This document shows positions 1-64,000 of a DNA stretch of 64,000 nt, piece by piece. The stretch lies in NCBI GenBank assembly GCA_049322615.1, contig JBMORX010000010.1:89416-153415 (forward strand), written 5' to 3'. The notes beneath the pieces are model-generated. The model saw only the letters and a list, made by a program, of their open reading frames with translations. It had not been told where the DNA came from and searched no databases. How positions within the stretch are numbered: position 1 is the stretch's first letter; each line of letters begins with the position of its first letter. The position numbers were made by a program, and so were the translations under genes. This stretch comes from Patescibacteria group bacterium (lineage in GTDB: Bacteria > Patescibacteriota > Microgenomatia > CAYGWK01).

Positions 1-3000
1 AGTACCTCCTGTACCAAAGGCTAAACTTCCAGAAGATAGGATTTCGTGCCTGCCAACAGCGACAGTCTCAATTTCGAAGTCCAAGGTTTCAGCACCCAGA
101 CTATTCTGTAGCCGCAAGGGATATTTGGAAGGACTTCCAGCCCCAGGGTCATCAACATTCAGCTTAAAACTTCCCGGCCCCGTCGTCCCGATGCCGACGT
201 TGCCTACCGTATTTACCGTCAAGGCCGGTGTCCAGGCATTAACTCCTGATTTGTAGTCTAGAGTTAAAAGTCCAGCATTTCTTGGTCTGACTGCTCCTCC
301 CGAAGCAAGATATAAATTCCCAGAAACCGAGGCATCTCCGGAGACATCAAGTTTAGCTAAAGGAGAAGTTGTCCCAATTCCAATCTGACTGCCGGTTTCG
401 TAGATTATCGAGTCGGTGAGGGTCGTTGAACCTGACCATTTCGGAATGTAATTTTGCGTTCCGGTTCCCGAAAGAGAGGAGGAAGTGCCCATGACAATCC
501 AGGAAGTTCCATTACAGTAGTACATCTTATCATCTGTGCCGTCATAGTATTGTTTGCCTTTATTTGAGGCGTTACAGGTCCCGGCATAGGCGGGAGCATT
601 GGGTCCAAAACCTAAAGTCCCTGAAATGGTGGCGTTACCGGCAATATCTAGTTTTTGGCTTGGAGAGGTCGTCCCGATGCCGACGTTGCCACTTTTGTCT
701 ACGACGCTTAACACGCCCCCATCGCTATTCTGCCATTGGGTAAGGTCTCCTGTCTGACCTGAAGTTCCTTTAATAATTAATGGTATAGATGCGGCACCAA
801 CTGCACTATCGGCGGTAATTATTGCTGCGTTAGGAAGAAAAGCCTTTCTGCTGCTGTAGGTTAAAACAGGATTTCCATCACTCACTGAGAGAAATCCACT
901 AGATGCATAAATTCCACCACCATTAAAGTAGCCAGTGCCCGCAACTTCCAATTTGTAGGTAGGCCCCGTCGTCCCGATGCCGATATTACCCGCCGAAGTG
1001 ACCACGAAGGCGGGCGTTGCCGTGCCTCCGCCAACGGAATTGCCAATCTGGAGAGAACCATTGTCATACAAATTAATCAAATGAGCCGTGCCACTGCCTC
1101 TGAATGTTAGATTTCCCGAGGCGGAGGCACTCCCGGCAATATCCAAGGTGGCCAATGGTGAAGTTGTTCCAATCCCAATCTGGGAACCGGTTTCGTAAAG
1201 AATCGAATCGGTTAAAGTGCTAGAGGTTGACCATTTGGGAATGTAGTTTTGTGTTCCCGAACCCGAGACCCCACTTGCTCCTGAAGCGACTGCCTTCCAA
1301 GAAGAACCATTACAATAGTAGTATTCGTCGGCAGCATTATCATAGTACATCTTTCCTTCAGCCGCAGCATTACAGGTGCCGGCATAAGCCTGAACTTGGG
1401 GACCTAAAGATAAAGTTCCGGAAATAGTGGCGTCTTCTGCCAAAGTCAGGTCATTGAGAATATAGGTATTATGAGCGACAATCCCATTAGCAACAAAATT
1501 ATGGGTTCCCTCAACCTCAATATCATAGACCTGCTCCTCGCCAACATACTCAATCGAGGCAATTTTCGCCCATTTGACTCGGCTGCCAATTCCTCCACCT
1601 CGGAGGAGCCCCTTCGGGTCACCATCCGAGGTGTCTGCTGTGGCAATTTCCATTCCCGGACGAAGATAGATGACCTTTGTCCACTCGGCGTTGACAAAAG
1701 AATTTTCTTCTGATAGATTATTCTTAATGAGAGGGGTTGATCCAATTTGGCTGTCAATAGTATCAGACCTATTTGTTAACTTGTCTGCCGGTTGGTTTGG
1801 AGTGGTACTTATCGTTCCTAATTTTGCTAAAGAGAAGGGAAGAAGAAAATTGTTGGTCTTGACAACCGATGTATTACTTGGTATATTTTCCTTAGGTGTG
1901 GCATTTGTTTTAAGAAAATTATTATGAGCTCCAAAGACAAAATTGATATTCTCGATGTTAACGCCAGAGCCGCTATTGCTTTTGGTTTGGCCGTAATCGC
2001 TTTGCTCTTGCTTTATATTGCTTTCCTTAAGTAAATCTTGCCAATTTCTCACTAAATATGGGTGATTTCCGGTTGTCCTTATTTGTCTTCCGTCTTCAGT
2101 CGTCAGTCTATAGACTGGTTTGACCCCCATATCCAACAATCCCTTGATTTTGGCCGGCTCAATTTTGCCAGTTTTTTCGTTTAAAGAAAGAACAAGTTCT
2201 CCACCTTTAATATCCTTGATCTGGACGAAGGAGATATTAGGTGATTTTTCTTTTTTGTTTTCGCTCTTAGTATCATAGTCTCTTAGTATCTTAGTATCTT
2301 CTGTTGCCACGATTGGTAAAAGACTGTCGCCAGTAACACACTGTCCCTCAACATGGAGTTTTTGGGCAGGACTCGTCGTCCCGATGCCGACGTTGCCGGT
2401 ATTGATCCAGGAATTGTTACCAGATGTACCAGTGAGTTTTACTAAAGCCGAGGAGGTAGCCGTTGCTCCAAGCAAAACATCATCAGTGATATTGGTGGGG
2501 GAGAGTGCTTGGGCATTTCTTTGCCAATAGCCCGAGGTTCCGGAAGAAGGAGAGTAGATGTTATTGGCATACAAAGCATTCCAATACAAAGATGAAGAAC
2601 CAAGGTTTCTTGTTCCTGTTGCTTCGGGAGTAATATCTCCAGCTACCTGGAGAGCTGATCCTGGATTAGTTAAGCCTATTCCCACATTACCAGAGCTGTT
2701 AACAAACAATCCTGTCGTCCCTGTGGCACCCCGTAGCCAGGCAGTTCCAGCAATCTCTAACTTAGCGCCTGGCGAAGTGGTGCCGATGCCGACGTTGCCG
2801 CTGCTTAATACTAAACTGTCAGACGTGGCGCTGGAATTGATTCTGAATGGATAAGCTCCAGACTGTTGGTTTTTGAAAGCCAGTCCATAGACAGGATTAT
2901 CTGTAGAAATAATCCTGAAATCTACATTAGGGTCTCTCATCAATTCTAAATAGTTATCAGTGCCGTTGCCATTGACTCTTAGGTTGCCTGTTATATCTAG

Positions 3001-6000
3001 TTTTTCACTTGGTGCCGTCGTCCCAATTCCCACATTCCCTAAATTATTAACCGTCAGAGCCGGTGTCCAGGCATTGACTCCGGATTTGTAGTCAAGAGTT
3101 AAAAGTCCAGCATTTCTTGGTCTGACTGCTCCTCCCGAAGCAAGATACAGATTTCCAGAAACTGAAGCATCTCCAGAAACATCAAGTTTAGCTAAAGGCG
3201 AGGTGGTCCCAATTCCAATCTGTCCGCCTGTTTCATAAATTATGGAATCGGTTAAAGATGAAGAAGTACTCCATTTGGGAAGGTAGTTTTGTGTTCCCGA
3301 ACCAGAAACCCCACTTGCTCCTGAAGCCACTGCCTTCCAAGAAGAACCATCACAATAGTAGTATTCATCTTGGGCATTGTCATAGTACATTTTCCCTTCA
3401 GAGGAAGCATCACAGGTTCCCGCATAGGCCTGAACTTGGGGTCCTAGAGCTAAAGTCCCAGAAATAGTGGCGTCTTCTGCCAAAGTCAGGTCATTGGCAA
3501 TATAGGTATTGTGAGCCACAATCCCGTTGGCAACAAAGTTGGCGGTATTGGCAATCTGAAGATCATAGACATGTTTTTTACCAGCAGGCTTGATAGAGAC
3601 AATTTTCTCCCACTTGACCCCGCTATATTCCTTAGCATTCGCCTTTTTAATACTATTCGTATACGGCTCATGCTGCGGATTTACGGGGTCTGCGCCCTGT
3701 ACCGAGAAGGGAACTTGGTGGTGGGGCTTGACATCACCTAATTTACTTGTGGTAGAATGATTATCGATGGGAGAGTTAAAAGGAGAACCCAAAGTATATT
3801 CGGAATTTTTCACTAACGGAGCAGTCGCTTGGCTTTCAGCTGGGGTAATTGCGCCCTTATTTGCCAGAACATTAGGAATGAAGGAGGTAATTGCTTCTTT
3901 GATTTCTATTTCTTCTTGTATATTGTTTTTAAAATTAGCCTCTGATTTTAGCAAGGAGGGTCGATGATTGCTGATAATATTTTGATTGCCTACAGTATTG
4001 GAGTGATTATGAGTAGTATTATAATTATTTATGCCTACTTTCGCTTGAAAAAGTGAGGAATTATGAGTATTGAGACTATTGTTTATATCTTGGCGATTAT
4101 TTTCGGGGTGATTGCTTTCTATATTGCCTTCTTCAAGGTGCGTTAAGTTGGCAACCGCTATTTCTTCCCTTTCTTTTAAGAAAATAACTTTCTTCCACCC
4201 ATCAGGCGTTAGGTACGGGTGATTTCCGGTGGTTTCGATCCTTTTGCCTGATTCGGTTTTTAACTCATAAACTTCCTGAATGCCTTTGTCCAGAGTTTTT
4301 TCCACTTTCTGCCAGGCAAATTCTCCAGTATTTTCGTTTAAGGACAAAACTCTGTCTCCAGGTTTAACATCCTTTATTTGTTTATTTGACATTTGACATT
4401 TGACATTTGACATTTGACATTGTGCTACAGGCACTAAGCTATCCTCGGCCACACATTCTCCTGCTACATGGAGTTTTTTGGAAGGCCCCGTCGTCCCGAT
4501 GCCGACGTTGCCGGTATTGATCCAGGAATTGTTACCAGATGTACCAGTGAGTTTTACTAAAGCCGAGGAGGTAGCCGTTGCTCCAAGCAAAACATCATCA
4601 GTGATATTGGTGGGGGAGAGTGCTTGGGCATTTCTTTGCCAATAGCCCGAGGTTCCGGAAGAAGGAGAGTAGATGTTATTGGCATACAAAGCATTCCAAT
4701 ACAAAGATGAAGAACCCAGGTTTCTTGTCCCCGTTGCCTCGGGAGTAATATCTCCAGCTACCTGTAATTTTGAACCAGGACTTGTCGTCCCGATGCCGAC
4801 GTTGCCGCTAATATACGTGTCCCCGTTACCTAAGATTGAAAGTCCTTTCCCAGTTGTATAATCTGAAAGTGTTACTGCATTATGAGTTGCATCACCTTCA
4901 CCCTTAATAATCCATTCTCCATAAGCAGCAGGCCCGATGAAATAATTATCCGAATCAGAGTGGCGAAAATAATCTACATATAGACTGCTCCAGTGACTTG
5001 TAGACAGACCCAAATGTCGGTTGGCGCCAGAAGGAAGGATATGACCTGCTGCTTGGATACTACCCAAAACATCCAGCTTTTGACCCGGATTCGTCGTCCC
5101 GATGCCGACATAACCTTGTTCGGTCATTACCATTCCCGTTGTCCAGGCATCGGCTCCAGATTTATAGGCAAGTTGGAGTGGTCCGTAGGCAGGTCTAATG
5201 GTTTGTCCTTGACCAATGGTTAGGGTTCCAGACATTGAAGCATTGCCGGTAGTTCCTTCAAAATAGAGTTTGGCAGAAGAAGTGGCGGTTCCCCCAATGG
5301 CGACTGATTCGTAAGTGTTGTTGGGATAAATAACTCCACTGGTCTTTGTCCAATATCCTGAAGTTCCACTCGAGCCGCCATAGATATTATTGACATAAAG
5401 ATTATTCCAGTAAAGTGAAGTAGAACCTAAATCGTAAGTGTTTCCAGAGGAGGGAATGAGATTTGAGGCGACGTTGGCGTTTAAAGTTAAGTTTCCGGCT
5501 AAGGTTAAGGCGTTAAGGTTACCAGTGCCAGAGGAATTGATATAATAGGTGGTTCCGCCGCCAACGCTGATTCCCGCTGATGAGACAATATAAGACGCTG
5601 ATTGTTCGCCGATATCCAAAGAAACACCGCCAGCGCCGGTAATATCGCCGCCGGAAACGGTAATATCACCAGTAAAATAAGAACCAGTGGTATTGGCCCG
5701 AAGAATACCGGCGGCTGAGGCATTGCCGCTATAGTCAACTGTAAACTTAGGAGAAGGCGTCGAGCCGGATTCAAGTTTTAAAAGATTTAAATTGGTATTA
5801 TTGTTGGCTACCGAGCCATATAAAAGAGTATTTGCTTCTCGACCGCCTGATGAGCCGAGATTAGCATCGGTGGCGCTTATCACATTTCCCGTCCCGCCTG
5901 ACAAAGTTAGGTTTAGCACTCCGGAGCCATCGGGTGCTATGGCAATATTGCCGTTGGTGCCGGTATCGGTCACAATCGAGAGCGCCTGACCTCTAATTTG

Positions 6001-6843
6001 AAAAGTGCCTGAAGTTGACCAAATCTTGGGCGAGGCAGAAGCGATAATTAAATTACCTGCCGGATTAATGGCCGGGACAGTTCGGACCGTCGCCCCCATG
6101 GTCGCCGTCGGCTCGGCATTGGTAGCTGAAGCCAGAGGAAATCCTTGCAACGTTTCCGCGTTTAAGGCATAACCGACAGTGGCGATTTGAATTCTTGGAG
6201 TGGCTTCGGAGTCTGAACCAACGGTTATCCCAAGCCAGACCGAGGCGTTTTCCGAAAAAACCGAAGAGGCAATCGCCCCTCCGCAATCAGAGCCCAAAAT
6301 GGTGTTAAAAATTCCATCCTCATCGGGGTCAATTGAGCAGGTGCCCGAATCCCAAAGAGTATTCCCGCCAGAGGAGGCATCATAAAGTCTAAATCTCATG
6401 TTGGTGGCGGTCGTAATCGGAGTATTTGCCGAGTCAGTCAGCCTGCCCTGAAAAGAAAGATAGCGGTTGGGGACAACCGGGGCGGCCGGATAGGCAAGTT
6501 TTTCCGGAGCCTTTTGGATAAACTGCTGGTAAATGCCAAAGCCTAAAGCCGCCAGAAAGATGATTAAGATTAGAAAGTTTAAATAAGTGAAGTAGGGAAG
6601 AGCACGGTAGGCGCGAAGCGGAAGCTTCGCTTTAGAAATTAGTAATTTGTAATTAGTAATTAGAGAAGCCTTTTGGATAAAAGGATTCTCTTTAAGGTAT
6701 CCTTCTCTCACTGCCCAGGAAAAGAACTTTCGCAGCGAGGATTCTTTTCTTTTAAGGCTTTTGGCAGAGGCCCCCCGCATTGCCAGGTATTGGCGGAAAG
6801 TTTTTAGGGTATTTTTATCTATTTTTTGCCAAAAATTAGTCAT
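1..6843 (-). CDS. Giant surface protein (>2,280 aa), partial: the C-terminus lies beyond the window start. Reading from its N-terminus, the domains are a phage-integrase N-terminal SAM-like (core-binding) domain, a transmembrane helix, and a long extracellular region of tail-fibre-like GNVGIGTTSP repeats. It carries two Hint/intein insertions.
   Basis: Start ATG at 6843..6841 overlaps the TGA of the upstream gene (ATGA). I translated the minus strand from 6843 to about 6430 (MTNFWQKIDKNTLKTFRQYLAMRGASAKSLKRKESSLRKFFSWAVREGYLKENPF..., then the TM helix YFTYLNFLILIIFLAALGFGIY), and 4500..660 and 420..1 continuously without stops. The recurring GGCAACGTCGGCATCGGGACGAC (GNVGIGTT) codons at 204, 690, 2397, 4512 and 5115 are all in the same frame relative to 6843. 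The ORF track misses it, probably because no stop lies inside the window. Confidence 0.78.
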   Translation of the reverse strand, partial: MTNFWQKIDKNTLKTFRQYLAMRGASAKSLKRKESSLRKFFSWAVREGYLKENPFIQKASLITNYKLLISKAKLPLRAYRALPYFTYLNFLILIIFLAALGFGIYQQFIQKAPEKLAYPAAPVVPNRYLSFQGRLTDSANTPITTATNMRFRLYDASSGGNTLWDSGTCSIDPDEDGIFNTILGSDCGGAIASSVFSENASVWLGITVGSDSEATPRIQIATVGYALNAETLQGFPLASATNAEPTATMGATVRTVPAINPAGNLIIASASPKIWSTSGTFQIRGQALSIVTDTGTNGNIAIAPDGSGVLNLTLSGGTGNVISATDANLGSSGGREANTLLYGSVANNNTNLNLLKLESGSTPSPKFTVDYSGNASAAGILRANTTGSYFTGDITVSGGDITGAGGVSLDIGEQSASYIVSSAGISVGGGTTYYINSSGTGNLNALTLAGNLTLNANVASNLIPSSGNTYDLGSTSLYWNNLYVNNIYGGSSGTSGYWTKTSGVIYPNNTYESVAIGGTATSSAKLYFEGTTGNASMSGTLTIGQGQTIRPAYGPLQLAYKSGADAWTTGMVMTEQGYVGIGTTNPGQKLDVLGSIQAAGHILPSGANRHLGLSTSHWSSLYVDYFRHSDSDNYFIGPAAYGEWIIKGEGDATHNAVTLSDYTTGKGLSILGNGDTYISGNVGIGTTSPGSKLQVAGDITPEATGTRNLGSSSLYWNALYANNIYSPSSGTSGYWQRNAQALSPTNITDDVLLGATATSSALVKLTGTSGNNSWINTGNVGIGTTGPSKKLHVAGECVAEDSLVPVAQCQMSNVKCQMSNKQIKDVKPGDRVLSLNENTGEFAWQKVEKTLDKGIQEVYELKTESGKRIETTGNHPYLTPDGWKKVIFLKEREEIAVANLTHLEEGNIESNHPENNRQDINNSLNTHNSSLFQAKVGINNYNTTHNHSNTVGNQNIISNHRPSLLKSEANFKNNIQEEIEIKEAITSFIPNVLANKGAITPAESQATAPLVKNSEYTLGSPFNSPIDNHSTTSKLGDVKPHHQVPFSVQGADPVNPQHEPYTNSIKKANAKEYSGVKWEKIVSIKPAGKKHVYDLQIANTANFVANGIVAHNTYIANDLTLAEDATISGTLALGPQVQAYAGTCDASSEGKMYYDNAQDEYYYCDGSSWKAVASGASGVSGSGTQNYLPKWSTSSSLTDSIIYETGGQIGIGTTSPLAKLDVSGDASVSGNLYLASGGAVRPRNAGLLTLDYKSGVNAWTPALTVNNLGNVGIGTTAPSEKLDITGNLRVNGNGTDNYLELMRDPNVDFRIISTDNPVYGLAFKNQQSGAYPFRINSSATSDSLVLSSGNVGIGTTSPGAKLEIAGTAWLRGATGTTGLFVNSSGNVGIGLTNPGSALQVAGDITPEATGTRNLGSSSLYWNALYANNIYSPSSGTSGYWQRNAQALSPTNITDDVLLGATATSSALVKLTGTSGNNSWINTGNVGIGTTSPAQKLHVEGQCVTGDSLLPIVATEDTKILRDYDTKSENKKEKSPNISFVQIKDIKGGELVLSLNEKTGKIEPAKIKGLLDMGVKPVYRLTTEDGRQIRTTGNHPYLVRNWQDLLKESNIKQEQSDYGQTKSNSGSGVNIENINFVFGAHNNFLKTNATPKENIPSNTSVVKTNNFLLPFSLAKLGTISTTPNQPADKLTNRSDTIDSQIGSTPLIKNNLSEENSFVNAEWTKVIYLRPGMEIATADTSDGDPKGLLRGGGIGSRVKWAKIASIEYVGEEQVYDIEVEGTHNFVANGIVAHNTYILNDLTLAEDATISGTLSLGPQVQAYAGTCNAAAEGKMYYDNAADEYYYCNGSSWKAVASGASGVSGSGTQNYIPKWSTSSTLTDSILYETGSQIGIGTTSPLATLDIAGSASASGNLTFRGSGTAHLINLYDNGSLQIGNSVGGGTATPAFVVTSAGNIGIGTTGPTYKLEVAGTGYFNGGGIYASSGFLSVSDGNPVLTYSSRKAFLPNAAIITADSAVGAASIPLIIKGTSGQTGDLTQWQNSDGGVLSVVDKSGNVGIGTTSPSQKLDIAGNATISGTLGFGPNAPAYAGTCNASNKGKQYYDGTDDKMYYCNGTSWIVMGTSSSLSGTGTQNYIPKWSGSTTLTDSIIYETGSQIGIGTTSPLAKLDVSGDASVSGNLYLASGGAVRPRNAGLLTLDYKSGVNAWTPALTVNTVGNVGIGTTGPGSFKLNVDDPGAGSPSKYPLRLQNSLGAETLDFEIETVAVGRHEILSSGSLAFGTGGT
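1468..2340 (-). other. Intein / Hint-domain insertion 1 (291 aa) within the giant protein. It runs from Cys1 (codon 2340..2338) to the terminal Asn of VAHN (codon 1470..1468), with Thr at +1.
   Basis: Translation reads ...NTGNVGIGTTSPAQKLHVEGQ|CVTGDSLLPIVATEDTKILRD...TTGNHPYLV...VYDIEVEGTHNFVANGIVAHN|TYILNDLTLAEDATISGTL. Textbook intein blocks are present: A (C-x-x-x-D-S-L), B (TTGNHPY) and F/G (NFVANGIVAHN), followed by T. The central linker has no LAGLIDADG or HNH motif. Confidence 0.75.
3508..4455 (-). other. Intein / Hint-domain insertion 2 (316 aa), at the homologous site of the duplicated module. It runs from Cys1 (codon 4455..4453) to Asn (codon 3510..3508), with Thr at +1.
   Basis: Translation reads ...GIGTTGPSKKLHVAGE|CVAEDSLVPVAQCQMSNVKCQMSNVKCQMSNKQ...TTGNHPYLT...HVYDLQIANTANFVANGIVAHN|TYIANDLTLAEDATISGTL. 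The central region is N/S/H-rich and low-complexity, with no endonuclease motifs. Confidence 0.75.
4387..4421. repeat. Perfect 5x TGACATT heptanucleotide tandem repeat inside intein 2 of the giant gene. It encodes the QMSNVKC repeats.
   Basis: Sequence at 4387-4421 is tgacatt x5. Seven is not a multiple of three, so a +/-1 unit change shifts the reading frame. Confidence 0.9.
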
Positions 6844-7490
6844 TTCTTCCTTTCTCGAAATTCGAGCCTTTTTTTAAAAAGATTTTCCGAATAGCCGCCT
6901 TCTTCGATAAATTTTCGTTCAAGAGAGCGGATCATTTGGTCTAAAAGATAATTTTCTTTAGAAATAAGAGTAATCATAAGGTTGGCGAAACTCTCGGGAG
7001 AGCCAGTCCAATAAGACCAATTAGTCAAATTAGACTCATTGGCAGAGACGCGGAGAGAGCGGATCTTTAAAACCCGGGGGTCGTTTTTCTCCCAAAGCGT
7101 AAGCCTCCTAAATCTTAAGAAATCCCGATAGTCTTCTAAAAGTTCTCCATAACTTGCCCGAGCCACCCCAGTAAGTTTTATGTTCATCTTTAGGCTTTTT
7201 TCTAGCGAGGCTTCGACGATATTTTGTTTTCCCGAGCGGTCGGCTTGGGCCATTTGCTCAACCGTCCGGCGGTATTTTGGTTCTGAAAGATATTTTTGGC
7301 AGAACTGGTGGTTAAGACTGGAGATAACCACTGCCTGTTGATAAACAATCAGGCTTTCATAACCCCCAGGCTTTGAGTTAGACTTATTTGACTTATTGGT
7401 CCAATTGGTCATATAATTAAAGTGCGGGCCACCAAAAAGCGGCAAATTTTTGGTCCCCCCAAATTTTTGTGCAGCCCTTGGGGCCCGCAC
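6840..7490 (-). CDS. Four-helix-bundle family protein with a C-terminal suffix (216 aa). It is one of three paralogs of this type.
   Basis: The ORF contains TVEQMAQADRSGKQNIVEA...YGELLEDYRDFLRFRRLTLWEKNDPRV... and ends EGGYSENLFKKRLEFRERKK. This matches the ORFs at 23619..24104 and 30651..31241 (both ending ENLFKKRL). Recognition as the CPR-expanded four-helix-bundle (S23 IVS-like) family is from memory. Confidence 0.55.
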   Translation of the reverse strand: MRAPRAAQKFGGTKNLPLFGGPHFNYMTNWTNKSNKSNSKPGGYESLIVYQQAVVISSLNHQFCQKYLSEPKYRRTVEQMAQADRSGKQNIVEASLEKSLKMNIKLTGVARASYGELLEDYRDFLRFRRLTLWEKNDPRVLKIRSLRVSANESNLTNWSYWTGSPESFANLMITLISKENYLLDQMIRSLERKFIEEGGYSENLFKKRLEFRERKK

Positions 7491-7494
7491 CCTT

Positions 7495-7986
7495 TTAAGT
7501 TGCTATCTCGGCCCAAGTTAAGAACGCTCTTATATCAGAAAGATAGTTTTTGATAGTGTTAGAACTAGTCTTTTCAGCCTCCAGATGCTTTCTAAACTCT
7601 TCAAGAATTTTTTCTTCTCCCGTTATTTTATTGCTAGATTGCTTAATTGCTACATTGCTTAATTGCTTGGTGGGATTTTCCGAGATCCATGCTTGGGAAA
7701 GACAAAATTTGCCAAAGGTTCGCAGAGTCGAAAGCCGACGATTGACGGTTGAGAGGGGAAGGGAATTGGCTAAAAGAAAACTTTTGTAACCCAAGATGAA
7801 TTCCTCCTTAAGGTAAAGCCTCATCAACTGGGGTTCATCGTCGTTGACCGGAAGATTCCGACTTCTCAAAGTTAATTCTAACCAGCCAAGAAAGTGGTTT
7901 AAATCAGAAAGATAATTTCTGACGGTTATCGAAGAGAAACCTTGAAGTTTAAGATAAGTTTTAAAAGAATTGGGCAGGCTCGACAT
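7495..7986 (-). CDS. Protein made of two tandem phage-integrase N-terminal SAM-like (core-binding) domains with no catalytic domain (163 aa).
   Basis: Two repeats of the XerC/D N-terminal pattern: NSFKTYLKLQGFSSITVRNYLSDLNHFLGWLEL and EEFRKHLEAEKTSSNTIKNYLSDIRAFLTWAEIAT. No R..HxxR..Y catalytic region follows. Confidence 0.5.
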   Translation of the reverse strand: MSSLPNSFKTYLKLQGFSSITVRNYLSDLNHFLGWLELTLRSRNLPVNDDEPQLMRLYLKEEFILGYKSFLLANSLPLSTVNRRLSTLRTFGKFCLSQAWISENPTKQLSNVAIKQSSNKITGEEKILEEFRKHLEAEKTSSNTIKNYLSDIRAFLTWAEIAT

Positions 7987-8689
7987 AAATTTAAAATTTA
8001 AAATGTAAAAAGTAAAATTGCACTTAAGGCAAAAATCAAAATAGCAGTTAACATTTCGGCAATTTGATAGCCAATTCCATTCGTGTCAATTCGTGTTGGC
8101 GACGCAACATTGTACGCCATCCAAGGTCTTAGGCGGTCTGCGCGTCGCTCATTCGTGTTAATTCGTGTTAATTTCCGCAAAAACCTCCAAAGACCCTTAC
8201 TAGGCTTAAGATTATACAGATTATACATACATTTACTACTATAAAAGAATTCTTGACTGGTTGTCAAGAGGCATTTTGATGTATTTAGAATAGGTCAATT
8301 TTTGCCCAAAATTAACATTTTCATAAAGTTTTCACTGGATAAAAATGGTACATCTGTCCCTAACTTAATATATCATAATATAACTTTGGGGAGGGAGAAG
8401 TTGATGATATTATTTGATTGATTTAATCTAAAATTCTAAATTCGAAATCCTAAATTCTAAACCCTCCTTCGCTTACGCTTCGGAAGGGCAAGCAAATTAT
8501 TTCCTTAAAAAAAATTGCCGTGCCACTCCGAAGCCCAAAGGGCGTAGGGTGGTTTAGAATTTAGATATTAGTGCTTAAAATTTTTCTACTATTTTTATCA
8601 CTTCGCTGCGCTCAGTGCTAGAGAAAAAACAGTAAAGATTTGCTCGGATTTATAGGCTCATTTAGCAAATCCGAATGCATCCCGCCTTC

Positions 8690-8750
8690 GCAAAAGCTTC
8701 GGCGGGCAAGCCGAATTTAAATAATCCGAATTAATCCGAATAGATTGACA
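8690..8750. repeat. CCGAAT-rich repeat element, copy 1. It contains ATCCGAATGCATCC ... CCGAATTTAAATAATCCGAATTAATCCGAATA and overlaps a putative promoter.
   Basis: A near-identical copy lies in inverted orientation at 60795-60870. A ttgaca at 8737-8742, a tatcat and a GAGGA RBS sit upstream of the ATG at 8788. Confidence 0.5.
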
Positions 8751-8787
8751 AGCGAATACCCTAAAGCATATCATAAAATAGAGGAAA

Positions 8788-9207
8788 ATGATCAAGAGGA
8801 TTTTAACCATTATTATTTTAGTTCTTCTAATCTTTGGGCTGATAATTGTCGTTTATCTGGTCCGTCAGCAAACAAAACTGCCTGGTCGAGCGACTACCCC
8901 CGGAGTTTTATCTTTAGAAAACTCTTATCTTTTTGCCTCGCCTCTGGTTGCTCGGGTTGGGGGTGGGGAAAAAATAACCATTTCCGCTTTTGTTTTGTCC
9001 GATCAGGGTTTGGGAATTCCTGGCGAGAAAGTGGTTTTATATTCTGCTCCCGCCCTTCAGGCTCTGACGATTCGGGATGAGACCGACTCTCGTGGTTTGG
9101 CGGTTTTTGAAATCACCTCGCAAACTTCCGGCTCATTTACTCTTTGGGCTACTGTGGCTGGAAAGGGGCAGATAAAACAACAAGTGACGGTTACATTTAC
9201 ACCGTAA
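8788..9207 (+). CDS. Small membrane-anchored protein with a beta-rich (Ig-like?) ectodomain, hypothetical.
   Basis: 139-aa ORF with an N-terminal TM helix (ILTIIILVLLIFGLIIVVYLV) and a GAGGA RBS. The overlapping ORF at 8745..9080 is in another frame and lacks an RBS. Confidence 0.45.
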   Translation: MIKRILTIIILVLLIFGLIIVVYLVRQQTKLPGRATTPGVLSLENSYLFASPLVARVGGGEKITISAFVLSDQGLGIPGEKVVLYSAPALQALTIRDETDSRGLAVFEITSQTSGSFTLWATVAGKGQIKQQVTVTFTP

Positions 9208-9218
9208 ACTAATCTTAA

Positions 9219-9611
9219 ATGTCAAATCTCAAAACTCAAAACCAAAACTTAAATCTTAAATCTAATTTAAAATATAGAGCATACAAATTTTCTTTAATGG
9301 TCATAAAATTTGTTAGTGGTTTTCCCGAAAAGAAGATTTACTGGATAATAGGTGATCAGCTTCTAAGAGCAGCCACTAGCATCGGAGCGAACATAATTGA
9401 GGCTCAAGCCTCGAGCTCAAAAAGAGAATTTATAAAGTATTACGAAATTGCTCTTAAGTCTGCCAATGAAACAAAATACTGGCTTTGCCTGTTAAGAGAT
9501 GGCAATTTAGTTAACAAAGAGGAGGTAGGCAGGATTTTAAAGGAGGCAGAAGAGATAAGTAATATGCTCGGCTCTAGCCTTTTAACCCTTAAGGGAAAGA
9601 AAAAGTTTTGA
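9219..9611 (+). CDS. Four-helix-bundle protein (classic short form, 130 aa).
   Basis: Contains QLLRAATSIGANIIEAQASSSKREFIKYYEIALKSANETKYWLCLLRD, which matches the S23 IVS / four-helix-bundle family pattern from memory. Confidence 0.65.
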   Translation: MSNLKTQNQNLNLKSNLKYRAYKFSLMVIKFVSGFPEKKIYWIIGDQLLRAATSIGANIIEAQASSSKREFIKYYEIALKSANETKYWLCLLRDGNLVNKEEVGRILKEAEEISNMLGSSLLTLKGKKKF

Positions 9612-9621
9612 CATTTTACAT

Positions 9622-10569
9622 TTAGTTTTGCCATTTGCGATTTGCCTTTTGAGTTTCTCTTCTAAGCATCACATAAGCAATAATGGCGATTATCAAAATC
9701 TCGGTTATTATAATTCCCTCGGGCGTAGTTAAAAACCTGACAAGCCACCAAAACAAGTTTGTCAGAAAAGCGATTATTTTCTCAATGAGCATTCTCCACC
9801 AAGACAAAACATCAAAAACCAAAGTCGTGCTTTTGGGAGAAGGATTGTTTAAGAAAATTGAGCCGACAAAAACCCGATTTTTGCCTAATTCTTCTGTTGG
9901 GAGATTAAATTGATAAAAACCATTTTGGTCGCTTAAAACCTTTGGTTTGGGAACTTCGGCGGCCAGGGCAGGAGTAATTAGTAATTGGTAATTAGTAATT
10001 AGGGGAAGACGGAAGCGGGCTTGCCCGCCCAAAGTCGCTCCGTGAGTCGTGTTCGAATAGAACCCAAAGACGAACGGTAAGACTGGGCGGGGTTTTTCTT
10101 CGAAAAGATAGGGGACAACCTCGGAATTTGGGGTGGTGTAGCCTTGGGCGGGAACTGTTTCTCCTTTGGCGATTTTTCCCTTCGACAAGCTCAGGGTCGG
10201 CGGCATGACGACCTCTTTGATTAAGATATCAAATTCCGGCGGTGGAGGAGCAAGACAAAGAGGGTGGGAGGAAATGTTTGAGACATCGGTGGCGATTAGA
10301 CAAAACGGTGTCAGGGTTCGGGGGAGGGCGATTCTGAAGGTAAACTTGCCTTGGTCATCGGCAGTGGTAATTCTTTTTATTACTTGTTCCATCGTCAATT
10401 CAACTTGGGCAAAGGGAGAAGTCCAGCCAGTCAGCTCAAGCCACCACCAGTAAGGAACAGTGGCCGTCACCTGGACGGATTCAGTCGCCAACGCCGGTCT
10501 ATTAAAGAAAGAAGAAAGGAGAAAGAAGAGAAAAGAAAGAAGTAATAAACAAAGTTTGTTGCTTCGCAC
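9622..10569 (-). CDS. Hypothetical surface or membrane protein with an N-terminal signal/TM segment and a C-terminal TM anchor (315 aa).
   Basis: N-terminus is MRSNKLCLLLLSFLFFLLSSFF (the same MRSNKLCL start as the rplA ORF extension). C-terminus is ...IITEILIIAIIAYVMLRRETQKANRK. Confidence 0.5.
   Translation of the reverse strand: MRSNKLCLLLLSFLFFLLSSFFNRPALATESVQVTATVPYWWWLELTGWTSPFAQVELTMEQVIKRITTADDQGKFTFRIALPRTLTPFCLIATDVSNISSHPLCLAPPPPEFDILIKEVVMPPTLSLSKGKIAKGETVPAQGYTTPNSEVVPYLFEEKPRPVLPFVFGFYSNTTHGATLGGQARFRLPLITNYQLLITPALAAEVPKPKVLSDQNGFYQFNLPTEELGKNRVFVGSIFLNNPSPKSTTLVFDVLSWWRMLIEKIIAFLTNLFWWLVRFLTTPEGIIITEILIIAIIAYVMLRRETQKANRKWQN
10023..10097 (+). ncRNA. Conserved structured RNA motif, copy A. 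A GC clamp stem (GCCCGCCC/GGGCGGGG plus a U-tract) encloses the core CGCTCCGTGAGTCGTGTTCGAATAGAACCCAAAGACGAACGGTAAGAC. It lies antisense inside ORF 9622..10569.
   Basis: The core shares a 15-nt identical block (GTGTTCGAATAGAAC) and flanking similarity with the 5' leader motif at 57128-57199. The inner helix co-varies (CCGT/ACGG here versus CCTT/AAGG there). Confidence 0.4.
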
Positions 10570-10577
10570 TTTCTTTT

Positions 10578-10596
10578 GACAGGGTCCGTCCCTGTC
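10578..10596. repeat. REP-like palindromic hairpin GACAGGGTCCGTCCCTGTC, copy 1, flanking the IS200-like tnpA.
   Basis: Perfect 7-bp stem with a TCCG loop. Identical copies lie at 10790-10808 and 11301-11319. Confidence 0.8.
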
Positions 10597-11281
10597 ACCC
10601 TTCGATTATAAGATTTCCCAGCATCTCTCTGGGATCTTCTTGATAATCTTCAATAAAACTTTGATAGGAGAGAATGTCTTTTAGCGAGGTGCGGCGAGCA
10701 GTCTTAAAGAAAGAGAGAATTGGTTCTGGATTAATCCAGATGGCTTTTTTCTTTCCTAAATAGTAGGGGTAACTTGAGTATGGCCAATTGACAGGGTCCG
10801 TCCCTGTCAACTCGGCGGGGTTAAGGTGAAGATAGCGAGAAAGATGAAGAAGATACGGTTCTTCAAGGACGAGTACCGCTTTGTAATTTCCCTGAAAAAG
10901 ATAACCATTTCGTTTGTATTTGCGGTTAAAATACATAGCATAATTTGTTAGGAGTCGCCTTAAAAGTTTAGTCATGCCGTTGGAGGTCTTTTGCGTCAGA
11001 AGAAGATGGAAATGGTTTGGCATAAGACAATAGGCGAGAAGTTGTAACTCTTGGCTTAAAGAGGAGGAGAAATCCCTTATTCTTGTTGGTTTAAAACCAG
11101 TAATTTCTCCAAGGGGATGGGTAAAGTTTGTTTTTGGGGGCGAAAGATAGAATTTTAAGAAATGGAGGAAAACTCGGTAGTCTTGGTCGTCAAGAAAAAT
11201 ATCTCGTTTTTCAATTCCGCGATTATAAACATGATAGTGGCCGTTTTCAATGTAGACCTTAATGCGGTTTTTGGCAGGCAT
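10595..11281 (-). mobile_element. tnpA: IS200/IS605-family (Y1 HUH, RAYT-like) transposase gene bracketed by cognate hairpins.
   Basis: 228-aa ORF with HYHVYNRG, the HUH motif MPNHFHLL, and GYLFQGNYKAV (catalytic Tyr). GACAGGGTCCGTCCCTGTC hairpins lie just outside both ends (10578-10596, 11301-11319), and a third lies in frame inside the ORF (10790-10808, encoding TGTDPV). Confidence 0.8.
10790..10808. repeat. REP-like hairpin copy 2 (inside the tnpA coding sequence).
   Basis: GACAGGGTCCGTCCCTGTC. Confidence 0.8.
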
Positions 11282-11300
11282 TCTTTTCTTAAGAATATCT

Positions 11301-11319
11301 GACAGGGTCCGTCCCTGTC
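11301..11319. repeat. REP-like hairpin copy 3.
   Basis: GACAGGGTCCGTCCCTGTC. Confidence 0.8.
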
Positions 11320-11328
11320 AAGGGGGAT

Positions 11329-12321
11329 TTAGGTGGTTTTCTCTTTGGGGGTCTCTTCTTCAAGTTCTTCTTTTTCTTTTTGGCGCCGGCGGAGAAAAAG
11401 GACAATAAGAATAGCGATGACAATCGCCAAGACTATCGCCAGGGCGATCCTGACTGGAAAAACAACAAAGTAGAGGGTGGCAAGCAAAACCTGACCGGTC
11501 GTTCCATAAGAAGCCGATAAATCTGCCCGATAGCGACCCAAAAGATATTTAGCGTTCCAGGTATTTTGATAGATAAAAGAGGCACTGGGAAAAATATTTC
11601 TTTCCTCAAGGGGCATAACCGTGGTTACTTTACCCAACATATTTCTGACCGTAATCGTCCCCTTTGGGGCAAGATGCAAATCAGAGAGATTTAAAATCTC
11701 CGTGGTGAACTTAACCGGTCCAAATTCTAAAAACTTTGGGGCGTCGAATAATTTGACTAAAGCCCGTTCTGTTACCGGTCCTTCAACCGTAAAATAAACC
11801 AAAGTTCCAACCACTTGCTGAATAGCGGTACCGGCCCCCGTACCCGCCCCAATTCGGGGGGGAGTCCCTTTTGACTGATATAAAACTCCGGCATAATGTC
11901 CTCCAGGTAGGGCATCCAAAGGAACGTTAGCGGAGACAACGATATTAACTGTTTGTTTTGGAGCAACTGCCACTGAAGTTGGGGAAAGTCTAATCCAGGA
12001 AGAAGCCGCCCAGCGACCAGAAACTTGGGCGCCGACAAACTCCGGAGTTCCGGCGGTATCCTTGACAATAAAATCCTTGGCAACGACGGCTAGGTAGGCA
12101 GTCTCGTCTCCTTCATTTCGAAATTGAATAGTTTTTTGAACAAACTCTCCGGGCTTGACTTTGACTTCTAAACGAGGAGGAATGGCGGTAAAAATCTGGG
12201 TCTGCGCCCGCGCGAAGCGCGGAATAAGCAAATAAGCAAATAAGCAAATGACAAATAAGCCAATAATAAGAAATTTGAAATTTGAAATTTGAAATTTGAA
12301 ATTGATTTGTTTATTTGACAT
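11329..12321 (-). CDS. C-terminally membrane-anchored surface protein B1 (330 aa). It has a signal peptide, a beta-rich ectodomain, a C-terminal TM helix and a charged tail.
   Basis: MSNKQINFKFQISNFKFLIIGLFVICLFAYLLIPRFARAQ... then IPPRLEVKVKPGEFVQKTIQFRNEGDETAYL... and a C-terminal ALAIVLAIVIAILIVLFLRRRQKEKEE. It is a paralog of 14433..15452. The architecture is reminiscent of DUF916-type anchor proteins of WxL loci (from memory, unverified). Confidence 0.6.
   Translation of the reverse strand: MSNKQINFKFQISNFKFLIIGLFVICLFAYLLIPRFARAQTQIFTAIPPRLEVKVKPGEFVQKTIQFRNEGDETAYLAVVAKDFIVKDTAGTPEFVGAQVSGRWAASSWIRLSPTSVAVAPKQTVNIVVSANVPLDALPGGHYAGVLYQSKGTPPRIGAGTGAGTAIQQVVGTLVYFTVEGPVTERALVKLFDAPKFLEFGPVKFTTEILNLSDLHLAPKGTITVRNMLGKVTTVMPLEERNIFPSASFIYQNTWNAKYLLGRYRADLSASYGTTGQVLLATLYFVVFPVRIALAIVLAIVIAILIVLFLRRRQKEKEELEEETPKEKTT
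12271..12298. repeat. 4x AAATTTG heptanucleotide tandem repeat within codons 6-16 of B1, followed by three 8-nt TTGCTTAT units that form the signal-peptide core.
   Basis: aaatttg x4 at 12271-12298 encodes the NFKFQISNFKF segment on the minus strand. Confidence 0.85.
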
Positions 12322-12339
12322 TTGTATTATTTGTTTATT

Positions 12340-13785
12340 CTAAAAGGTGGCTGTGGCAATATAAATTACATAATTCTCATAATCTCCCGCCGCCTGGGTT
12401 CCCGAGACAATAGCGCGGTAACAAACATAAGCCTGATCTAAATCAACTGGGGCACTCGCCGTCATGATTTGTTGAGCCGTTACTCCAAAAGGTCGGGCCA
12501 TAAAAGTGCCGCCGGTGTTATACCTTATGGCGCTTGGCACTGGTGTTCCGGTTTTATTCGCCAGGGCATAGCCAAAACCTTTATTGGTGGTAGAGGTCCA
12601 GTCGCCGGTCGTCGTTACCGTGCAGGTTCCACCGCAGGTGGTGTCGGCAATTGTCGGTGAACCTGACAAGCTCCAGGCAGTTAGGGCGGCACTTTCGGAA
12701 GCAGTCACCGAATAGCCTCCAACCGCATTAGTGGAAACCGACAAGACTTGGGCGGCATCGCTAAAGTCGGTGCTGAGAACGGTTCCTAGGGGAACAGTAT
12801 TAGGAGTGGTGGCAACGTCCGTGGTTTGACCGCAGACACTTTGACTGGCGGTTACCCCTGTCAGCATAAAAACCAAAGTGGGAGCAACGGTGGCGGTCAC
12901 CCGGACTGCCTCAATAACACTGACTTTTCCGAGAGTTTCGTCAACAGTAGCATATGATTGGTCAACTCCGTAGAGATGTCTAGTCCTGAAGGTATAGGTG
13001 TCGCCTGCGCCGGGACCATGTGAGGCTGAATAGCCAGAAGGGGAGGGATTGATAATTTTGTTACCTGCAGCCGTACCAATGATCATGGTCACCTGGGTCG
13101 CGCTCTGTCCGCTACCGGTATAGCGGCACTCAAAGGAGTGATAGTTAGTGCCGCCGACAGTGACGCCTGAACGAGTGGCGGTACCAGTACCGCTGTCGGC
13201 GAAAGTAATGTTTGATCCACCACCTGAGCAGGCAACGGTTGGGAGAGAGCCGGTGACAACATCAAAACCATTTTTATCAGGCAGACCATCTCCAGTTTCA
13301 GAGTCGGAAGCGGCGGGAATTAAGACCCTGAAGGCGCCATTAGCGATTTGTGAGTAAGGAGTAAATCTGAAGGTGTGAATCGCGGAAACGGTAGAAATCA
13401 CCGGATCGCCGTCTGAAGCGGCATTTGATAAACCAGCAGCCAAAACGACCCTGGTGTCGCTTTCAAGGGTTTTAACGGTCGTAATCGTGGCACCAGTACC
13501 TGAGCCGACCCTGATGCCATCATTAGTCATTAAAGTTCCCGAGCCAGTCGAGGTGTTATTAGTACCAAGACCAGAGGTTTTTAAAGTGATAACCGCCGAA
13601 CCAGCCGCTACCGCCCCACTAAGCTCGCCCCTAAAGGAAAGCCGACTATTAGAGATGGTGTCGGAAACTGAAGTTAATTGAGCGGAGTCAAGTTTCTTGG
13701 GAAACAAAAAAGCCAACCCGTAAAATTGGGCAGCCAGAAAAATCGCTAGACTAATTTTCGCGGCTAGTTTTGGTTTTTTAAACAT
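12340..13785 (-). CDS. Secreted Thr/Gly/Ser-rich surface protein A1 (481 aa) with a conserved C-terminal motif SGTQAAGDYENYVIYIATATF.
   Basis: Signal peptide MFKKPKLAAKISLAIFLAAQFYGLAFLFP and a long G/T/S-rich beta-type sequence. The C-terminal ~25 aa are nearly identical to the C-terminus of 15474..16268. Confidence 0.6.
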   Translation of the reverse strand: MFKKPKLAAKISLAIFLAAQFYGLAFLFPKKLDSAQLTSVSDTISNSRLSFRGELSGAVAAGSAVITLKTSGLGTNNTSTGSGTLMTNDGIRVGSGTGATITTVKTLESDTRVVLAAGLSNAASDGDPVISTVSAIHTFRFTPYSQIANGAFRVLIPAASDSETGDGLPDKNGFDVVTGSLPTVACSGGGSNITFADSGTGTATRSGVTVGGTNYHSFECRYTGSGQSATQVTMIIGTAAGNKIINPSPSGYSASHGPGAGDTYTFRTRHLYGVDQSYATVDETLGKVSVIEAVRVTATVAPTLVFMLTGVTASQSVCGQTTDVATTPNTVPLGTVLSTDFSDAAQVLSVSTNAVGGYSVTASESAALTAWSLSGSPTIADTTCGGTCTVTTTGDWTSTTNKGFGYALANKTGTPVPSAIRYNTGGTFMARPFGVTAQQIMTASAPVDLDQAYVCYRAIVSGTQAAGDYENYVIYIATATF

Positions 13786-13849
13786 TTTGCTGCTGTCAAT
13801 ATATACTTTATGTTAAGTATCACTCTATGTCAATATCTACTTTATGTCA

Positions 13850-13930
13850 AGACAAGATAGGTTATCAGGTAATCAGGGTATCAGAGATAGGATATCAGGG
13901 CATCTGGGTATCAGGAAATTTTTCTCCTAA
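13850..13930. repeat. Array of about six direct TATCAGG-type units with ~10-nt period (iteron-like).
   Basis: ggttatcaggtaatcagggtatcagagataggatatcagggcatctgggtatcagg. The inverse units (cctgat) are arrayed on the other side of the gene, at 14335-14425. Confidence 0.6.
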
Positions 13931-13945
13931 TCTCTGGATATCCTT

Positions 13946-14326
13946 TTATTGTTTTTCATTCTGTTGTTTCTCCCTGATATACCTGATATAAGCATTGATT
14001 CCTTTAATTAGTCCTTCATAGCGGTCAACTAATTCCTGACTTTTGGTGGTGGCAAGATATCTTTTGCCCTCCATTTTTCTTAAATGATTCTGGGTTTCTC
14101 CTGCTTCGCGTCTGGCTAAATAGAAAGATTTAATTTTATCGTTGTAGTAATAAGTGGAATACCCTTCAGCAATCGCATCGGGCACTGAGCCAGAAGAACG
14201 CTCTGCCTGGTCTGCTAATTTAAACTTTTCCTCTCTGGGCAGAGTTTTTGTAATGGTATGGACCTCCAACATCAGCTGATAAGCTTCCTGCCAAATTCTT
14301 AATTTTTCGAAAGTCGGCTTATTCAT
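13946..14326 (-). CDS. Four-helix-bundle protein (126 aa) flanked by the TATCAGG arrays.
   Basis: Contains ADQAERSSGSVPDAIAEGYS...FYLARREAGETQNHL, which matches the four-helix-bundle pattern. Confidence 0.6.
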   Translation of the reverse strand: MNKPTFEKLRIWQEAYQLMLEVHTITKTLPREEKFKLADQAERSSGSVPDAIAEGYSTYYYNDKIKSFYLARREAGETQNHLRKMEGKRYLATTKSQELVDRYEGLIKGINAYIRYIREKQQNEKQ

Positions 14327-14334
14327 GACTTAGA

Positions 14335-14425
14335 TTATTGGGTAATCAGGTTATCGGGGCATTAGGGCTTTCTCCTGATATCCCGCTATCCTGATTTTCT
14401 ATCCCTGATCTTCAGATTCCCTAAT
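14335..14425. repeat. Array of TAATCAGG/TTATCGGG units followed by inverted CCTGAT units.
   Basis: gggtaatcaggttatcggggcatt...cctgatatcccgctatcctgattttctatccctgatcttcagattccc. Confidence 0.55.
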
Positions 14426-14432
14426 ATCCTTC

Positions 14433-15452
14433 TTAGTATCTCCACATTCTCTTTTTAATCAATAAAACTATCGAGACAGCAATAAGAATGGCTAAAGATA
14501 ACTTTCCTGGTAGCGCCAAAAAAGAAGTGACGGCTGAGAGAGTCTGACTCCCTCCATCTTCTTCTAAACTAAATTCGACCTTGGCGCGGTAAGGACCTAA
14601 TAAGAAAGAAGTGGGAAGGGCGAAGTGCCGTGCGTCGCCAGAGGCTATGCCGGCGGCGCGAGAAGTGGGAGAAGCACTAGGAGTGGCAACTTGGATTTGT
14701 CTAATTGAACCCACCAAAACATTATCAGGAATAAGTTCTTGTTCATATTTTTGACCTAAAAGCCCTTCGATTTTAATTTTTCCAAAGGGTTTCCAAAATG
14801 CTCTTCCCGTATTTTTAACTCTCAAGAGAAACTCCGGTTTATCAAAAGAATCGATGATGGGAAGTGCGAAGTGTGAAGTGCGAAGTGTGAATTCGACGAT
14901 TTCGCCCCTTTTAACTGGCTTGCCCGAGCGGGAAACGGTCAGTAAGATGTTTGAGCCAATGACGCCTGCTCCCGAAGTAGTTGTGCCACCACCTCTTTCT
15001 TTTGGCTTTGTGGAGAAAAGAAAAGTAAAATAATAATCATCCTCACGAGTATTCTCGGGAATTTTTATTCGCAGGATTATTTGTTTTGACTCGCCTGATC
15101 TTAAAACAAAAGGTTGACCTAAAGCCAGATCGGCATTCTCAAAAGAAAACCAGCCTTTCGGAGGTCCGACCTCCTCGGAGGTCGGACCTCTTAAGGAAAC
15201 GTTTCCCAGTTCATCTCCCGGCTCAAAAGGCAAAATTTGGGTGTTAATAATGGTCTCGTCCCCAGAATTCTCAAGTTGATAGGCTTGAATGATTGATTTT
15301 CCAGGCATCATCATGACCTCTAATAAAGGGGGGTAGATGGAAAGGGAAAAGGTTTGGGCCCGCGCCTCTGGCGAATGAAAAAATAAAAATGAAAATATAA
15401 AAATTACAACTAAAAATCTTAAAATTTTTAATTTTACATTGTAATTTTTCAT
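14433..15452 (-). CDS. C-terminally anchored surface protein B2 (339 aa), paralog of B1.
   Basis: Signal peptide MKNYNVKLKILRFLVVIFIFSFLFFHSPEARAQ, then LSIYPPLLEVMMMPGKSIIQAYQLENSGDETI (the same motif as B1), and a C-terminal TM LSLAILIAVSIVLLIKKRMWRY. Confidence 0.6.
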   Translation of the reverse strand: MKNYNVKLKILRFLVVIFIFSFLFFHSPEARAQTFSLSIYPPLLEVMMMPGKSIIQAYQLENSGDETIINTQILPFEPGDELGNVSLRGPTSEEVGPPKGWFSFENADLALGQPFVLRSGESKQIILRIKIPENTREDDYYFTFLFSTKPKERGGGTTTSGAGVIGSNILLTVSRSGKPVKRGEIVEFTLRTSHFALPIIDSFDKPEFLLRVKNTGRAFWKPFGKIKIEGLLGQKYEQELIPDNVLVGSIRQIQVATPSASPTSRAAGIASGDARHFALPTSFLLGPYRAKVEFSLEEDGGSQTLSAVTSFLALPGKLSLAILIAVSIVLLIKKRMWRY

Positions 15453-15473
15453 TTTTAACTTTTAACTTTTAAT

Positions 15474-16268
15474 TTAGTAGGTTGGTGTTGCCACAAAAAT
15501 AATATAGTTCTCATAATCTCCCGCCGCCTGGCTTCCCGAGATATTGACTTTATAAGTAACCGTTCCCACCCTATTTTTGCCCACCTGGGAACTTGACATG
15601 ACTATGCTTGGGTCCTCTGAGGCTGCCAAAGAGGGAAAAGGACGAAAATAAGTAGAGTTGACAAAAGTCGCCGGAATATCTTGTCCTTGCATATTATAGC
15701 CAAAACCATACTTAGTATTATCTGTCCAAGGCTGGGCCGTGGTTTCATCGCAGGTTTGGGCTCCACCATTACAGGTAGTATCGGAAATAGTGGCTGTTCC
15801 TGCCAGGGTTTTTAAGGTATCACTTTCTCGGGCGGTCACCTGATAGCCGCCGGCGCCACCGGCGGAAACAGTTAAAGTATTGGTTTGGGTTGAGGGTGTC
15901 CCTGGAGTTAAAGTGCCAAAATCAATAGATAAATCAGAGATTGTAAACCGGAAAGGGATGATGGACTTAAGATACCAAAAACCGCTTCTTACCTTGTATC
16001 CAGTTGAAGTGTAGAGTCCGGGAGCAGTCTGCCCGCCGGTGACCCCAAGTTTATAACTTGAGGAAGTGGGTAGCCCGGCGCCCATATTGACATTGCCCAT
16101 CTGGATTTTATAAGAATCGGAAGATAAGTTCTCGGCGCGAGCGCCTCGAGTAATAAGCAAATAAGCAGAGCTTGTTGCTACGCAATAAGCAAATAAGCAA
16201 ATAAGCAAATAAGCAAATAATTTGAAATTTGAAATTTGAAATTGATTTGACATTTGCTTATTTGACAT
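15474..16268 (-). CDS. Secreted surface protein A2 (264 aa), paralog of A1, with the C-terminus SGSQAAGDYENYIIFVATPTY.
   Basis: The N-terminus MSNKQMSNQFQISNFKLFAYLLICLFAYCVATSSAYLLITRGARA is encoded largely by tandem 7/8-nt repeats. The body is Thr/Gly-rich. Confidence 0.6.
   Translation of the reverse strand: MSNKQMSNQFQISNFKLFAYLLICLFAYCVATSSAYLLITRGARAENLSSDSYKIQMGNVNMGAGLPTSSSYKLGVTGGQTAPGLYTSTGYKVRSGFWYLKSIIPFRFTISDLSIDFGTLTPGTPSTQTNTLTVSAGGAGGYQVTARESDTLKTLAGTATISDTTCNGGAQTCDETTAQPWTDNTKYGFGYNMQGQDIPATFVNSTYFRPFPSLAASEDPSIVMSSSQVGKNRVGTVTYKVNISGSQAAGDYENYIIFVATPTY
16221..16241. repeat. 3x TTTGAAA heptamer tract in the A2 5' coding region. It is flanked by 4x AATAAGCA octamers (16170-16210) and GACATTT heptamers (16244-16280) around the start codon.
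   Basis: Read directly at 16170-16280. Confidence 0.85.
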
Positions 16269-16291
16269 TTGACATTTGTAATATTTGTATA

Positions 16292-17008
16292 TTATCCTTC
16301 TATCTTTTCCTTCAGCCTCTCTCCTAGTTTCAAAAGTCTTTTAGCGCTCTCATGGATTTTCTGCAAATTTTCTTTTTGAAACTGGGAAAGCCGACCAACA
16401 TCAGCCAGTAAATTTGAAGAGGTATCTAAAATTTTTAAGACATGCTCTTTAAAAGTAAGACTAATCCATAAAAGAGTATCTTCTTCTTGCTGACCGACTT
16501 CCTTCTCAAGAGACTGTTTTTTAAGACTTAAAATTTTAATTAATTCCTTTTCCTCTAGCACTTTCAAATACTGTCTGCCAAAAAATAAAGCCAAAGGAGT
16601 AATCAGTAAAAGTCCAATAACCTGGAGGAAGGCGTTTAAATTTACAACTTGTTGATAAAAGAAAAAACATAAAGCCAGGGCAAAAATTAAAGTGACCAAG
16701 GGATCAAAAAGTAAAGAAAGACCAAAAAGCAAAATATAAATTAAGAAAAAGAGGGGAGAGGAAAGCCCGCCGGTCTGGCTGACCAAAAGTAAAGTGACCA
16801 AAGAAAGAATTAGTCCGTCTATTGCCATGGTTAAGCGTAATTTTTTCGCGGCAAAGAGATGATTTAAGAAATAGAAAATAACCAAGATGGCAATCAACTG
16901 AAGAGTGAAGGCTTGAAGGATTGGGCTTTGGGTCCAGGCAAAAGTTAAAAAAACTGCCGAGAGCAAAAAGAGAAGATGAGTCAAAAATTGGGCAGACATT
17001 AATACCAT
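16292..17008 (-). CDS. Polytopic membrane protein with a C-terminal coiled-coil-like tail, hypothetical.
   Basis: 238-aa ORF with about five hydrophobic helices and then a K/E-rich heptad-like tail. The overlapping ORF at 16704..17120 is in another frame. Confidence 0.45.
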   Translation of the reverse strand: MVLMSAQFLTHLLFLLSAVFLTFAWTQSPILQAFTLQLIAILVIFYFLNHLFAAKKLRLTMAIDGLILSLVTLLLVSQTGGLSSPLFFLIYILLFGLSLLFDPLVTLIFALALCFFFYQQVVNLNAFLQVIGLLLITPLALFFGRQYLKVLEEKELIKILSLKKQSLEKEVGQQEEDTLLWISLTFKEHVLKILDTSSNLLADVGRLSQFQKENLQKIHESAKRLLKLGERLKEKIEG

Positions 17009-17134
17009 TGTAAATAGAAAATAGTAAATTGTAAATAGTAACGTAGTAACGAGGTTGAACCTTGAATAGATGGAAATATCTATACAAATGGCATGAAATT
17101 TGTCGCTTGAATAATTGCAAGAACTTAGATAAAA

Positions 17135-19678
17135 TTGCGATTAATGGACAAACGGATTAAATATGAGCCAGCAAAGATAGAACCTAAATGGCAAAAAAAA
17201 TGGGAGAGAGCCAAAATCTTCAAAGCCACGGATTTTGCCAAAAAGAAAAAATACTACGCCTTGGTTGAATTTCCTTATCCATCTGGTGAAGGTCTTCATC
17301 TTGGTCATGCTTTTACCTGCACCATTTTAGATATTTTTGCCCGAAAAAAAAGAATGAGCGGGGAAAATGTTTTGTATCCCATGGGCTGGGATGCCTTTGG
17401 TTTGCCGACGGAAAATTATGCCATTCGGACAGGGATTCATCCGGCGGTGGCGACTAAAAAAAATACTGATCAGTTTCGAGCCCAGATGAAACGCTTGGCT
17501 TTTGCCTACAACTGGGAGCGGGAGATAAACACCACCGACCCAAACTATTACAAATGGACCCAGTGGATTTTTATTCAGATGTTTAAGCATGGCTTGGCTT
17601 ATAAAGCGGAAACACCGGTTGGTTGGTGTCCTTCCTGCAAGATTATTTTAGCCAATGAGGAAATCGTTGGGGGAAAATGCGAGAGATGTGGAGCGGTGGC
17701 TGAATACCGAAGACAGAAACAATGGCTTTTGCAGATTACCGCTTATGCCGATCGCTTAATTGACGAGCTTGACTTGGTTGATTATCCGGATTATGTCAAG
17801 ACGGCCCAAATAAACTGGATTGGCAAAACTTCTGGAGTGGTCATTGAGTATCCGGTGGTCGGTTCCAATTTAACCATTTCCTGTTACAGCACCCGGCCAG
17901 ATACGAATTTTGGAGCCACTTTTGTCGCCATTGCTCCGGAGCATCCCATCCTTCGCCAATTAAAAATTTCCGCCTTTGGCGGGAAAAACGAAAAATTAAA
18001 AATTGATTTAGAGAAATATATCGAAATGGCAAAAAAGAAATCAGAACTGGAGCGGACTGAACTGGCGAAAGAGAAGACAGGCGTTTTTACTGGTAATTAT
18101 GCCCTAAACCAACTTTCGGGAAAGAAAATGCCAATTTATGTTTCTGATTTTGTGGTTTTGACAGCGGGGACGGGAATTGTGGTTGGCGTGCCTGCTCATG
18201 ATCAGAGAGACTTTGAGTTTGCCAAAAAATATAACTTGGAAATTATCCCGGTTGTTAAACCCAAGAAAGGGGAGTGGGATTTTGCCAAAGGTCCATTTTT
18301 GGATATTGATGAAGCCACGGTTTTTAATTCCGATTTCCTAAATGGTCTACCGGCTTTGGAGGCAAAAGAAAAAATAATTGATTATCTGATGAAGAAAGGC
18401 TGGGGCAAAAAGGCAACTAATTATCATCTTCGCGACTGGATTTTCTCTCGGCAGCACTATTGGGGCGAGCCGATCCCCATGATTTATTGTCCCACTTGTG
18501 CCAGAAAGGGAATAAAACCGGAGGTGTCAATAGGCGTCCACCTTAGAGGTGGACTAGATAGGACACCTCGGGAGATGGCGGGCTGGTTTCCTGTTCCCGA
18601 AGAAGATTTACCAGTTAAGTTGCCAAAAGTTGAAAGATATAAGCCTTCAGAGAGCGGCGAATCGCCCTTGGCGAAAATTAAAGAATGGGTAGAGGTGGCT
18701 TGCCCAAAGTGTGGCAAAGCCGCCCGAAGGGAGACCGATACCATGCCCAATTGGGCGGGTTCCTCGTGGTATTTTTTAAGATATTGCGACCCAAAAAATC
18801 AAAAATGTCTGGCTGACCCCAAAAAACTTAGGTACTGGATGCCAGTTGATATCTATCTGGGCGGCGCCGAGCATACCACCTTGCATCTTTTATATTCTCG
18901 CTTTTGGCATAAGTTTTTAAATGACATTGGGGTGGCGCCCGGTAAAGAGCCTTATGCCGCCCGTCGTCAGCATGGAGTAATCTTAGGTGAAGATGGTTTT
19001 CGGATGAGCAAGTCACGGGGGAATGTTATCAATCCCGATGAGGTGATTTCTCAATTCGGGGTCGATACCTTAAGAGTTTATTTAATGTTTATGGGACCAT
19101 ACGAGTCAACGATGCCCTGGAGCAGCGAGGGAGTTGAGGGTTGCTTTCGCTTTTTAAAACGAGTTTGGCAATTAGTTCAAGAGAAAGTTCGATCTTTTAA
19201 AACGCCCAAACACCTTGAGGTTTCCCTTCATCAAACGATTAAAAAGGTTTCTGAAAATATTGAGGATTTGAAGTTTAACACCGCCTTAGCCAGGATGATG
19301 GAGTTTGTGAATCAATGGTCTAAGCCGGGAATGTTTTTGAACAAGAAAGAGGCAAAAGTTTTCCTGCAGCTTTTAGCCCCTTTTGCTCCTTATTTAAGTG
19401 AGGAATTATGGAGTCGTTTAGGCGGAAAATTTTCTATCCATACTTCTGCTTGGCCAAAATATGATAAAAAATTGATTGAGGAGGAGATAGTGACGGTTAT
19501 AGTTCAGATAAACGGCAAACTCCGGGATAAAATAGAAATGGGAAGTGAGAAATGCGGAGTGAGAAGTGAGATTGAGAGATTGGCGAGGGAGAGCGAGAAA
19601 ATTAAAAAATATCTTGCGGGCAAAAAGATCAAAAAAGTCATCTTCGTCCCCGGAAAACTAATAAATTTTGTACTCTAG
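17135..19678 (+). CDS. leuS: Leucyl-tRNA synthetase.
   Basis: 847 aa with HIGH motif (HLGHAF), PMGWDAFGLP, and KMSKS (RMSKSRGN). The length fits bacterial LeuRS. Confidence 0.95.
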   Translation: MRLMDKRIKYEPAKIEPKWQKKWERAKIFKATDFAKKKKYYALVEFPYPSGEGLHLGHAFTCTILDIFARKKRMSGENVLYPMGWDAFGLPTENYAIRTGIHPAVATKKNTDQFRAQMKRLAFAYNWEREINTTDPNYYKWTQWIFIQMFKHGLAYKAETPVGWCPSCKIILANEEIVGGKCERCGAVAEYRRQKQWLLQITAYADRLIDELDLVDYPDYVKTAQINWIGKTSGVVIEYPVVGSNLTISCYSTRPDTNFGATFVAIAPEHPILRQLKISAFGGKNEKLKIDLEKYIEMAKKKSELERTELAKEKTGVFTGNYALNQLSGKKMPIYVSDFVVLTAGTGIVVGVPAHDQRDFEFAKKYNLEIIPVVKPKKGEWDFAKGPFLDIDEATVFNSDFLNGLPALEAKEKIIDYLMKKGWGKKATNYHLRDWIFSRQHYWGEPIPMIYCPTCARKGIKPEVSIGVHLRGGLDRTPREMAGWFPVPEEDLPVKLPKVERYKPSESGESPLAKIKEWVEVACPKCGKAARRETDTMPNWAGSSWYFLRYCDPKNQKCLADPKKLRYWMPVDIYLGGAEHTTLHLLYSRFWHKFLNDIGVAPGKEPYAARRQHGVILGEDGFRMSKSRGNVINPDEVISQFGVDTLRVYLMFMGPYESTMPWSSEGVEGCFRFLKRVWQLVQEKVRSFKTPKHLEVSLHQTIKKVSENIEDLKFNTALARMMEFVNQWSKPGMFLNKKEAKVFLQLLAPFAPYLSEELWSRLGGKFSIHTSAWPKYDKKLIEEEIVTVIVQINGKLRDKIEMGSEKCGVRSEIERLARESEKIKKYLAGKKIKKVIFVPGKLINFVL

Positions 19679-19689
19679 TTTGCCCCCTT

Positions 19690-19720
19690 TTCTTAATTAC
19701 TGTGCCGTAATTAAGAAATC
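19690..19720. promoter_or_regulatory. Perfect inverted repeat CTTAATTAC-TGTGCC-GTAATTAAG (operator-like), copy 1. It is downstream of leuS and upstream of the TrpR-like gene.
   Basis: 9-bp arms with a 6-bp spacer. A second full copy lies at 20232-20262, and a half-site overlaps a TTGACT promoter-like box at 19742-19765. Confidence 0.5.
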
Positions 19721-19771
19721 AAGGAAAATTGCCCCTTGACTTAATTACTGTGCCGTATTTAAAGTAGAGCT

Positions 19772-20230
19772 ATGACAAAGCTTTCAAGATGGAAGGTGGA
19801 GCCGGAGAAAATGAACCTTTTCCTTGACGACTTTTGGTCGGCAGTGGCTTCGCTGGAATCAAAAGAGGAGGCGAGAATGTTTTTCAATCAGTTTTTAACC
19901 CATACAGAACGGAAGATGTTTGCCAAGAGATTTCAGATCGTGATGATGCTTCTTTTGGGTTACGATTATGCAACGATTAAAAATCGAGTTCGCGTTACCG
20001 ACCCCACCATTGCCAAAATGAACAACTGGATTGAAGAGAATAGAGAAGCCCTAATAAAAGTGGCTCAAAGAATTCTTTCCCTTAAAAAGAAAAAGGGTGA
20101 AGAAACTGAAGGGAGGGGGAATGGTGGACATATGCGTGGGGATTTGCTTTCCTCGGTAGTCAGCGAAGTCTCTAACATGGTGATTAGATCAGCGGCAAGA
20201 AGGAAAAAGAGATCCTCGCTTGCTAAATAA
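19772..20230 (+). CDS. TrpR-like (YerC/YecD family) DNA-binding protein.
   Basis: FLDDFWSAVASLESKEEARMFFNQFLTHTERKMFAKRFQIVMMLLLGYDYATIKNRVRVTDPTIAK matches the YerC/YecD Trp-repressor-like family, from memory. Confidence 0.55.
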   Translation: MTKLSRWKVEPEKMNLFLDDFWSAVASLESKEEARMFFNQFLTHTERKMFAKRFQIVMMLLLGYDYATIKNRVRVTDPTIAKMNNWIEENREALIKVAQRILSLKKKKGEETEGRGNGGHMRGDLLSSVVSEVSNMVIRSAARRKKRSSLAK

Positions 20231-20231
20231 T

Positions 20232-20262
20232 TTTTCTTAATTACTGTGCCGTAATTAAGAAA
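20232..20262. promoter_or_regulatory. Operator-like inverted repeat, copy 2 (TTCTTAATTACTGTGCCGTAATTAAGAA).
   Basis: Identical to copy 1. It sits between the TrpR-like gene and comEA. Confidence 0.5.
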
Positions 20263-20269
20263 ACAACGG

Positions 20270-20905
20270 ATGGAAGAGATTGATGTTAAATTAACTAACA
20301 AGGATATTGAGGGAAGATTTAATTGGGAGGCTTTCATTGAGAAACATAAGATTTCCTTAATTTTTGGACTTTTGGGATTGATTTTGGTGGGAGGTGGGTT
20401 CCTGCTTATTTTAAAACTGGGTCAGCCGGAAGATAAGATCGAGATTATTTCTTCGGAAACCTCCTCGGACACAATCCTGGCTGATATCGAAGGAGCGGTG
20501 CAAAAACCCGGAGTTTACAAACTTCAAACTGGCAGTCGACTTCAGGATTTGCTCGTGGCTGCTGGTGGACTCTCTTTAGAGGCGGATAGAAACTGGGCTG
20601 AGAAAATGCTTAATCGAGCGGAGAAGTTGACTGACGGAAAAAAAGTCTATATTCCGAAAAAAGGAGAAGCCCCACTTCGCCCTTCGGGCTCCGTTGGGGG
20701 CACGGGAAGCATTGGCGAGGGTAAGCAGGTAAACATTAATACCGCCAGCCAGTCCGAGCTGGAATCTCTTCGGGGAATCGGACCGGTAACGGCTCAAAAA
20801 ATTATTGATAGCCGTCCATACCGAGAAGTATCTGACCTCTTGACAAAAAAGATTTTAAAAAGTAATGTTTATCAGAGAATAGAGAATCAGTTAACAGTAT
20901 ACTAG
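20270..20905 (+). CDS. comEA: ComEA-like competence protein (membrane anchor plus C-terminal helix-hairpin-helix DNA-binding domain).
   Basis: N-terminal TM, then VNINTASQSELESLRGIGPVTAQKIIDSRPY (HhH). Confidence 0.75.
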   Translation: MEEIDVKLTNKDIEGRFNWEAFIEKHKISLIFGLLGLILVGGGFLLILKLGQPEDKIEIISSETSSDTILADIEGAVQKPGVYKLQTGSRLQDLLVAAGGLSLEADRNWAEKMLNRAEKLTDGKKVYIPKKGEAPLRPSGSVGGTGSIGEGKQVNINTASQSELESLRGIGPVTAQKIIDSRPYREVSDLLTKKILKSNVYQRIENQLTVY

Positions 20906-20918
20906 AATTGGAGATTAG

Positions 20919-21068
20919 TGGCTCGGGTAGGAATTTGTTGTTCGGTTTCGTCATGGCATCCCCCTTCGGGGGTCGCCCTCGGATTCAAGGTTTCAAAACT
21001 CAAGTTGTGTTCCGGAGTCCTCGGGCTTGCCAGGTGAAACCTTCACAAAAATTCTACCCTCGCCCTTA
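20919..21068 (+). repeat. R-element copy 1. This is a ~150-nt structured intergenic repeat with a closing helix P1 (GGGTAGGAATT/AATTCTACCC), the conserved TTGTTG.TCGGTTTC and AAACTCAAGTTGTGTTCC boxes, two variable hairpins, and the tail CCTCGCCCTTA.
   Basis: It aligns with the copies at 22306, 22529, 32621, 35128 (divergent) and 39995 (partial). The helix pairs differ in sequence but stay complementary. Confidence 0.7.
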
Positions 21069-21137
21069 TATGTTATGAATTTTTGCGTTTCTGCTTATTT
21101 TGCGTTTTTGCGTTTGCAAAGGAGGTGAGAAATATGT

Positions 21138-22301
21138 GTGATGACTGCAGAGAACACCATCCAGAACTTTATAATCCGGATGGGACCAGGAAAGAACAAC
21201 CCAAAGAAGAGGGTGAGCAACCAGCAGAAGAGTAAACTAAACTGGTTTTTGTTTTTGGTCTTTCTTTCTCTTTTGTTTCTATTGCGGCTTGGGACTTTTC
21301 TTAAGCCGCAATTTGTTTCCGGGACAAAAATTAAAATTACTGGAACCTTGCATCAGGAACCGAAAAGAACTGGTGGGCTGCAGAGGTTTTCTCTCGCTGG
21401 AATAAAAATCACCACCTGGAGATATCTGGAATATCATTATGGCGATAGGCTGGAGGCGGTGGGAATAGTCAAAGAGAACAATCTTGAGTTGCCTGAGATT
21501 AAGAAAGAAGAAAGAAGGGCGGAGAGAGGAGTTTTATTTTGGATTTACAGACTCCGGCAAAAAATTGAGGAAATTTACCGGCGGACCCTTCCTGAACCCC
21601 AGGCCAGCTTACTTTCGGGCGTTGTTTTGGGTTCGAAATCGGGGATGCCAGCCGATTTTTATGAAGCCTTGCGAAAAACTGGCACTCTCCATGTTGTCGT
21701 GGCTTCGGGCATGAATGTTTCTATTTTAGCCGGCACCTTGGTTTCTTTTTTAATTTTATTTATTTCCCGAAAGAAAGCTGTTATTTTAAGTTCTATTTTG
21801 ATATGGTTTTATGTGCTTTTGGCAGGAGGGGAGGCACCAGTGGTAAGGGCAGGGATTATGGGAACCCTGGCTTTTTTAGCTCAAGGGTTAGGTCGGGAAG
21901 AAGATGCTTGGCGGGGATTGGGGTTGGCCGCCGGGATTTTACTGTTTTTAAATCCTTTAAATATTACAGATTTAGGCTTTCAACTTTCTTTTTCGGCGAC
22001 TTTTGGAATTTTATTCTTCGGACCCCTGTTTAGCAGATTATTTGCTAGACTGCCAAAACAGATTCGTTCTGATTTAAGCCAAACTTTGGCAGCCCAAATT
22101 GTAACTTTACCAATTATAATTTTGAATTTTGGTTATTATTCTGCCCTTTCACCCTTGGTTAATGTTTTGGTGGTTTTCGTTTTGCCTTGGATTATGAGAT
22201 TGGGAATTTTGGTGGCGGTTGGCGGTCAAATTTTTGCCTGGCTGACTTTGCCTTTTTTGACTTATTTTGTCTGGGTTGTAAAATTGTTTTCAAGGATTTA
22301 A
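21138..22301 (+). CDS. comEC: ComEC/Rec2 competence channel domain (membrane part). The start is probably downstream of 21138.
   Basis: TGTLHVVVASGMNVSILAG...GGEAPVVRAGIMGTLAFLAQGLGRE... matches the ComEC competence domain. The ORF ends at the first R2/R3 element. Confidence 0.75.
   Translation: MMTAENTIQNFIIRMGPGKNNPKKRVSNQQKSKLNWFLFLVFLSLLFLLRLGTFLKPQFVSGTKIKITGTLHQEPKRTGGLQRFSLAGIKITTWRYLEYHYGDRLEAVGIVKENNLELPEIKKEERRAERGVLFWIYRLRQKIEEIYRRTLPEPQASLLSGVVLGSKSGMPADFYEALRKTGTLHVVVASGMNVSILAGTLVSFLILFISRKKAVILSSILIWFYVLLAGGEAPVVRAGIMGTLAFLAQGLGREEDAWRGLGLAAGILLFLNPLNITDLGFQLSFSATFGILFFGPLFSRLFARLPKQIRSDLSQTLAAQIVTLPIIILNFGYYSALSPLVNVLVVFVLPWIMRLGILVAVGGQIFAWLTLPFLTYFVWVVKLFSRI
22261..22291. 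repeat. 31-nt direct repeat CTTATTTTGTCTGGGTTGTAAAATTGTTTTC, copy 1 (the 3' end of the comEC-N ORF).
   Basis: An identical copy lies at 22489-22519. The pair brackets R-element copy 2. Confidence 0.85.
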
Positions 22302-22305
22302 CTTT

Positions 22306-22456
22306 GGCTCGGAGACGAACGTTTTGCTTGAGTTTAGAGATGACGTCCGATTAAATCGGACACGGCCTGCTTAGATGAAGATTTTAAGACTCAAGTTGTG
22401 TCCCGGGAGGCGCAGGCCTGTCACATTAAACTCTGCGCAAAAGTTGTCTCCTCGCC
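22306..22456 (+). repeat. R-element copy 2 (P1 is GGAGACGAAC/GTTGTCTCC).
   Basis: ggctcggagacgaacgttttgcttgagtttagagatgacgtccgattaaatcggacacggcc...aaactcaagttgtgtcccgggaggcgcaggcctgtcacattaaactctgcgcaaaagttgtctcctcgcc. Nearly identical to copy 4 at 32621. Confidence 0.75.
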
Positions 22457-22488
22457 ATCTTTAGAAGAAAAATTTATTTAATTTTTAT

Positions 22489-22519
22489 CTTATTTTGTCT
22501 GGGTTGTAAAATTGTTTTC
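22489..22519. repeat. 31-nt direct repeat, copy 2.
   Basis: Identical to 22261-22291. Confidence 0.85.
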
Positions 22520-22528
22520 GTAGGGATG

Positions 22529-22740
22529 TGGCTCGGGAATGAATTTGTTGCTTGGATTTAGTGATGGCTCCCGCCAATTAGGCGGGACCAGCTCGCGACT
22601 GGGTAATTCGAAACTCAAGTTGTGTTCCAGGGGGTCGCGGCTTGGAACGTCAGACGTTCCTTGCCACTTAAATCCGGCGCAAAAATTATTCCCTCGCCCT
22701 TAATTTCTTAATATCTTAGTCTCTTAATATCTTTTATTTT
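22529..22740 (+). repeat. R-element copy 3 (P1 is GGGAATGAATT/AATTATTCCC) plus the 3' tail CCTCGCCCTTAATTTCTTAATATCTTAGTCTCTTAATATCTT, which runs up to the ATG at 22741.
   Basis: Shares the same boxes. The tail is shared with copy 4 (32770-32811), which ends at the mreB ATG. Confidence 0.7.
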
Positions 22741-23622
22741 ATGAATCAAAAATTCAAATATTTCCTGGCTGTTTTAGGGTTAATCGCTGCTTTGTTGGCT
22801 GGAGCGATAACTTCCTTTCCCGACCAAAATCTTCATCTTGTCTTCTGTGATGTTGGTCAGGGAGATGCCACTCTTTTGGTTCGGGGGACAACCCAAGTTC
22901 TGGTTGATGGTGGTCCTTCGGATAAAGTCTTGGGCTGTCTTTCAAAACACTTGCCTTTTTGGGATAGAGATTTGGAGATGGTCATTTTAACTCACCCAGA
23001 ATCTGATCACCTAACTGGCTTGGTCTCTGTTATAGAAAGATATGGTGTGAAGCAGTTAATCAGTAATTCGCTGCTTGCCGATAGTGGGGTTTTTAGCAAA
23101 TTTAGGGAAAAAGTGATAGAAGAGAAAATTCCGGTTTTCTCCCCGAAATCTGGAGACAAAATTAAAATTGGCAACCTGGAAATTAAGATTTTATATCCTT
23201 TGGAGAAATTGGGAGAGGAAATTGTCTGGAAATCTTCGGAAACCCCCCAAGTTTTAGGGATTTCAACCTATCCTGGCAATTTTAATGAGACCGCCATCGT
23301 CTCCGAGATAAATTTTGGGAATTTCAAAGTTCTTTTAACCGGAGATATTGGGGTGGAGGAAGAAAATCAGCTTCAGACTGAGCCTGTCGAAGTCTTGAAA
23401 GTCGCTCATCATGGCAGCAAATACTCAACTTCTCAAGAATTCTTAGAGAAAATCTCGCCAGAACTGGCAATAATTTCCGTTGGCGCTACCAACCGCTACG
23501 GTCACCCGGCAAACGAAGTGCTGAAGAGATTAAGAAATTTAGATATTAAGATATTAAGAACAGACTTAGATGGGGAGATTGAGATTATAAGCGACGGAAA
23601 GGGTTGGAAGGTTAGAGATTAA
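22741..23622 (+). CDS. comEC: ComEC C-terminal metallo-beta-lactamase-fold domain, as a separate ORF.
   Basis: HLVFCDVGQGDATLLVRGTTQVLVDGGP...ILTHPESDHLTGL (MBL HxHxDH motif). The 440-bp gap back to the channel ORF is filled by R2 and R3. Confidence 0.75.
   Translation: MNQKFKYFLAVLGLIAALLAGAITSFPDQNLHLVFCDVGQGDATLLVRGTTQVLVDGGPSDKVLGCLSKHLPFWDRDLEMVILTHPESDHLTGLVSVIERYGVKQLISNSLLADSGVFSKFREKVIEEKIPVFSPKSGDKIKIGNLEIKILYPLEKLGEEIVWKSSETPQVLGISTYPGNFNETAIVSEINFGNFKVLLTGDIGVEEENQLQTEPVEVLKVAHHGSKYSTSQEFLEKISPELAIISVGATNRYGHPANEVLKRLRNLDIKILRTDLDGEIEIISDGKGWKVRD
23530..23558. repeat. Partial copy (inverted) of the CTTAATATCTTAATATC element, in frame within the comEC-C ORF (encodes LRNLDIKILRT).
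   Basis: gaaatttagatattaagatattaagaac. The reverse complement shares 18 nt with the 33-nt element in rnhB and fmt. Confidence 0.6.
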
Positions 23623-24104
23623 TTTTCCTGACGGAATTGCCGGCGTTTTTTGAAAAGATTCTCGCGGAAGCCGCCCTCTCGGATAAATTTTTTTCTTAGG
23701 GATTCGATTTGTTTTTCTAAAAGATAGGTGGTTCTCTGACAAAGCATTATCATAAGATTGGCCGCTAGCTCTGGATTGTGGGGGATATGGGGGAATTGGG
23801 GGAGATGGGGGAAGGGTTCCCTCACCACCCTCAAATCCCTCAACTTCCTCATTCTCGGGTCGTCTTTTGACCAAATTTCCAATCCTCTTTGTCTTAAGAA
23901 ATCCTCATAGTCTTCTTCTAATTCTTTAATTGACCCTTTAGAAATACCTAAGAATTTAATATAGCCCTCTAATTCATATCCTTCGACGATGTCTTGTTTT
24001 CCAGATCTTCCTGCTTGTGTCATCTGGTCTCTTTGGCGAAGGAGCTCGCGTCCAGGTAAAAATTTAGGACAGAATTCAGTGGTTAAGTCGTATATTTTAG
24101 ACAA
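23619..24104 (-). CDS. Four-helix-bundle protein with C-terminal suffix (161 aa).
   Basis: RDQMTQAGRSGKQDIVEG...EEDYEDFLRQRGLEIWSKDDPR...EGGFRENLFKKRRQFRQEN. Paralog of 6840..7490 and 30651..31241. Confidence 0.55.
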   Translation of the reverse strand: MSKIYDLTTEFCPKFLPGRELLRQRDQMTQAGRSGKQDIVEGYELEGYIKFLGISKGSIKELEEDYEDFLRQRGLEIWSKDDPRMRKLRDLRVVREPFPHLPQFPHIPHNPELAANLMIMLCQRTTYLLEKQIESLRKKFIREGGFRENLFKKRRQFRQEN

Positions 24105-24124
24105 AAATAATTTGGAGGTTTTTA

Positions 24125-24379
24125 TCAGAGATGTCCGTTGGGGTGGAAGTCAAGGGCGGTGTAGATAATTTCCGCATCTTCCCAATCCCGGCAGCATAAT
24201 TGGTGCTCTTCTTCTGGGTTTTGAGAATGGTGTCGGCGTTCAGCAAGTTTATTGGCAATTATATTGATTTCTGCTTCATCTTCCGGGGTCCAGGGACCAT
24301 GAGCCCGCATTTTCTCTTCTATAATCTCTCCCACCGAGCGGAGGGCAGAATCCTTTCCTTTGGGAGCTTCAATTGACAT
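24125..24379 (-). CDS. Hypothetical small protein (84 aa).
   Basis: ORF only, no recognisable motif. Confidence 0.3.
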   Translation of the reverse strand: MSIEAPKGKDSALRSVGEIIEEKMRAHGPWTPEDEAEINIIANKLAERRHHSQNPEEEHQLCCRDWEDAEIIYTALDFHPNGHL

Positions 24380-24452
24380 CTTTTGATGTAGTATTAATAC
24401 TAGAGAAAGAAACCATTGTTTGTCAAGAGGGAGGGTGATATAATCAAGAAAA

Positions 24453-26204
24453 ATGATTCGCGACCAGATTAAAAAAGATTTTGGAAAGGTTTTGGAAAAA
24501 CTGCGGATTTCCCCGGAGAAATTGGTTTTTGAGCACCCAGAAAATCCCGAATTTGGCGATTATTCGACGAATATTGCCCTAAAATTAAAAGTCAAAAGTC
24601 AAAAGTTAAAAGTTGCCAATCCTTTTGATTTGGCAAACAAAATTGTCAACACCTGGCGCTCTCAGGGATTGCCTGACTGGTTAGCCAAAATCCAGGTTGC
24701 TCCGCCGGGATTTATTAATTTGTGGCTAAAAGAAGACCTTCTTATCGGTCAACTTTCCCAAGTGCTAAGAGAAAAAGATGGATTCGGCAGGCTCGCCATT
24801 GGTAAGGGCAAAACCGTCATCGTTGACTATTCTTCGCCCAATATTGCCAAGCCTTTTGGTATCGGTCATCTTCGCTCAACCATTATTGGTCAGGCGCTTT
24901 ATAATCTTTATAAATTCTTGGGTTTTAAGGTTATCGGTGATAACCATTTGGGCGATTGGGGGACACAATTTGGGAAATTAATTTACCAAATTAAAAGTCA
25001 AAAATTAAAAGTTAAAAATTTGACGATTGAGGATTTGGAGAGACTCTACGTTGACTTTCATAAGAAGGCAGAAGAAAATCCCAAACTTGAGGATGAGGCA
25101 AGAGCCTGGTTTAAAAAACTTGAAGAAGGGGATAAAGAGGCGAGAAAAATCTGGCAAGCCTGTGTCGATATATCCCTCCGGGAATTTGCCCGAGTTTATA
25201 AACTTTTAGGCATAAAATTTGACGTTTCTTACGGCGAAAGTTTTTATGAAGGTAAAATGGCAGAGGTTGTCTTTGAAGCCAAGAAAAAGGGAATCGCCAA
25301 AGAAAGCCAAGGCGCCCTGATTATTCCCATCCCAGGAATGGAAACTCCTTTGATGCTTTTAAAATCTGATGGGGCGACCACCTACGAAACCCGGGAGTTG
25401 GCAACGATTAAATATAGAAAAAAGCGCTGGCACCCGGTTCTTGCGATTTGGGAAGTTGGAGCAGATCAAAAATTTCATTTTCTAAAGTCTTTTGCCGCCG
25501 CCGAACTACTTGGTTACGGAAAAATGCAGCAGTTTGTTCATGTTCCTCATGGTTTGATACGGTGGGTTTATGGCAAATTTTCCACCAGAAAAGGAGAGAC
25601 AATTCATTTGGAAGAGGTTTTAAGTGAGGCAATAAAGCGGGCGGAAAAGATAATTTCCGAATCGGAAACCAGTCGCGGACTTTCCAAAAAAGAGAAAAAA
25701 GAGGTCGCCGAAGCGGTTGGGGTTGGAGCAGTTGTCTATTTTGATCTATCTCATCAGCCGGAAACAGACATTATTTTTGACTGGGAGAAGATTTTTGTTT
25801 TGGAGGGCAATTCCGGACCGTATTTACAGTATACTTATGCTCGTTGCCAGTCGGTCTTGGCTAAAGCCAAACTTAAGCAATTTAGCAATCTAGCAATCGA
25901 GCAATCTAGCAATTTGAACCCGGAAGAATTATCAATTTTGCGCACCATTTACAAGTTTCCTGAAGTGGTTCAATCTTCAGCCGAGGCTTTCTCGCCAAAT
26001 CTGCTTTGCAATTTTCTTTTTGATTTGTGCCAAAAATATAATCTTTTTTACCAAAAACACCCGATCCTGAAACCGCAAAAACGCGGAAATTTAGCAGAAA
26101 CGCAGAAAATAAGAGAACTCCGACTTGGTTTAACCGCCGCCACTGGTCAGGTTTTGCAGAATGGATTGACGTTATTGGGAATAAAAACATTGGAGAGAAT
26201 GTAA
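24453..26204 (+). CDS. argS: Arginyl-tRNA synthetase.
   Basis: 583 aa with SSPNIAKPFGIGHLRSTIIGQALYNLYKF (class-I HIGH region of ArgRS). It contains two in-frame copies of an AAAAGTCAAAAGT-type repeat (24588-24612 and 24988-25018, peptide KSQKLKV) and a 4x ~8-nt AGCAATCT repeat (25880-25912). Confidence 0.93.
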   Translation: MIRDQIKKDFGKVLEKLRISPEKLVFEHPENPEFGDYSTNIALKLKVKSQKLKVANPFDLANKIVNTWRSQGLPDWLAKIQVAPPGFINLWLKEDLLIGQLSQVLREKDGFGRLAIGKGKTVIVDYSSPNIAKPFGIGHLRSTIIGQALYNLYKFLGFKVIGDNHLGDWGTQFGKLIYQIKSQKLKVKNLTIEDLERLYVDFHKKAEENPKLEDEARAWFKKLEEGDKEARKIWQACVDISLREFARVYKLLGIKFDVSYGESFYEGKMAEVVFEAKKKGIAKESQGALIIPIPGMETPLMLLKSDGATTYETRELATIKYRKKRWHPVLAIWEVGADQKFHFLKSFAAAELLGYGKMQQFVHVPHGLIRWVYGKFSTRKGETIHLEEVLSEAIKRAEKIISESETSRGLSKKEKKEVAEAVGVGAVVYFDLSHQPETDIIFDWEKIFVLEGNSGPYLQYTYARCQSVLAKAKLKQFSNLAIEQSSNLNPEELSILRTIYKFPEVVQSSAEAFSPNLLCNFLFDLCQKYNLFYQKHPILKPQKRGNLAETQKIRELRLGLTAATGQVLQNGLTLLGIKTLERM

Positions 26205-26220
26205 GGTTAGGAGAATCGGA

Positions 26221-26365
26221 AAAATTCGGAGGATCAGAACACTCAGAGAAATCAGTGTGTCAGAGAATCAGATAAATCAGAGGGTCAGAATGTCAGATTT
26301 TCTGAGTTTCTGGAACTCTGAAATTCTGGTTCTCTGAGTATTCCGAGTATTCTGAAATCTCTGAA
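26221..26365. repeat. Palindromic ATCAGA-array element, copy 1. About eight forward TCAGA units are followed by about seven inverted TCTGA units, with long hairpin potential.
   Basis: ggatcagaacactcagagaaatcagtgtgtcagagaatcagataaatcagagggtcagaatgtcagattttctgagtttctggaactctgaaattctggttctctgagtattccgagtattctgaaatctctgaa. The reverse complement of 51770-51890 aligns with it at high identity (estimated by eye). Confidence 0.8.
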
Positions 26366-26368
26366 AAT

Positions 26369-27637
26369 ATGGATTATAAAAAAACTATTCTTAAAAACGA
26401 CCTGCAACTTTTAACCGTCTCCATGCCTCATGTTGAATCGGTGACCGTCATGGTTGGGGTTGGGGCTGGCTCAAGATATGAGACCAAAAACCTAGTTGGT
26501 CTTTTCCATTTCCTCGAGCACATGGCTTTCAAGGGAACAAAAAAACGACCGTCGGCTTTGGCGATTTCTTCGGCAATTGATGGAGTTGGGGGAGAGTTTA
26601 ACGCTTCAACTGACAAAGAAATAACTTTATATTACGTTAAACTGGCGGCTAAACACCAAGAACTTGCTTTTGATATTTTGAGCGATATGCTGACCAATTC
26701 GCTTTTCAAAAGAGAAGAGATTGAGCGAGACCGGGGAGTGATTATTGAGGAACTAAATATGTTTGAGGATACGCCAATGAGGCGAATTTTAGATGTTTTT
26801 GTCAGGCTTCTTTATGGTGATAACCCAATGGGGTGGGATATTGGCGGCGAGAAGAAGACGATTAGGCAAATTAAAAGAGAAGACTTCTTAAATTTTCAAG
26901 AAAAACTTTATTACGCTAGTAATATGGCTTTGATTGTCGCTGGTAAGATTAACGAAAAAGAAATAAGAAGCCTGGCTAGTCAATATTTTTCTGGCTTAAG
27001 AAAAACCGGGCAAAAGCCATCAAAAGAGATAAAACTACAACAGGCGAGACCGCAGGTGAAACTGGTGAGCAAAAAAACCGAACAGGCTCATTTTTGTTTA
27101 GGGGTGCCTGGATTTTGGTATTCTCATCCGGACAGGTTTGTCATCGCCGTTTTGGCGGCAATTTTAGGCGGCGGGATGAGTTCAAGGCTATTTATCCAAG
27201 TTAGGGAGCGGCGAGGTTTGGCTTATTATGTTGCCTGCACGCCTGAATTTTTCCTCGATTCTGGCTTTTTGCTTGCCCGGGCCGGGGTAAAACTTGAAAA
27301 AATTGATGAGGCAATAAAAGTTTGTTTAGACCAATTTTTTGATTTAGGAAAAAAGAAAGTATCTCAAAAAGAACTTTCCAAAGCCAAAGAATACTTAAAA
27401 GGAGGTTTGATTTTGGCTTTAGAGGATTCAAAACAAGTGGCGGAACGCTATGTTGTTCAGGCACTTTTAGAGGAGAGAATCAGAACGCCGGAGGAGGTGA
27501 TGAAGTTAATTGATAAAGTAACGGTTGACGATGTTCAAAAAGTGGCTAAAGAAATTTTTCAACAAAAAAATTTAAATCTAGCGATTATTAGTCCCTACCG
27601 GGAGGAAAGCCGTTTTCGGAAGCTTTTAGGGCTTTAA
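26369..27637 (+). CDS. M16-family (insulinase/pitrilysin-like) zinc peptidase.
   Basis: HFLEHMAFKGT inverted zinc-binding motif HxxEH. 422 aa. Confidence 0.85.
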   Translation: MDYKKTILKNDLQLLTVSMPHVESVTVMVGVGAGSRYETKNLVGLFHFLEHMAFKGTKKRPSALAISSAIDGVGGEFNASTDKEITLYYVKLAAKHQELAFDILSDMLTNSLFKREEIERDRGVIIEELNMFEDTPMRRILDVFVRLLYGDNPMGWDIGGEKKTIRQIKREDFLNFQEKLYYASNMALIVAGKINEKEIRSLASQYFSGLRKTGQKPSKEIKLQQARPQVKLVSKKTEQAHFCLGVPGFWYSHPDRFVIAVLAAILGGGMSSRLFIQVRERRGLAYYVACTPEFFLDSGFLLARAGVKLEKIDEAIKVCLDQFFDLGKKKVSQKELSKAKEYLKGGLILALEDSKQVAERYVVQALLEERIRTPEEVMKLIDKVTVDDVQKVAKEIFQQKNLNLAIISPYREESRFRKLLGL

Positions 27638-27641
27638 ACTC

Positions 27642-27700
27642 ATAAAAAAACCGCCCGCAAGGTTTCGAGAATTTTTATACCCTGACGGGCGGTCATTTTG
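27642..27700 (+). terminator. Rho-independent terminator (possibly bidirectional).
   Basis: aaaaaaaccgcccgcaagg...ccctgacgggcggtcattttgtg. A GC stem (CCGCCCG/CGGGCGG) is followed by a T-run, and an A-run precedes it. Confidence 0.7.
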
Positions 27701-27723
27701 TGCCCCAATTTCCCTCTTTCTTA

Positions 27724-27900
27724 CTCTCCCAACTCGTACCAATGCGTAATTAGTTGGCGGAGGCGCCAGGGGAGCGATCCCTTTAGTTTAGCCCACTTTG
27801 GTGCCCCAAGCCACCAGAGAATCATTAGCGCACCGAGGATAAAGAGAGTAAAATAGACGAGCGGGCAAATCACGAAAAGTTGGAGTATTACCTCTGACAT
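27724..27900 (-). CDS. Small hydrophobic protein (58 aa, below the ORF-track cutoff).
   Basis: RC translation MSEVILQLFVICPLVYFTLFILGALMILWWLGAPKWAKLKGSLPWRLRQLITHWYELGE. Single TM helix. Confidence 0.3.
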
Positions 27901-28361
27901 TTTCTTCCTTCCTTACTTTAGTCGCTTTAGTCGAGAGAGCCATAACGCCAGAATGGCAACTATCGCTCCCACCAAAAGAAGCGTCCCGCAAAAGAAAGTA
28001 AAGACTTCATACTCCACCTCTCTTCCTCCTTCATTTTTTAAAGTTCCTCGCGGAAACCCGAGAAGCGCCCCTGCTTCTTCCACGAGTCAAATTTGCTGAA
28101 ATTATACCAAGGTTTAAGTAAAAGTCAAATTCGCCTAAATTCTGCACCTTCCACCTTTCAATTTTGTCGAGATTTACGAAAAAGTTAGAACCGAATTTCA
28201 AAGTTGTTAGCTCGCCTCGCTCCGCTCGGCTCGCAACTCCGGCGCGGCGCCCGCACCCGCCGCGCCTCCTAACGTGTCGACTCGAATGAGTCCGCCTTTG
28301 GCGGACTCAAAAGAAAACACAAAAATTTTAAAGAACTTTTATTAATCTCAAATGACCCATC

Positions 28362-28430
28362 CGGTGGACTCGGTAAGGATTGCTTCAACCGTCCGAATGG
28401 GTCATTAAAAAAGCAATCCTTCTTTAATAC
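28362..28430 (+). promoter_or_regulatory. Interleaved inverted repeats with pseudoknot-type topology (A B A' B'), upstream of the sugar-transferase gene.
   Basis: A=aatgacccat (28362-71), B=aaggattgctt (28378-88), A'=atgggtcatt (28404-13), B'=aagcaatcctt (28420-30). A GC-rich tract atypical for this window precedes it (28200-28290). Confidence 0.35.
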
Positions 28431-28493
28431 CGAGTCCAATAATAATATACAAATTTTCTTTGATAAAAACAATATCTATTTTTCGATTAGTTT

Positions 28494-29303
28494 TTGGTTG
28501 ATTACAGCAGGCTAAAACACTATAATATCACCATGCGCGAGAATGAACAGTGTATTACGCCAAATTTTACAACAAGAATTGACCAATGGTTGCGCCGAGA
28601 AGATACATGGTTGGCTAAAGGATTAAAAAGAATTAATTCCTTAGAAGGAGCAGAATATCGAATAAGTAAAACAAAACGAGTAACAGATGTAGCGATTGCA
28701 TTACCTATGGCCACCTTAGCTTCTCTACCAACAGGAATATTCCTAGTTGCGACTACAATTCAGAAACCAATCGGATATCCATTTTACTGGCAAGAAAGAC
28801 GCAAGACAAGAGATCAAACTATTAAAATTACAAAATTCCGTACCATGAGAATGAAATCAGATTCCGATCCTAATCTAACTTTGACACATGGTGCAGAATA
28901 TTCTCCAGAAGATGATCCTAGAAATACCCGTTTAGGAAAAATACTAAGAGCATTTGAGTTTGACGAATTACCACAACTATTTGAGGTTCTTTCTGGTAAG
29001 TTATCACTCATCGATATTAGAAGTATGGCAACACCAGATTTTAATATTGTCAGGGAACATAGACCAGAAACTTATGAGGAGTGGGAAAATGCCTATTTTG
29101 AAGGTATTCCTGGAGTTTTTTCTTTAAATTCGGCGATGAATAAGGATAGAAAACACATATTGAAACGTCAACACTTCGATATTTTTTATGCCGAGCATGC
29201 AAGTTTAGGATTAGATCTTTTCATTTTGTATCGAACGGGCCTAAAAATGATACGAAAAGCAAGTCAAAAATTAGGACTGACTGGTGGGAAATCTGTTGTT
29301 TAA
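28494..29303 (+). CDS. Sugar transferase of the Bac_transf family (polyprenyl-phosphate glycosyl-1-phosphate transferase, WbaP C-terminal-like).
   Basis: KFRTMR...DPRNTRLGKILRAFEFDELPQLFEVLSGKLSLI matches the bacterial sugar transferase signature. The start may be downstream of 28494. Confidence 0.78.
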   Translation: MVDYSRLKHYNITMRENEQCITPNFTTRIDQWLRREDTWLAKGLKRINSLEGAEYRISKTKRVTDVAIALPMATLASLPTGIFLVATTIQKPIGYPFYWQERRKTRDQTIKITKFRTMRMKSDSDPNLTLTHGAEYSPEDDPRNTRLGKILRAFEFDELPQLFEVLSGKLSLIDIRSMATPDFNIVREHRPETYEEWENAYFEGIPGVFSLNSAMNKDRKHILKRQHFDIFYAEHASLGLDLFILYRTGLKMIRKASQKLGLTGGKSVV

Positions 29304-29314
29304 ATCAAAAGATT

Positions 29315-30076
29315 TTAAACTTTCTTTCCTACCACTCCAATAAAATTTAGGCAGTGTCTAGCGAGCCAAGATCTTTGAAACCCAGAACTGGGTCTGAGAA
29401 AATTTGTTTTTCTTTCTTCGTCTCTTCTTTTTATATTATTTGACATTCTTCTTAAATCACTTCTTAAGCCTAACCCTAAAGATGGTCCAAACCCCCACCC
29501 GTACGAGGTTACAAACTCTAATCCAAGATTATCAAGTATTTCTTTGAGTTGACTTTCCGTATAATCTCTCTCCCAGCCAAAGGGCCATTTACCCAAACTC
29601 ATCAGCATTCTCTTGCTTATTGCCTGAAGGCTAAATAACTGTGGTACATCAATTAAAATGAAACCTCCTGGTTTTACTACCCTTTTTTGTTCTGAAATGA
29701 GAAGGTTTGGAGGTTGATAGTGTTCAATTAATCCCTGAGAAAAAACTAAGTCAAAACTATTATCGTTGAAAGGTAAGCTTTTTGCGTCGGCCATCACAAG
29801 AATAAGTTTTACCTTCCGTCTTTCAGCTAAGTTTCCAGAAACTGCCAAAGCCGTATTGCTAAAGTCTAATGCATAGCAATCAGCTCCCATCTTAGATAGG
29901 GCTACCGAATCACCAGCTTTTCCACATCCTACTTCCAACACTTTCTTTCCAGTGATATCACCATCCATAAGTTCATTAATACACTGTAATAAAGTGCTAT
30001 TGGTAACAGGAGCCCAATCCTTTCTTTGCCAAAATTGATCCCAAATTTCTGGTTTTGATTCATGATTAAAACTCAT
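29315..30076 (-). CDS. Class I SAM-dependent methyltransferase.
   Basis: VLEVGCGKAGDSVALSKMGADCYALDFS (motif I GxGxG plus acidic motif II). Confidence 0.75.
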   Translation of the reverse strand: MSFNHESKPEIWDQFWQRKDWAPVTNSTLLQCINELMDGDITGKKVLEVGCGKAGDSVALSKMGADCYALDFSNTALAVSGNLAERRKVKLILVMADAKSLPFNDNSFDLVFSQGLIEHYQPPNLLISEQKRVVKPGGFILIDVPQLFSLQAISKRMLMSLGKWPFGWERDYTESQLKEILDNLGLEFVTSYGWGFGPSLGLGLRSDLRRMSNNIKRRDEERKTNFLRPSSGFQRSWLARHCLNFIGVVGKKV

Positions 30077-30434
30077 AGCAACGTATTATATCAATCTAAT
30101 ACGAAAAAATCTAAAAATTATTATTTTCTATATAATGGAAATGCGTTATTATTATTTAGGGATTAGTGATAGAATAGGTATAATTATCAATAAAAAAATA
30201 GCGATTGCGAAGCAATCGCAAAATCGCGCGCGCAAAAAATAATTGCGAAGAATTAGCATTCTTCGCAAAACGTGTCGGCTCGAACTTCTTTTTATCTAAT
30301 CGGCAGCTCTCGGCAGAATATAAGCAGAGCTTGATTTTTCGCTTTGCTCAAAATTAAAAAGGGCTTTGCGGCGCTCCGTGCGGGCGGCGGCGCACGGAGC
30401 GCCTCCACCTCGACGGACTCTTTTTCTCTTTTTG

Positions 30435-30602
30435 TCGGAGAGCCGGGACTCGAACCCGGGACCTCCCCGTACAAATTTCGGACTTCTGGTCGGAGCGGTG
30501 AGAATTGGACTCACTACCTCTCGGTCCCGAACCGAGCGTTCTGCCGATGAACTACGCTCCGAAATTGTTACGGGGCAGCGCTACCAACTGCGCTACCCTC
30601 CG
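30435..30602 (-). tRNA. Composite tRNA locus. The outer tRNA has a canonical D arm (GCGCAGTTGGTAGCGC), T arm (CCGGGTTCGAGTCCCGG) and acceptor pairing (CGGAGGG/CTCTCCG). Its anticodon arm is replaced by a 17-bp extended stem capped by a ~75-nt tRNA-shaped insert.
   Basis: RC of 30435-30602 reads cggagggtagcgcagttggtagcgctgccccgtaacaatttcgg[agcgtag...ctccgacca]gaagtccgaaatttgtacggggaggtcccgggttcgagtcccggctctccga. The long stem CCCCGTAACAATTTCGG/CCGAAATTTGTACGGGG is nearly perfect. A possible mature anticodon loop TTTGTAC would give UGU (Thr) if the insert is removed. Confidence 0.55.
30487..30561 (-). tRNA. Inner tRNA-like element with a CGG anticodon (Pro-like), an encoded CCA, and an atypical T-loop (TCCAATT).
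   Basis: cggagcg-ta-gttc-atcggca-gaac-g-ctcgg-ttcggga-ccgag-aggta-gtgag-tccaatt-ctcac-cgctccg-a-cca. All four stems are perfect, but T54-Psi55 would read U-C, so it may be an intron or pseudo-tRNA rather than a functional tRNA. Confidence 0.4.
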
Positions 30603-30650
30603 AAATTATTATTATTTTAGCCCTTTTCGTGGTAAAATACAAATAAGAAC

Positions 30651-31241
30651 ATGCTGCCTAAATACAAATACCTTTTGACTTACCGTTATGCCGAAATTAT
30701 TCAGGACGGAACAAACGATTTTTGTCTAAGACACTTAAGTGACTTAAGAAACTTAAGAATTCCTACGAGGCGGACTGTCGAGCAGATGACGCAAAGCGGC
30801 CGGAGTCTGAAACAAAATATTATTGAGGCAGTAAGCGATAGTCTGACTTCGAAAAAAACCGAGATTAAACTTTTGGGAGTAGCCTACGGTTCGGTTGAAG
30901 AATTGATTGCCGATTTTGAAGATTTTTTAAGACAAAGAAACCTGCAAATTTGGCCGAAAACAGATAAGCGAGTCTTAATCTTTCGTCGACTTGGGTATCG
31001 CTTAAGTAACCTAAGTAACCTAAGTAACCTAAGTAACCTAAGTAACTTAGGAAACTTAAAAGAAAAACTAGTTTTACCGGAAAATCCCGAAGAAGCGGCC
31101 AATTTACTTTTGACTTTGTGTCACATGGAGAGTTATCTTTTAAGTTGTCAAATTAAAGCGGCGGAAGAAAAATTTATCAAAGAAGGCGGCTACACGGAAA
31201 ACTTGTTTAAAAAGCGCCTTGAAAGTAGAATACTTAAGTAA
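30651..31241 (+). CDS. Four-helix-bundle protein with suffix (196 aa). It contains an in-frame tandem repeat.
   Basis: RRTVEQMTQSGRSLKQNIIEA...EGGYTENLFKKRLESRILK. An internal 5x 12-nt repeat AAGTAACCTAAG (31002-31056) encodes LSNLSNLSNLSNLGNL. Confidence 0.55.
   Translation: MLPKYKYLLTYRYAEIIQDGTNDFCLRHLSDLRNLRIPTRRTVEQMTQSGRSLKQNIIEAVSDSLTSKKTEIKLLGVAYGSVEELIADFEDFLRQRNLQIWPKTDKRVLIFRRLGYRLSNLSNLSNLSNLSNLGNLKEKLVLPENPEEAANLLLTLCHMESYLLSCQIKAAEEKFIKEGGYTENLFKKRLESRILK
31002..31056. repeat. 5x 12-nt tandem repeat (CTTAAGTAACCT-type) inside the four-helix-bundle gene. Further CTTAAG-containing repeats lie at 30740-30770 and 31232-31265.
   Basis: cttaagtaacctaagtaacctaagtaacctaagtaacctaagtaacttagga. 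Confidence 0.85.
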
Positions 31242-31268
31242 CTTAAGTGACTTAAGTTACTTAGGATT

Positions 31269-31340
31269 GTCCCCGTAGCTCAACGGACAGAGCAAGGGTT
31301 TCCTAAACCCTCGATGCAGGTTCGATTCCTGCCGGGGACA
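31269..31340 (+). tRNA. tRNA-Arg (anticodon CCU).
   Basis: gtccccg-ta-gctc-aacggaca-gagc-a-agggt-ttcctaa-accct-cgat-gcagg-ttcgatt-cctgc-cggggac-a. All stems are perfect and the anticodon loop is TTCCTAA. Confidence 0.85.
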
Positions 31341-31343
31341 CTA

Positions 31344-32588
31344 CTAGCGAAGTGAGATGGCGTAGAGGTTTAAGGGTAAGTCTTTACCCAAGGCAGTTAA
31401 AATTAGAATTTTGTTGCCAGCCGGGAAGGGAAAGGCGAATGGAAATTCATAAGGACCAGAATAAACCACTGTCCTGTTTGTTCCATCGTATTCCATAATA
31501 ATAATTTTTTCCTTTTCAACCTGAATTAAATGCTTGCTGGTGGGAAACCAGGCAATGTTTGCTCCTTCAGCCGCTATCCAGAAATTCCGATCCTCTTTGA
31601 TATCGTAAACATAGGTTTGACCTACTTTGATGGTTCTTTCTTGTTTTTGGGTTGAGGCAGCCGGTAACGCTGGTATTAGATTTTCTGAAATATTGGCCGA
31701 GGCAGTGGCGGTGTAGAGAATTTTTGTCTCATCGGGAGCAAAAACTATATCTTGAGATGAGCCTTGAATGATTTTCAAGAGTTCTTGGGGAAGCTTTTTT
31801 AATTTCTGATCCCCTCTTTCCTTTGCCTCTTTCTCCCAAAGGCGTTGAATTGTCGTTAAGTTTGCGAAAACATCAACTAGTTGGGTGTTGGTCGTAAAGA
31901 CGCTCACGTCAACTAAAAAATTTTCTTCGGTTTTTCCAAGCTTTTCAGTCACGGCTAGGCCGTGCCTAGACGGGAGGCTGACGAGAATCTGTTTTGAATC
32001 TGGAGACCATTTATAGGTTGATTTTGAGAAATCTCTTCCATGGAGAACACTTCGGACAATCTGTCTTGGTTCTTTGGGCAACCATTGTTGTCCAAATGGA
32101 AGTTCGGATAGATCCAGGACCCAAAGACCATTCTTGTCAACTTCAGCCCCGGAGACACTATAGACAATTTTTGTTCCGTCTGGAGAAAAAACCGGGTTTT
32201 GCGCTCCGGTAAAGGTTAAAGCCTTAAGATCAGATACCTGGGGAAAAAGATAGGCATCGGTTTTAACCACCAGTTCTTTTTCAATTTTTAGGGTCTTCTT
32301 CCAGGGAATAAAGCCATCTTTTTTGATTTCCACCTCATAAGTTCCAGGAGAAAGTGAGATGGTGGTATTGGTGGCACTTTTTAATTGATTGTTGAGCCAG
32401 ACTTGGGCTCCGTCGGGGATTGAAGTGGCGACTAAAAGCCCGGTTGGAAGAAAGGTTTTTTTACCAAGATCTGGTTTGTACCCTTTGGCTAGTTGTATCA
32501 CCAAGTATGTTGAGCCTAAAATGGCAAAAACTATGGTGATAAAGATTAAAAATCGTTTTCCTATCATATTATGGACAAAGTATATCAT
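31344..32588 (-). CDS. Membrane-anchored protein with a PEGA-like domain and a TolB-like beta-propeller (PD40-type repeats).
   Basis: N-terminal TM, then TYEVEIKKDGFIPWKKTLKI (PEGA-like), then repeated SPDG..I.. motifs (FSPDGTKIVYSV, WSPDSKQILVSL, FAPDETKILYTA). Confidence 0.55.
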   Translation of the reverse strand: MIYFVHNMIGKRFLIFITIVFAILGSTYLVIQLAKGYKPDLGKKTFLPTGLLVATSIPDGAQVWLNNQLKSATNTTISLSPGTYEVEIKKDGFIPWKKTLKIEKELVVKTDAYLFPQVSDLKALTFTGAQNPVFSPDGTKIVYSVSGAEVDKNGLWVLDLSELPFGQQWLPKEPRQIVRSVLHGRDFSKSTYKWSPDSKQILVSLPSRHGLAVTEKLGKTEENFLVDVSVFTTNTQLVDVFANLTTIQRLWEKEAKERGDQKLKKLPQELLKIIQGSSQDIVFAPDETKILYTATASANISENLIPALPAASTQKQERTIKVGQTYVYDIKEDRNFWIAAEGANIAWFPTSKHLIQVEKEKIIIMEYDGTNRTVVYSGPYEFPFAFPFPAGNKILILTALGKDLPLNLYAISLR

Positions 32589-32620
32589 AAGTTGGTATAA
32601 TTGGGAAGTTTTTGGTTTGT

Positions 32621-32811
32621 TGGCTCGGAGACGAACGTTTTGCTTGAGTTTAGAGATGACGTCCCGCTTTGCGGGACACGGCCTGCTTAGATGAAGATTT
32701 CAAAACTCAAGTTGTGTTCCGGGAGGCGCAGGCCTGTCACATTAAACTCTGCGCAAAAGTTGTCTCCTCGCCCTTAATTTCTTAATATCTTAGTCTCTTA
32801 ATATCTTAAAA
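32621..32811 (+). repeat. R-element copy 4 plus its tail, directly abutting the mreB start codon.
   Basis: Near-identical to copy 2 (22306-22456) except for the P2 hairpin loop. The tail cctcgcccttaatttcttaatatcttagtctcttaatatcttaaaa is followed by the ATG at 32812. Confidence 0.75.
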
Positions 32812-33816
32812 ATGTTATCCAAGCGTCTCGGTATAGACTTAGGAACGGCGAATAGTGTCGTTTGGCTCGCCGGTCAGGGAATTGTTTTAAATGAGCCAAC
32901 GGTGGTGGCGGTTTCAATTGATGATGGTCGGGTGGTGGCGGTTGGTAACGAGGCAAAGACTATGCTTGGTCGGACACCAGGAAATATCGTTGCCTCCCGT
33001 CCCCTGAGGGACGGGGTCATTGCTGATTATGAGGTAACCCAAGCCCTTTTAGCCTACTTCATCCAAAAGGTTTGCGGTCGGGTTTTTATTTTTAAACCAG
33101 AAGTGATGATTTGTGTGCCCGCCGGGGTTACCCAGGTTGAACGAAGGGCAGTTTTGGATGCGACCATCGCTGCCGGAGCCCGGATAGCTTATCTTATTGA
33201 TGAGCCTTTGGCGGCCGCCATTGGGGCAAAAATCCCGATTGCTCATCCTTCAGGAAGTATGATTTTTGATTCTGGTGGAGGGGCGACTGAAGCAGCGGTA
33301 ATTTCTCTTGGGGGAGTGGTGGTTCATAAATCAATAAGAGTGGCGGGAAATAAAATTGATGAAGCAATTTCAGGCTTCTTGAGGAAAAAACACAATTTGA
33401 TTATTGGAGAACAGACAGCCGAGGAAGTCAAAATTAAAATAGGTTCAGCGACAGCTCTTCCGCGGGAAGAGACAATGGAAGTCAAAGGCAGAGATTCGAT
33501 TTTGGGGTTGCCTAAGACGGTTCAGATTAGTTCAACCGAGGTTACCGAAGCAGTCAGACCGGTGCTTCTTTCGATTGTCGGGATAGTCAAAGCAGTTTTG
33601 GAGGAGACTCCGCCGGAGCTTGCTTCTGATATTATTGATAAGGGAATTGTTATGAGTGGGGGAACAAGCCTTCTTCGAAATCTTGATAAACTAATGACTC
33701 AAGAAACTGGAGTTCCTTGTCATGTTGCCGAAGAACCAATGTTGTGTGTTGCTAGAGGTACGGGAATTGCTTTAGAAAATATCGATCTTTATAAGAGAAG
33801 TATCACTAAAAAATAA
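32812..33816 (+). CDS. mreB: Rod-shape-determining protein MreB (actin-like ATPase).
   Basis: GIDLGTANSVVW...DSGGGATE...MSGGTSLLRNLDKL. 334 aa. Confidence 0.93.
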   Translation: MLSKRLGIDLGTANSVVWLAGQGIVLNEPTVVAVSIDDGRVVAVGNEAKTMLGRTPGNIVASRPLRDGVIADYEVTQALLAYFIQKVCGRVFIFKPEVMICVPAGVTQVERRAVLDATIAAGARIAYLIDEPLAAAIGAKIPIAHPSGSMIFDSGGGATEAAVISLGGVVVHKSIRVAGNKIDEAISGFLRKKHNLIIGEQTAEEVKIKIGSATALPREETMEVKGRDSILGLPKTVQISSTEVTEAVRPVLLSIVGIVKAVLEETPPELASDIIDKGIVMSGGTSLLRNLDKLMTQETGVPCHVAEEPMLCVARGTGIALENIDLYKRSITKK

Positions 33817-34341
33817 CAAACCTTTGTTTTATTTTCGGGTTTATAGTGATTGGGAAGTAAGAAGTGGGAAGTGAGAAGTGGGAAGCGGAGAAATATGATT
33901 AAACAGATTTAGAAATTGAAGAATTGCCATGGTTAAAAAAATTGTTCGAAATCGCCGTTTTGCTCGTCATTGTAAAGAATAGATAATGACTTATAGGGTT
34001 TTAAGGAATTTTGGGAAATTTTTCTAAGAAATTTTTTTAGCCAAAATAACTATCGGATATTTAAAAACTTAAAAAAATTAGGTTTGATTTTATAAAAACC
34101 GACCAATGTTGCCCAAAAACCAAAATAAAATGTCTGGACAGACCTTGCAAATTCTTGGAGTGAGGATAACTAGCACTGAGCCTGCCGAAGTGCTAGAGTT
34201 CGTGGCACGGAACGTAGAAGCTTTGGCTTTTTACGTTCCACGTAAAGTCCCGCTAAGCGGGACAACGCCGCGTAAAGTCACGTGACCGCGACTACGCGGT
34301 TTTACGTGATGCCTACCGCGTTTTAAAAGGGAGAATTTCAG

Positions 34342-35109
34342 ATGAAAGCTGATATCTTGGGAGTAAAAATTGACAATTTGAAAGAGAAAGAGGTAATTTA
34401 CGCGGTGCGTAAAAAGATAGCCAAAAAAGAGAAATTTTGGATTGCTACCCCTAATCCGGAGATGATAGTTCTGGCGCAAAAAGATTTGCAATTTAAAAGA
34501 ATTTTAAATTCTGCTGATTTGGCTATTCCAGATGGAATAGGTTTAGTTTGGGCGGGAAGAATTTTGGGGAGAGAGATAAGAGAGCGGGTAAGTGGGGTGG
34601 ATTTAATGGAAAAACTTTGTCAGGTGGGAAGCCAAAATGGCTGGAGTGTTTATTTAATTGGGGGGAAGCCAGAGGTGGCGAAAACGGCGCTTGAGGTTTT
34701 AAAAAAGCGCTATCCGGGCTTGAAAGGCTGGGCGGAAACAGGACCTGAATTAGAAGTGGGAAGTGGGAAATGGGAAGTGGGAAGAAAGAAGGGCGGAGTG
34801 GGAAGTGGGAAGTGGATAGAGAAAATAAATCAAAAAGAACCCACAATCCTTTTTGTTGGTTTTGGCATGGGCAAGCAGGAAAGATGGGTGGCAAAATATT
34901 TTGATATATTAAATATTGGGGGAGCAATGGTGGTTGGGGGCGCTTTTGATTTTATTTCTGGAAGAGCGCTCCGAGCGCCGATCCTGATCCAGGACTTGGG
35001 TCTTGAGTGGCTTTGGAGGTTAATCCAGGAGCCTTGGCGGATTAAAAGACAGTTGGCACTTGGCAGATTTGTTTTTTTGGTTTTGAAAGAGAGACTTTCT
35101 TTACTATAA
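34342..35109 (+). CDS. WecB/TagA/CpsF-family glycosyltransferase (N-acetylmannosaminyltransferase-like).
   Basis: ADLAIPDGIGLVWAGRILG...YLIGGKPEV...FVGFGMGKQERW. An in-frame insert of GGGAAGT 7-nt repeats at 34746-34812 encodes LEVGSGKWEVGRKKGGVGSGKW. The same GGGAAGT/GAGAAGT repeats occur intergenically at 33845-33885. Confidence 0.78.
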   Translation: MKADILGVKIDNLKEKEVIYAVRKKIAKKEKFWIATPNPEMIVLAQKDLQFKRILNSADLAIPDGIGLVWAGRILGREIRERVSGVDLMEKLCQVGSQNGWSVYLIGGKPEVAKTALEVLKKRYPGLKGWAETGPELEVGSGKWEVGRKKGGVGSGKWIEKINQKEPTILFVGFGMGKQERWVAKYFDILNIGGAMVVGGAFDFISGRALRAPILIQDLGLEWLWRLIQEPWRIKRQLALGRFVFLVLKERLSLL

Positions 35110-35127
35110 TAATTTTCGCTAGGTATC

Positions 35128-35300
35128 GACTCGGAGACGAACGTTTTGCTTGAGTTTAGATTGGATTGTTAGATTATTTGCTAGGGTATAGGGGATGAGT
35201 TAAGGTGAAGTAGCGCGTTACGGCTACGTCAATGGGTGACGTTACCCATAAACCAATCCTTAACGCGCCGCGTCACCATCACCGTAACCGTAACCTTTAT
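35128..35300 (+). repeat. R-element copy 5 (the 5' half CTCGGAGACGAACGTTTTGCTTGAGTTTAG is conserved, the 3' part divergent).
   Basis: The first 34 nt match copies 2 and 4. The rest carries GTTAC/GTAAC-rich hairpins. Confidence 0.5.
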
Positions 35301-35407
35301 TTTCTTGCCAGCTTAGGTCTAGTTTTAGACAAGCTCTGCTTATTGCGAAGCATCAAGCTCTGCTTATACTTATAATATAATATAATAAGATATAAGTTGA
35401 GAAGGAA

Positions 35408-36022
35408 ATGAAAAAATTAATCAAGCAGGTATTAGGCGGAGACGAAGAGGCAACTTGCCTACTTTGTAATTTTCTTACCGCCAGGCTTAAGAAACTAATC
35501 TTTAGGAAAATTGATAATCCTTGCGATGCCGAGGAGGTTTTGCAAGACACTTTAATTTCCATTTTAGACTCTCTGCCACTTTTTAGGGGGAAATCCTCAT
35601 TTTTGACTTGGAGTTTGAGTATTGCCAGGCACGAGATTGTTGATTATTATCGGAAAAAGAAAATTAAGGCTATTTTGTTTTCCCATTTGCCATTTTTGGA
35701 AGATTTAGCAAGTATCGCTTTGGGTCCCCAGGAGTTGTTATTGAAAAAAGAGCTGACCCAAGAAATCAAAAAGGTTTTAGAGAAAGTCTCCGAAGGATAT
35801 CGGAAGATTTTGCGACTTAAATATATAGAAGGGTGCTCTGTTGCCGAGATAGCCAGAGAGATGGATTTAAGTCCTAAGGCAATCGAGTCCAGGCTCACGA
35901 GGGCAAGAGAGGCTTTCAAGTTGGCTTGGAGGGCGGCAAATGCCCCTTTGGCAACAGAGACAGTGACCAATGACAAATTACGAAGAAAAAGTAAAAAAAT
36001 TCTTGGTTTTGGCAGCCATTAA
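35408..36022 (+). CDS. ECF-type sigma-70 family RNA polymerase sigma factor.
   Basis: Region 2 (EEVLQDTLISILDSLPLFRGKSSFLTWSLSIARHEIVDYYRKK) and region 4 (YRKILRLKYIEGCSVAEIAREMDLSPKAIESRLTRAREAFK). Confidence 0.8.
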   Translation: MKKLIKQVLGGDEEATCLLCNFLTARLKKLIFRKIDNPCDAEEVLQDTLISILDSLPLFRGKSSFLTWSLSIARHEIVDYYRKKKIKAILFSHLPFLEDLASIALGPQELLLKKELTQEIKKVLEKVSEGYRKILRLKYIEGCSVAEIAREMDLSPKAIESRLTRAREAFKLAWRAANAPLATETVTNDKLRRKSKKILGFGSH

Positions 36023-36332
36023 AGAATCTTATTTGTTCTTGCGGAATCTCTATGGACTGCGGTATCATCCATTCAAAACCATTCGCCAGATTCGCCGAGA
36101 GAATGATTGGTCACAGACAATCCTCGTTTTAGGTTTACCAATTTATCTTTGGTTTGGAGGTTTGCTGTTTTCCCTAGGAGCAACTTTTTTCTTTTGGAAA
36201 ATTTGGCAGTGGGAAGAAGGACAGCTTCTCGTCTTTGGTTTATTTATTCTTTTCTCTTTAGGGGCAAGTTTGCTTTCGTTTTATATCTTATTTTGGTTTG
36301 GACAGTATTTTTTGAGATGTCAAAAGTTATAA
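35970..36332 (+). CDS. Small membrane protein overlapping the 3' end of the sigma gene. Putative anti-sigma factor.
   Basis: 120 aa with three TM helices. The call rests on position only, immediately downstream of and overlapping the ECF sigma. Confidence 0.4.
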   Translation: MTNYEEKVKKFLVLAAIKESYLFLRNLYGLRYHPFKTIRQIRRENDWSQTILVLGLPIYLWFGGLLFSLGATFFFWKIWQWEEGQLLVFGLFILFSLGASLLSFYILFWFGQYFLRCQKL

Positions 36333-36763
36333 GCAGGAATTTTTTAATTAAAACAAAAAAAGGACCGGAGTTTATTGATATCACCGAAAAGGTGGCAAAA
36401 ATTGTCGAAAAGTCGAAGGTTAAGCATGGGATGGTCCATATTTTTGCCAAACACACCACGGCGGCGATTAAGATTAATGAAAATGAGCCACTTTTAATCA
36501 CTGACATGGAGGAGTTTTTACTGAGGGTGGCTGCCCCAAACGGAGAGTACAATCATAATGATTTTAGGAGGAGAAAGACTAATATGTGCGAGGGAGAATG
36601 CGCCAACGGTCATTCTCATTGTCAGCATTTACTTTTATCAGCTTCAGAAACAGTGCCAATATTTGCAGGAAAACTTGGGCTTGGAACTTGGCAAAGTATT
36701 TTTTTGGTTGAGCTTGATCGGGCAAGAACAAGAGAAGTAGTCGTTCAGGTTTGGGGAGAGTAG
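36317..36763 (+). CDS. YjbQ-family (UPF0047, secondary thiamine-phosphate synthase-like) protein. Start refined to the internal Met of track ORF 36107..36763.
   Basis: MSKVISRNFLIKTKKGPEFIDITEKVAKIV...GMVHIFAKHTTAAIKINENEP...GKLGLGTWQSIFLVELDRARTREVVVQVWG matches the YjbQ pattern. The upstream part of the track ORF is a different gene, in another frame of the same strand. Confidence 0.78.
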   Translation: MSKVISRNFLIKTKKGPEFIDITEKVAKIVEKSKVKHGMVHIFAKHTTAAIKINENEPLLITDMEEFLLRVAAPNGEYNHNDFRRRKTNMCEGECANGHSHCQHLLLSASETVPIFAGKLGLGTWQSIFLVELDRARTREVVVQVWGE

Positions 36764-36821
36764 ACGAGGTTGAACCTCAAGTAGAGCGATAATTCCAGGC
36801 GTTTTAAGGGTTTTTAAGAAT

Positions 36822-37040
36822 TTATTCGGTTCCCTTGGTTTGGATGCCCAAAAGCCAGAGGACCGCCTCTTTGCGGTAGCGGCGGTCGCCGCGAGAGTTA
36901 ATCCGAATTGCGGGCAGTTTTCCTCTTTTGCCCCAGCGTTTAATCGTTAGGGGAGAGACCCGGAGAATCTCGGCTACCTCCCGGACGGTTAATAAATCAG
37001 GCAGGTCTTCAAGCGATAAAGGTTTCTTGGGGTCCGCCAT
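36822..37040 (-). CDS. Excisionase-family (MerR-like) helix-turn-helix DNA-binding protein.
   Basis: LLTVREVAEILRVSPLTIKRWGKRGKLPAIRI fits the Xis/excisionase HTH pattern. Confidence 0.6.
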   Translation of the reverse strand: MADPKKPLSLEDLPDLLTVREVAEILRVSPLTIKRWGKRGKLPAIRINSRGDRRYRKEAVLWLLGIQTKGTE

Positions 37041-37126
37041 AACTACCTCTTTCTCTAAACTAGAGTATCACAGTATAACGAAGTTTGTCAATACCCAAAA
37101 CTTATTTGCGGTTTTAAAATAGAGTC

Positions 37127-37645
37127 TTGTTTTATTGGGGGTGGAATTTTTATAATTGTGGTATGATGAACGCAGAACCAAGCGGAACAAAACGCGGAAC
37201 AACGCTGCTTTATCCCCATGAGTCTTATTTAATCCGGGGTGCCTATTTTGCTATCTATCAAAAGTTCCGCAATACCCAAAAAGAGTCTGTTTATCAAAAT
37301 GCCCTGCTCGAAGAGCTAAAACATAAAGGTTTGAAAATTGAAAGGGAAAAACAGTTGCCAATATATCATTTAGGGGTAAAAGTTGGTGTTTATACCCCTG
37401 ATTTATTGATCAATGGAGCAATTATTATCGAATTAAAGGCGAAGCCATTTCTTCATCAAGAAGACGTTAGACAGTTTTGGTATTACTTAAAAAACTCTCA
37501 ATTCAAGTTGGGATTCTTAGTGAATTTTGGTGAGCCAAACGGTGTCAAAATAGTCCGTCGTGTTTATGACACCGCCCGCCAGCGTAGTTCCGCGTCTAGT
37601 TCAGCGGCACGTCAAACGTGCCAGCCGCGTTTGACGGCGGCGTAG
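37127..37645 (+). CDS. GxxExxY-family protein (PD-(D/E)xK-like). The start is probably at the internal Met.
   Basis: ESYLIRGAYFAIYQKF...ESVYQNALLEELKHKGLKIEREKQLPIYHLGVKVGVYTPDLLINGAIIIELKAKP. Confidence 0.65.
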   Translation: MFYWGWNFYNCGMMNAEPSGTKRGTTLLYPHESYLIRGAYFAIYQKFRNTQKESVYQNALLEELKHKGLKIEREKQLPIYHLGVKVGVYTPDLLINGAIIIELKAKPFLHQEDVRQFWYYLKNSQFKLGFLVNFGEPNGVKIVRRVYDTARQRSSASSSAARQTCQPRLTAA

Positions 37646-37654
37646 TTCTGCGCC

Positions 37655-37700
37655 TTATTTAAGTTCAACTGTCGCCCCCGCTGCTTCTAATTTTTTCTTT
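37655..37700 (-). pseudogene. Duplicated fragment of the rplL 3' end, lying ~65 nt downstream of the intact rplL stop.
   Basis: RC gives gcaaagaaaaaattagaagcagcgggggcgacagttgaacttaaataa, encoding AKKKLEAAGATVELK*. The real C-terminus is [17 protein letters not shown]. Confidence 0.6.
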
Positions 37701-37764
37701 GCCACGTCAAACGTGGCTTCAGAAAATTCTGTTTTAGGAAGATAACCCTGCTTGAAGGGTGATA

Positions 37765-38220
37765 TTACTTCAATTCTACGATGGCCCCAGCGGTCTCTAA
37801 TTTTTTCTTCGCCTCTTCGGCCGTGGTTTTATTAACCCCAATTAAAACTTCTTTAGGAGTGCTTTCCACCAAATCTTTGGCTTCTTTAAGACCTAAAGTT
37901 TGATTTATTTCCCGAACTGCTTTGATAACCGAGATTTTATTCGCCCCTGGATTGGTTAAAACCACATTAAAAGTAGTTTGCCCTGGAGCTTCTTCTGTAG
38001 GTATAGCACCAGCCTGGGTAGGAGCAGCTTGCCCCGAAGGAGCGGGGACGACCTGAGGGGCAACTACGCCAAATTTTTCCTCCAAAGCCTTGACTAAATC
38101 TGCCAGTTCCAAAACTGACAGTTTTTCGATTTCCACAATCAAATCCTGAAGTTTTTTACTGGATTCTTTTGCGCCCTTTGCTTCTTTTTGCGTCTTTGCG
38201 TTTGCAGGTTCTTCTGCCAT
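37765..38220 (-). CDS. rplL: Ribosomal protein L7/L12, with an N-terminal K/E-rich extension.
   Basis: ...[16 protein letters not shown]...[57 protein letters not shown]. Confidence 0.9.
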
Positions 38221-38321
38221 ATTAATTCACCCCCTTTCATTAAATAAATTCAAAAATTAAATATCAAAAATCAAAATTACAGATTAAAATTTAAAAATTT
38301 TTGCATTTTGAATTGTCATTT

Positions 38322-38831
38322 TTAATTTTTCATTTTACATTTTGCATTTAAGACAAGAATTAATTTTTTGGTATTTGCTCCGAGGACATTTACAAATCTT
38401 TCTGAAGGAAACCTAAGCAGGGAAAGAAGATTAACTATTAATTCTTGTCTGCTGGGCAGGCTTCCTAATTTTTCCACTTCTTCCTTGGTTAGTGCTCTAT
38501 CTTCCCAAATACCAGATTTGAATGTTGGCAGACCTTGAGTTTTGGCAAAATCAAAAACACTTTTAATTGGCGCAAGCTCATCTTGATAAGCCAAAACAAG
38601 CGCGGTTGGACCAGAAAGTTCCAGTTCTGGTAATTTTTGTTCTTTTAAAGCAAGCTTAAGGAGGGTATTTTTGACCACCAAAAATTGCCCCCCAGCCTTT
38701 TTAACCAGCGTCCGAAGCTGGCTTATTTGGGGAACGGTAAGACCACGATAGTCTGTCAAAACAATACTTTTGGCTTGTTTTAAGCCTTCGGCTAAATTGG
38801 CGACAGCAAAAATTTTTTCCTGTTTCTTCAT
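38322..38831 (-). CDS. rplJ: Ribosomal protein L10.
   Basis: MKKQEKIFAVANLAEGLKQAKSIVLTDYRGLTVPQISQLRTLVKKAGGQFLVVKNTL. Confidence 0.9.
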   Translation of the reverse strand: MKKQEKIFAVANLAEGLKQAKSIVLTDYRGLTVPQISQLRTLVKKAGGQFLVVKNTLLKLALKEQKLPELELSGPTALVLAYQDELAPIKSVFDFAKTQGLPTFKSGIWEDRALTKEEVEKLGSLPSRQELIVNLLSLLRFPSERFVNVLGANTKKLILVLNAKCKMKN

Positions 38832-39063
38832 AATCGCTGATTAGCGCTGATAAAAAATCGCCTCTACCGAGGCGAATTCTGCGTTTCTGCTTTTTCCGCG
38901 TTTCTGCGGTTGCAGTCCTCGGTAGTCCTCGCTTTGCTCGGACTGAAGTCCTTTTTGCGAGATTATCTTCGGTTTTCAGGGCTTTACCCTGAGCTTGCCG
39001 AAGGGCTACTGTCTTAGGTCTTCTTGCATTCTACATTCTTAATTACGAATTGTCAAGTTAGTG

Positions 39064-39110
39064 TTTTTGTTTTGTTTTGTTTTGTTTTGTTTTGTTTTGT
39101 TTTGTTTTGT
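39064..39110. repeat. (TTTTG)x9 pentanucleotide microsatellite in the rplJ upstream region.
   Basis: gtttttgttttgttttgttttgttttgttttgttttgttttgt. Confidence 0.9.
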
Positions 39111-39138
39111 ATCCCAGAGTAGTCTGTTATTGTCTCCT

Positions 39139-39187
39139 ATCCCTAAACACAAACTCTTGCTATAGCTTGACTTTGTGTTTATGAAAA
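39139..39187. repeat. CACA..TTCTTGCTATAGC..TGTG hairpin element, copy 1. It is the left flank of the cassette inserted between rplA and rplJ.
   Basis: acacaaactcttgctatagcttgactttgtgtt. A direct repeat lies at 39893-39935 and an inverted copy at 49868-49905. Confidence 0.7.
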
Positions 39188-39208
39188 GTTATGGTTAATT
39201 TATAATTT

Positions 39209-39895
39209 ATGAAGGTTAGAAAGATAAAGCAGAGAAAAGAAAGAAAGCCGTCTGAGTATAAATTAGCCCTTAGGGATGTTGATTGGGAGAAAGTGGCAAA
39301 AATTTTTGAGCCAGAAAAAGAATCAATTATTAATTCTTTAAAAAAAGAAATTGATAGGTATCCCTACAGTAGGGAAATACTTTATCTTTTAGCGGCTGGG
39401 GTTTTTCTTGGAGGGACAATCATTTTTCCCTGTTTTCCCGCCGCCGTAGCCCCACTTTTAGGTGAATGGGACAAATATCACCGAGGAAGACTAAGCCAGA
39501 CAATTAAAAGATTTAAAAAACAAAAATTGGTAGAGATTGAGGAAGAAAATGGACAGCAAATAGTTAAAATTACCGAAAAGGGGAGAACGCGGGCTTTGAA
39601 ATACAAACTTGATGAGATGAAAATAAAAAAGCCAAATGTTTGGGATAAGAAATGGAGAATTGTCATTTTTGATATTTTCGAAAAGAAAAAGTGGTTTAGA
39701 GAAATTTTTAGGGCAAGACTTAAACAACTTGGTCTCTTTCGCCTCCAGGATTCAGTTTTTGTTTTTCCTTACCCTTGTTTTGAGGAAATTGAATTCCTTC
39801 GTCAGATCTATGGAGTTCCACTTGAGGTAAGGTATGTTATAGCAGAAAAAATTGAAGACGAGGGAGATTTGAAAAGCCAGTTTAACCTTTCATAG
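39209..39895 (+). CDS. Hypothetical protein with a PaaX-like C-terminal region, encoded on the opposite strand inside the ribosomal cluster.
   Basis: 228 aa. ...KKWRIVIFDIFEKKKWFREIFRARLKQLGLFRLQDSVFVFPYP resembles the PaaX-type repressor C-terminal segment (from memory, weak). Confidence 0.4.
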   Translation: MKVRKIKQRKERKPSEYKLALRDVDWEKVAKIFEPEKESIINSLKKEIDRYPYSREILYLLAAGVFLGGTIIFPCFPAAVAPLLGEWDKYHRGRLSQTIKRFKKQKLVEIEEENGQQIVKITEKGRTRALKYKLDEMKIKKPNVWDKKWRIVIFDIFEKKKWFREIFRARLKQLGLFRLQDSVFVFPYPCFEEIEFLRQIYGVPLEVRYVIAEKIEDEGDLKSQFNLS

Positions 39896-39935
39896 ACACA
39901 AATTCTTGCTATAGCATAATTTTGTGTTTATGAAG
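39893..39935. repeat. CACA..TGTG hairpin element, copy 2 (the right flank, a direct repeat of copy 1).
   Basis: gacacaaattcttgctatagcataattttgtgtttatgaag. Confidence 0.7.
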
Positions 39936-39994
39936 TGAGTGAGGATGGGCAGGGAAAATCAATTACCTGTTCATTGAATTGAATATAAGCTTGG

Positions 39995-40100
39995 GGTGGA
40001 GATGAATTTTTGTTTTTTGGGTTCGGGAACGAATTTTTGCTTGGATTTAAAAATGGTTCCCGCCGATTCGGGGACCTACTGGCTTAAGTTAGTTTTCAAT
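39995..40100 (+). repeat. R-element copy 6 (partial or degenerate).
   Basis: ggggtggagatgaatttttgtt...gggaacgaatttttgcttggatttaaaaatggttcccgccgattcggggacc. Shares the 5' boxes and the P2-type hairpin. Confidence 0.45.
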
Positions 40101-40106
40101 TATAAA

Positions 40107-40994
40107 TTATAGATTATCAATGGCTACCTTAACTGCCGGTCCCATTGTTCCCTTAATAACCGCTTTTTTGATATTTTTTGTTCCCACTGCCGAAAGATAA
40201 GTTTTTAGATTCTCTTCCAGTTCTTTTTCAGGCTGGGAAATTTTACCAAAGACAGCGTGGACTAAAGGAGCATTTTGTTCTGTTTTAAAAGAGACTGATG
40301 TCTTTTGAAATCTTTTGATGGCTTCCTCTGGCTTATCGGTGATGGTGCCATTTTTTGGATTGGGCATCAAGCCTTTGGGACCAAGTAATTTGGCAAATTG
40401 GACTAATTTGGGCATAAAAGCTGGAGTCGCCAACAATATATCAAAATCTATCTTCCCCACCTCAATCTTCTTTAATGTCTCCTCGTTGGCAATTTCAATC
40501 CTTCTTGCCTTGCCGGCAAAATAGGGGAGAGAAACATCGCCTGAGATTCCGGTTTTTCCGGTGACCAGGTGGAGTTCCGCTGCTCCATCAAAACGAGCGA
40601 AGGAGGTTTCCTTAAGAAGCCTTATTGCTTCGGAAAGGGGGTAGGATTTGCTTGGGTCAATCTTAACTTTAGCGGCGAGATACTTTTTACCTCGGATTTT
40701 GGGTGGCTTGACTTCTTTTAATTTTGCTTCTTTCTGCGTCTCTGCTTGCTTTTGCGTCTCCGCGGTTACGGGTTCGGCCGTGATCGCCACCACTCTTTCG
40801 CCACCCTTTAAGCCAGGAACACGCACTCTCTGAGTGCCCTTTTCCTCTTTCAGGGATTTCTTGTGCTCTTTTTTTGGTTTTCCTTCTTCGCCTAGGATGG
40901 CGACTCTTTTTTTACCCACGTTCCCTCCGGTCAAATTAAAAATTAAAAATGAAAAATTAAAAACGACAAATAAGCAAAGCTTGTTGCTTCGCAA
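40107..40994 (-). CDS. rplA: Ribosomal protein L1. The ORF carries a long N-terminal extension, and the true start is probably downstream, near KIRGKKYLAAKV.
   Basis: ...IRGKKYLAAKVKIDPSKSYPLSEAIRLLKETSFARFDGAAELHLV... matches the L1 N-terminus. The first 22 codons (MRSNKLCLFVVFNF...) are encoded by the recurring AATAAGCAAAGCTTGTTGCTTCGCAT element. Confidence 0.8.
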   Translation of the reverse strand: MRSNKLCLFVVFNFSFLIFNLTGGNVGKKRVAILGEEGKPKKEHKKSLKEEKGTQRVRVPGLKGGERVVAITAEPVTAETQKQAETQKEAKLKEVKPPKIRGKKYLAAKVKIDPSKSYPLSEAIRLLKETSFARFDGAAELHLVTGKTGISGDVSLPYFAGKARRIEIANEETLKKIEVGKIDFDILLATPAFMPKLVQFAKLLGPKGLMPNPKNGTITDKPEEAIKRFQKTSVSFKTEQNAPLVHAVFGKISQPEKELEENLKTYLSAVGTKNIKKAVIKGTMGPAVKVAIDNL

Positions 40995-41078
40995 TAAAAA
41001 TCTTAAAAATTTTTAATTTTACATTGTAATTTTTATTTTTTATTTCGCTAGAAACAAGCTTGCTTATATTTTCATTTT

Positions 41079-41501
41079 TCATTTTATTGTTACTCCCATC
41101 GACCTGGCCGTGCCCTCAACAATCCTTTCGGCTGCCTCCAAATCTTCAGTATTTAAATCTTTCATTTTCTCTTGGGCAATTTTTTGGACTTGTTCTCGCG
41201 TTAGCACTCCAACTTCCTCTCTGCCAGTTGCTCCTGAACCCTTTTCTAAAGCCAAGGTTTTTTTAATCATATCCGCCACTGGCGGAAGCTTGGTAACAAA
41301 AGAAAAAGTTCGATCCTCATAAACCGTAATCACCACGGGAATGATGTTTCCCTTCATTTGGGCAGTTTTTTCGTTGTAGGCTTTGACAAAATCCATAATT
41401 GGCAGTCCATGTGAGCCGAGTGCTGGACCAACCGGCGGCGCCGGAGTGGCTTCACCAGCCGGAAGATTAAGCTTGATGATGGTTTTTACTTTCTTAGGCA
41501 T
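41079..41501 (-). CDS. rplK: Ribosomal protein L11.
   Basis: [46 protein letters not shown]. Confidence 0.95.
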
Positions 41502-41535
41502 ATAACTTTTATAAAAATTATAATGATTATAAATT

Positions 41536-42150
41536 TTATATTTTCGCTACTTGGAGAAAATCCAACTCGACTGGTGTTTCTCTGCCAAAGATTGAAACCA
41601 AAACTCTCAGTTTCCCTTTTTCCTCATCAATGGCTTCAATCGAGCCTAAAAATTCGGCAAAAGGTCCATCAATGATTTTAACTGCCTCGCCTACGGAAAA
41701 CTTGGTTTTGAATTTCGGTGCCTCCAAAGCCATGAATTTTTGGATTGCTTTAACTTCTTCATCAGAAATCGGGGTAGGATTGTTGCCAACGCCAACAAAT
41801 CCCGTCACTCCCTGGGTTGTCCGGACCGTCAGCCAGCTCTCATCACCCAAAATCATTTTGACGAGTAAATAGCCAGGGAAAATTTTTTCGGTCACATTTT
41901 GCTTTTTACCGCTTCTTATTTGGACTGTTTCCTGGGTTGGGATTAAGATTTCTAAAACTTTATTAGCCAGTCCCATGGTTTCGACCCGCTGCCTTAGTGC
42001 CTGGGAAACTTTAGCCTCATGTCCTGAATAGGTATGAACCACGTACCAACGAGCTTGGGGGTCAGCCGATTTGGTAATGACAATATGATTTTTCAGTTTT
42101 TCTTCCTTTTTTGGTTCTTCGGTTTTTTCGTTTTTCAGTTTTTTAGTCAT
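41536..42150 (-). CDS. nusG: Transcription termination/antitermination factor NusG.
   Basis: [20 protein letters not shown] (NGN) ... [37 protein letters not shown] (KOW). Confidence 0.9.
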
Positions 42151-42154
42151 AGTT

Positions 42155-51890: not shown

Positions 51891-52055
51891 TAGTCTGCTC
51901 GATTCCTTATGTTCTGTATGCTTCCGACACCTTCGACAATATTTCCGTAAGACCAGTTTTTCTGGTGTATTAATTTTTGATTTTGTCGTTATATAATTTT
52001 GCGATTTGCACTCTTGGCAGACTAAAGCCAAAAGTGGTCTTTGAATCTCTGCCAT
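51885..52055 (-). CDS. rpmG: Ribosomal protein L33 (start refined to the internal Met of track ORF 51885..52151).
   Basis: MAEIQRPLLALVCQECKSQNYITTKSKINTPEKLVLRKYCRRCRKHTEHKE fits the L33 C4 zinc-ribbon pattern. The upstream 96 nt of the track ORF is a tandem copy of the AATAAGCAAAGCTTGTTGC element. Confidence 0.8.
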   Translation of the reverse strand: MAEIQRPLLALVCQECKSQNYITTKSKINTPEKLVLRKYCRRCRKHTEHKESSRLK

Positions 52056-52155
52056 GTTGTTTATTATAGCAAAAAATTGTGATAAAATAAACAAAGTTTG
52101 TTGCTTTGCAATAAGCGGAGCTTGTTGTTGCGCAATAAACAAATTTGGCATTGAG

Positions 52156-52761
52156 ATGGACTTGCCTATAGAAAAAGTAAAAGATTTGTATTACAAAGAG
52201 GGATTAAGCGCAAGAGAGGTTGGAGAAAAGATTGGCGCTTCGGTTTGGCAAGTAATAAAATTTATGAAGAAAAATAACTTGCCTCGCCGAGATCAATCAG
52301 AAACTCACCGCCTAGCCTTTTTGAGCGCTCCGCCCTCTTTTAAGCCAAAAAGAACTTTAACAACTCAAGAAGAACAGCTGAAAATAGCTGGACTTATGCT
52401 TTATTGGGGCGAAGGAGCAAAAACAACCGACAGTACCGTAGATCTTGCCAACAGTGACCCCTTAATGATTAAATTATTTTTAAGGATGCTTCGCGAGATT
52501 TATGGGGTTAAAGAAGAACGGTTAAGAATTTTACTTTATTGCTATGCTAATCAAGATGTCAAAGAATTAATAAATTATTGGGTTGGAATTGCAAGAATAC
52601 CCCAAAAGCAATTCTCTAAGCCCTATATCCGGCAAGATTTTTTGGAAGGAAAGAAAAACAAGATGCCTTATGGGCTTATTCATGTTCGGTATAGCGACAA
52701 AAAGCTGGTAGCAACAATTAAAAACGATATTGAGAAATTACTTAAAATATTTATAGGCTAG
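52156..52761 (+). CDS. Hypothetical HTH-containing protein (201 aa), possibly LAGLIDADG-like (start refined to internal Met).
   Basis: LSAREVGEKIGASVWQVIKFMKKNNL (HTH-like). IAGLMLYWGEGAKT weakly resembles a LAGLIDADG motif. Confidence 0.35.
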   Translation: MDLPIEKVKDLYYKEGLSAREVGEKIGASVWQVIKFMKKNNLPRRDQSETHRLAFLSAPPSFKPKRTLTTQEEQLKIAGLMLYWGEGAKTTDSTVDLANSDPLMIKLFLRMLREIYGVKEERLRILLYCYANQDVKELINYWVGIARIPQKQFSKPYIRQDFLEGKKNKMPYGLIHVRYSDKKLVATIKNDIEKLLKIFIG

Positions 52762-52839
52762 GGTAGCGAAGTGGCTAAACGCACCTCTCTGTAAAAGAGG
52801 CGCCGCAAGGCTTCGGGGGTTCGAATCCCTCCCCTAGCA
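52757..52839 (+). tRNA. tRNA-Tyr (anticodon GUA), class II with a long variable arm.
   Basis: gctaggg-ta-gcg-aagtggctaaa-cgc-a-cctct-ctgtaaa-agagg-cgccgcaaggcttc-ggggg-ttcgaat-ccctc-ccctagc-a. Confidence 0.85.
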
Positions 52840-52845
52840 CCTTCG

Positions 52846-52916
52846 GCCGCCTTAGCTTAGTGGTAAAGCGGTGGTTTTGTAAACCATTGACGTCAGTTCG
52901 ATTCTGACAGGCGGCT
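52846..52916 (+). tRNA. tRNA-Thr (anticodon UGU).
   Basis: gccgcct-ta-gctt-agtggta-aagc-g-gtggt-tttgtaa-accat-tgac-gtcag-ttcgatt-ctgac-aggcggc-t. Confidence 0.85.
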
Positions 52917-52935
52917 CAAAAAACACCACTGAACT

Positions 52936-53364
52936 CTACTTTTTCTTGGCTTTAACGCTAATCTTTTTTGATTTGGCGCCTGGGGAAATGGGTGCCTTGA
53001 CGGTTAAAACCCCATCCTCAAGTTCGGCTGAAAGTTTTGTGGCATCGATGGCTCGAGGTAGGGTGGTGGTGTAATCAAAAGCGGCCATCCTTTGTGCCCG
53101 GTAAACAACCTTCTTTCGTTTCTTCTCTTCCTCTGTCTCTTCGACTTTACCACGGATTCTTAAAACTCCGTCCTCGAAGGTGACCTCAATTTTATCCTCG
53201 GGCACACCGGGAACAGCGGCTTTAACAACCACCTCATTTTCCGTTTCATAAACATCCAAACCTCTGGTCTCGGTTAGCTCTGGCCACTCCTCCTCTTCTT
53301 CGAGCCATCGCCAACGAGGAAAAACTCCCCAAGGTGTCCAACGAATAATCGCCATTTTTATCAC
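52936..53364 (-). CDS. Hsp20/alpha-crystallin-family small heat-shock protein.
   Basis: LDVYETENEVVVKAAVPGVPEDKIEVTFEDGVLRIRGKVEE...TLPRAIDATKLSAELEDGVLTVKAP. Confidence 0.85.
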   Translation of the reverse strand: MIKMAIIRWTPWGVFPRWRWLEEEEEWPELTETRGLDVYETENEVVVKAAVPGVPEDKIEVTFEDGVLRIRGKVEETEEEKKRKKVVYRAQRMAAFDYTTTLPRAIDATKLSAELEDGVLTVKAPISPGAKSKKISVKAKKK

Positions 53365-53517
53365 CTCCTTCCGTGTTTCAGTCCTTTCAGCGCTTCAGTG
53401 TTATCCAGCCTCCTATTCGGTTTCAGAATCTGGCACCCTATTATTTTGACTGCTAATTTATTTTAGGAAATCTGGCAAATCCTTGTCAAGTCCTAGTTTA
53501 TGATAAAATTTTAAGGG

Positions 53518-54495
53518 ATGAAAACAGTTCTCTTGGTTTTATTGTTTTTTCTGGTTTTAGGGGCACTTGTGGCATTACTTTTAAACCAGCCCCAAAAGCT
53601 TTTGTCTCCTTTTGTTGGTGTTTCCGAAAAACCAAAGATACTGGAAAAATATAGTTTTGAAAATTTGCGTAGGCGGGAATATCAGGGGAGTGAGATAAAG
53701 CTTGAGAAAGTGATCAAAGAAGAATCTGCCTACACCTCCTGGCTTTTTTCCTATCTTTCTGATGGCAAAAAAATAACGGGAATGGCTAACCTTCCTAAAA
53801 GAAAAGGTAAACTGCCGGTGGTGGTTATGCTTCGGGGATATGTAGAGGATGAGGTTTATTTTACTGGCTTAGGAACAAGAAAAGCGGCCGGATTTTTTGC
53901 GGAAAATGGTTTTATCACTTTGGCTCCTGATTTTTTAGGTTTTGCTGGCTCTTCTCCCTCAAGTTTAGATATTTTAGAGGCAAGATTTTACCGACCAGTG
54001 GAAGTTTTGAATTTGCTGGCTTCAGTCAAAACTCTGGCGAAGGCTGACCCAGAAAAAATTTTTCTTTGGGGACATTCTAATGGTGGTCAGATTGCTCTTT
54101 CGGTTTTGGAAATTAGCCAAAAGCCTTACCCTACAACTCTATGGGCGCCAGTGACTCGCGGTTTTCCTCAATCAGTTTTAGATTATATGGGTGAGCTTGA
54201 CGACCAAGGCAAAAAGGTGAAGGCGGCGATTGAAGAATTTTTAAAGATTTATAATCCTGAAAAGTTTTCAATTACCAATTATTTTGCCGATATCCAAGCC
54301 CCACTTCAGGTTCATCAGGGAATGGCTGATGAGTATATCAAAACCGGCTGGATCGATGAGTTTGTGTCGAGGATGGAATCCTTAGATAAAAAAGTGACCT
54401 ACTTTAAATATCCCCGCAATGATCATAACTTAAAACAAAGTTGGGATTTGGTTGTCGCCCGAGATTTAGAGTTTTTTCGAAAGAATCTAAAATAG
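53518..54495 (+). CDS. Alpha/beta-hydrolase (S9 / dienelactone-hydrolase-like) with an N-terminal membrane anchor.
   Basis: Nucleophile elbow GHSNGG (GxSxG), later MADEY and a histidine in RNDHNL. Confidence 0.65.
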   Translation: MKTVLLVLLFFLVLGALVALLLNQPQKLLSPFVGVSEKPKILEKYSFENLRRREYQGSEIKLEKVIKEESAYTSWLFSYLSDGKKITGMANLPKRKGKLPVVVMLRGYVEDEVYFTGLGTRKAAGFFAENGFITLAPDFLGFAGSSPSSLDILEARFYRPVEVLNLLASVKTLAKADPEKIFLWGHSNGGQIALSVLEISQKPYPTTLWAPVTRGFPQSVLDYMGELDDQGKKVKAAIEEFLKIYNPEKFSITNYFADIQAPLQVHQGMADEYIKTGWIDEFVSRMESLDKKVTYFKYPRNDHNLKQSWDLVVARDLEFFRKNLK

Positions 54496-54855
54496 AATCT
54501 TTTTGCATTGAAATCGTGAGGTGCTATAATTAAAAAGATGGGAAGTCCCGAAAGCAAGAAGCAGGAAACCCCGGCAGAGATCTTTGGTCGAGCACTCGCC
54601 GGTTCAATTCCACCCACAATTCTTGATTGCTTTGGATCTATGGTTGAACAGTTAGGCTGGCGGACCTTTCTTGCTCAGGAGGATAAGGTGAGCCCCCCTG
54701 CATCTTCCGGAGGAGCAGGAAAAATAGTTTACCCTGAGTTTGCCGAAGGGCCTCAAAAGCCAAAATTTCCTCCTAGTTTACCCTGCCTGCCCGTCTCTGG
54801 AGGGAGCCTGTCGAAGGGCCAAAATTTCCCCCGAAAAATCTGTTAGAATGAAATT

Positions 54856-55185
54856 ATGGCTTGGAAAGTAAAATTTTTTCAGACAAAAAGAGGGGATTAT
54901 CCAGTAAAAGAATTTATTGAAAAACTTGAAAAGAAGACATATACACGAGCATTGAAATCAATAACTTTGCTTTCTAATTTCGGACCCTTTGTGAGGATGC
55001 CATATTCAAAGAAAATTGCCCCACACCTCTATGAATTAAGAATTAAAGGAGCAGAATCAATCAGAATTCTTTATGTTCAGGTTAATCAGGTTTACTATCT
55101 GGTCCACATTTTTAAGAAAAAGACAGACAAAATTCCCATGCGAGAGATAAAAACTGCTCTTGACAGAGCAAAAGAATTAAGATAA
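54856..55185 (+). CDS. HigB/Gp49-like type II toxin (RelE/ParE superfamily).
   Basis: MAWKVKFFQTKRGDYPVKEFIEKLEKKT...LYELRIKGAESIRILYVQVNQVYYLVHIFKKKTDKIP. It is paired with the downstream XRE HTH gene. Confidence 0.55.
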   Translation: MAWKVKFFQTKRGDYPVKEFIEKLEKKTYTRALKSITLLSNFGPFVRMPYSKKIAPHLYELRIKGAESIRILYVQVNQVYYLVHIFKKKTDKIPMREIKTALDRAKELR

Positions 55186-55197
55186 CATATATGTTAT

Positions 55198-55491
55198 ATG
55201 AGAAGAAAACATCTTGACTTTGAACAATATAAAAAAGAAGTTTTTCTAAAAGACCCAGAGGTAAAAGCTGAGTATGATAGGCTTCAGCCTGAATTTGCCG
55301 TGATTGAGGCGATTTTAAGGGCCAGATTGAAAAGAGGAGTTACCCAGAAAAAATTAGCCCAGAGGCTGAAAACCAAACAGTCGGCTATTTCCCGGCTGGA
55401 ATCAGGAACGGCCAATCCTTCTTTAAATTTCTTAAAGCGCCTGGCCGAGGCTTTGGATTCCCGTCTGGAAATTCGTTTAATACCGAAATAG
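55198..55491 (+). CDS. XRE-family HTH antitoxin (HigA-like).
   Basis: GVTQKKLAQRLKTKQSAISRLESGTANPSLNFLKRLAEAL. Confidence 0.65.
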   Translation: MRRKHLDFEQYKKEVFLKDPEVKAEYDRLQPEFAVIEAILRARLKRGVTQKKLAQRLKTKQSAISRLESGTANPSLNFLKRLAEALDSRLEIRLIPK

Positions 55492-55721
55492 CCTCTTTTG
55501 AACTATAAGTCAAAACTCAAACCTAAAAATTGAAAATTGAATCGATTTTTTGCCTAGGCAGAAAAAATAAATTAATCAACCAATTTTAAGGCTAGATAAA
55601 GTCTTATAATATTAACTGAAGATTAGAGAATCGAAGGGCCTCAAAAACCAAAATTTTCCCGCTTTTAAATTTGCCCCGAGAAATTTGACTTTTGGTACTC
55701 CGCGTGCTATTTTAATGCGCA

Positions 55722-56174
55722 ATGGCAGGAATAGAAACACTTTGCTCAAAACAGGAAATTCAAAATGGAGGACTTCCTGTGCCGCATTTACCTATTTTGG
55801 AGACTGCAGGACTGATTGACGCAATGGGAGAAAACTGGGGAATTCCTCAAGGAGCGAGAGAACCAAGGGAGCTGATCAAACCCTGGCTTGAATTTTGTAA
55901 TAATGTAATCGAGGGCAGGAAGATAATCAGATGCTTTAGGAGAAGAGGCGAGCTTAAATTAGACTTTGTTGCTCTTGGCGCCTGGAACTACGCAAAAAGA
56001 GTTTTAGGAGGAAATTTTAAAGAGAGAACAGAACAAATCAAAGCAGCCAAGAGAGCATTTAGCGTCCTTTTAGGGAAAAAAGAGAGAAAAGGGATGAGAC
56101 CAGAAGATCCTAATGAAGCAAGAAAATTGGTTAGCGTATTTGAAGAACGTCTTCTTACCCGCATGACTATTTAA
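55722..56174 (+). CDS. Hypothetical protein (150 aa).
   Basis: ORF only. It is flanked by the CGCTTTTAAATTTGCCCC repeats (55662-55680, 56191-56209, and a third at 56882-56900). Confidence 0.35.
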   Translation: MAGIETLCSKQEIQNGGLPVPHLPILETAGLIDAMGENWGIPQGAREPRELIKPWLEFCNNVIEGRKIIRCFRRRGELKLDFVALGAWNYAKRVLGGNFKERTEQIKAAKRAFSVLLGKKERKGMRPEDPNEARKLVSVFEERLLTRMTI

Positions 56175-56233
56175 TTCTCTTAATTTCTTCCGCTTTTAAA
56201 TTTGCCCACAGATTTTGTGGTAAAATCAATCCA

Positions 56234-56878
56234 GTGGCAGCTTCTAATAAAATCTTTAAGCTTTATCTTGATTTTCTTCAAAAACATGGCTCTCCGGAAA
56301 AATTCTGGCCGCAATGGTGTGCTTTGAGAAAATCGCCAAAACAAAGAGAGTTGATCGCCATTGGGGCGATTTTAACCCAGAGAACAAGTTGGCACAATGC
56401 TGATTTGTCTTTACGCAATCTAAAGAAGGCCGGTTTACTTTCTCTAAAGAAGGTTAGTGATTTAGACAATTATAACCAGCTTAGAGAATTAATCAGACCG
56501 GCAGGCTTCTACCAGAGTAAGCCTCGACGCCTTTATGATTTTTGTTCTTTTATTATCAAAGAATATAGCAGTTTGGAAAAGTTTATGAAAGAGGATTTAA
56601 AGATTGCTCGAGAAAAATTACTTTCACTTTATGGCATTGGCCCAGAGACAGCCGACACCATTCTTTTATACGCCTTGGACAGGCTAAGTTTTGTGATTGA
56701 CGAGTACACTAAGAGGCTAGTTAAAAAAAGAGGGTTAGCCACAAGTTTTACTTATGATTATCTTAAAGATTTTTTTGAGAGAAACTTACCTCAGGAAGTT
56801 AAGGCCTACCAGGAGTTCCACGCCTTAATAATTGTTGAAGAAAAAGGTAAAGCAAGTTCGATAATGAAGAGGGTCTAG
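56234..56878 (+). CDS. HhH-GPD superfamily DNA glycosylase (endonuclease III-like, with no C-terminal FeS cluster).
   Basis: LLSLYGIGPETADTILLYAL (helix-hairpin-helix plus Gly/Pro loop) followed by VIDEY (catalytic Asp). Confidence 0.65.
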   Translation: MAASNKIFKLYLDFLQKHGSPEKFWPQWCALRKSPKQRELIAIGAILTQRTSWHNADLSLRNLKKAGLLSLKKVSDLDNYNQLRELIRPAGFYQSKPRRLYDFCSFIIKEYSSLEKFMKEDLKIAREKLLSLYGIGPETADTILLYALDRLSFVIDEYTKRLVKKRGLATSFTYDYLKDFFERNLPQEVKAYQEFHALIIVEEKGKASSIMKRV

Positions 56879-57090
56879 ACTCCCGCTTTTAAATTTGCCC
56901 CGTCCTTTGCTCTTCTTGACAAAATTCCGCACGTGCCAGATTTTGTCAAGAGGATACGATTACCCCTAGCCTTGCATATTTTATGCCGATCGGCTCAAAA
57001 TAAGTAGTAGGAGCACCGAGGAAGAAGTTTAAGAAATCTTAAAATTTTCCGGGAAGATTTGATTATTTTAATCTATTAGTATATAATACG

Positions 57091-57128
57091 ACCTAGATTT
57101 AGCCTCTGCGTAAGCAGAGGCTTTTCTT
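57091..57128 (+). terminator. Rho-independent terminator.
   Basis: agcctctgcgtaagcagaggcttttctttg. Perfect 9-bp stem with a GTAA loop, followed by a T-run. Confidence 0.8.
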
Positions 57129-57199
57129 TGCCCTCCTAAGATCGCCCCTTGAGCCGTGTTCGAATAGAACTGAGAAGGCGAAAGGGAAGATCAGGAGGG
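57128..57199 (+). promoter_or_regulatory. Structured 5' leader (conserved RNA motif, copy B). The anti-SD CCCTCCT (57131-57137) pairs with the SD AGGAGGG (57193-57199) and encloses the core CGCCCCTTGAGCCGTGTTCGAATAGAACTGAGAAGGCGAAAGGGAAGATC.
   Basis: The SD is 10 nt upstream of the ATG at 57210. The core is homologous to 10031-10080, with compensatory changes. Confidence 0.5.
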
Positions 57200-57209
57200 T
57201 TGATGGCTT

Positions 57210-57929
57210 ATGAGAGAACAAATTCTTGCTTTAGTAACTCTTGCTTCGACCACGCTAAGCGTGGTTTCTTCGGCCGTGGGACCACTGGTTTCTCCTGTGC
57301 CTGAAGTTCAGGTTTTGGCAGAGCACACTTTAGATTTAGGGACAAGAAACAAAAATCCCTTTGTTAATGAAGTTTTCGCGGATAATATTCTTCTGGCGCT
57401 TCATTATTTTAAAGGAGATGCAGATGGTTTTAAACTGGATCCGGAGAAATCCGGACCAGGTAATATTAACTGGGAAAAAGTCAGGGAGCCATTTGAGTCT
57501 GTCTTGGTTTTACAGGCAGGAGAAATTTTTGCCTTTCATGGTTTTCTTCTTAGGGAGTATCAAGGTTTGAATGTCAAAACTGGCAAGACAAAATACACCC
57601 ATAGCGAAGGATATAAAACCGTTGGGGGACTTCCGGGAAACGGCGTTTGTCATCTTGCCTCTCTTATAAACTGGACTGCCTCTGGGGCCAGCCTCGCTCT
57701 AGACGGCGAGTCTAGGCGGACTGGACTTGAAGTGGTTTCCAAAGTGAACCACAACTTTCTTCCTGTTCCTGGTGTACCTCGCGAGTTTGGTACTTCAATC
57801 CGATACAGTCCAAATGGGGCAAGAAACAGTCAAAATCAAAATCTTTATATTAGAAATAATTTAGGCATCCCGATTACTTTTGTTTTTAGAGCTAATTCTT
57901 CCTCGGTTACTCTGATGATTGTTCAGTAG
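57210..57929 (+). CDS. Secreted hypothetical protein (239 aa).
   Basis: Signal peptide MREQILALVTLASTTLSVVSSAVGPLVSP. No recognised motif. Confidence 0.45.
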   Translation: MREQILALVTLASTTLSVVSSAVGPLVSPVPEVQVLAEHTLDLGTRNKNPFVNEVFADNILLALHYFKGDADGFKLDPEKSGPGNINWEKVREPFESVLVLQAGEIFAFHGFLLREYQGLNVKTGKTKYTHSEGYKTVGGLPGNGVCHLASLINWTASGASLALDGESRRTGLEVVSKVNHNFLPVPGVPREFGTSIRYSPNGARNSQNQNLYIRNNLGIPITFVFRANSSSVTLMIVQ

Positions 57930-58261
57930 AAAAAAGTATTTTAACTTGACAAAGTGTGTTTTATGTGTTATACTATGAGCCATAATTAAGAGACCTGCTC
58001 TTTAAATTATAAATTATAGAGAACTTCTAAATTTTCCGAGAATCCTTATTCTTTTTCCGAGATTTTAATTACCTTTTCTTTCTGTTCTTTAAATGATGAC
58101 AGAAAGAAGCGGTAATTCGCTTCAGCACATTAAATAAAAAAAGGAGGTGGAACGGAGCCGGGTAAGGGACACTTGCCCGAAGCGGAGCGGAGTCGACTGC
58201 CGAGACACCCCGAACCGCAAGGCGGGGAAATGGATAAGGCAGAGGGTTAAGGGAGGCAAAA

Positions 58262-58597
58262 ATGGCACTCCTACTAAATGCAACGCCCCACCAGATAAAT
58301 CTGGTGGATGCGGATGGGAAGACCATCCGCACGATCGAACCGTCTGGAGTGGTGGCTCGTTGCACCGCCACCCAAACGGAGGTCGGTCAGATCGAAGGAA
58401 TACCGATCGTGAAGTCGGTGTTCTCCGAGGTCACCGGCCTGCCCGAGCCGGATGGCGAGACGGTCTACATCGTCTCGTCTCTGGTAGCCCAGGCCCTGGC
58501 GGGTAAGCGCGAGGTGGTATCCCCTGACACCGGTCCCACTGCGCTGCGCACTCCGGATGGCAAGATCGCCGGAGTTCGCCGCTTCCAGAAGTTTTAG
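58262..58597 (+). CDS. Hypothetical protein (111 aa) in the GC-rich island.
   Basis: Strong RBS. ORF MALLLNATPHQINLVDADGKTIRTIEPSGVVARCTATQTEVGQ... Confidence 0.5.
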   Translation: MALLLNATPHQINLVDADGKTIRTIEPSGVVARCTATQTEVGQIEGIPIVKSVFSEVTGLPEPDGETVYIVSSLVAQALAGKREVVSPDTGPTALRTPDGKIAGVRRFQKF

Positions 58598-58632
58598 GGA
58601 GCGGAAAATTCTGAGCTTTTAAGGAGGACGAA

Positions 58633-58836
58633 ATGGCTACGCACGAGCTGTCCCTGGTTGCTTCGGGCGATTTTATCGATCGCCTGAAGATGTTGGGGAT
58701 CACCCCTCAGGTTGAAGGGTTTTCCGTCCCCTGTGAACTTTGTGGGGGCCACGGTTGCTCCTTCTGCGATGAGGGCCAGTTTGACACCGGCACTATCCGT
58801 TGGGAAGGGCCGGAGTACGAGGGAGGAGGAGTCTGA
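58633..58836 (+). CDS. Small Cys-rich (zinc-binding?) protein (67 aa) in the island.
   Basis: CELCGGHGCSFCDEGQ. Strong RBS. Its stop abuts the next ATG (TGATG). Confidence 0.5.
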   Translation: MATHELSLVASGDFIDRLKMLGITPQVEGFSVPCELCGGHGCSFCDEGQFDTGTIRWEGPEYEGGGV

Positions 58837-59099
58837 TGGAGATCTTAATAAGAAGGAGAAGAAGTCACCCAGTAGTGACCTGCCCGGCCTGCGGAAACTT
58901 AAACCCGCAGATCGAAGGGTGGTGCGTTTTCTGTGGCGCACCACTCGCCGGGTTAACCCCTGAACCTCGGCGCCGTCTCGCACGACTTGCGTGCGGGCAC
59001 GAGGTGGAAGGGCCGGAGGTGCCCATCGGCGCCAGCGTCTGGTGTCCTCTGTGTCCGGCAGAGGAGAACGCCATGACGCAGGTGGTGTATCTCCTTTAG
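58836..59099 (+). CDS. Small zinc-ribbon protein (87 aa) in the island. The start is taken at the Met of MEILIRRRR.
   Basis: CPACGNLNPQIEGWCVFCG ... CGHEVEGPEVPIGASVWCPLCPAEE (two CxxC pairs twice). Confidence 0.5.
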   Translation: MEILIRRRRSHPVVTCPACGNLNPQIEGWCVFCGAPLAGLTPEPRRRLARLACGHEVEGPEVPIGASVWCPLCPAEENAMTQVVYLL

Positions 59100-59406
59100 G
59101 CCGCCCCGGCGATCCCACGTCCCAAGGAAAAGCTCAAGACTACCGACTCGCAAGAGTAGGTGCTGTTGATGGTGCGTAAGGTCGAAAGACACTTACCTAG
59201 GAACAGCTTAATGTGTACATACTAGCTCAGGGACACCTAAAGCGGATTAAGTGGAGAATGGAAGAGATAGTTTAAATGCAATTATCCTCATTCTTCTATT
59301 CTTTGCTTGACAATTCTGCCCAGGGGGGAGAAAGAAGAGTCTCTTTAAAAGAGCTCTCAATTTCCTCCCTGGGCTGTCGAAATTATTTCGGGAGGCTTAA
59401 TAGAAT

Positions 59407-60297
59407 TTATCTTTCAAGGTAAGAGAAAATGTATTCTTTTAATGATTCTAGTATTTGTTTATCTTTAAGTTTTTGAGTTGCCCTCTTTAAAGCATTCAAC
59501 GATTTTATTTTTTTAGCATTAATTAGCTTTTTAATCTTTTGGGGAGCGATCCCTTTGGCTTGAGCAAGTGCCTGGGTCATTTCAATAAGCTGGATAAGAG
59601 AGGCTTTGGGTACTTGGGAAATTGGCATTTTTTGGTGTTTTGCTAAATGAACTAAACCTTTAGGATAAGTAAGCTTGACCCTCTTCTTTTTGAAAATCTC
59701 ATTAAGGCAGATTTCCGCGCCAAGTCTGGCTTCTTTGATTTTATTAAGATGAGGAAGGAGGTCTTTTTTAAAGTAAGCCCGAAAGCCAGTAAACCTCCAA
59801 AAGGGATCGGGAAGCCGGCTAGTGGTAGTTCCCAAAACGGCATCGGCTTGACCCTTGATTAATGGCTTTGTTAAAGTTTTTATATGGCTATTTTTGACAT
59901 TTAGGTGATGAGCGTCCATAAAAATAACGAGTTCACCCCTGGCTTTTTCTACTCCTGTGGCCATGGCGTAGCCTTTACCTTGATTTTTCTTGTAAGAAAT
60001 AATTTTAATCTTATCCTGCCAGCTTGAGGATTTAAGAATTTCTAAAGTTTTATCGGTTGAGCCATCATTGACGACAATAATTTCTGAAACAGCCCTACAG
60101 GGGAGAAGCGATTCAATCACCTTAGCTATCCATCTTTCCTCATTAAAGCAAGGAATGATGATAGAGGTTTGGGGAGTTGTCATAATTTTCATAAGTTGTA
60201 TAATAGCACAAGATGGACAAATATTTTTGGGTCTTTGCTCTTTTGATGCTATCTTGCGTGTTCTGGGCTTTCTGGGAGTCGGCAGCCGAGGGACCAT
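59407..60297 (-). CDS. Family-2 glycosyltransferase (dolichyl-phosphate mannosyltransferase-like).
   Basis: SIIIPCFNEERWIAKVIESL...EIIVVNDGSTDKTLEIL (GT2 DxD region). Confidence 0.8.
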   Translation of the reverse strand: MVPRLPTPRKPRTRKIASKEQRPKNICPSCAIIQLMKIMTTPQTSIIIPCFNEERWIAKVIESLLPCRAVSEIIVVNDGSTDKTLEILKSSSWQDKIKIISYKKNQGKGYAMATGVEKARGELVIFMDAHHLNVKNSHIKTLTKPLIKGQADAVLGTTTSRLPDPFWRFTGFRAYFKKDLLPHLNKIKEARLGAEICLNEIFKKKRVKLTYPKGLVHLAKHQKMPISQVPKASLIQLIEMTQALAQAKGIAPQKIKKLINAKKIKSLNALKRATQKLKDKQILESLKEYIFSYLER

Positions 60298-60385
60298 ATG
60301 GTGGAGCGAGAAAATTCTACGGGTTCAGATTAAAAATTAAGGGCATTACGATCACTTTCGATACCATTTCTTTGTTCTTTTAGCC

Positions 60386-60649
60386 ATGATTCCGACCTTT
60401 TTGATGGCGATTTGGGTGGCTTCGGGTTTTGATCCCAGGATGAGTAAAATCCTGCTCGGCTCTTTTCCAATAATGATCGTTTTTGAAGATTTTTTATGGT
60501 TTTTAGTTAACCCTTTTTATGGCTATAAAAACTTTCTACCCCAAAAAGCAAAGTGGGCTCTGGGTCCCTGGTTTATTTTCGGCCCAATACACTTTCCAAT
60601 TCTTTACCTCCCTGCTTTACTGTTGGGGATAGCTATTCTTCTTATTTGA
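60386..60649 (+). CDS. Small membrane protein (87 aa), hypothetical.
   Basis: Hydrophobic ORF that abuts the tRNA. Confidence 0.3.
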   Translation: MIPTFLMAIWVASGFDPRMSKILLGSFPIMIVFEDFLWFLVNPFYGYKNFLPQKAKWALGPWFIFGPIHFPILYLPALLLGIAILLI

Positions 60650-60721
60650 GCCGAGGAGCGGGCTCGAACCGCCGACCTAGTCATTACCAATGACTTGCTC
60701 TACCAGCTGAGCTACCTCGGC
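60650..60721 (-). tRNA. tRNA-Thr (anticodon GGU).
   Basis: gccgagg-ta-gctc-agctggta-gagc-a-agtca-ttggtaa-tgact-aggtc-ggcgg-ttcgagc-ccgct-cctcggc. A TATAAT box lies ~25 nt upstream. Confidence 0.85.
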
Positions 60722-60794
60722 ACTTCGTCACTGCGTTCCTCAGTGTAAACACTTCTTTATTATACCTGATTTTTTAAAAAAAAGAAAAGGGGTT

Positions 60795-60870
60795 GCTATT
60801 GCGCAGCAACAAGCTTTGCTTATTCGGATTAATTCGGATAATTTAAATTCGGATGCATTCGGATATTAAA
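60795..60870. repeat. CCGAAT-rich repeat element, copy 2 (inverted relative to 8690-8750). It lies upstream of the tRNA-Thr promoter.
   Basis: cttattcggattaattcggataatttaaattcggatgcattcggatatt. Confidence 0.5.
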
Positions 60871-60871
60871 A

Positions 60872-61050
60872 ACCCTGCCGGGTAGGATACCTTGAGGATT
60901 TTTCCCCGAATAATCAAGTGGGAACCCTGTCCCTCATAGCTTCATGCGACGGGGGAACTCCGGGTCAACCCTTCGGGATACTCGGTGAGGAAAAAGCTCC
61001 TCAAAGCAAGACCCCTCCTCGGCAGGATGTCTTCAAAATAGCAAAATTTT
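60872..61050 (-). ncRNA. Candidate structured ncRNA (~180 nt) downstream of the M50 protease gene. It has a long imperfect closing helix, internal hairpins including a UUCG tetraloop, and a 3' U-tract on the minus strand. Identity unknown (6S-like architecture?).
   Basis: On the minus strand, 5' cctgccgaggagg...ttgagga...ttttcc pairs with ggaaaaa...tcctcaa...cctacccggcagg, followed by gttttt. The interior holds gggaaccctgtccc and cccttcggg hairpins. No ORF. Confidence 0.35.
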
Positions 61051-61082
61051 AGCCTAAAGTCAATAGTGCTTAATGTAAAAAA

Positions 61083-61748
61083 CTATAACAATGGGGTGCC
61101 TGGAAGGAGAAGCCAGAGGATGAAATTAATAATCGGAGAAACAATGAGGGAAACAAGAGAAAAACCAAAAAATGGAAAAAGAAGGAAAAGGATAATTAGG
61201 AGACTGTATTGGGAAAGAATTTGGTCCCACTCTTCGGCTTGCTTTTGGGGTAAAAAGCCAATTAAAATTTTGCCGCCATCCAAAGGATGAACAGGAAGGA
61301 GATTAAAGACTCCAAGCATGACATTTAAGGCAATAATTGGTTCGATAAACAAATTAAAAATTAAAAATGACCCGCCTGCCGGCGAGGCAGGAAAATTAAA
61401 AATTGAAAGAAATCGAAGGAGAAGAGATAGAAGAGTGGCTAAAATAAGGTTTGAAGCCGGACCGGCCAGAGAAATTAAAGCCGCGTCCCGGCGAGGATTG
61501 CGGAGATTAAAAGGATCAAAAGGAACTGGTTTTCCCCAGCCAAAGCGAAATAAAAGAAGAGCCAAGGTTCCAAAGGGATCAAGGTGGGCGAGGGGATTTA
61601 AAGTTAGTCTGCCCATGAGTCTGGCGGTTGGGTCCCCCAGGCGGTCAGCGGTCCAGGCATGAGAGAATTCATGAATAGTAATGGCGACCAAAAGAGCAAC
61701 GAGCCAGATTAGAAAGGATAAGGGATTGGTAAAAAGAGTATCAAGCAT
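61083..61748 (-). CDS. Site-2 protease family (M50) zinc metalloprotease.
   Basis: HEFSHAWTADRLGD (HExxH) and LPVHPLDGGKIL (the LDG motif). Polytopic membrane protein. Confidence 0.85.
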   Translation of the reverse strand: MLDTLFTNPLSFLIWLVALLVAITIHEFSHAWTADRLGDPTARLMGRLTLNPLAHLDPFGTLALLLFRFGWGKPVPFDPFNLRNPRRDAALISLAGPASNLILATLLSLLLRFLSIFNFPASPAGGSFLIFNLFIEPIIALNVMLGVFNLLPVHPLDGGKILIGFLPQKQAEEWDQILSQYSLLIILFLLFPFFGFSLVSLIVSPIINFILWLLLPGTPLL

Positions 61749-61900
61749 TAGAAATGAAAAACTAAAATATAAAAAATAAGCAAGCTTGTTGCTAGCGCAA
61801 TAAAAATGACAATGTAAAATTTAAAAATTTTGAGATTTTTGATTGTAATTTTTCATTTTTCATTTTGCATTTTTAATTTCCGTTTGTTATAGTATACCAT

Positions 61901-62239
61901 ATGGCTAGATGTTTTTTATGCGGTAAGGGAAGAGTGATTTCAACAATCGGAAAACACCGGAGGGGTGTGGCTGGTGGGCAATGGAAGAAAAAAGCCCCAA
62001 AAAGCCGAAAAATCTTTAAACCTAATCTCCACAAATTTCAGGGGAAAATGTATTGTACGAAATGTCTGCGTCGCGTAAAATCCGCCAAAGGCGGATCACG
62101 CGACTGGCCCGTGGTCCGCCAGCCGGCGGACTTTACGGGCAGGAAAGTTAAAAAAGAAGTAGCACAAGAATCAAAAGTACCACGAGTATCACAGGAAGAG
62201 GTACAGACAACAGAATCTTCTGCTCCCAAATCTACCTGA
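61901..62239 (+). CDS. rpmB: Ribosomal protein L28 with a C-terminal K/E/Q-rich extension.
   Basis: MARCFLCGKGRVISTIGKHRRGVAGGQWKKKAPKSRKIFKPNLHKF...RVKSAKG fits L28. It contains the hairpin gtcgcgtaaaatccgccaaaggcggatcacgcgac, which shares 13+7 nt with the intergenic hairpin at 49765. Confidence 0.7.
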   Translation: MARCFLCGKGRVISTIGKHRRGVAGGQWKKKAPKSRKIFKPNLHKFQGKMYCTKCLRRVKSAKGGSRDWPVVRQPADFTGRKVKKEVAQESKVPRVSQEEVQTTESSAPKST

Positions 62240-62268
62240 TTATTAGATTGTTACCGGGGAAACTTTTT

Positions 62269-62442
62269 CAAGTTTGCTGATTCTTTCTTCGTGGTTTTCT
62301 AGAAGATTTTAGGAATTTTTCTACCTTCTTCCAACAATCCAGACAAAAATCTTTATATTTTAGTTGACTGTCTAGTCCCATGATGCAGACATGGGAGTTA
62401 GTTTTCCGACCACAAACATCACAAAATTTCACTGTTGTCATT
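62269..62442 (-). CDS. Small zinc-ribbon protein (57 aa, below the ORF-track cutoff).
   Basis: RC translation MTTVKFCDVCGRKTNSHVCIMGLDSQLKYKDFCLDCWKKVEKFLKSSRKPRRKNQQT (two CxxC pairs). Confidence 0.35.
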
Positions 62443-62649
62443 GTTTTAGTCTCCAGGCTTACTTACGGAGGCTCTTAAAAATTAGAACGCCGGCAATAAT
62501 AGCTAAAATATATGCAGTAATGATAAGATAAGGATTAGCGTTTCCTGACATCTTATCTCACTTTCTAAGAAAGAGAAACCAAACAATGATTAAAACAATG
62601 CTACTAACAATAGCAGCGAAAAGATAAGTATTAACAACGTTCCATTCAA

Positions 62650-62859
62650 TCATGATTTAACTCTTTTTACTAACGATAAAGAAACTATTGAGAATGCTCC
62701 TGCCATAGCTAACGATACAACAAAACTTGCCAGAAAGTCAAGGATATTTTGCGGATGGGCAAATAACGGCGAAATTGCTCCCGCAGAAAACCAGGCAACA
62801 GCGATATTACCGGTAATTTCCGAGGCTGCCTTAAGTTGACCAGAAGAAAATCTCCTCAT
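62650..62859 (-). CDS. Small membrane protein (69 aa). Two further ~30-aa hydrophobic mini-ORFs lie at about 62465-62560 and 62560-62652 on the same strand.
   Basis: ORF with two TM helices. The mini-ORFs are MSGNANPYLIITAYILAIIAGVLIFKSLRK and MIEWNVVNTYLFAAIVSSIVLIIVWFLFLRK. Confidence 0.3.
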   Translation of the reverse strand: MRRFSSGQLKAASEITGNIAVAWFSAGAISPLFAHPQNILDFLASFVVSLAMAGAFSIVSLSLVKRVKS

Positions 62860-62904
62860 AAAGATAATAATAACATAGGAATTTAGTATTAAGTCAAGGA
62901 TTAA

Positions 62905-63840
<936 letters not shown>

Positions 63841-63850
63841 TCGGGTAAAT

Positions 63851-64000
63851 TAGGATGGAATAATTTCGATTTCCGTAAAAACATCCTTACCGTCTTTAGA
63901 CCTTTCAAGTTTATATAGCCTTCCTTTCTGTTTGAGAATCCGGTCAATAAATAGGATCCCATCGAGGTGATCAAGTTCGTGTTGGAAAAATGAAGCCTCT
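63851..64000 (-). CDS. def: Peptide deformylase, C-terminal part (the gene continues beyond the window end).
   Basis: RC translation ...EASFFQHELDHLDGILFIDRILKQKGRLYKLERSKDGKDVFTEIEIIPS* contains the HExxH-containing motif 3 (QHELDHLDGILF). Confidence 0.8.

Follow-up and report, generated by a model that had tools for sequence, protein, structure and literature searches.

What do two neighboring pairs of genes on the minus strand of a Microgenomatia contig build at the cell surface? A preliminary description of this 64,000-nt stretch of DNA (the window) had noted two paralogous pairs, each consisting of a gene for a secreted protein (A) and a gene for a partner anchored by its C terminus (B), and had read them as a duplicated, variable surface module resembling the WxL/DUF916 complexes of Firmicutes. 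NCBI annotates all four products (A1, A2, B1, and B2) as hypothetical proteins. We propose, with good confidence, that the locus represents the form that the recently described CPR "Pam" pilus operon takes in Microgenomatia, encoding a usher-less pilus built by donor-strand exchange, and that its two gene pairs are most likely a tip-pilin/chaperone module and a shaft-pilin/chaperone module.

The two gene pairs are anciently diverged and conserved in order

The four genes are the following.

15474..16268, minus strand: A2, predicted short single-domain PamT-like tip pilin, 264 aa (matches to Pam models)
14433..15452, minus strand: B2, predicted chaperone of the tip pilin, anchored in the membrane, 339 aa (full-length B1 paralog)
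12340..13785, minus strand: A1, predicted long two-domain shaft pilin, 481 aa (AF2 model and NF058581)
11329..12321, minus strand: B1, predicted PapD/WxLIP-like chaperone of the shaft pilin, anchored in the membrane, 330 aa

All four open reading frames were found on the minus strand, as two pairs of a secreted and a C-terminally anchored protein. The paralogy described earlier is borne out by significant alignments in both families: B1 and B2 can be aligned end to end (25% identity, E 9e-14), while A1 and A2 are alignable over their C-terminal ~160 aa alone (40% identity, E 1e-23). The features ascribed to the proteins were likewise confirmed. The motif SG[ST]QAAGDYENY... is present at the C termini of A1 and A2 and the motif ..PP.LEV...PG...N.GDET in B1 and B2; the A proteins consist of 33-37% G+T+S; and each B protein closes with a hydrophobic helix and then a charged tail, the AF2 model of B1 placing a helix at residues 290-323 with the transmembrane part at residues ~290-313. 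By these identities, the pairs diverged anciently. The duplication seen in the preliminary description is real as paralogy but old and partial, and it is the standard locus architecture in related genomes rather than an event specific to this one.

Among 82 related loci from Microgenomatia, the order short pilin-chaperone-long pilin-chaperone was found in 40; other orders were A-B (14 loci) and A-A-B (10 loci). An A gene lies immediately 5' of a B gene in every related locus with upstream DNA, a B2-type gene always lies directly 3' of a short pilin gene, and the relatives' loci contain only A, B, Big_1/LamG proteins, and a downstream protein, X, described below. This co-conservation, a check set beforehand, supports the view that the secreted and the anchored partner belong to one surface structure. 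The B2 orthologous group has 281 database matches in Patescibacteria, and the B family as a whole has relatives in at least 308 GTDB species representatives and comprises 15,920 clusters at 50% identity (E<=1e-3). We conclude that the operon is old and conserved, and we reject a fresh duplication.

The secreted proteins carry a divergent Pam-type pilin domain

The Pam system of Ca. Mycosynbacter amalyticus (Saccharimonadia) comprises the pilins PamA, PamB, and PamE, the tip protein PamT, the chaperones PamC and PamD, and the anchor PamR; the founders of the Pam pilin family are filaments solved by cryo-EM, and PamA-like matches in Microgenomatia were already present in that work (bioRxiv 10.64898/2026.03.03.709456). 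A search of pilin-family HMMs, which the preliminary description had suggested, matched the C-terminal domains of the A proteins to the Pam pilin model NF058581 (Pam_pilin_C) over the whole model. In A1, this domain (residues 328-481; E 7.8e-6, model positions 3-148 of 148) follows an N-terminal beta-sandwich and a linker. In A2, it follows a signal peptide and a small conserved N-terminal subdomain (E 2.7e-8, model positions 5-148 of 148), and A2 also matches NF058579 (CPR_pilus_PamT; E 6.2e-12, model positions 10-241 of 241). The domain was matched by 57 of 66 long and 42 of 42 short A family members, 39 of the 42 also matching PamT (best E 1.2e-15), and the short pilins align to the long-A HMM only at positions ~320-479. 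The C-terminal ends read ...YIATATF in A1 and ...FVATPTY in A2. As all these NCBIfam scores (26-45 bits) lie far under the curated cut-offs (Pam_pilin_C, 26.1 bits for A1 and 34 bits for A2 against 55; PamT equivalog, 45.4 bits for A2 against 240), we class the locus, from its sequence, as a divergent Pam-type member and not as an equivalog.

The AF2 model of A1 (pLDDT 91.2) gave chaperone-usher subunits as its top Foldseek matches in the PDB (SafDAA, E 4.5e-7; CsuE; CfaE; CfaB), all with low TM-scores, and no specific structural match was found in the PDB copy searched, which held no solved Pam structure. Compared with the chaperone-usher pili of Gram-negative bacteria (Pap/Fim, Saf, CFA/I, and Csu), the locus has no outer membrane or usher, its chaperone is membrane-anchored, the putative donor strand is an internal interdomain linker and not an N-terminal extension, and there is no detectable sequence homology. 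No usher domain was found in the 20 locus and neighbor proteins scanned, and neither an LPXTG motif nor a hydrophobic segment or basic tail is present at the C termini of A1 and A2. The sortase partner sought on the advice of the preliminary description was not present among the scanned neighbors.

The locus and the Pam system have several traits in common: homology of the pilin C-terminal domain, a tip protein of one domain resembling PamT, a shaft pilin whose two domains are connected by a conserved linker, a pair of PapD-like chaperones, each with a C-terminal transmembrane helix, a candidate anchor bearing an additional N-terminal strand, the absence of usher and sortase, and the restriction to CPR. 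The locus differs in several ways: its operon is compact (T-chaperone-A-chaperone-X) and encodes a single shaft pilin where the Pam system has PamB, PamA, and PamE, an IVP cassette and a RAYT break up the gene order, and no ATP-synthase genes lie nearby, unlike the neighborhood described in bioRxiv 10.64898/2026.03.03.709456.

A conserved strand motif marks the long pilin linker and the N terminus of protein X

Three further features bear on how subunits might be joined.

12877..12918, minus strand: A1 residues 290-303 (VIEAVRVTATVAPT), candidate donor/linker strand (conservation, AF2 model, motif counts)
9622..10569, minus strand: X, putative terminator/anchor of the pilus with a PamR-like role (position, layout, strand motif)
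10453-10479, minus strand: strand SVQVTATVP at the mature N terminus of X, residues 31-39 (donor-like motif)

Conservation in the long-A family peaks in the linker, with E292, V294, and A298 invariant and V296, V300, and P302 near-invariant; in the AF2 monomer model, residues 292-303 form a coil in which pLDDT dips to 73. The linker of PamA/B is likewise reported to be the most conserved part and unstructured in the monomer (bioRxiv 10.64898/2026.03.03.709456). The pattern V[RK][VI][TS]A[TS][VI], set post hoc once the data had been inspected, occurs in 58 of 84 long pilins, 1 of 46 short pilins, 0 of 133 B proteins, and 13 of 1658 other ORFs; A2 has no such motif. On its model, A1 appears to be a two-domain shaft pilin whose domains are joined by a conserved linker predicted to donate a strand, and A2 is best read as a single-domain PamT-like tip pilin without the linker strand.

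Protein X consists of a signal peptide, the N-terminal strand, Ig-like domains, and a C-terminal transmembrane helix. Its 62 homologs are nearly always encoded 0-100 nt 3' of the last chaperone gene, and 31 of them carry the donor-strand motif within their first 90 aa, compared to 13 of 1658 other ORFs. Domain matches in the family were to CarboxypepD_reg (10/34) and Big_6 (7/34). PamR-type anchors combine an N-terminal strand, tandem Ig/FnIII domains, and a transmembrane helix at the C terminus; X has a comparable layout and position, but its Ig domains are of these types, with no demonstrated similarity to RbmA/FnIII, and it had no direct HMM match to any Pam model. We regard it as a candidate base cap or anchor of the pilus. 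The distribution of the strand motif over these proteins fits a tip/shaft/anchor donor-strand-exchange pilus such as that proposed for Ca. Mycosynbacter amalyticus.

The anchored partners are chaperone-like and distantly related to WxLIP

The fold of B1 was predicted confidently as two beta-sandwiches followed by the transmembrane helix, with resemblance to chaperones of the PapD/FimC type and to WxLIP from E. faecium. It is the PapD/FimC-like two-domain fold with C-terminal helix expected of Pam chaperones; B2 has a signal peptide, a transmembrane helix at its C terminus, and a basic tail and, by paralogy with B1, probably the same two Ig-like domains. Residues 154-167 of B1, modeled as a Gly-rich, low-confidence hairpin, are a candidate complementing strand. 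The B proteins had 0 matches to Pam-specific models. In Pfam, the only family that the B family matched at E<=1e-4 was PF06030 (WxLIP_PGBD, i.e., DUF916), with 14 of 62 members at that threshold (best E 2.6e-8) and 40 of 62 at E<=0.1; B1 and B2 themselves had no match to it at E<=1. The top PDB match of the B profile was EfmWxLIP1 (E 0.005), and hhalign, run on ectodomains only, aligned B domain 1 with WxLIP domain 1 (E 1.2e-4, probability 54%). These results indicate that the B N-domain is a distant homolog of DUF916/WxLIP, which does not imply membership. The second domain showed no sequence similarity to DUF3324 (PF11797), another family for which an HMM check had been suggested.

An alternative that we consider improbable is a non-polymeric surface complex of the WxL type, in which B would hold secreted A adhesins on the cell surface with no fiber growth. 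The distant homology of the B N-domain is one argument for it, and WxLIP is also the best two-domain structural match of B. In the WxL clusters of Bacillota (Csc; PMC10599100; PDB 9i1y/9i25), WxLIP consists of DUF916, DUF3324, and a transmembrane helix, and the cluster logic is alike: B shares the layout of signal peptide, two Ig domains, and transmembrane helix, plus a long hairpin; the gene of the secreted partner lies just 5' of that of the anchored one; a large partner with an N-terminal extension is accompanied by a small one limited to the C-terminal domain; and the WxL sandwich is predicted to be completed by a strand from a WxLIP hairpin. However, no WxL domain was detectable in the A proteins. 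PF13731, a domain with two Trp-x-Leu motifs, matched 0 of 66 long and 0 of 42 short family members, hhalign against three small WxL proteins gave probabilities of 0.4-1%, and the C termini contain no W-x-L motifs, reading instead GY.V.A or Y.NY.I.[FY].A. The resemblance drawn in the preliminary description has substance for DUF916 and finds no support for the WxL domain. Moreover, WxL proteins are held to be peptidoglycan-bound and not filament-forming, whereas the A C-terminal domain matches a pilin model founded on cryo-EM filaments; an LPXTG partner was not seen at this locus; and the tip/shaft/anchor distribution of the linker strand is hard to account for without polymerization.

Selfish insertions and repeat-built 5' ends

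The operon is interrupted by two elements, and several of its genes begin in short tandem repeats.

13859..14430, minus strand: cassette with a four-helix-bundle (23S rRNA-IVP family) gene at 13946-14326 (PF05635, inverted repeat)
10576..11320, minus strand: REP-associated tyrosine transposase (RAYT) insertion, gene at 10595-11281 (PF01797, NF047646)
13805..13850, minus strand: two overlapping sigma-70-like promoter matches, TTGACA-N17-TAGAGT / TAAAGT (consensus matches only)
12201..12339, minus strand: B1 5' cassette, leader and signal-peptide codons (7- and 8-nt tandem repeats; near-copy at the A2 5' end)
16130..16293, minus strand: A2 5' cassette, leader and signal-peptide codons (7- and 8-nt repeats as in B1)

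The four-helix-bundle gene reported between the two pairs is indeed there (PF05635/TIGR02436, E 2.6e-26), but what had been taken for iteron-like TATCAGG arrays are the two halves of a single inverted repeat, imperfect and with arms of 58 nt (13859-13916 and 14373-14430, 74% complementary), belonging to a selfish cassette. TATCAGG occurs 12 times in the window versus 5.7 expected, six of the 12 within 13863-14380. As RNA, the arms form a long stem closing around the gene (z = -3.9). In the closest relative, the B and A genes adjoin directly and the cassette is missing. The RAYT gene (PF01797, E 2e-8; NF047646, E 1.2e-9) is accompanied by three copies of the palindrome TTGACAGGGTCCGTCCCTGTCA, at 10576, 10788, and 11299. 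Both elements are selfish and were inserted later, breaking up the operon. The promoter-like matches sit in a 17-nt tandem repeat just 5' of A1; the A1-B1 pair appears to possess a promoter of its own, whether retained or acquired.

In B1 and A2, the codons for the signal peptide contain perfect tandem arrays of 7-nt GAAATTT (x4.9) and 8-nt AATAAGCA (x4.6-5.6), and the 5' ends of the two genes are ~80% identical DNA. These near-identical cassettes of partner genes could be a device for coordinated phase variation or gene conversion. The repeat-built N termini claimed earlier are thus present in B1 and A2, although they are not specific to the locus: such arrays also occur in the signal-peptide codons of B2 and X, 41 non-redundant ones are spread over the whole window, and A1 has none.

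A recently duplicated, fast-varying surface-antigen module, in which slippage of the N-terminal repeats would switch between two interchangeable pairs, is in our view very unlikely. The repeat units in A2, B1, B2, and X are not multiples of 3, and the near-copied 5' ends of A2 and B1 would also suit such switching. Comparable arrays are the leader-peptide repeats of Neisseria opa genes. Yet the arrays have only ~5 copies and are common window-wide, and the pairs are long diverged and not equivalent (short versus long pilin). The retention of the four-gene order in different species speaks for an ancient tip-plus-shaft arrangement rather than the variable module by duplication first suggested. 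The idea that these are generic Ig-fold envelope proteins (wall-binding or S-layer-associated) in coincidental adjacency is most improbable, given the strict adjacency and order across dozens of species, the specific matches to Pam models, and PF06030 as the sole Pfam family at E<=1e-4.

A proposed model for pilus assembly

Reading the domain homologies, folds, conserved gene order, and strand-motif distribution together, we infer which strand would fill which groove, the order of assembly, and polymerization itself. All components would be exported by Sec, and assembly would take place at the cytoplasmic membrane's outer surface, by donor-strand exchange without an usher. The C-terminal Ig-like domain of each pilin would be one strand short and so leave a groove, which in a waiting pilin would be filled by a strand from the Gly-rich hairpin of its chaperone (B2 for A2, B1 for A1), a protein of two Ig-like domains held in the membrane by its C-terminal helix. 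Since A2 would have a groove but no donor strand, it would found the fiber at the distal tip. A1 subunits would then join serially, each placing its linker strand, VRVTATV, in the preceding subunit's groove. Protein X, with a look-alike N-terminal strand (VQVTATV), presumably no groove, and a C-terminal membrane helix, would for these reasons cap the base and tether the fiber. A role in episymbiont attachment, and with it in host contact, is plausible solely by analogy with the Mycosynbacter work.

Discussion

The kinship of the chaperones with WxLIP raises a broader and more doubtful possibility, namely that Pam and WxL clusters are two branches of an ancient monoderm system of membrane-anchored chaperones and strand-deficient Ig subunits. 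The repeat-built signal-peptide cassettes that partner genes of the locus repeatedly share are a separate oddity, independent of this possibility. On the tentative reading of a common system, WxLIP/DUF916 proteins may be PapD-like chaperones, the small and large WxL proteins may be counterparts of the PamT-like tip and shaft pilins and may be assembled, even polymerized, through donor-strand exchange, and the Pam pilin C-terminal domain may represent a WxL-type domain that has diverged strongly.

CPR/Patescibacteria account for a large part of bacterial diversity, and the majority of the proteins at their surface bear the annotation "hypothetical." Our results point to the presence of the Pam pilus in Microgenomatia as a compact and very widespread operon that current curated models miss, and the tip/shaft/anchor reading supplies concrete residues for mutation or modeling. 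If the link between the chaperones and WxLIP is true, it would tie a pilus of uncultured lineages to a tractable, virulence-associated cluster of enterococci, listeriae, and lactobacilli, and it would suggest chaperone-type strand complementation as a mechanism for WxL-cluster proteins.

Organization of the locus

The locus consists of two head-to-tail gene pairs on the minus strand, each encoding a secreted protein (A) and a membrane-anchored partner (B), followed by the gene for a further anchored protein, X. All genes of the locus are annotated as hypothetical protein in the NCBI MAG.

Genes of the locus and of the region downstream of it
15474-16268, minus strand, A2, short pilin, 264 aa
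14433-15452, minus strand, B2, chaperone of A2, 339 aa
13946-14326, minus strand, four-helix-bundle gene, 126 aa
12340-13785, minus strand, A1, long pilin, 481 aa
11329-12321, minus strand, B1, chaperone of A1, 330 aa
10595-11281, minus strand, REP-associated tyrosine transposase gene, 228 aa
9622-10569, minus strand, X, candidate pilus anchor, 315 aa
8788-9207, Big_1 protein (downstream synteny)
7495-7986, Phage_int_SAM-like ORF (downstream synteny)
<1-6873, minus strand, giant ORF of >2291 aa, incomplete at the window start

The relationship between A1 and A2 is confined to the C-terminal ~160 residues (40% identity, E 1e-23), and that between B1 and B2 extends end to end (25% identity, E 9e-14). 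Every motif quoted for the A and B proteins in the preliminary description was found in the sequences; the A proteins are indeed rich in Gly, Thr and Ser (33-37% in sum), and in both B proteins a hydrophobic helix followed by a charged tail does form the C-terminus. LeuRS, ComEA/ComEC, ArgRS and an M16 peptidase are the neighbors of the locus, and a scan of the neighboring proteins revealed no adjoining sortase, usher, signal peptidase, or ATP-synthase genes. The ComEA-like (HHH_3/SLBB) and ComEC-like (Competence plus metallo-beta-lactamase) genes lie at 20270-23622, ~4 kb off and beyond LeuRS; the part of the window that was scanned showed no type IV pilus genes. The Big_1, Phage_int_SAM-like, and giant-protein trio is also present downstream of the pilus genes in two related loci from other genomes (L001 and L003) and may be part of the same surface-structure neighborhood, where the preprint on the Pam pilus mentions a "tail fibre-like protein" (10.64898/2026.03.03.709456). 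Within the giant ORF lie repeats of ~2 kb and, near 4389, a Hint/intein-like segment.

The A proteins carry a Pam-type pilin domain

A Pfam scan gave no match for A1, A2, or their families. Two NCBIfam models that stem from a 2026 preprint on the cryo-EM structures of two filaments of Ca. Mycosynbacter amalyticus (10.64898/2026.03.03.709456) did match: NF058581 (CPR_Pam_pilin_C) aligns over the whole model with the C-terminal domain of A1 (E 7.8e-6) and that of A2 (E 2.7e-8), and NF058579 (CPR_pilus_PamT) matches A2 (E 6.2e-12; model positions 10-241 of 241). Each of these scores is well under the curated cut-off. The assignment extends to their relatives, with Pam_pilin_C matching 57 of 66 A1 relatives and all 42 A2 relatives, and PamT matching 39 of the latter 42 (best E 1.2e-15). 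In the Pam system, the pilin C-terminal domain takes up the linker of the neighboring subunit, the tip protein PamT consists of a single domain, the chaperones PamC and PamD resemble PapD/FimC and retain a C-terminal transmembrane helix, the terminator PamR is anchored and has an additional strand at its N-terminus, and there is no usher (10.64898/2026.03.03.709456).

The confident AF2 model of A1 (pLDDT 91.2) has two beta domains, one N-terminal and one C-terminal, joined by a coil linker. Its best Foldseek matches are chaperone-usher subunits (SafDAA, E 4.5e-7; CsuE, CfaE, CfaB, and PsaA) with low TM-scores, and no match was specific in a PDB set evidently without Pam pilin structures. At the sequence level, no PDB entry, in a set again evidently without Pam pilins, gave a meaningful match to A1, A2, or the long-A profile.

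The B proteins are probable anchored chaperones with distant kinship to WxLIPs

Pfam yielded no match for B2 and only noise-level Ig/TM matches for B1. In the AF2 model of B1 (pLDDT 89.6), a signal helix is followed by two beta sandwiches and, at the C-terminus, another helix (residues 290-323), the sole disordered part being a Gly-rich hairpin at residues 154-167. At the family level, PF06030 (WxLIP_PGBD, formerly DUF916) matched 40 of 62 B-family members at E<=0.1 and 14 of 62 at E<=1e-4, a level at which no other family appeared (best E 2.6e-8). The top match of the B-family profile among PDB sequences was EfmWxLIP1 (E 0.005). We also compared the family with three WxLIPs from Enterococcus, Lactococcus, and Lactiplantibacillus plasmids. 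The full-length hhalign probability of 94% included signal peptides and transmembrane helices; once these were removed, the ectodomain scored 25% and domain 1 scored 54% (E 1.2e-4), and domain 2 showed no similarity. We therefore lowered the claim and conclude, from profile comparison, that the N-terminal domain is probably a distant homolog of DUF916, and the whole protein is WxLIP- or PapD-like in layout. The Gly-rich hairpin of B aligns with the WxLIP hairpin that, in AlphaFold predictions, enters the incomplete WxL-domain sandwich as a strand (PMC10599100).

The chaperone family is very large; at E<=1e-3 it comprises 15,920 clusters of 50% identity. Proteins of 640-800 aa that contain B were considered as pilin-chaperone fusions and rejected as such; they are tandem chaperone-chaperone fusions, and in P0402, P0419, and P0440 two complete units are joined, each with its own TM helix. 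In other genomes, the chaperone lacks any signal peptide in 14 of 46 tip-pilin/chaperone pairs versus 1 of 75 shaft pairs (L038:5462-6301, L005:5615-6451, L041, L056, L072, L077, L044, and L008 are examples), and most of these 14 start -1 to +5 nt after the pilin stop codon. The signal peptide of B2 in the window is present.

Putative tip and shaft modules are conserved across genomes

A scan of GTDB species representatives recovered 308 stretches with a B relative, the best 80 of which were mapped with A- and B-family HMMs; architectures were counted for these 80 and two further loci. The order short A, B, long A, B occurred in 40 of the 82 loci, A-B in 14, and A-A-B in 10, the rest being mostly contigs cut short on the upstream side. 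The A gene lay directly 5' of the B gene in every locus having upstream DNA, and in 17 loci opposite-strand housekeeping genes, such as that for pyruvate phosphate dikinase, separated the modules. The duplication noted in the preliminary description thus comes down to an ancient, conserved pairing of a tip module with a shaft module, and not to a recent event. Many of the GTDB records with the locus (L004, L006, L007, L012, and others) are titled "uncultured Gammaproteobacteria" or "Pseudomonadales"; on loci so clearly of CPR type, these are probably mislabelled MAG titles, and they might lead a survey of the system's taxonomic range astray.

A conserved linker strand suggests a donor-acceptor order

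The linker of A1, residues 290-303 (VIEAVRVTATVAPT), is the best-conserved stretch of the long pilins, with E292, V294, and A298 invariant. It is a coil of reduced confidence in the monomer model, and this combination fits a strand that stays disordered until it enters the groove of a neighbor; the same linker behavior is reported for PamA/B (10.64898/2026.03.03.709456). The strict motif V[RK][VI][TS]A[TS][VI] was found in 58 of 84 long pilins versus 1 of 46 short pilins, and a looser form in the first 90 residues of 31 of 62 X proteins; this looser form was present in 0 of 133 B proteins and 13 of 1658 other ORFs. The motif pattern was set post hoc and is to be read as a hypothesis.

Homologs of X, 62 ORFs in all, nearly always start 0-100 nt past the last B gene and combine Ig domains of the CarboxypepD_reg/Big_6 type with a C-terminal TM helix. 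In the X protein of the window, the predicted signal peptide ends in PALA and is followed directly by TESVQVTATVP, which places the strand right after the cleavage site. We considered X as a B paralog and rejected this (hhalign probability 5%). In some relatives (L068:9055-11151, L082:8929-11028, and L083:4283-6334), a ~690-aa protein replaces the ~300-aa X after the last chaperone and has a donor-like N-terminal strand, V.V[ST]ATVPD, at approximately residue 50.

Judged by the motif distribution, A2 would be an acceptor-only subunit at the tip, A1 a donor-plus-acceptor subunit of the shaft, and X a donor-only, membrane-anchored protein at the base. For each pilin the locus also encodes one anchored chaperone. 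The locus thus probably represents the Pam assembly model in compact form. What was observed is which domains the proteins have, how the genes are ordered, and where the motif occurs; strand-groove pairing, polymerization, and any role in host contact are what we infer.

Selfish elements interrupt the operon

The 126-aa gene belongs to the 23S rRNA intervening-sequence protein (IVP) four-helix-bundle family (PF05635, E 2.6e-26; TIGR02436). The TATCAGG arrays around it, previously likened to iterons, turned out to be an imperfect inverted repeat with arms of 58 nt (13859-13916 and 14373-14430), and the ends of 13859-14430 pair as RNA to form a long stem around the ORF (z = -3.9). A second gene of the family (9219-9611) also lies inside an inverted repeat and stem (9216-9624; z -2.4), and weaker members are found at 6840-7490 and 23619-24104, giving at least four genes of the family in the window. 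The two best copies thus have rRNA-intervening-sequence-like stems yet are sited between protein-coding genes, one of them (13859-14430) splitting the pilus operon. The REP-associated tyrosine transposase gene comes with a 22-nt palindrome (TTGACAGGGTCCGTCCCTGTCA) in three flanking copies, and its element (10576-11320) sits between B1 and X. In the closest related locus, L004 (B1 74% identity), the four pilus genes directly adjoin one another and X, and both insertions are absent; we therefore regard the IVP cassette and the transposase as selfish insertions into the operon. Promoter-like hexamers, as consensus matches only, are present just 5' of A1, downstream of the IVP cassette.

Partner genes share repeat-built signal-peptide cassettes

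The repeat-built N-termini noted in the preliminary description are real. Tandem arrays occupy the 5' ends of B1 (12223-12303; GAAATTT x4.9, 100% matches; AATAAGCA x5.6) and A2 (16184-16282; AATAAGCA x4.6, 100% matches; AATTTGA x9.4), and the 5' ends of A2 (16130-16293) and B1 (12201-12339) are ~80% identical in DNA, including ~25 nt before the ATG, for proteins that are unrelated outside this shared portion. Period-7/8 arrays of 4-9 copies are unusually common in the 64-kb window, with 41 non-redundant examples, including:

4384-4421, period-7/8 array
9211-9263, period-7/8 array
10505-10542, period-7/8 array
15423-15475, period-7/8 array
34753-34815, period-7/8 array

Thirteen of the 41 are intergenic and 10 fall inside an ORF, within its first 120 nt; 8 of these 10 belong to the pilus locus, where they are thus concentrated. 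Similar sharing occurs in other genomes, usually between the tip pilin and the second chaperone (L019, L038, L004, L005, and L060; in L019, 4695-4747 and 7965-8017 are identical at 51 of 52 nt and built of TATATTC units), and between the tip pilin and the first chaperone in L014 and L020. Within a genome, non-homologous partner genes thus have near-identical leader and signal-peptide DNA, which is itself made of 7-8-nt tandem repeats and differs in sequence from genome to genome. Possible explanations are slipped-strand phase variation (7- or 8-nt units shift the reading frame), gene conversion at the repeat tracts, and a common 5' regulatory element.

A probable divergent member of the Pam pilus type

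The preliminary observation is confirmed, and its first interpretation, a likeness to WxL/DUF916-type complexes of Firmicutes, is partly supported. The locus resembles WxL clusters in its chaperone-like N-domain, probably a distant homolog, anchored two-Ig layout, secreted-then-anchored gene order, and combination of a small partner, a large partner, and an anchored protein. The probable distant kinship of the B N-domain with DUF916 stood; the part concerning the A proteins did not, as no WxL domain is detectable in them, and hhalign of the short-A and long-A families against three small WxL proteins did not support homology. With DUF3324 also undetectable in B, we rejected a WxL cluster. A chaperone-usher system was rejected because no usher was found in the locus or among the neighboring proteins scanned, and a sortase pilus because the pilins have no LPXTG signal.

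With the Pam pilus the locus shares a homologous C-terminal domain of the pilins, and it probably works in the same manner. We file it as divergent because its matches lie under the NCBIfam naming cut-offs, it has one shaft pilin, whereas the Pam system has three, and its anchor is without a demonstrated RbmA-like fold. The Pam preprint mentions neither WxL nor DUF916 (10.64898/2026.03.03.709456), and we found no paper tying WxL to CPR, or specifically to chaperone-usher systems, within an incomplete coverage of the literature, which makes this weak evidence of novelty. We thus take the locus for a divergent new addition to a pilus type described only recently, and the relationship between Pam and WxLIP and the signal-peptide cassettes common to partner genes are leads worth following.

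Follow-up and report, generated by a model that had tools for sequence, protein, structure and literature searches.

ERIC and Correia elements occur in longer variants that contain internal insertions and in shorter ones that contain internal deletions. Integron attC sites are imperfect palindromes 3' of genes. Their folded single strands carry extrahelical bases, leave a spacer unpaired close to the base and end in a variable terminal structure, and their structure is conserved above their sequence. Patescibacteria (CPR) have streamlined genomes of ~1 Mb, and to our knowledge reports of regulatory RNAs or small mobile repeats in this group are very few. REPINs, i.e., mobile DNA hairpins, commonly carry compensatory stem changes and are found in tandem clusters that include flanks as well as in decayed singlets (PMC3116915). 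Correia elements supply promoters and RNase III sites (PMC2649163).

We analyzed a family of repeats, R, in a 64-kb stretch of patescibacterial DNA (the window, i.e., the whole stretch analyzed). Like REPIN/RAYT systems, R is a non-coding intergenic hairpin on the ~100-nt scale with conserved ends, tandem clusters and decayed fragments, and it shares with REPINs a long persistence at high sequence conservation (PMC3116915). In contrast to REPINs, which are found in Proteobacteria, R occurs in Patescibacteria and forms one long hairpin that has GGCTCGG/CCTCGCC at its ends, lacks a GTAG head and has arms that are not self-palindromic. Moreover, it branches at a three-way junction and carries an asymmetric conserved box at its apex, its copy number looks lower, and we found no RAYT gene with R at its flanks.

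With Correia, ERIC and RUP elements, R has in common units of 100–170 bp, imperfect terminal inverted repeats around a conserved core, insertion between operon genes, polymorphism between strains, and variants that are lengthened by an internal insertion or shortened by an internal deletion. The 5' end of R, GGCTCGGGAACGAATTTGTTGC, is the imperfect reverse complement of its 3' end, GCGCAAAAATTGTTCCCTCGCC, and the inner parts of these repeats covary between subfamilies. R has no sequence similarity to Correia or ERIC elements, however, and target duplications, of TA or otherwise, could not be detected; its stems covary where theirs are fixed transposase-binding inverted repeats, and its interior is branched. 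Terminal inverted repeats together with presence/absence polymorphism at orthologous sites are also shared with IS-derived MITEs. R has the palindrome and fold features of attC sites listed above, but it lacks the R''/R' core sites (RYYYAAC/GTTRRRY), having instead the stem base GGC-TC-GG.../...CC-TC-GCC, and it is flanked by core housekeeping genes rather than by cassettes. Riboswitches and leaders resemble R in the closing helix, the multi-stem junction, the conserved unpaired nucleotides, the covarying stems and the position upstream of start codons. They differ from it in that R is not conserved at orthologous loci, has no expression platform and forms a very long, stable rod.

None of the 4227 models of Rfam 15 matched anywhere in the window at gathering thresholds, and at E values up to 10 there was no match above chance-level score over any R copy at 20850–22800. 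Hammerhead, twister, pistol, hatchet, HDV-like and 6S RNAs were among the families not matched by R. BLAST with R against plasmids and phages gave no match, and literature searches on Patescibacteria retrieved nothing comparable. R is a family undescribed until now, kin in kind to MITE, REPIN, ERIC and Correia elements.

Copies of R and their fold

The window contains four full R copies, all on the plus strand and matched by two covariance models with 99–145 bits (Table 1). The box ACTCAAGTTGTGT occurs exactly four times on the plus strand of the window, a count reached in 0 of 100 shuffles; the repeat family proposed in an earlier note on this DNA is hence real and far above chance. That note had counted six copies, of which four are full. 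Its divergent copy at 35128 is only a 5' fragment, fused to a 31-nt piece resembling the comEC 3' end and followed by S, a second family of structured palindromic repeats beside R. Its partial copy at 39995 turned out to be two tandem 5' fragments (39993–40012 and 40019–40076), the second of which keeps P1 to P3.

Table 1. Coordinates of R copies, R fragments and neighbouring features in the window
Feature	Position	Strand	Remarks
Y1_Tnp (IS200-like) genes	10595–11281 and 42468–43175		
R copy, subtype C	20920–21064	+	comEA-comEC intergenic region; covariance-model match 98.7/126.8 bits
comEC 3' end, left arm of 38-nt direct repeat	22254–22291	+	
R copy, subtype B	22306–22456	+	covariance-model match 110.8/139.5 bits
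Second copy of 38-nt comEC-end repeat	22482–22519	+	
R copy, subtype A	22530–22698	+	covariance-model match 137 bits
AT-rich tail, CTTAATAT-like octamers	22699–22740	+	between R copy and MBL ATG
Promoter-like site TGGACA-18-TG-TATAAT	32572–32601	+	11/12 consensus positions, extended -10 TG; consensus match only
R copy, subtype B	32622–32772	+	upstream of mreB; covariance-model match 116.7/145.4 bits
AT-rich tail	32773–32811	+	between R copy and mreB ATG
R 5' fragment, truncated, 33 nt	35128–35160	+	
Two tandem truncated R 5' fragments	39993–40076	+	E = 0.008 / 0.0018 (covariance models)

The subtype C copy has a variable hairpin capped by cUUCGg and a predicted fold of -61.4 kcal/mol (z = -5.3); its ortholog lies at 1086–1237 of the related locus L034. 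The copy at 22306–22456 is the first of two tandem units 3' of the comEC stop codon and is 93% identical to the mreB copy outside a swapped hairpin tip. One copy of a 38-nt direct repeat precedes each tandem unit (95% identity, 228-nt spacing), and the tandem unit includes 38 nt of flank. The second repeat copy retains the ancestral ...KLFS-stop ending, and this duplication is the only flank repeat seen at R. The subtype A copy carries an additional 18-nt hairpin inserted 3' of P4 and has orthologs in L034 (2346–2496) and L036 (3518–3650); the 6-nt junction after the comEC stop codon is identical in this copy and in L034. Mosaic exchange between copies is evident, with the swapped hairpin tip and a common tail at two loci.

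R units measure ~150 nt, with lengths of 133–169 nt. The base is a 3-bp closing helix (GGC/GCC); next come a TC/TC internal loop, which is invariant, and a rod of ~26 bp with two bulges on the 5' arm, so that the whole stem has ~29 bp. The rod opens into a three-way junction with a hypervariable hairpin as one branch; the other consists of a 9-bp helix and an apical region of ~35 nt with the near-invariant box AAC-NNNN-GTTGTGTTCC. Unpaired parts, i.e., the internal loops TC/TC and GAGA/CA and the junction ACC, are invariant while the stems covary. In this fold 96.0% of 449 cells are paired, compared with 34–48% for slid partners, and 17 of the 43 pairs show compensatory change on both sides; the observed values were reached in 0 of 500 shuffles. 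The three variants of P1 described earlier (GGAGACGAAC/GTTGTCTCC, GGGAATGAATT/AATTATTCCC and GGGTAGGAATT/AATTCTACCC) are correct and covarying, and the variable hairpin is present. A helix between GCTTGAGTTT and AAACTCAAG, also suggested earlier, is 83.8% paired versus 82.9% in shuffles, of which 156 of 500 scored as high, and does not covary; the R 5' box covaries instead with the 3' elements TAAACTC/TAAATCC/GAAACC. The supposed GNRA-like loop is TTTG and hence no GNRA loop.

The earlier note took covariation as a sure sign that an RNA fold, rather than a mere DNA repeat, is under selection. The fold is indeed conserved and its changes are compensatory, but the argument from covariation to RNA does not hold, because REPINs carry such changes too and template switching during replication can make them in one event (PMC8794818). 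G·T accounts for 12 of 449 paired cells, and once a single inherited position is set aside, G·T and A·C occur six times each. This balance is without the asymmetry expected of an RNA, and the functional strand could not be read from the equal numbers. Both strands of R fold equally well in prediction. Since compensatory changes are typical of REPINs and G·U is rare in R, the covariation is not proof of RNA function. R is a clean test case in this respect, as compensatory variation alone does not tell whether a hairpin is mobile DNA or an RNA under selection. We also considered that R encodes a small protein and rejected this, as no frame is consistently open and unit lengths do not differ by multiples of three.

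Distribution and insertion polymorphism of R

Eight further R copies were found in related Patescibacteria contigs. Apart from one MAG (CAYGWK01) and a single JGI contig, an exact-pattern scan of genome, metagenome and viral collections yielded no true copies, a census biased by its fixed box, of which the variants CTCTAG and CTCGAG exist; viral and several other exact-pattern matches were all due to chance. Copy number is modest, with four full copies in the 64-kb window and none in 18.8 kb of L040, which speaks against an insertion repeat. Truncation, internal deletion and tandem duplication of R have all left derivatives; among the decay products are 3' fragments that stand alone behind the copies in L002 and L003, and 5' fragments at 35128 and 39993/40019 of the window.

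The comEA-comEC site occupied by R in the window is empty in L033, L035, L036 and L038. Without an element, the genes of the comEA-comEC-MBL cluster abut or overlap (L033, L035, L037, and the comEA-comEC junction of L036). R lies directly 3' of the comEC stop codon in the window, L034 and L036, and L038 and L039 have the different palindromic repeat S at this site. The region upstream of mreB is without R in L040, L042, L043 and L044, and L045 has a 44-nt stem-only mini-R there. The CAYGWK MAG carries R at FemAB, NrdR and FTCD loci and none at comEC or mreB, and the neighbours of R (comEC, MBL, mreB, FemAB, NrdR and FTCD) are functionally unrelated. Relatives without R upstream of comEC, MBL and mreB share 70–93% protein identity. 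As orthologous loci of close relatives are without R, the repeat is, judged from these loci, insertion-polymorphic and not a conserved leader of comEC or mreB. The earlier note had named a match to a MITE with no RNA signal as its refutation, and half of this applies, since R behaves like a MITE. The note's comEC-N and comEC-C are not halves of a gene either, as in every relative a Competence-only ORF (~360 aa) precedes an MBL ORF of its own. We hence reject that R split comEC: the Competence-only ORF is ancestral, and so is its ...YFVWIVKLFS-stop end.

R copies of type A are 86–92% identical across genomes, including the 22530–22698 copy, and third-codon positions there are only 47–56% identical; for the orthologs w22529 and L034b, 91% identity stands against ~50% at third-codon positions. 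Compared at this level, the conservation of R is far above that of synonymous sites, which are saturated. Of eight insertions that are independent and can be scored, seven have the sense orientation of an adjacent gene. At L002, R is antisense to the FemAB genes on either side, and the L014 copy lies behind an intrinsic terminator.

With moderate confidence we read R as a MITE/REPIN-like hairpin insertion repeat of Microgenomates-type Patescibacteria that is non-coding and co-transcribed with neighbouring genes. Copies would arise through DNA-level insertion or duplication, and selection, from mobilising machinery or from the host, would act on hairpin formation by one strand. Since most copies lie in sense orientation in intercistronic or 5'-UTR positions, they would be co-transcribed. 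A strong promoter-like site 20 nt upstream of the mreB copy makes transcription of R in the sense direction probable, and from the position of this copy between that site and the mreB start codon we infer that it lies within the mreB 5' UTR. R RNA would fold into the same rod, a plausible substrate of a double-strand-specific RNase or a stabilising 5' structure, and the rod would modulate how the downstream gene is expressed or uncouple its expression, as described for Correia elements.

At least two structured palindromic families, R and S, enter tight junctions of core operons (comEA-comEC-MBL, mreB), where their insertions would break translational coupling and put a 150-nt rod ahead of essential genes. 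The invariant unpaired loops, the asymmetric apical box, the 91% identity of orthologs and the sense bias exceed the needs of a generic palindrome. These features would equally fit a host-selected RNA.

Alternative readings of R

It is possible, if rather doubtful, that R is such an RNA, i.e., a host-selected, cis-acting module that sets mRNA processing, stability or translation of a downstream gene without a Shine-Dalgarno sequence. R would then be a portable 5'-UTR or intercistronic structure duplicated to several operons, and its mobility would be incidental. The sense bias, the promoter-like site ahead of the mreB copy and the MBL and mreB starts downstream of R, which are without a Shine-Dalgarno sequence, agree with this. 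So do the covarying stems with invariant internal loops and apical box, the conservation of w22529 and L034b above third-codon positions, and the mini-R of L045, the stem of which is perfect with both bulges kept. However, relatives of 70–93% protein identity have the same genes without R, and neither the antisense L002 copy nor the L014 copy behind its terminator fits a cis-acting leader. Moreover, G·U is scarce and symmetric with A·C, and R lies anywhere between 16 and 184 nt from the start codon, depending on the copy, for which reason we rejected a fixed spacing.

We find it improbable that R is a new class of structured nucleic-acid module that strong purifying selection maintains in the ultra-small genomes of Patescibacteria, possibly as a portable RNA device. 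Such an element could serve in processing or stability, dock a protein or act as a small ribozyme; it would spread between operons and lineages, and a dedicated partner would read the three-way junction and the apical box. Such a device would account for 86–92% identity despite saturated synonymous sites. Should R turn out to be an RNA selected by the host, or else a substrate for a new mobilising enzyme, it would be the first such case in the phylum.

We searched for such an enzyme. A parent IS with R termini and a transposase was found neither in the window nor in ~195 kb of related loci, and no DDE transposase or reverse transcriptase was found among the window ORFs scanned. The window has no integron integrase, only an N-terminal integrase fragment. 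No target-site duplication was found: the 11 R copies share no flanking direct repeat, and the empty and filled sites are too diverged to place the junctions.

It is likewise of low probability that R is a REPIN-type element whose single-stranded DNA is moved by a RAYT/IS200-family Y1 (HUH) transposase with its gene at some other place in the genome. Y1_Tnp genes are found in the window and in L042, the protein of the latter being above the NCBIfam RAYT cut-off. The long hairpin with compensatory changes, the tandem clusters and the decayed fragments would fit, as would the strand of R, which is the G-rich one at 8 of 8 loci, the antisense L002 copy still being co-oriented with the majority strand. 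However, the window Y1 genes score 38 and 53 bits against the RAYT cut-off of 80 and are bracketed by their own short hairpins, TGACAGGGTCCGTCCCTGTCA and TTAACCTTAGAGGTTAA, rather than by R or S, so that a RAYT link to R is unsupported. R has neither a GTAG-type head nor arms that are REP palindromes, and its centre holds the conserved asymmetric box, whereas the spacer of REPINs is their least conserved part.

Very unlikely, in our view, is that the copies are multicopy genes of a trans-acting small RNA with the apical box AAACUCAAGUUGUGUUCC as seed or protein-binding site. All four window copies have sites resembling -10/-35 elements 11–21 nt upstream, the closing stem is succeeded by a U-rich tail, and the conserved single-stranded box sits on a stable scaffold. 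Nevertheless, complementarity of the box to window targets is at chance level (one site with two mismatches versus 1.06 expected), no terminator was called after R, copies L034a, L005 and L003 are without obvious promoters, and the L036 copy has another sequence in place of the box, which the L045 mini-R has lost entirely.

A riboswitch or self-cleaving ribozyme is barely credible: the three-way junction, the conserved nucleotides in the junction and the loops, and the closing helix joining 5' and 3' ends recall one, but R matches no Rfam model, its ~29-bp closing rod by far exceeds a switchable P1 in length and stability, it has no expression platform or consistent gene association, and it is dispensable at orthologous loci.

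AT-rich tails at the MBL and mreB start codons

The earlier note had described tails of R that reach the start codons of the next genes. This was confirmed: the tails at MBL and mreB share 37 identical nt, ending 4–7 nt from the ATGs at 22741 and 32812. A leaderless promoter within the tail is unsupported, since -10-like hexamers are ubiquitous in these AT-rich spacers. The tail on the MBL side is not conserved in the ortholog L034b. L045 has a tail similar to that of the window at the same mreB site.

Copies of the R repeat and their distribution

R, a roughly 150-nt, hairpin-forming intergenic repeat, is a genuine repeat family. It was seen on reading 20700–22900, 32500–32900, 35000–35450 and 39850–40350 and with a repeat finder (families D15–D18). 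Its box ACTCAAGTTGTGT occurs exactly four times in the window, on the + strand only, a count reached by none of 100 shuffles. Two covariance models of R that we built, R1 and R2, gave four full copies; beyond these, with filters off, they matched only one fragment near 40020 in the whole window. The repeat family proposed in the earlier note is hence present, and its supposed copies at 35128 and 39995 are, respectively, a 33-nt 5′ fragment and two 5′ fragments in tandem.

Coordinates of R copies, S repeats and Y1 transposase-like genes
Feature	Location	Strand	Basis or character
R full copy	20920–21064	+	covariance models (99–145 bits)
R full copy	22306–22456	+	covariance models (99–145 bits)
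R full copy	22530–22698	+	covariance models (99–145 bits)
R full copy	32622–32772	+	covariance models (99–145 bits)
S	about 35192–35300		~100 nt, palindromic
S	L038 1816–1935		
S	L039 1640–1759		
Y1 (HUH) transposase-like gene	10595–11281	-	above Pfam Y1_Tnp cut-off
Y1 (HUH) transposase-like gene	42468–43175	-	above Pfam Y1_Tnp cut-off

No family in Rfam 15 matched R at gathering or permissive thresholds, plasmid and phage collections gave no match, and our literature searches found no description of it. R is a true family of structured intergenic repeats that had not been catalogued before. The nearest named relatives of the source are Microgenomates (Shapirobacteria, Curtissbacteria, Amesbacteria, Blackburnbacteria). 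By exact-pattern scan, true copies among 185,579 species genomes were confined to MAG CAYGWK01 (loci L002, L003 and L005), where R adjoins FemAB, NrdR and FTCD genes, and JGI metagenomes yielded one contig with R (L014); viral matches were due to chance. Because the pattern held the exact box, variants such as CTCTAG and CTCGAG were missed, and R is certainly more widespread than these matches show. Contigs fetched via close homologues of the window ComEC and MreB added two copies in L034, one divergent copy cut by the contig end in L036, and a 44-nt version in L045.

Fold and covariation

The structure was derived from a model-based alignment of 11 copies (A6). P1 (GGC/GCC) is followed by an invariant internal loop TC/TC and a rod of 6 + 5 + 4 bp with two bulges on its 5′ arm, the first an invariant G. 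Beyond an internal loop (5′ arm TT, 3′ arm NGC) lies P2 (GGATTTA/TAAATCC, 7 bp), then an internal loop GAGA/CA and a 4-bp helix TGGC/GCCA that leads to a three-way junction. Its two branches are a hypervariable hairpin and a 9-bp helix, bulged once, that encloses about 35 nt holding AAC-NNNN-GTTGTGTTCC. In this fold 96.0% of 449 cells are paired, versus 34–48% with partners slid by 1–3 columns, and both partners have changed in 17 of 43 pairs, values reached in none of 500 shuffles. Both strands of R fold equally well.

The P1 variants quoted in the earlier note are correct, while the helix it placed between GCTTGAGTTT and the central AAACTCAAG found no support: it is 83.8% paired versus 82.9% in shuffles, and 156 of 500 shuffles were as high. 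Changes in the 5′ box are instead accompanied by changes in the 3′ partner (TAAACTC, TAAATCC, GAAACC), with the central box constant.

Insertion and turnover at comEC and mreB

R is an inserted element rather than a conserved leader. At the comEA-comEC-MBL locus, R stands directly 3′ of the comEC stop codon in the window, L034 and L036, and also between comEA and comEC in the window and L034. L033, L035 and L037 leave no space for R, their three genes being directly adjacent or overlapping (ATGA), as is also the case at the comEA-comEC junction of L036. A comEC gene split by R was rejected, as in every relative down to 40% identity a Competence-only ORF (about 360 aa, C-terminus ...YFVWIVKLFS-stop) precedes a separate MBL ORF. 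The window comEC probably starts at GTG 21213 (VSNQQKSKLNWF..., as in L036) and not at 21138. Past the R copy, in the stretch 21065–21235, an extra 150 nt hold TTTTGCGTTT repeats and a 33-codon ORF (ATG at 21135; MCDDCREHHPELYNPDGTRKEQPKEEGEQPAEE) whose Shine-Dalgarno sequence, AAAGGAGGTGA, is the best in this region.

In L040 (part of the CAYGWK MAG), L042, L043 and L044, at MreB identities of 91–93%, PEGA and mreB are separated by a 90-nt spacer free of R. At the site used by the window copy, L045 (MreB 93%) carries, at 1323–1366, a 44-nt mini-R consisting of the outer stem with a TTCA cap; both bulges are kept, the entire three-way junction and box are deleted, and the same octamer tail as in the window follows.

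Fragments, a flank duplication, a shared tail, hairpin-tip replacement and a moved piece of comEC are signs of DNA-level turnover. Solo 3′ fragments, e.g., AAACCTTCGCAAAAGTTATATCCTCACCC, lie 10–15 nt downstream of full copies in L002 (~5698–5726) and L003 (~3640–3675). A 38-nt direct repeat of the comEC 3′ end (22254–22291 and 22482–22519, 95% identical) precedes each tandem R copy, and its first copy makes comEC end in ...KLFSRI-stop instead of ...KLFS-stop; the repeat may stem from tandem duplication of a flank-R-tail unit, or may be att-like. The MBL and mreB copies share a 37-nt tail that is not found in the MBL ortholog of L034, and two copies are 93% identical save for a replaced hairpin tip. 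In the Logan contigs L031 and L032 (SRR32167786; same organism), breaks 34–37 nt upstream of the MBL and mreB starts fall within this tail, consistent with collapse of the repeat in short-read assemblies.

The second palindromic repeat, S (GGTGAAGTAGCGCGTTACGG...CCTTAACGCGCC...CACCGTAACC), is without an Rfam match and folds into a long hairpin, at z about −3.5. L038 and L039 carry it at the post-comEC site where R stands elsewhere; the window and L038 copies are 90% identical, the ComEC proteins 71%. A 31-nt segment at window positions 35161–35191, distant from comEC and flanked by the truncated R fragment and S, matches the comEC 3′ end of L038 at 26 of 31 positions, stop codon included. This looks like flanking DNA moved along with S, or like what is left of a composite rearrangement.

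Selection on RNA or DNA, and candidate mobilisers

Combining this fold with insertion polymorphism, decay and rearrangement products and strong sequence conservation, R behaves in a MITE-like manner and is best placed as a new family alongside the MITE, REPIN, ERIC and Correia-type hairpin repeats; no such repeats are described for this phylum in the literature searched. The selected entity would be the hairpin of one R strand. Copies would be co-transcribed with neighbouring genes, and by analogy with Correia elements (PMC2649163) the RNA rod may affect processing or stability of flanking mRNAs.

A host-selected RNA function is a serious rival, and compatible with mobility. The earlier note took covariation as proof of RNA, which is unsafe because DNA processes also give compensatory changes: these are common in REPINs, mobile DNA hairpins that also form tandem clusters taking in flanks (PMC3116915), and can arise from a single template-switching event at inverted repeats (PMC8794818). 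Moreover, G·T occupies 12 of 449 paired cells, six of them one inherited position, and the other six equal the six A·C cells, i.e., there is no RNA-type asymmetry. On the other side, internal loops and junction nucleotides are invariant with stems and hairpin tip variable, and the conserved apical box is asymmetric. Identity is 86–92% among Type-A copies representing at least four genomes (91% for the orthologous pair of the window MBL copy and L034b, the second copy of L034), and only 47–56% at third-codon positions of comEC, MBL and mreB in the same genomes. Of eight independent, scorable insertions, seven run in the sense direction of a neighbouring gene, and the mreB copy has a strong promoter-like site 20 nt upstream (TGGACA-18-TG-TATAAT, 11/12 matches). 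Together these features exceed what a generic palindrome needs. The only antisense copy (L002) is co-oriented with the majority gene strand, and the R strand is the G-rich strand in 8/8 loci; the strand data fit strand-specific single-stranded-DNA insertion as well as transcription. Riboswitch, ribozyme and small-RNA readings are unlikely, as is a small protein, for which R has no conserved reading frame. Both the conservation of R and its branched architecture are unusual, in a poorly explored phylum.

Both Y1 proteins of the window have REP-associated tyrosine transposase as best NCBIfam match (38 and 53 bits, under the cut-off of 80). Each gene has a perfect short hairpin of its own on either side: TGACAGGGTCCGTCCCTGTCA stands at 10577, 11300 and, inside the ORF, 10788, and TTAACCTTAGAGGTTAAG at 42414 and 43191. 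The two genes therefore look like IS200-type units, and no tie of them to R was found. In L042 the same block of synteny contains a related gene (11103–11768), close by but not at the same place. The window ORFs scanned include no DDE transposase or reverse transcriptase, and a target-site duplication could not be defined at the R copies compared.

An ORF at 7495–7986 (-) has an N-terminal SAM-like integrase domain only, followed (region 6840–7986, -) by an ORF that matches 23S_rRNA_IVP, the family of 23S rRNA intervening-sequence proteins, below threshold. Another ORF of this type lies just past the MBL gene (23619–24104, -). Similar ORFs occur sporadically at differing places in relatives (L035 6539–7075, L043 3240–3608), which suggests another small mobile gene family.

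Spacers built of short tandem units seem to be typical of intergenic sequence throughout the genome. Units of 8-nt period resembling CTTAATAT/TTAAGATA form the spacers 2256–2300, 22699–22733, 23518–23568, 32773–32807, 46503–46593 and 63601–63643; other spacers carry AAGCAAAT (12212–12257, 16173–16226), GGGAAGT(G) (around 33851 and 34750–34832) or TAAGTAACC (31003–31061). A very large repetitive ORF (1–6800, -) runs off the window start, with 300-nt internal repeats that are 79–96% identical and a recurring motif GTCGTCCCGATGCCGAC.

Follow-up and report, generated by a model that had tools for sequence, protein, structure and literature searches.

Correia elements (CREE or NEMIS, in Neisseria) and the ERIC or IRU elements of enterobacteria are 100-155 bp long, non-coding, imperfectly palindromic and rod-like. 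They are found in intergenic or inter-cistronic positions, are co-transcribed with their neighbours, are patchy among close relatives and can bring promoter-like sequence with them. Canonical ComEC, of the B. subtilis type, is a single protein with the domain order DUF4131, Competence, Lactamase_B. Template switching of the MMBIR/FoSTeS kind is described mainly in eukaryotes and in E. coli model systems.

The window studied here is a stretch of 64,000 nucleotides of Patescibacteria DNA (contig JBMORX010000010.1). In the gap between its two comEC genes, a copy of a small repeat, called R2, is enclosed by two exact copies of a 31-nt sequence. This clade had a two-gene comEC to begin with, the gap then held an older copy called R3, and a block with R2 came in later, most likely through a recombination or template-switch duplication-insertion and not through the target duplication of a transposase.

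The genes concerned are as follows.

20270..20905, + strand: comEA (SLBB plus helix-hairpin-helix), the upstream operon gene; an ORF with Pfam HHH_3 and SLBB.
21138..22301, + strand: comEC channel gene, with the Competence domain only (Pfam PF03772, E 9e-51).
22741..23622, + strand: stand-alone gene for the MBL (nuclease) domain, with a membrane helix at the N-terminus (Pfam Lactamase_B, E 1e-12).

The coordinates and domains of the last two agree with those of the first-pass annotation of this DNA. The conserved start of the channel gene is probably the GTG at 21213, chosen from the N-termini of homologues. As in canonical ComEC, like domains stand in like order next to comEA, with PF03772 following directly on the HHH_3/SLBB gene. 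The difference is that canonical ComEC is one protein, whereas this clade encodes two ORFs throughout, and the channel and MBL domains of the window do not share a single polypeptide.

Two ORFs are present in the window and in the relatives L001, L002, L003, L010 and L012. In seven related contigs channel and MBL are separate ORFs, in many cases with a 4-nt overlap and no element between them. L002, L003 and L010 are free of the element, and there the ORFs lie 15 nt apart or overlap by 4 nt. The best 120 listed channel homologues, 216-528 aa long and down to about 40% identity, all have a Competence domain and no Lactamase_B domain. Of the proteins with a Competence domain, about half have no MBL domain fused to it, and Competence-only or DUF4131+Competence architectures are widespread across bacteria (PMC6299819).

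The first-pass annotation had explained the division of comEC by insertion of R, and had named relatives that are split without R as the thing to look for. L002, L003 and L010 are such relatives, and an unsplit gene was not found in the insertion-free ones. Since element-free relatives and Competence-only homologues have the two genes apart, this comparison shows a two-gene comEC that is ancestral in the clade and a split that is older than R and was not caused by it. This corrects an attractive story.

R itself is a family of non-coding, rod-shaped repeats of about 150 nt with compensatory base changes. Four full and two truncated copies lie in the window and six more in four other assemblies, which makes 10 full or near-full copies and 2 truncated ones. 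Those in the window, with a tail that accompanies some of them, are these.

20918..21067, + strand: R1, a full copy of divergent type C in the comEA/comEC gap, 14 nt past the comEA stop (covariance model, 124 bits).
22304..22459, + strand: R2, a full copy of type A, absent from L001 (covariance model, 137 bits); its core, GGCTCGG...CCTCGCC, is 22306-22456.
22528..22701, + strand: R3, an older copy of type B, orthologue of L001:2344-2499 (covariance model, 157 bits), with an extra hairpin of about 19 nt at about 22644-22662.
22699..22733, + strand: tail T, (CTTAATAT)x4.4, which ends 7 nt before the MBL ATG (TRF; identical to the tail after R4).
32620..32807, + strand: R4, type A, plus tail T (covariance model).
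35130..35160, + strand: truncated R, the first 31-35 nt or so, type A (nhmmer, E 2e-4).
40017..40085, + strand: truncated R, about the first 65 nt, type B (nhmmer, E 1e-8).

The fold is a long basal stem with a three-way junction as its cap. In the alignment 93% of paired cells can pair, against 35-51% with the partners slid; in 12 pairs both partners have changed, and pairing reaches 97% in the two outer helices. Folding gives z-scores of -5 to -6. The apical loop ACUCNAGUUGUGU is conserved in nine copies and missing from the copy in L011. The ends pair as the base of the stem (GGCTCGGGAAC.. with ..GTTCCCTCGCC); taken as inverted repeats they are imperfect, about 15/22 by eye.

R is like the Correia and ERIC elements in being small, non-coding, rod-like, intergenic and patchy. 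It differs from both in having no sequence similarity to them (Rfam, BLAST), terminal inverted repeats of only some 15/22, and a three-way junction with a conserved apical loop; unlike them it is so far known only from a narrow group of Patescibacteria. Neither the TA of Correia/NEMIS nor any other regular short target duplication is seen at its flanks. MITEs are close as well: R is likewise short, multi-copy and non-coding, with pairing ends, presence/absence polymorphism and near-identical unlinked copies (R2 and R4). In contrast to MITEs, R has no regular target-site duplication (one of nine copies, R2, has a flanking repeat, and it is 31 bp long), and fragments of gene ends in the flanks are co-mobilised. 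No parent insertion sequence or transposase with ends matching R was seen among the annotated ORFs near the copies.

Several other identities were considered for R and rejected. Its short ORFs shift frame between copies, and its hairpin length varies by non-multiples of 3, so it is not protein-coding. No copy contains a site resembling an intrinsic terminator. Anatomy or context excludes a DGR template/variable repeat pair, a riboswitch and an integron attC site.

At the Rfam gathering score the window gives tRNAs only. At E<=10 nothing coincides with a copy in the window of R or of S, a second repeat family described below, and at E<=1 there is no match in L001, L009, L011 and L012. Public collections were scanned for the pattern GCTCGG..ACTCNAGTTGTGT..CCTCGCC. 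This gave 4 matches in genomes, 2 of them real and both in the MAG CAYGWK01 (GCA_964353785.1), 2 matches in metagenomes (1 real), and 0 in viral contigs. The pattern is too strict, as the L011 copy lacks the central motif, so these counts may understate the range of R. Viral contigs gave 0 hits when scanned for S or for type-B stems, and the 506-bp region had no BLAST match in phage and plasmid collections. A full-text literature search on MITEs or structured repeats in Patescibacteria returned nothing relevant.

The repeat that encloses R2 is CTTATTTTGTCTGGGTTGTAAAATTGTTTTC. The first-pass annotation was right about its two exact copies, at 22261-22291 (DR1) and 22489-22519 (DR2). Shuffling produced a 31-nt repeat 0 times in 100, and the window has no third copy, even with up to 3 mismatches. 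If 2 mismatches are allowed the repeat lengthens to 38 nt (22254-22291 and 22482-22519), extending imperfectly through TTTTT. Its surroundings are laid out as follows.

22257..22284, + strand: promoter-like TTGACT-16-TAAAAT within the 3' end of the channel gene (consensus scan 10/12; a pattern match only).
22261..22291, + strand: DR1, in native coding sequence (..YFVWVVKLFS), conserved in all relatives.
22292..22301, + strand: X, the channel gene's own last codons and its stop (..RI*), matching the L014 gene end.
22457..22488, + strand: Y, a 32-nt AT-rich spacer with no other copy in the window or the related loci.
22489..22519, + strand: DR2, the second copy of the 31-mer, exact, non-coding and with a lineage-specific C.
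22520..22529, + strand: GTAGGGATGT, a degenerate second gene end (KLFS*); the joint is identical in L001 and L011.

From DR1 to DR2 one meets the 10 nt of X, CTT(T), R2 and Y. That the copies bracket R2 and AT-rich sequence is therefore confirmed, the AT-rich part being 32 bases. DR1 had also been taken for the final 31 nt of the channel ORF, which is not correct: ten further coding bases come after it. These ten are X (AAGGATTTAA), with the stop at 22299-22301. X is 8/10 identical to the gene end of L014, GAGGATATAA, a score equalled by only 0.1% of the 10-mers of the window (p about 0.001), and also 8/10 identical to the native gene end of L012. Channel homologues end in F-x-[RGKE]-[ILVM], and X restores this consensus C-terminus.

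The joint of Y and DR2 lies in an 11-nt imperfect tandem (TRF, 22473-22496), which constitutes microhomology. The right edge of the repeat, at 22291, is 7 nt past the -10 hexamer of the promoter-like site, and DR2 is without the -35 hexamer. DR1 and DR2 are identical over 31/31 positions, the next 10 nt are about 50% identical, the cores of R2 and R3 63%, and the tails cannot be aligned. A simple tandem duplication was rejected, given units that are unlike along their length and the absence of a 228-nt period in the TRF results.

The closest relative is L001, with a channel protein that is 81% identical. It has a single 31-mer, which runs into GTAGAGATGT and the R3 orthologue in exactly the way that DR2 does, and no R2. 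Because that joint is the same without R2, the 228-bp block containing R2 is a lineage-specific gain. The first-pass annotation had advised a search for an empty site with one 31-mer and no R2, and L001 supplies one, though with the R3 orthologue in it. Going by these alignments, the ancestor shared by the window, L001 and L011 already had R3 in its channel/MBL gap.

Later, and in the lineage of the window only, the 228-bp block was gained. It comprises the 31 nt before the end of the gene, X, R2 and Y, so that the 31-nt direct repeat is two tandem versions of 'gene end + R'. Both DR1 and DR2 carry a C (TTGTCTGGG) that is missing in 7/7 relatives, which means that the 31-mer was duplicated within this lineage. 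As DR2 has the window-specific C, its origin from an L001-like foreign donor was rejected. Read in frame, DR1 still codes for protein and preserves the native C-terminus; DR2 is a non-coding relic. The channel protein is unaltered by the block. The MBL gene is no longer translationally coupled; R2, a second promoter-like 31-mer, R3 and tail T now lie in front of it. One genome only carries the arrangement.

R4 sits in the 5' UTR of mreB, 20 nt past a promoter-like TGGACA-18-TATAAT. After R3 and R4, a stretch of 42 nt (the end of the R core and the 35-nt tail) is identical. Relatives lack this stretch upstream of both MBL and mreB, and the mreB upstream regions of L016, L017 and L018 have neither R nor T. 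The earlier observation that the sequence just 5' of the MBL ATG comes with R therefore holds. The identical T after R3 and R4, together with the identity of the R2 and R4 cores, shows further exchanges between the two loci. Logan contig L015 begins inside tail T. More generally, R copies colonise intergenic gaps, mostly oriented with transcription, and are gained, lost, truncated and recombined.

The first-pass annotation offered two readings of the repeat-element-repeat arrangement, an insertion with target duplication or a duplication mediated by recombination. There is a real, lineage-specific gain, and the second reading fits it better. An origin of the block in recombination or replication repair is most likely. 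A nascent strand or broken end may have stalled at the strongly folding R3, and 'gene-end fossil + R_A + flank' would then have been copied from an R locus elsewhere, the presumed donor. Re-annealing would have taken place 31 nt behind the point of departure, at a short T-rich microhomology, as in an MMBIR-like template switch. A small excised circle, re-integrated Campbell-type through the 31-mer, could yield a like product.

In favour of this origin, only one R copy of nine has flanking repeats, X is native, DR1 and DR2 share a lineage-specific base, the joint lies in microhomology, and a fragment of the comEC gene end is also found beside the unrelated element S. Against it, a sharply bounded exact repeat is equally what a staggered-cut insertion gives, and the drop from 31/31 to about 50% identity is one that no model predicts in detail. 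The occurrence of the arrangement in a single genome and the further exchanges between the R3 and R4 loci count against it too. In short-word BLAST of X and Y, nothing beyond chance resembled a donor locus X-R_A-Y in the 64-kb window and the related loci. In common with MMBIR/FoSTeS, there is an ectopic insertion beside a short local duplication, with microhomology at one joint, homology at the other, and a strong secondary-structure obstacle (R3) at the site; the difference is that here the process is inferred from the sequence.

There is also a resemblance to the att duplications made by elements that integrate in the 3' ends of genes (tRNA, tmRNA). Here too the repeat is made of a target gene's 3' end, and of its two copies the upstream one leaves the gene whole while the downstream one is a displaced remnant. 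Unlike such elements, the cargo is 197 bp without an integrase, and the partner is itself a dispersed repeat. No site-specific recombinase was found in the 197-bp insert or among the neighbours comEA, MBL, 23S-IVP-like protein and ArgRS.

Of the alternatives, transposition of R2 comes first, and is unlikely. By way of a DNA or an RNA intermediate, R2 would have entered a site like that of L001, 5' of R3, where 31-nt staggered cuts were filled in, with X and Y as donor flanks or filler. One element between exact, sharp repeats fits this, as do the pre-insertion sequence in L001, the near-identical sister of R2 at an unlinked site (R4), and a patchy presence at orthologous sites that is typical of mobile repeats. 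But the other eight full copies are without a flanking repeat; the longest word shared by their flanks is 6-9 nt, which is not above shuffles, and R2 is alone in exceeding 9 nt. Also, 31 bp is far more than transposases usually duplicate, X is in-frame native gene sequence (chance p about 0.001), and the neighbouring ORFs examined include no transposase or integrase. The similarity of R2 and R4 stops exactly at the edge of the core, so X and Y are outside the shared unit.

Under a second alternative, to which we give a slim chance, 'gene end + R + tail' was duplicated in tandem before the window and L001 split. L001 and L011 then lost a unit when the repeats recombined, and the 31-mers were kept identical by conversion or by selection, on DR1 as coding sequence and on DR2 as promoter. 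Both units do resemble a native gene end plus R, the divergence of R2 and R3 (63% identity) is older than that of R3 and its L001 orthologue (81%), and the 31-mer contains promoter-like TTGACT-16-TAAAAT. Conversion would however have to halt exactly at the 31-nt boundary and spread the lineage-specific C, DR2 has lost the -35 hexamer, and two independent precise losses would be needed, in L001 and L011. R2 is moreover 93% identical to R4, so that its core is young in this genome.

It is very improbable that R is best understood as a functional cis-acting RNA, involved in 5'-UTR or inter-cistronic stability, processing or regulation and possibly with an outward promoter, the 31-mer being kept as a promoter for R3 and MBL once coupling was lost. 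Nine of ten copies are oriented with the downstream gene, strong promoter-like sites lie 15-20 nt 5' of R4 and of the fragment at 35.1 kb as well as inside DR1, there is a weak TTGCCA-17-AATTAT on the R3 3' strand, and the apical loop is conserved in nine copies. However, the downstream genes (comEC, MBL, mreB, cyclodeaminase) are functionally unrelated, the L005 copy is antisense to both neighbours, the L011 copy is without the loop, truncated copies occur, and close relatives lack the element at orthologous sites. Correction of quasi-palindromes at the DNA level could also yield the compensatory changes.

Least probable of all is an assembly artefact or population mixture in which two junction alleles (gene end + R_A, gene end + R_B), or a chromosome and a 228-bp circle, were threaded through the 31-mer: 31 nt is a k-mer size in wide use, the sequence comes from a metagenome-assembled genome, and independent k=31 Logan contigs of run SRR32167786 break at R-family repeats, but these contigs reproduce the flanking sequence 100%, the Y/DR2 joint requires reads that neither allele alone supplies, similarity goes on imperfectly past 31 nt, and a contig of 161.7 kb was probably built with k >31 or long reads.

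A second site, 13 kb from comEC, also bears on the recombination origin; there a comEC gene-end fragment adjoins S and the truncated type-A R at 35.1 kb.

35162..35191, + strand: fossil of the comEC channel-gene 3' end (WIVRLFARV*), joined to S; it matches L012:1797-1933, the L012 gene end together with S, at 90%.
35192..35298, + strand: S, a second rod-shaped repeat family (folding z -4.2; no Rfam match).

In L012 and L013, S fills the channel/MBL gap. The content of that gap varies by relative, being nothing, R or S, and this shows the junction of the translationally coupled genes to be an insertion hot spot. Such insertions undo the coupling and give the nuclease gene of the DNA-uptake machine a different 5' leader, so they may affect competence in bacteria that are naturally transformable (PMC10633639).

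A bolder idea, and quite an unlikely one, is that R and S may both be structured RNA/DNA modules that are transcribed. Their spread would follow an RNA-templated or replication template-switch route in which as much as about 30 nt of the upstream gene end and promoter is copied along, with the comEC channel/MBL junction as recurrent source and sink. If true, it would be a flank-transducing mobility of bacterial small repeats that is previously undescribed, and it would explain why 3'-end fragments of one gene are scattered beside elements of two families.

The arrangement of the 31-mer and R2 records the turnover of repeat elements in a bacterium that has not been cultivated. R and S are structured small-repeat families without an Rfam match, in organisms whose non-coding DNA is almost unexplored. 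A long exact repeat and carried fragments of native gene ends offer a handle on how repeats move without an evident transposase.

The comEA/comEC gap, which R1 occupies in the window, measures 3-16 nt and has no element in L011, L002, L012, L003 and L014. Just after R1 there is one more repeat.

21080..21115, + strand: 8-nt tandem array, TTTTTGCG x4.4 (TRF).

A motif related to this array is found at 38186 and again at 38877.

A 31-nt sequence, CTTATTTTGTCTGGGTTGTAAAATTGTTTTC, is present in exactly two identical copies in the window (DR1 and DR2); an exact pair arose in 0 of 100 shuffles, and there is no third copy in the window at up to 3 mismatches. The similarity runs on upstream to 38 nt, with 2 mismatches. 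As the first-pass annotation had described, the pair encloses AT-rich bases and a full copy of R, a folded non-coding repeat of ~150 nt. The features involved are listed below.

Features of the comEC region and of related sites in the window
20918-21067, + strand: R1, full R copy
21138..22301: channel ORF of comEC, a Competence-domain protein
22261-22291: DR1, first 31-nt copy
10 nt after DR1: X, AAGGATTTAA, completing the channel ORF (stop 22299-22301)
22304-22459, + strand: R2, full R copy, after X and between the 31-mer copies
Between R2 and DR2: Y, 32 AT-rich bases
22489-22519: DR2, second 31-nt copy
22528-22701, + strand: R3, full R copy
22741..23622: MBL ORF, a metallo-beta-lactamase-fold protein
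32620-32775, + strand: R4, full R copy
35130-35160 and 40017-40085: R 5' fragments
35162-35191: 3'-end fossil of the comEC channel gene, 30 nt, translating as WIVRLFARV*, 13 kb from comEC
35192-35298: S, a ~105-nt rod-like element, also found in relatives (L012:1828-1933, and L013)

The closest relative (locus L001) has the order 31-mer-GTAGAGATGT-R(type B)-..ATG of MBL. From DR2 on, the window has the matching order 31-mer-GTAGGGATGT-R3, and L011 has the same joint of 31-mer and R. L001 is in effect the empty site, with a single 31-mer and no R element at the R2 position. This pre-insertion state shows that the 228-bp block with R2 was gained within the window's lineage. The C in TTGTCTGGG is common to both 31-mers and absent from 7 of 7 relatives, which dates the duplication to within this lineage. 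That base also rules out import of DR2 from an L001-like genome.

X (..SRI*) aligns with native ends of the channel gene, such as GAGGATATAA (..ARI*) in L014 and AAGGGTATAG (..TRV*) in L012. Only 0.1% of window 10-mers match a native gene end as well, and most channel homologues have a C-terminus of the form F-x-[RGKE]-[ILVM]. X is native gene end, and not element sequence. The second gene end, at DR2, is of the KLFS* type, as in the three closest relatives. 'Gene end + R' thus stands twice in tandem in the window, once coding and intact, and once, downstream, as a relic.

It had also been claimed that the R arrangement caused the split of comEC into two ORFs. Loci fetched from seven relatives contradict this. 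The channel and MBL ORFs overlap by 4 nt in L003 (channel identity 70%) and L010 (79%), and are separated by an element-free gap of 15 nt in L002 (74%). Because these junctions carry no element, the two-gene comEC occurs without any R, and the split is ancestral. This is an outcome that the first-pass annotation itself had given as grounds for refutation. In L014 (74%) the contig stops 11 nt past the channel stop, and those 11 nt are element-free. A search with the channel ORF gave 1656 homologues; the best 120 (100% to ~40% identity) are 216-528 aa long and contain PF03772, with Lactamase_B in 0 of 120. A two-gene comEC agrees with the literature, in which a fused MBL domain is present in no more than about half of the proteins with a Competence domain and has been gained and lost many times (PMC6299819). 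The comEC story is in itself ordinary. ComEA is encoded directly upstream of the channel ORF, whose true start, going by homologue N-termini, is probably GTG 21213. Relatives lack the ~145 nt that separate R1 from this GTG, in which a Cys-rich ORF of 33 aa (MCDDCREHHPELYNPDG..) is preceded by a strong Shine-Dalgarno (window 21134-21235).

Outside the window, R is found in L001 (n = 2), in the MAG CAYGWK01 (L005, L006), in L009, and in L011, where it is cut by the contig end. Single copies fold far better than shuffles on both strands, with z between -5 and -6. They are built from an interrupted basal stem of ~20 bp, two more stems, and a junction that carries two further parts: a hairpin whose sequence is hypervariable, and a stem-loop with the apex ACUCNAGUUGUGU kept in nine copies. 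In a model-based alignment 93% of cells pair, versus 35-51% with partners slid. In twelve pairs both partners have changed, and pairing reaches 97% in the two outer helices. From ten related sequences, this covariation is good but not rigorous evidence of structure; correction of quasi-palindromes at the DNA level could mimic RNA covariation. A coding role is ruled out, as short ORFs through R shift frame from copy to copy. No curated RNA family matches R, no subtype has a match in Rfam, and phage and plasmid collections hold no R-like sequence. Two large pattern scans of public collections were keyed on a motif that is not universal in R, so the copies and hosts listed here are a minimum.

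Subtypes of R differ by 30-37%. Even so, R2 shares 93% identity with R4, which is at an unlinked site, and the differences are almost only in the variable hairpin. Apart from three point differences, only this junction hairpin (22344-22362 vs 32660-32677) distinguishes them; its stem and loop are replaced yet perfectly paired (UCCGAUUAAAUCGGA vs UCCCGCUUUGCGGGA). The junction hairpin is different in every copy. R3 has an extra hairpin of ~19 nt, GGAACGTCAGACGTTCC (about 22644-22662), seen in no other copy, a nested micro-insertion. R also lies beside R at L005:5691-5722, where 32 nt from the 3' end of another R begin 5 nt after a full copy.

The gap between comEA and the channel gene contains R in the window and L001, and measures 3-16 nt in L011, L002, L012, L003 and L014. 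The gap between channel and MBL is occupied by R in three loci (the window, L001, L011), is empty in L002, L003 and L010, and is filled in L012/L013 by S, where the window has R3. S folds with a z of -4.2 and has no Rfam match, and its window and L012 copies are 90% identical. R4 with its 35-nt tail occupies the mreB leader in the window only; three relatives with 93-94% identical MreB have no R upstream of mreB, and a conserved TGnTATAAT promoter there. With this patchy occupancy, R behaves as a mobile, or at least fast-turnover, repeat, and at the channel/MBL junction repeats of two unrelated families share a hot spot.

CAYGWK01 (GCA_964353785.1; L005, L006, L016) is titled 'uncultured Gammaproteobacteria bacterium'. 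Because its MreB is 93% identical to the window's, and it shares gene neighbourhoods and has R copies, it is a relative from the Patescibacteria, and the title seems to be a mislabelling. Its mreB leader (L016:3006-3035) starts GGCGACGAAC..TTTAGG, faintly like the R 5' end (GGCTCGGAGACGAAC..TTTAG); the likeness may reflect a decayed remnant, or be accidental.

The truncated R at 35.1 kb belongs to the R2/R4 subtype. The channel-gene fossil comes directly after it, and then S, in a stretch that matches the gene end and S of L012 at 90% identity. Because channel-gene end fragments adjoin elements of two families at two loci, the arrangement points to a recombinational or replicative patchwork, and not to a cut-and-paste enzyme with fixed stagger. 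The 15 nt ahead of the R fragment at 35130 (TTTTCGCTAGGTAT) resemble a DR2-type gene end.

The cores of R3 and R4 differ by a third, though their last 7 nt and the 35-nt tail T that follows, a (CTTAATAT)x4.4 array, are identical, a further sign of exchange. That the R tail forms the sequence upstream of the MBL ATG, as had been noted, is borne out. Such 8-nt arrays of 4.4 units after R cores are (TTTTTGCG)n after R1 (21080-21115) and the T arrays after R3 (22699-22733) and R4 (32773-32807). Near rplL/rplJ (38186, 38877) there are TTTTGCG-type motifs, with 8 matches vs 0.3 expected. An inverted, 86% complementary copy of the tail at 22699-22733 lies 790 nt downstream, in the 3' coding part of MBL (23524-23558), and the coding sequence there, RLRNLDIKILRTD, is conserved in relatives. 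T may derive from this stretch or may pair with it, or the likeness may be accidental.

The 228-bp block is probably a duplication-insertion, made by recombination or template switching; the exact pathway is less certain. In the one we infer, a 3' end would stall at the strongly folding R3, use an ectopic R locus as donor for copying 'gene-end fossil + R_A + flank', and re-anneal 31 nt upstream at a T-rich microhomology. A small circle, re-integrating by a single crossover through the 31-mer, would give the same product. The Y/DR2 joint falls within an 11-nt imperfect tandem (TTTATTTAATT / TTTATCTTATT), and the end of Y, read directly from the sequence, is similar to the end of T before the MBL ATG.

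True transposition with a 31-bp target duplication is unlikely. R2 is the only one of nine full copies that is flanked by a repeat; in the other eight the longest word common to the two flanks is 6-9 nt, not above shuffled flanks. In addition, R2/R4 similarity ends exactly at the core ends, which places X and Y outside the shared unit. Of the first-pass interpretation, the gain, the empty site and the option of a recombination-mediated duplication thus stand, with target duplication less favoured and the split dropped. An old tandem duplication, with the 31-mer under concerted evolution, is improbable. The more novel reading, a flank-transducing route of mobility for R and S, also has a low probability. 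A promoter-like TTGACT-16-TAAAAT overlaps the 31-mer, whose right edge lies 7 nt past the -10 hexamer, and sites as good or better precede R4 and the 35.1-kb fragment by 15-20 nt (consensus matches only). R could then be a functional cis-acting leader RNA, with the duplicated promoter-like 31-mer kept for MBL expression, for which the chances are very small; R has the orientation of its downstream gene in 9 of 10 copies, and the L005 copy is antisense to both neighbours. Least credible is an artefact of assembly or of a mixed population. The contig from which the window comes has a length of 161.7 kb. Independent Logan contigs (k=31, SRR32167786) match window 22704-24497 exactly, and both break inside T; this verifies the organism and the duplicated tail, the 31-mer lying beyond their reach.

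In its mode of working, R is comparable to Correia/NEMIS, ERIC and further short palindromes found between genes. Because regular short target duplications are absent, it does not fit the definition of a MITE; this also sets it apart from Correia elements, as does the lack of their family sequence. The 31-nt repeat is like the att duplications of elements that integrate into a gene 3' end, but the cargo is 197 bp, and no recombinase is encoded in it or by the nearby ORFs examined. R is a newly described example of a small structured intergenic repeat. The two repeat families, R and S, are new, as are the hot spot at the junction and a footprint that carries flanks along, though all are of a familiar kind. 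The basis is 64 kb of host genome, ten sequences for covariation, and promoter calls that are pattern matches.

Between a WecG-like gene and rplL (35408-37645) lie genes for an ECF sigma factor, a UPF0047 protein and a PD-(D/E)XK nuclease-family protein. These three are missing from the syntenic CAYGWK01 stretch (L016), and are possibly an inserted block beginning right after the R/S patchwork. Two genes like that for '23S rRNA intervening-sequence protein' flank the region, at 23619-24104 (-) and 30651-31241 (+). One overlaps a 9-nt tandem repeat, TGGGGGANA (23779-23813), and the other has an LSNLSN repeat.

Follow-up and report, generated by a model that had tools for sequence, protein, structure and literature searches.

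ERIC, Correia/NEMIS, RUP and the Rickettsia palindromic elements (RPEs) are imperfect palindromes of 100-160 nt that are co-transcribed with the genes flanking them. They are dispersed and are either present or absent between relatives, and RPEs are also found in frame inside Rickettsia genes. REP sequences and REPINs form another type: these extragenic, hairpin-forming, non-autonomous repeats reach about 100 nt and occur in genomes that also carry RAYT genes (PMC3116915, PMC3733652). Direct tandem arrays of 7-9-nt units, mostly intergenic, have been described as STRR heptamers in cyanobacteria and as TAACTGA repeats in Beggiatoaceae, Cyanobacteria and Bacteroidetes. Such arrays lie just upstream of start codons, sometimes in ORFs, and their phylogenetic distribution is patchy; in BOGUAY 169 direct sets were found versus one indirect set (PMC4679880).

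The intervening sequences (IVS) of rRNA genes, known from Coxiella, Leptospira, Salmonella and the CPR, are sporadic, lineage-specific inserts whose inverted-repeat ends give a long stem. Their loop is empty or carries a PF05635 gene; they are part of the host RNA and are regarded as selfish (PMC4990558, PMC11270868). The Coxiella IVS, a selfish stem-loop, carries an S23p ORF and is cut by RNase III in the stem made by its terminal inverted repeats (PMC4990558). ORF-less and ORF-bearing insertions occur side by side in the rRNA genes of the CPR (PMC11270868). What PF05635 does, where IVS come from and how they move are all still described as unclear (PMC4990558).

Structure of the two elements

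The window, i.e. the whole 64-kb stretch that was analysed, from a Microgenomates-like Patescibacteria MAG, contains two copies of an array palindrome: element A (26216-26368, plus strand), with 10 forward and 8 inverted units, and element B (51763-51880, minus strand), with 9 forward and 5 inverted units. The 5' arm of A (26216..26300) is composed of 10 units of core TC[A/G]G[A/T] separated by purine-rich spacers of 3-5 nt, and is homologous to B. Its 3' arm (26301..26368) is composed of 8 inverted units (TCTGA, TCTGG, TCCGA), and these are paired to the 5' arm in the structure of lowest free energy. B, read on the minus strand, has a 5' arm (51806..51880) of 9 units in the order of units 2-10 of A, and a 3' arm (51763..51805) of 5 inverted units. 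The first-pass annotation had proposed about eight direct units at a spacing of ~10 nt, followed by the same units inverted: this layout is right, the counts have to be replaced by those given above, and the measured spacing is 8-9 nt.

The same annotation had estimated by eye that the two segments are reverse complements, and this is what the alignment gives: 26222-26312 and 51794-51884 are 92% complementary over 91 nt, and a second block (26317-26354 / 51776-51813) is 89% complementary over 38 nt. Nine units of the 5' arm are colinear in A and B. The local alignment of A with B has a score of 165, against 84 +/- 14 (maximum 140, 500 permutations) when the units of A are permuted within each arm. 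Given this score and the colinearity of the units, the match between A and B reflects common descent, beyond a shared motif. Exact TCAGA is found in 15 of the 19 forward cores of the two elements, spacers vary freely, and four of the five substitutions that separate A from B in the shared arm are located in spacers. The 3' arms differ by gains, losses and rearrangements of whole units. Within a single element the two arms are inexact complements and pair mostly through the TCAGA/TCTGA cores.

With 118-153 nt and no ORF with a family match inside, A and B have the size and the non-coding character of MITEs; an ORF overlapping B (51623-51829) was judged spurious. Since the whole element is an imperfect palindrome, inverted repeats are present at its ends (in B the outer AATTTCAGAGGATCAGAA pairs with TTCTGGTTCTCTGGAAT), and no terminal inverted repeats separate from the palindrome itself were found in A or B. 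An exact 23-mer of the element had no match in the JGI metagenome collection.

As the first-pass annotation had expected of such palindromes, A and B both fold as long hairpins. The RNA MFE is -64.0 kcal/mol for A (z -6.4) and -47.6 kcal/mol for B (z -6.9), and none of the 200 shuffles of either sequence folds as well; the corresponding value for A as single-stranded DNA is -28.8 kcal/mol (z -5.1). The predicted stem of the A and B transcripts, ~46-56 base pairs, would be a long stem of the IVS kind. For A and B the sense transcript is more stable than its antisense by about 8.5 kcal/mol; the two are not independent, the trend is inconsistent across the sister palindromes described below, and it was set aside as evidence. 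The order of the arms, purine-rich first, was dropped as evidence of orientation since it is true of both strands of any such palindrome. A consensus search found no promoter-like site inside A or B. The scan for intrinsic terminators was negative inside both, and a U-tract is missing after both hairpins, whichever strand is read. No Rfam family matches A or B, and their interpretation as a known RNA family or as part of a defence system was rejected after searches. The window contains no rRNA gene, A and B thus lying outside 16S/23S helices, and no rnc gene.

Insertion sites and their state in relatives

Each element takes up the entire spacer between two co-directional genes. A follows argS (24453..26204, plus strand; Pfam tRNA-synt_1d, DALR_1, Arg_tRNA_synt_N), whose product is 100% identical to NCBI MFZ5366544.1, and the last base of its 3' arm directly precedes the ATG of an M16 peptidase gene (26369..27637, plus strand; Pfam Peptidase_M16, Peptidase_M16_C). 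B follows rpmG (L33; 51885..52055, minus strand; Pfam Ribosomal_L33), and its 3' arm stops directly before the 5' end of tRNA-Trp (51690..51761, minus strand; ARAGORN, Rfam). The gene names argS, M16 peptidase and tRNA-Trp were already those of the first reading, and Pfam and ARAGORN/Rfam agree with them.

The palindrome is absent at the argS-M16 site of the relatives L121, L122, L123 and L211. The spacer measures 5 nt in L122 (ArgRS 77% identical) and 19 nt in L211, and other ORFs lie between the two genes in L121 and L123. In the Shapirobacteria relative L205 the spacer between rpmG and tRNA-Trp is 26 nt long and contains no element. Because the spacers of the syntenic relatives are only 5, 19 and 26 nt long, A and B are lineage-specific insertions, and their absence at the orthologous sites of all these genomes is the sporadic distribution known from IVS. 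The spacer of L205 holds three TTAGA units with an 8-nt period, so that some growth of an array in situ is possible. The argS gene itself carries in-frame octamer arrays, one of which is conserved in L121. No target-site duplication was found when filled and empty junctions were compared at argS/M16, rplJ/rplL and rplK/rplA.

Sister palindromes in the window

Other gene-less palindromes of the window are distributed as follows. A palindrome of A/T-rich units (38245..38349) lies between rplJ and rplL, where L121 has no insert, and another palindrome (40933..41085) lies between rplK and rplA, two genes which overlap in L121. The A/T-rich family, with four dispersed copies in the window, is also represented between divergent genes (61752..61879). 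One palindrome is located between two minus-strand genes (15374..15475). Two others contain AATAAGCA, at 12223..12339 (GAAATTT and inverted units) and at 16184..16293 (AATTTGA and inverted units), and AAATTCT units surround a 69-nt loop at 8430..8584. Two further palindromes lie inside coding sequences. The first (AATTAAGA / CTTAATAT; 46503..46595, plus strand) is in frame inside rnhB, and alignments of the rnhB product to RNase HII structures of the PDB are interrupted over query residues 140-187. The second (TGGGGGAAA / CCCTCAAAT; 23779..23851) is nested in a degenerate PF05635 ORF. The families differ in unit sequence.

Seven of the 11 gene-less palindromes are located between co-directional genes, two between divergent genes and two inside genes; none lies between convergent genes. 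A preferential location near tRNA or aminoacyl-tRNA synthetase genes, suggested initially, does not hold: sisters are found in ribosomal-protein operons, between unrelated genes and in frame within rnhB. The array palindromes are a lineage-specific burst in this genome: about 10 of the 48 array regions of the window are palindromic, versus none of 13 in the syntenic relatives (41 kb). Many solo 7-nt arrays are present elsewhere in the window.

Arrays in other genomes and cassettes with a PF05635 gene

Genome contigs were scanned with a four-unit TCAGA pattern which, being too permissive, retrieved at least 120 loci in many phyla. Among the matches listed, about 85% of the TCAGA arrays are solo direct arrays with no inverted partner; arrays can therefore exist without being elements. 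Gene-less TCAGA palindromes are present, again among the matches listed, in Levyibacteriota (L010), in Paludibacteraceae (L031 and L108, from one MAG), in Neolewinella, in Thermoanaerobaculia and in Nitrospinota. The similarity of A and B to the Levyibacteriota palindrome is weak (score 57, only short blastn matches).

Arrays are also associated with four-helix-bundle genes of the PF05635/TIGR02436 family. The cassette at 13859..14430 (minus strand) has a TIGR02436/PF05635 gene (13946-14326) between inverted ATCAGG arrays (58 nt, 74%; inverted flank score 44). At 30726..31264 (plus strand), between tRNA-Pro and tRNA-Arg, a PF05635-like ORF lies between inverted CTTAAGT arrays (37 nt, 84%). A PF05635-like domain in a longer ORF (7008..7408, minus strand) has 29-nt inverted repeats at its flanks (flank score 33), and a TIGR02436 gene (9219-9611, within 9211..9660, plus strand) has heptamer arrays at both ends, with a borderline inverted complementarity (score 23, equal to the 95th percentile of the controls). 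The first-pass annotation had noted that the units of A and B resemble the TATCAGG arrays around the four-helix-bundle gene of the cassette at 13859..14430. Homology with these arms was rejected (scores 18-26, a shared unit type only), and what stands is the link in architecture.

This association extends well beyond the window. Among unselected metagenomic PF05635 loci, collected with a two-sequence alignment query and thus sampling one subfamily, 51 of 61 (84%) have flanks whose inverted complementarity exceeds the 95th percentile reached by shifted controls, the median scores being 38 at the PF05635 loci and 17.5 in the controls. Arrays with a period of 7-9 nt, most commonly 8, are found within 200 nt in 71 of 80 PF05635 loci. 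Inverted arrays likewise accompany five of the six PF05635 loci taken from genomes (Verrucomicrobiota, Chloroflexota, Bacteroidota). One cassette, built of one unit type, was found at distinct genomic positions (L179/L182 versus L186), and three of nine gene-less palindromes on PF05635 contigs are most similar to the arms of the cassette of their own contig. In the window no transposase gene flanked by TCAGA arrays was found; what lies between such arms is a four-helix-bundle gene. PF05635 is distantly related to Avd, a nucleic-acid-binding protein of DGRs, with sub-threshold matches only. The four-helix-bundle protein is not known to be catalytically active, and since 1993 the "intervening-sequence protein" of PF05635 has had orphan status. 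In the literature searched, PF05635 genes are not described as having arms made of tandem arrays, most subscription journals being outside its scope, and an earlier description is possible.

Comparison with described elements

Like rRNA IVS, A and B are sporadic inserts with a long predicted stem, and the likeness is reinforced by PF05635 genes between inverted arms in the window and in the set of 61 metagenomic loci. Unlike rRNA IVS, A and B are located in mRNA or pre-tRNA spacers, outside rRNA helices, and having arms built as tandem arrays with units of 8-9 nt would set them apart from inverted repeats of unique sequence. They also differ from ORF-bearing IVS in that there is no PF05635 ORF in their loop, whereas the sister cassettes 13859-14430, 30726-31264 and 7008-7408 have one.

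A and B are extragenic and hairpin-forming like REP and REPIN sequences, and their genome also has RAYT-like genes. REP sequences are however compact 20-40-nt hairpins, arranged as inverted doublets in REPINs, whereas A and B are made of 14-18 octamer units, and the hairpins that flank the RAYT-like genes of the window are unrelated to them. With ERIC, Correia/NEMIS, RUP and RPEs, A and B share the size, the imperfect palindrome, a presumed co-transcription with the flanking genes and presence or absence between relatives; as to dispersal, two copies are counted in the 64 kb of the window. The rnhB sister recalls the RPEs found in genes. Unlike these MITE-type repeats, they have no visible target-site duplication and no parent IS with a transposase, they contain internal tandem units, and many unrelated families coexist in one genome. 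Finally, the direct STRR and TAACTGA arrays, the description of which makes no link to PF05635 genes (PMC4679880), have 7-nt units, whereas A and B have units of 8-9 nt and are paired inverted arrays, hairpin-forming, copied and colinear.

Nature and origin of A and B

On balance we lean towards considering A and B as ORF-less, MITE/IVS-like hairpin elements co-transcribed with their host genes. The term "MITE-like palindromic element" was the better half of the first interpretation: two diverged copies at unrelated loci, empty orthologous sites and many sisters argue for it, but no target-site duplications, no separate terminal inverted repeats and no cognate transposase were found. Each element would be a gene-less hairpin insertion of about ten (R)TCAGA(R) octamer or nonamer units, followed by the same core inverted. 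Both would be members of a class, the tandem-array palindromes, which has proliferated in this Patescibacteria genome and is found sporadically across many bacterial phyla. The class would exist in two forms, one with a PF05635/TIGR02436 gene between or inside the arms, the other gene-less like A and B. In the RNA, RNase III may cleave the ~50-bp stem in the way it does in rRNA intervening sequences, or the stem may act as a 3' stability barrier; in both cases the adjacent cistrons would be uncoupled. New copies would arise by a copy-and-paste of unspecified kind, and the arrays would expand, contract and reshuffle through slippage or unequal exchange of whole units. We infer the movement and the RNA effects of A and B from these features, and we know of no enzyme that moves such elements. 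Rather than regulating argS or tRNA-Trp, the two elements would most probably be near-neutral or selfish.

Are A and B moved by the RAYT-like transposases of the same genome? They would then be REPIN-like non-autonomous hairpins, extruded on single-stranded DNA and mobilized in trans by IS200-type Y1/HUH enzymes. The window does contain two Y1_Tnp genes above the Pfam cut-off (10595-11281 and 42468-43175), both with sub-threshold matches to the NCBIfam "REP-associated tyrosine transposase" and each with the same short hairpin on either side, the arrangement of REP/RAYT units. A folds also as single-stranded DNA, and REPINs are hairpin-forming doublets of comparable size (PMC3116915). However, the hairpins bracketing these genes, TGACAGGGACGGACCCTGTCA and TTAACCTCTAAGGTTA, are found nowhere else in the window, A and B included. 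Neither element has a compact pair of REP hairpins, and they have no common tag of the GTAG/CGTC type (GTAG occurs near B only). Moreover, units are unrelated across the palindrome families, and one or two sequence-specific RAYTs are not expected to serve them all. We consider this origin improbable.

Much the same low probability is given to the other half of the first interpretation, binding-site arrays. A multimeric nucleic-acid-binding protein, possibly the ring-forming four-helix-bundle protein, would read the TCAGA core, spaced at 8-9 nt, in DNA or in RNA; its role would be to control the neighbouring genes or to package them. Three observations are in favour of such arrays: the cores are far better conserved than the spacers, four-helix-bundle genes are embedded in such arrays across phyla, and PF05635 is distantly akin to Avd. 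Core conservation is nevertheless explained equally well by arm pairing independent of register after slippage of units, and a period of 8-9 bp puts the sites off one face of B-DNA. At neither locus do the closest relatives have the sites of A and B, which are therefore not conserved regulators of argS, of the M16 peptidase gene or of tRNA-Trp. Each family of elements has a different unit, hence one protein cannot serve all.

A slightly less probable explanation, and an unlikely one, involves no mobility: the arrays would have grown in place, through replication slippage within two AT-rich spacers, A and B would have come to resemble each other through one ectopic event, either gene conversion or a segmental copy, and both would be genomic debris. 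This would agree with a genome saturated with 7-9-nt arrays, including those in frame within argS, with the TTAGA proto-array of the Shapirobacteria spacer, with 3' arms that differ by whole units, and with the mostly solo TCAGA arrays among the matches listed elsewhere. But nine units with idiosyncratic spacers are colinear in A and B, which implies that a copy reached an unrelated locus at least once, and other families, such as the A/T-rich one with its four copies, are equally dispersed. Furthermore the insertions sit precisely between the stop and start signals of tight operons, and in other genomes cassettes with the same arms occupy different sites. That A and B are terminators or attenuators, acting between argS and the peptidase gene and between rpmG and tRNA-Trp, is very improbable: both are long stable hairpins right after a stop codon, but they lack a U-tract and any predicted terminator, their sisters lie inside two operons, rplKA and rplJL, as well as in frame in rnhB, where termination would be harmful, and no palindrome separates convergent genes.

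Starting from the preferred reading of A and B as MITE/IVS-like insertions, a broader and clearly more tentative view is that tandem-array palindromes, with or without a TIGR02436/PF05635 gene, are one pan-bacterial class of mobile cassettes without known transposase. The arms, made of 7-9-nt units, purine-rich in 5' and pyrimidine-rich in 3', would be both substrate and product of propagation; the classical "23S rRNA intervening sequences" would be the minority that resides in rRNA, and A and B the non-autonomous form. Within this view, a host polymerase or a reverse transcriptase might be brought in by an Avd-like multimer of the four-helix-bundle protein bound to the units.

Implications

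If A and B were merely slippage debris, the finding would be an ordinary one. If they and the sister palindromes represent IVS that have no gene, then IVS-type elements would be general inserts into transcribed spacers, beyond rRNA. Inverted 7-9-nt arrays would then be a searchable DNA signature for element ends, empty sites and copy-number dynamics, and Patescibacteria with recent bursts, such as this MAG, would supply many pairs of filled and empty sites for work on the mechanism. On the practical side, array palindromes can mislead gene callers, CRISPR finders and repeat finders. For the organism, they put 50-bp hairpins into essential operons (rplKA, rplJL, aminoacyl-tRNA synthetase genes, tRNA leaders). 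Array-palindrome inserts look like a widespread and largely undescribed selfish class, often with a four-helix-bundle gene, of which A and B are gene-less members.

Copy relationship and insertion of the two palindromes

Element A (26216-26368, + strand) fills the whole gap between the stop codon of argS (26204) and the ATG of the M16 peptidase gene (26369), and element B (51763-51880, - strand) fills that between the stop codon of rpmG (51885) and the 5' end of tRNA-Trp (51761). In the orientation of the host genes, A is composed of 10 units of core TC[A/G]G[A/T] followed by 8 units of core TC[T/C]G[A/G]; B has 9 units of the first type and 5 of the second. The spacing of the units was found to be 8-9 nt in both elements, and not about 10 nt as proposed in the first-pass annotation. 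The observation made there that A and B are reverse-complement copies of a palindrome was confirmed: the 91-nt arms 26222-26312 and 51794-51884 show 92% complementarity, another block of 38 nt matches in a shifted register, and the nine 5'-arm units of B are colinear with A, including their idiosyncratic spacers (GGA, ACAC, GAAA, GYG, GAA, TAAA, RGG, ATR, WTT). When the units of A were permuted within each arm, the A-B score fell from 165 to 84 +/- 14 (maximum 140 in 500 permutations); the similarity is therefore due to descent and not to convergence on a motif. A and B are two copies of the same sequence. In their 3' arms whole units have been gained, lost or rearranged; the arrays turn over by whole units.

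The orthologous sites were then compared. The window lies on a 161.7-kb contig of a Patescibacteria MAG. Its ArgRS and L33 proteins are 100% identical to MFZ5366544.1 and MFZ5366574.1 respectively, and the nearest named relatives are Shapirobacteria and Gottesmanbacteria (Microgenomates). The gene order ComEC(Competence)-MBL-argS-M16 is retained in relatives. The argS-to-M16 spacer is 5 nt long in locus L122 (ArgRS identity 77%) and 19 nt in L211 (63%), and is occupied by unrelated ORFs of 151 aa in L121 (80%) and 642 aa in L123 (71%); the palindrome is absent from all four. In the Shapirobacteria locus L205, whose L33 is 84% identical, the rpmG-to-tRNA-Trp spacer measures 26 nt (GGTTTAGATTTTAGATATTAGTAAAT, 3172-3197) and has no inverted arm. 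It contains three TTAGA units with a period of 8 nt, which could be a proto-array at the site now held by B. These comparisons show that A and B are insertions at tight co-directional gene junctions. No target-site duplication was visible between filled and empty junctions. The MITE-like nature initially suggested is partly supported, by the copies and their insertion but not by this hallmark.

Predicted folding and signals

Both elements are predicted to fold as RNA into long imperfect hairpins (A: MFE -64.0 kcal/mol, z -6.4; B: -47.6 kcal/mol, z -6.9), and A is also predicted to fold as single-stranded DNA (-28.8, z -5.1); hairpin potential is thus predicted for both types of molecule. The arms within one element are inexact complements, and pairing largely involves the TCAGA/TCTGA cores plus G-U pairs. 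The greater conservation of cores over spacers is compatible either with a binding protein or with register-independent pairing of the arms after slippage. The sense strand of A and B is the more stable by about 8.5 kcal/mol, a bias which was not reproduced across the sister elements. Site scans found no sigma-70-like promoter or terminator-like site inside A or B, and neither matched an Rfam family.

Array palindromes in the window and in other genomes

Tandem repeats of the window (138 TRF rows) were merged into 48 array regions (period 6-10). Some ten of these are gene-less palindromes, compared to 13 array regions and no palindrome in 41 kb of syntenic relatives. Among 11 gene-less palindromes, 7 lie between co-directional genes, 2 between divergent genes and none between convergent genes; of the other two, one lies within a degenerate PF05635 ORF and one is in frame inside rnhB. 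The latter (46503-46595, in rnhB 46091-46918) reads in frame as four AATTAAGA followed by four CTTAATAT, and alignments of RNase HII to PDB structures are interrupted across it, at query residues 140-187; it recalls the gene insertion of Rickettsia palindromic elements. The rplJ/rplL and rplK/rplA junctions, adjacent or overlapping in L121, each carry in the window an A/T-rich array palindrome of 100-150 nt between the stop codon and the next Shine-Dalgarno.

In-frame octamer or heptamer arrays were also noticed in argS (25876-25913, 24582-24614, 24988-25020). The array AGCAATCT (4.8 copies) encodes KQFSNLAIEQSSNL, in a variable loop of the anticodon-binding domain, and the first array is also present in L121 (2642-2679), the 80%-identical relative.

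A permissive pattern was used to scan genomes for TCAGA arrays. Among the matches listed, TCAGAnnn arrays occur in Bacteroidota, Chloroflexota, Actinomycetota, Planctomycetota, Acidobacteriota, Pseudomonadota and CPR. Among the 112 of these listed arrays that were evaluated, 13 have an inverted partner at most 160 nt downstream, 4 others have one within 700 nt (two of these enclose a PF05635 gene) and only 4 have an upstream partner; most of the listed TCAGA arrays are therefore solo. A Levyibacteriota locus (L010) has a gene-less TCAGA palindrome and, within 8 kb, three further array palindromes. One Paludibacteraceae MAG has two gene-less TCAGA palindromes (L031, L108), and others were found in Neolewinella, Thermoanaerobaculia, Flavobacteriales and Nitrospinota, the last of these adjoining a tRNA. 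A Daviesbacteria locus (L068, about 5050-5160) has thirteen perfect AGAGTCAG units inside an apparent coding region; we read this as a sign that long TCAGA-type arrays can be translated.

Association of inverted arrays with PF05635 genes

Five PF05635-like ORFs (PF05635/TIGR02436, the four-helix-bundle "23S rRNA intervening-sequence", or IVS, family) are present in the window. Inverted arms are clear for three of them (13859-13916/14373-14430, 30726-30762/31228-31264 and 7008-7036/7380-7408), those of ORF 9219-9611 are borderline, and the fifth has none. The resemblance between A and B and the arrays around a four-helix-bundle gene, already pointed out from the sequence, holds for the architecture, which A and B share with PF05635 cassettes, but not for homology: they do not align with the cassette arms of the window beyond the type of unit.

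Loci retrieved solely for their TCAGA arrays contain a PF05635 gene in six cases, in four of which it abuts the array. Conversely, 80 metagenomic PF05635 loci of one subfamily were sampled blind to arrays, 61 of them with both flanks. Inverted complementarity of the flanks exceeded the 95th percentile of shifted controls in 51 of these 61 (median 38 vs 17.5), and arrays of period 5-11 lie no more than 200 nt from the gene in 71 of the 80, for a background of 0.36 arrays per kb. Period 8 is the commonest (75 rows), followed by 7 (40) and 9 (23). Because the sample covers one subfamily, generality rests also on distant examples from the window and other genomes; on this basis, the inverted-array architecture appears to be general around PF05635 genes.

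Cassettes are placed precisely in the gap from stop codon to ATG between co-oriented host genes, for example cysD-cysN (L020, L125, L143). Cassettes with 82% identical proteins and common GTCRTGCAG units occupy different sites, between efflux genes (L179/L182) and beside a tRNA (L186), with different unit numbers (4 vs 11). In L187, L189, L200 and L141 one arm contains the gene, which has direct arrays to either side. Three of nine gene-less palindromes on cassette contigs are closest to the arms of their own cassette (ranks 0-1 of 79), and in L154 the same arms stand ahead of each of two paralogous downstream genes, with a PF05635 gene in one case and none in the other.

Other repeated and structured elements

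A family of structured repeats, each about 190 nt long, is present at 22304-22491, 22528-22733 and 32620-32807, partially at 20987-21040, 35126-35170 and 40017-40061, and in L122 (2345-2520). Its predicted MFE is about -62 to -65 kcal/mol per 160 nt, it has no Rfam match, and it may represent either a novel RNA or a further mobile non-coding element. In comEC, the Competence part is set apart from the MBL part by two copies in tandem; at the same junction L122 has one copy and L123 none. At the MBL-argS junction the window has an insert of 830 nt that includes a degenerate PF05635 gene. In L211, a GC-rich structured leader of 230 nt (2269-2500), which may be T-box-like, lies at this junction.

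Small regulator-like genes are found inside long unique inverted repeats at 19688-20263 and 39144-39930, with a related arm at 49871-49910. They are a Trp-repressor-like ORF (19772-20230; 31-nt arms, 87%) and a PaaX-like ORF (39209-39895; 48-nt arms, 83%) inserted between rplJ and rplA, and constitute another kind of gene-in-a-hairpin cassette. Recurrent GC-rich hairpins starting with ACGTAAA[AG], such as CACGTAAAGCCCGCTAATAAGCGGGCCACGTG (about 34230, 46141, 49775 and 62070), could represent one more REP-like family. The motif GCGAAGCAACAAGCTTTGCTTATT, a small palindrome around AAGCTT (10540-10567, 16156-16183, 30315-30342, 40965-40992, 41030-41050, 52082-52133, about 61775-61793), lies in most cases a short way ahead of the start of a minus-strand gene (rpmG, rplA, others), and AATAAGCA arrays (12223-12266, 16184-16220) resemble tandem expansions of its terminal octamer. 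The gene at 47912-47987 (-) is tRNA-like; ARAGORN gives it an anticodon loop of eight bases and the four-base anticodon 'ctta', and Rfam scores it as a tRNA (54.7 bits). Region 1-5300 consists of long repeats with a period of about 300 nt, up to 96% identical over 300 nt, in which few long ORFs are listed; it is probably a giant repetitive protein gene, running off the window or frame-disrupted.

Possible mechanism and relation to known elements

A and B would be co-transcribed with their host genes, and their stem of about 50 bp would, by analogy, be a substrate of RNase III, as is the inverted-repeat stem of IVS elements, which this enzyme cuts (PMC4990558). Alternatively, the stem could serve as a 3' barrier in the way that other intercistronic palindromes do. 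Spread would occur by a copy mechanism. Mobilisation by RAYT might be considered, as the window has two RAYT-like Y1 transposase genes of the IS200 type (10595-11281 and 42468-43175, both -), which share 34% identity. Each is flanked by its own perfect hairpins, three identical TGACAGGGACGGACCCTGTCA for the first (10577-10597, 10789-10809 inside the gene, 11300-11320) and TTAACCTCTAAGGTTA for the second (42414-42429, 43191-43206). Since these hairpins are unrelated to A and B and found nowhere else in the window, RAYT is only a minor rival.

MITE-type palindromes (ERIC, Correia, RPE) are among the closest described kinds of element, as are REPINs (PMC3116915), IVS elements with or without an S23p ORF (PMC4990558, PMC11270868) and direct STRR/TAACTGA heptamer arrays (PMC4679880). 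PF05635 genes have been noticed wedged between cas genes (PMC3936711), which fits intercistronic insertion. In a literature search of incomplete coverage, which may have missed an earlier description, no account was found of tandem-array arms around PF05635 genes, or of gene-less array palindromes as derivatives of PF05635 cassettes. On their own, A and B are a modest finding, a selfish-looking hairpin present twice; what they point to is a wider regularity, apparently not described before, around PF05635, which has long been an orphan gene family.
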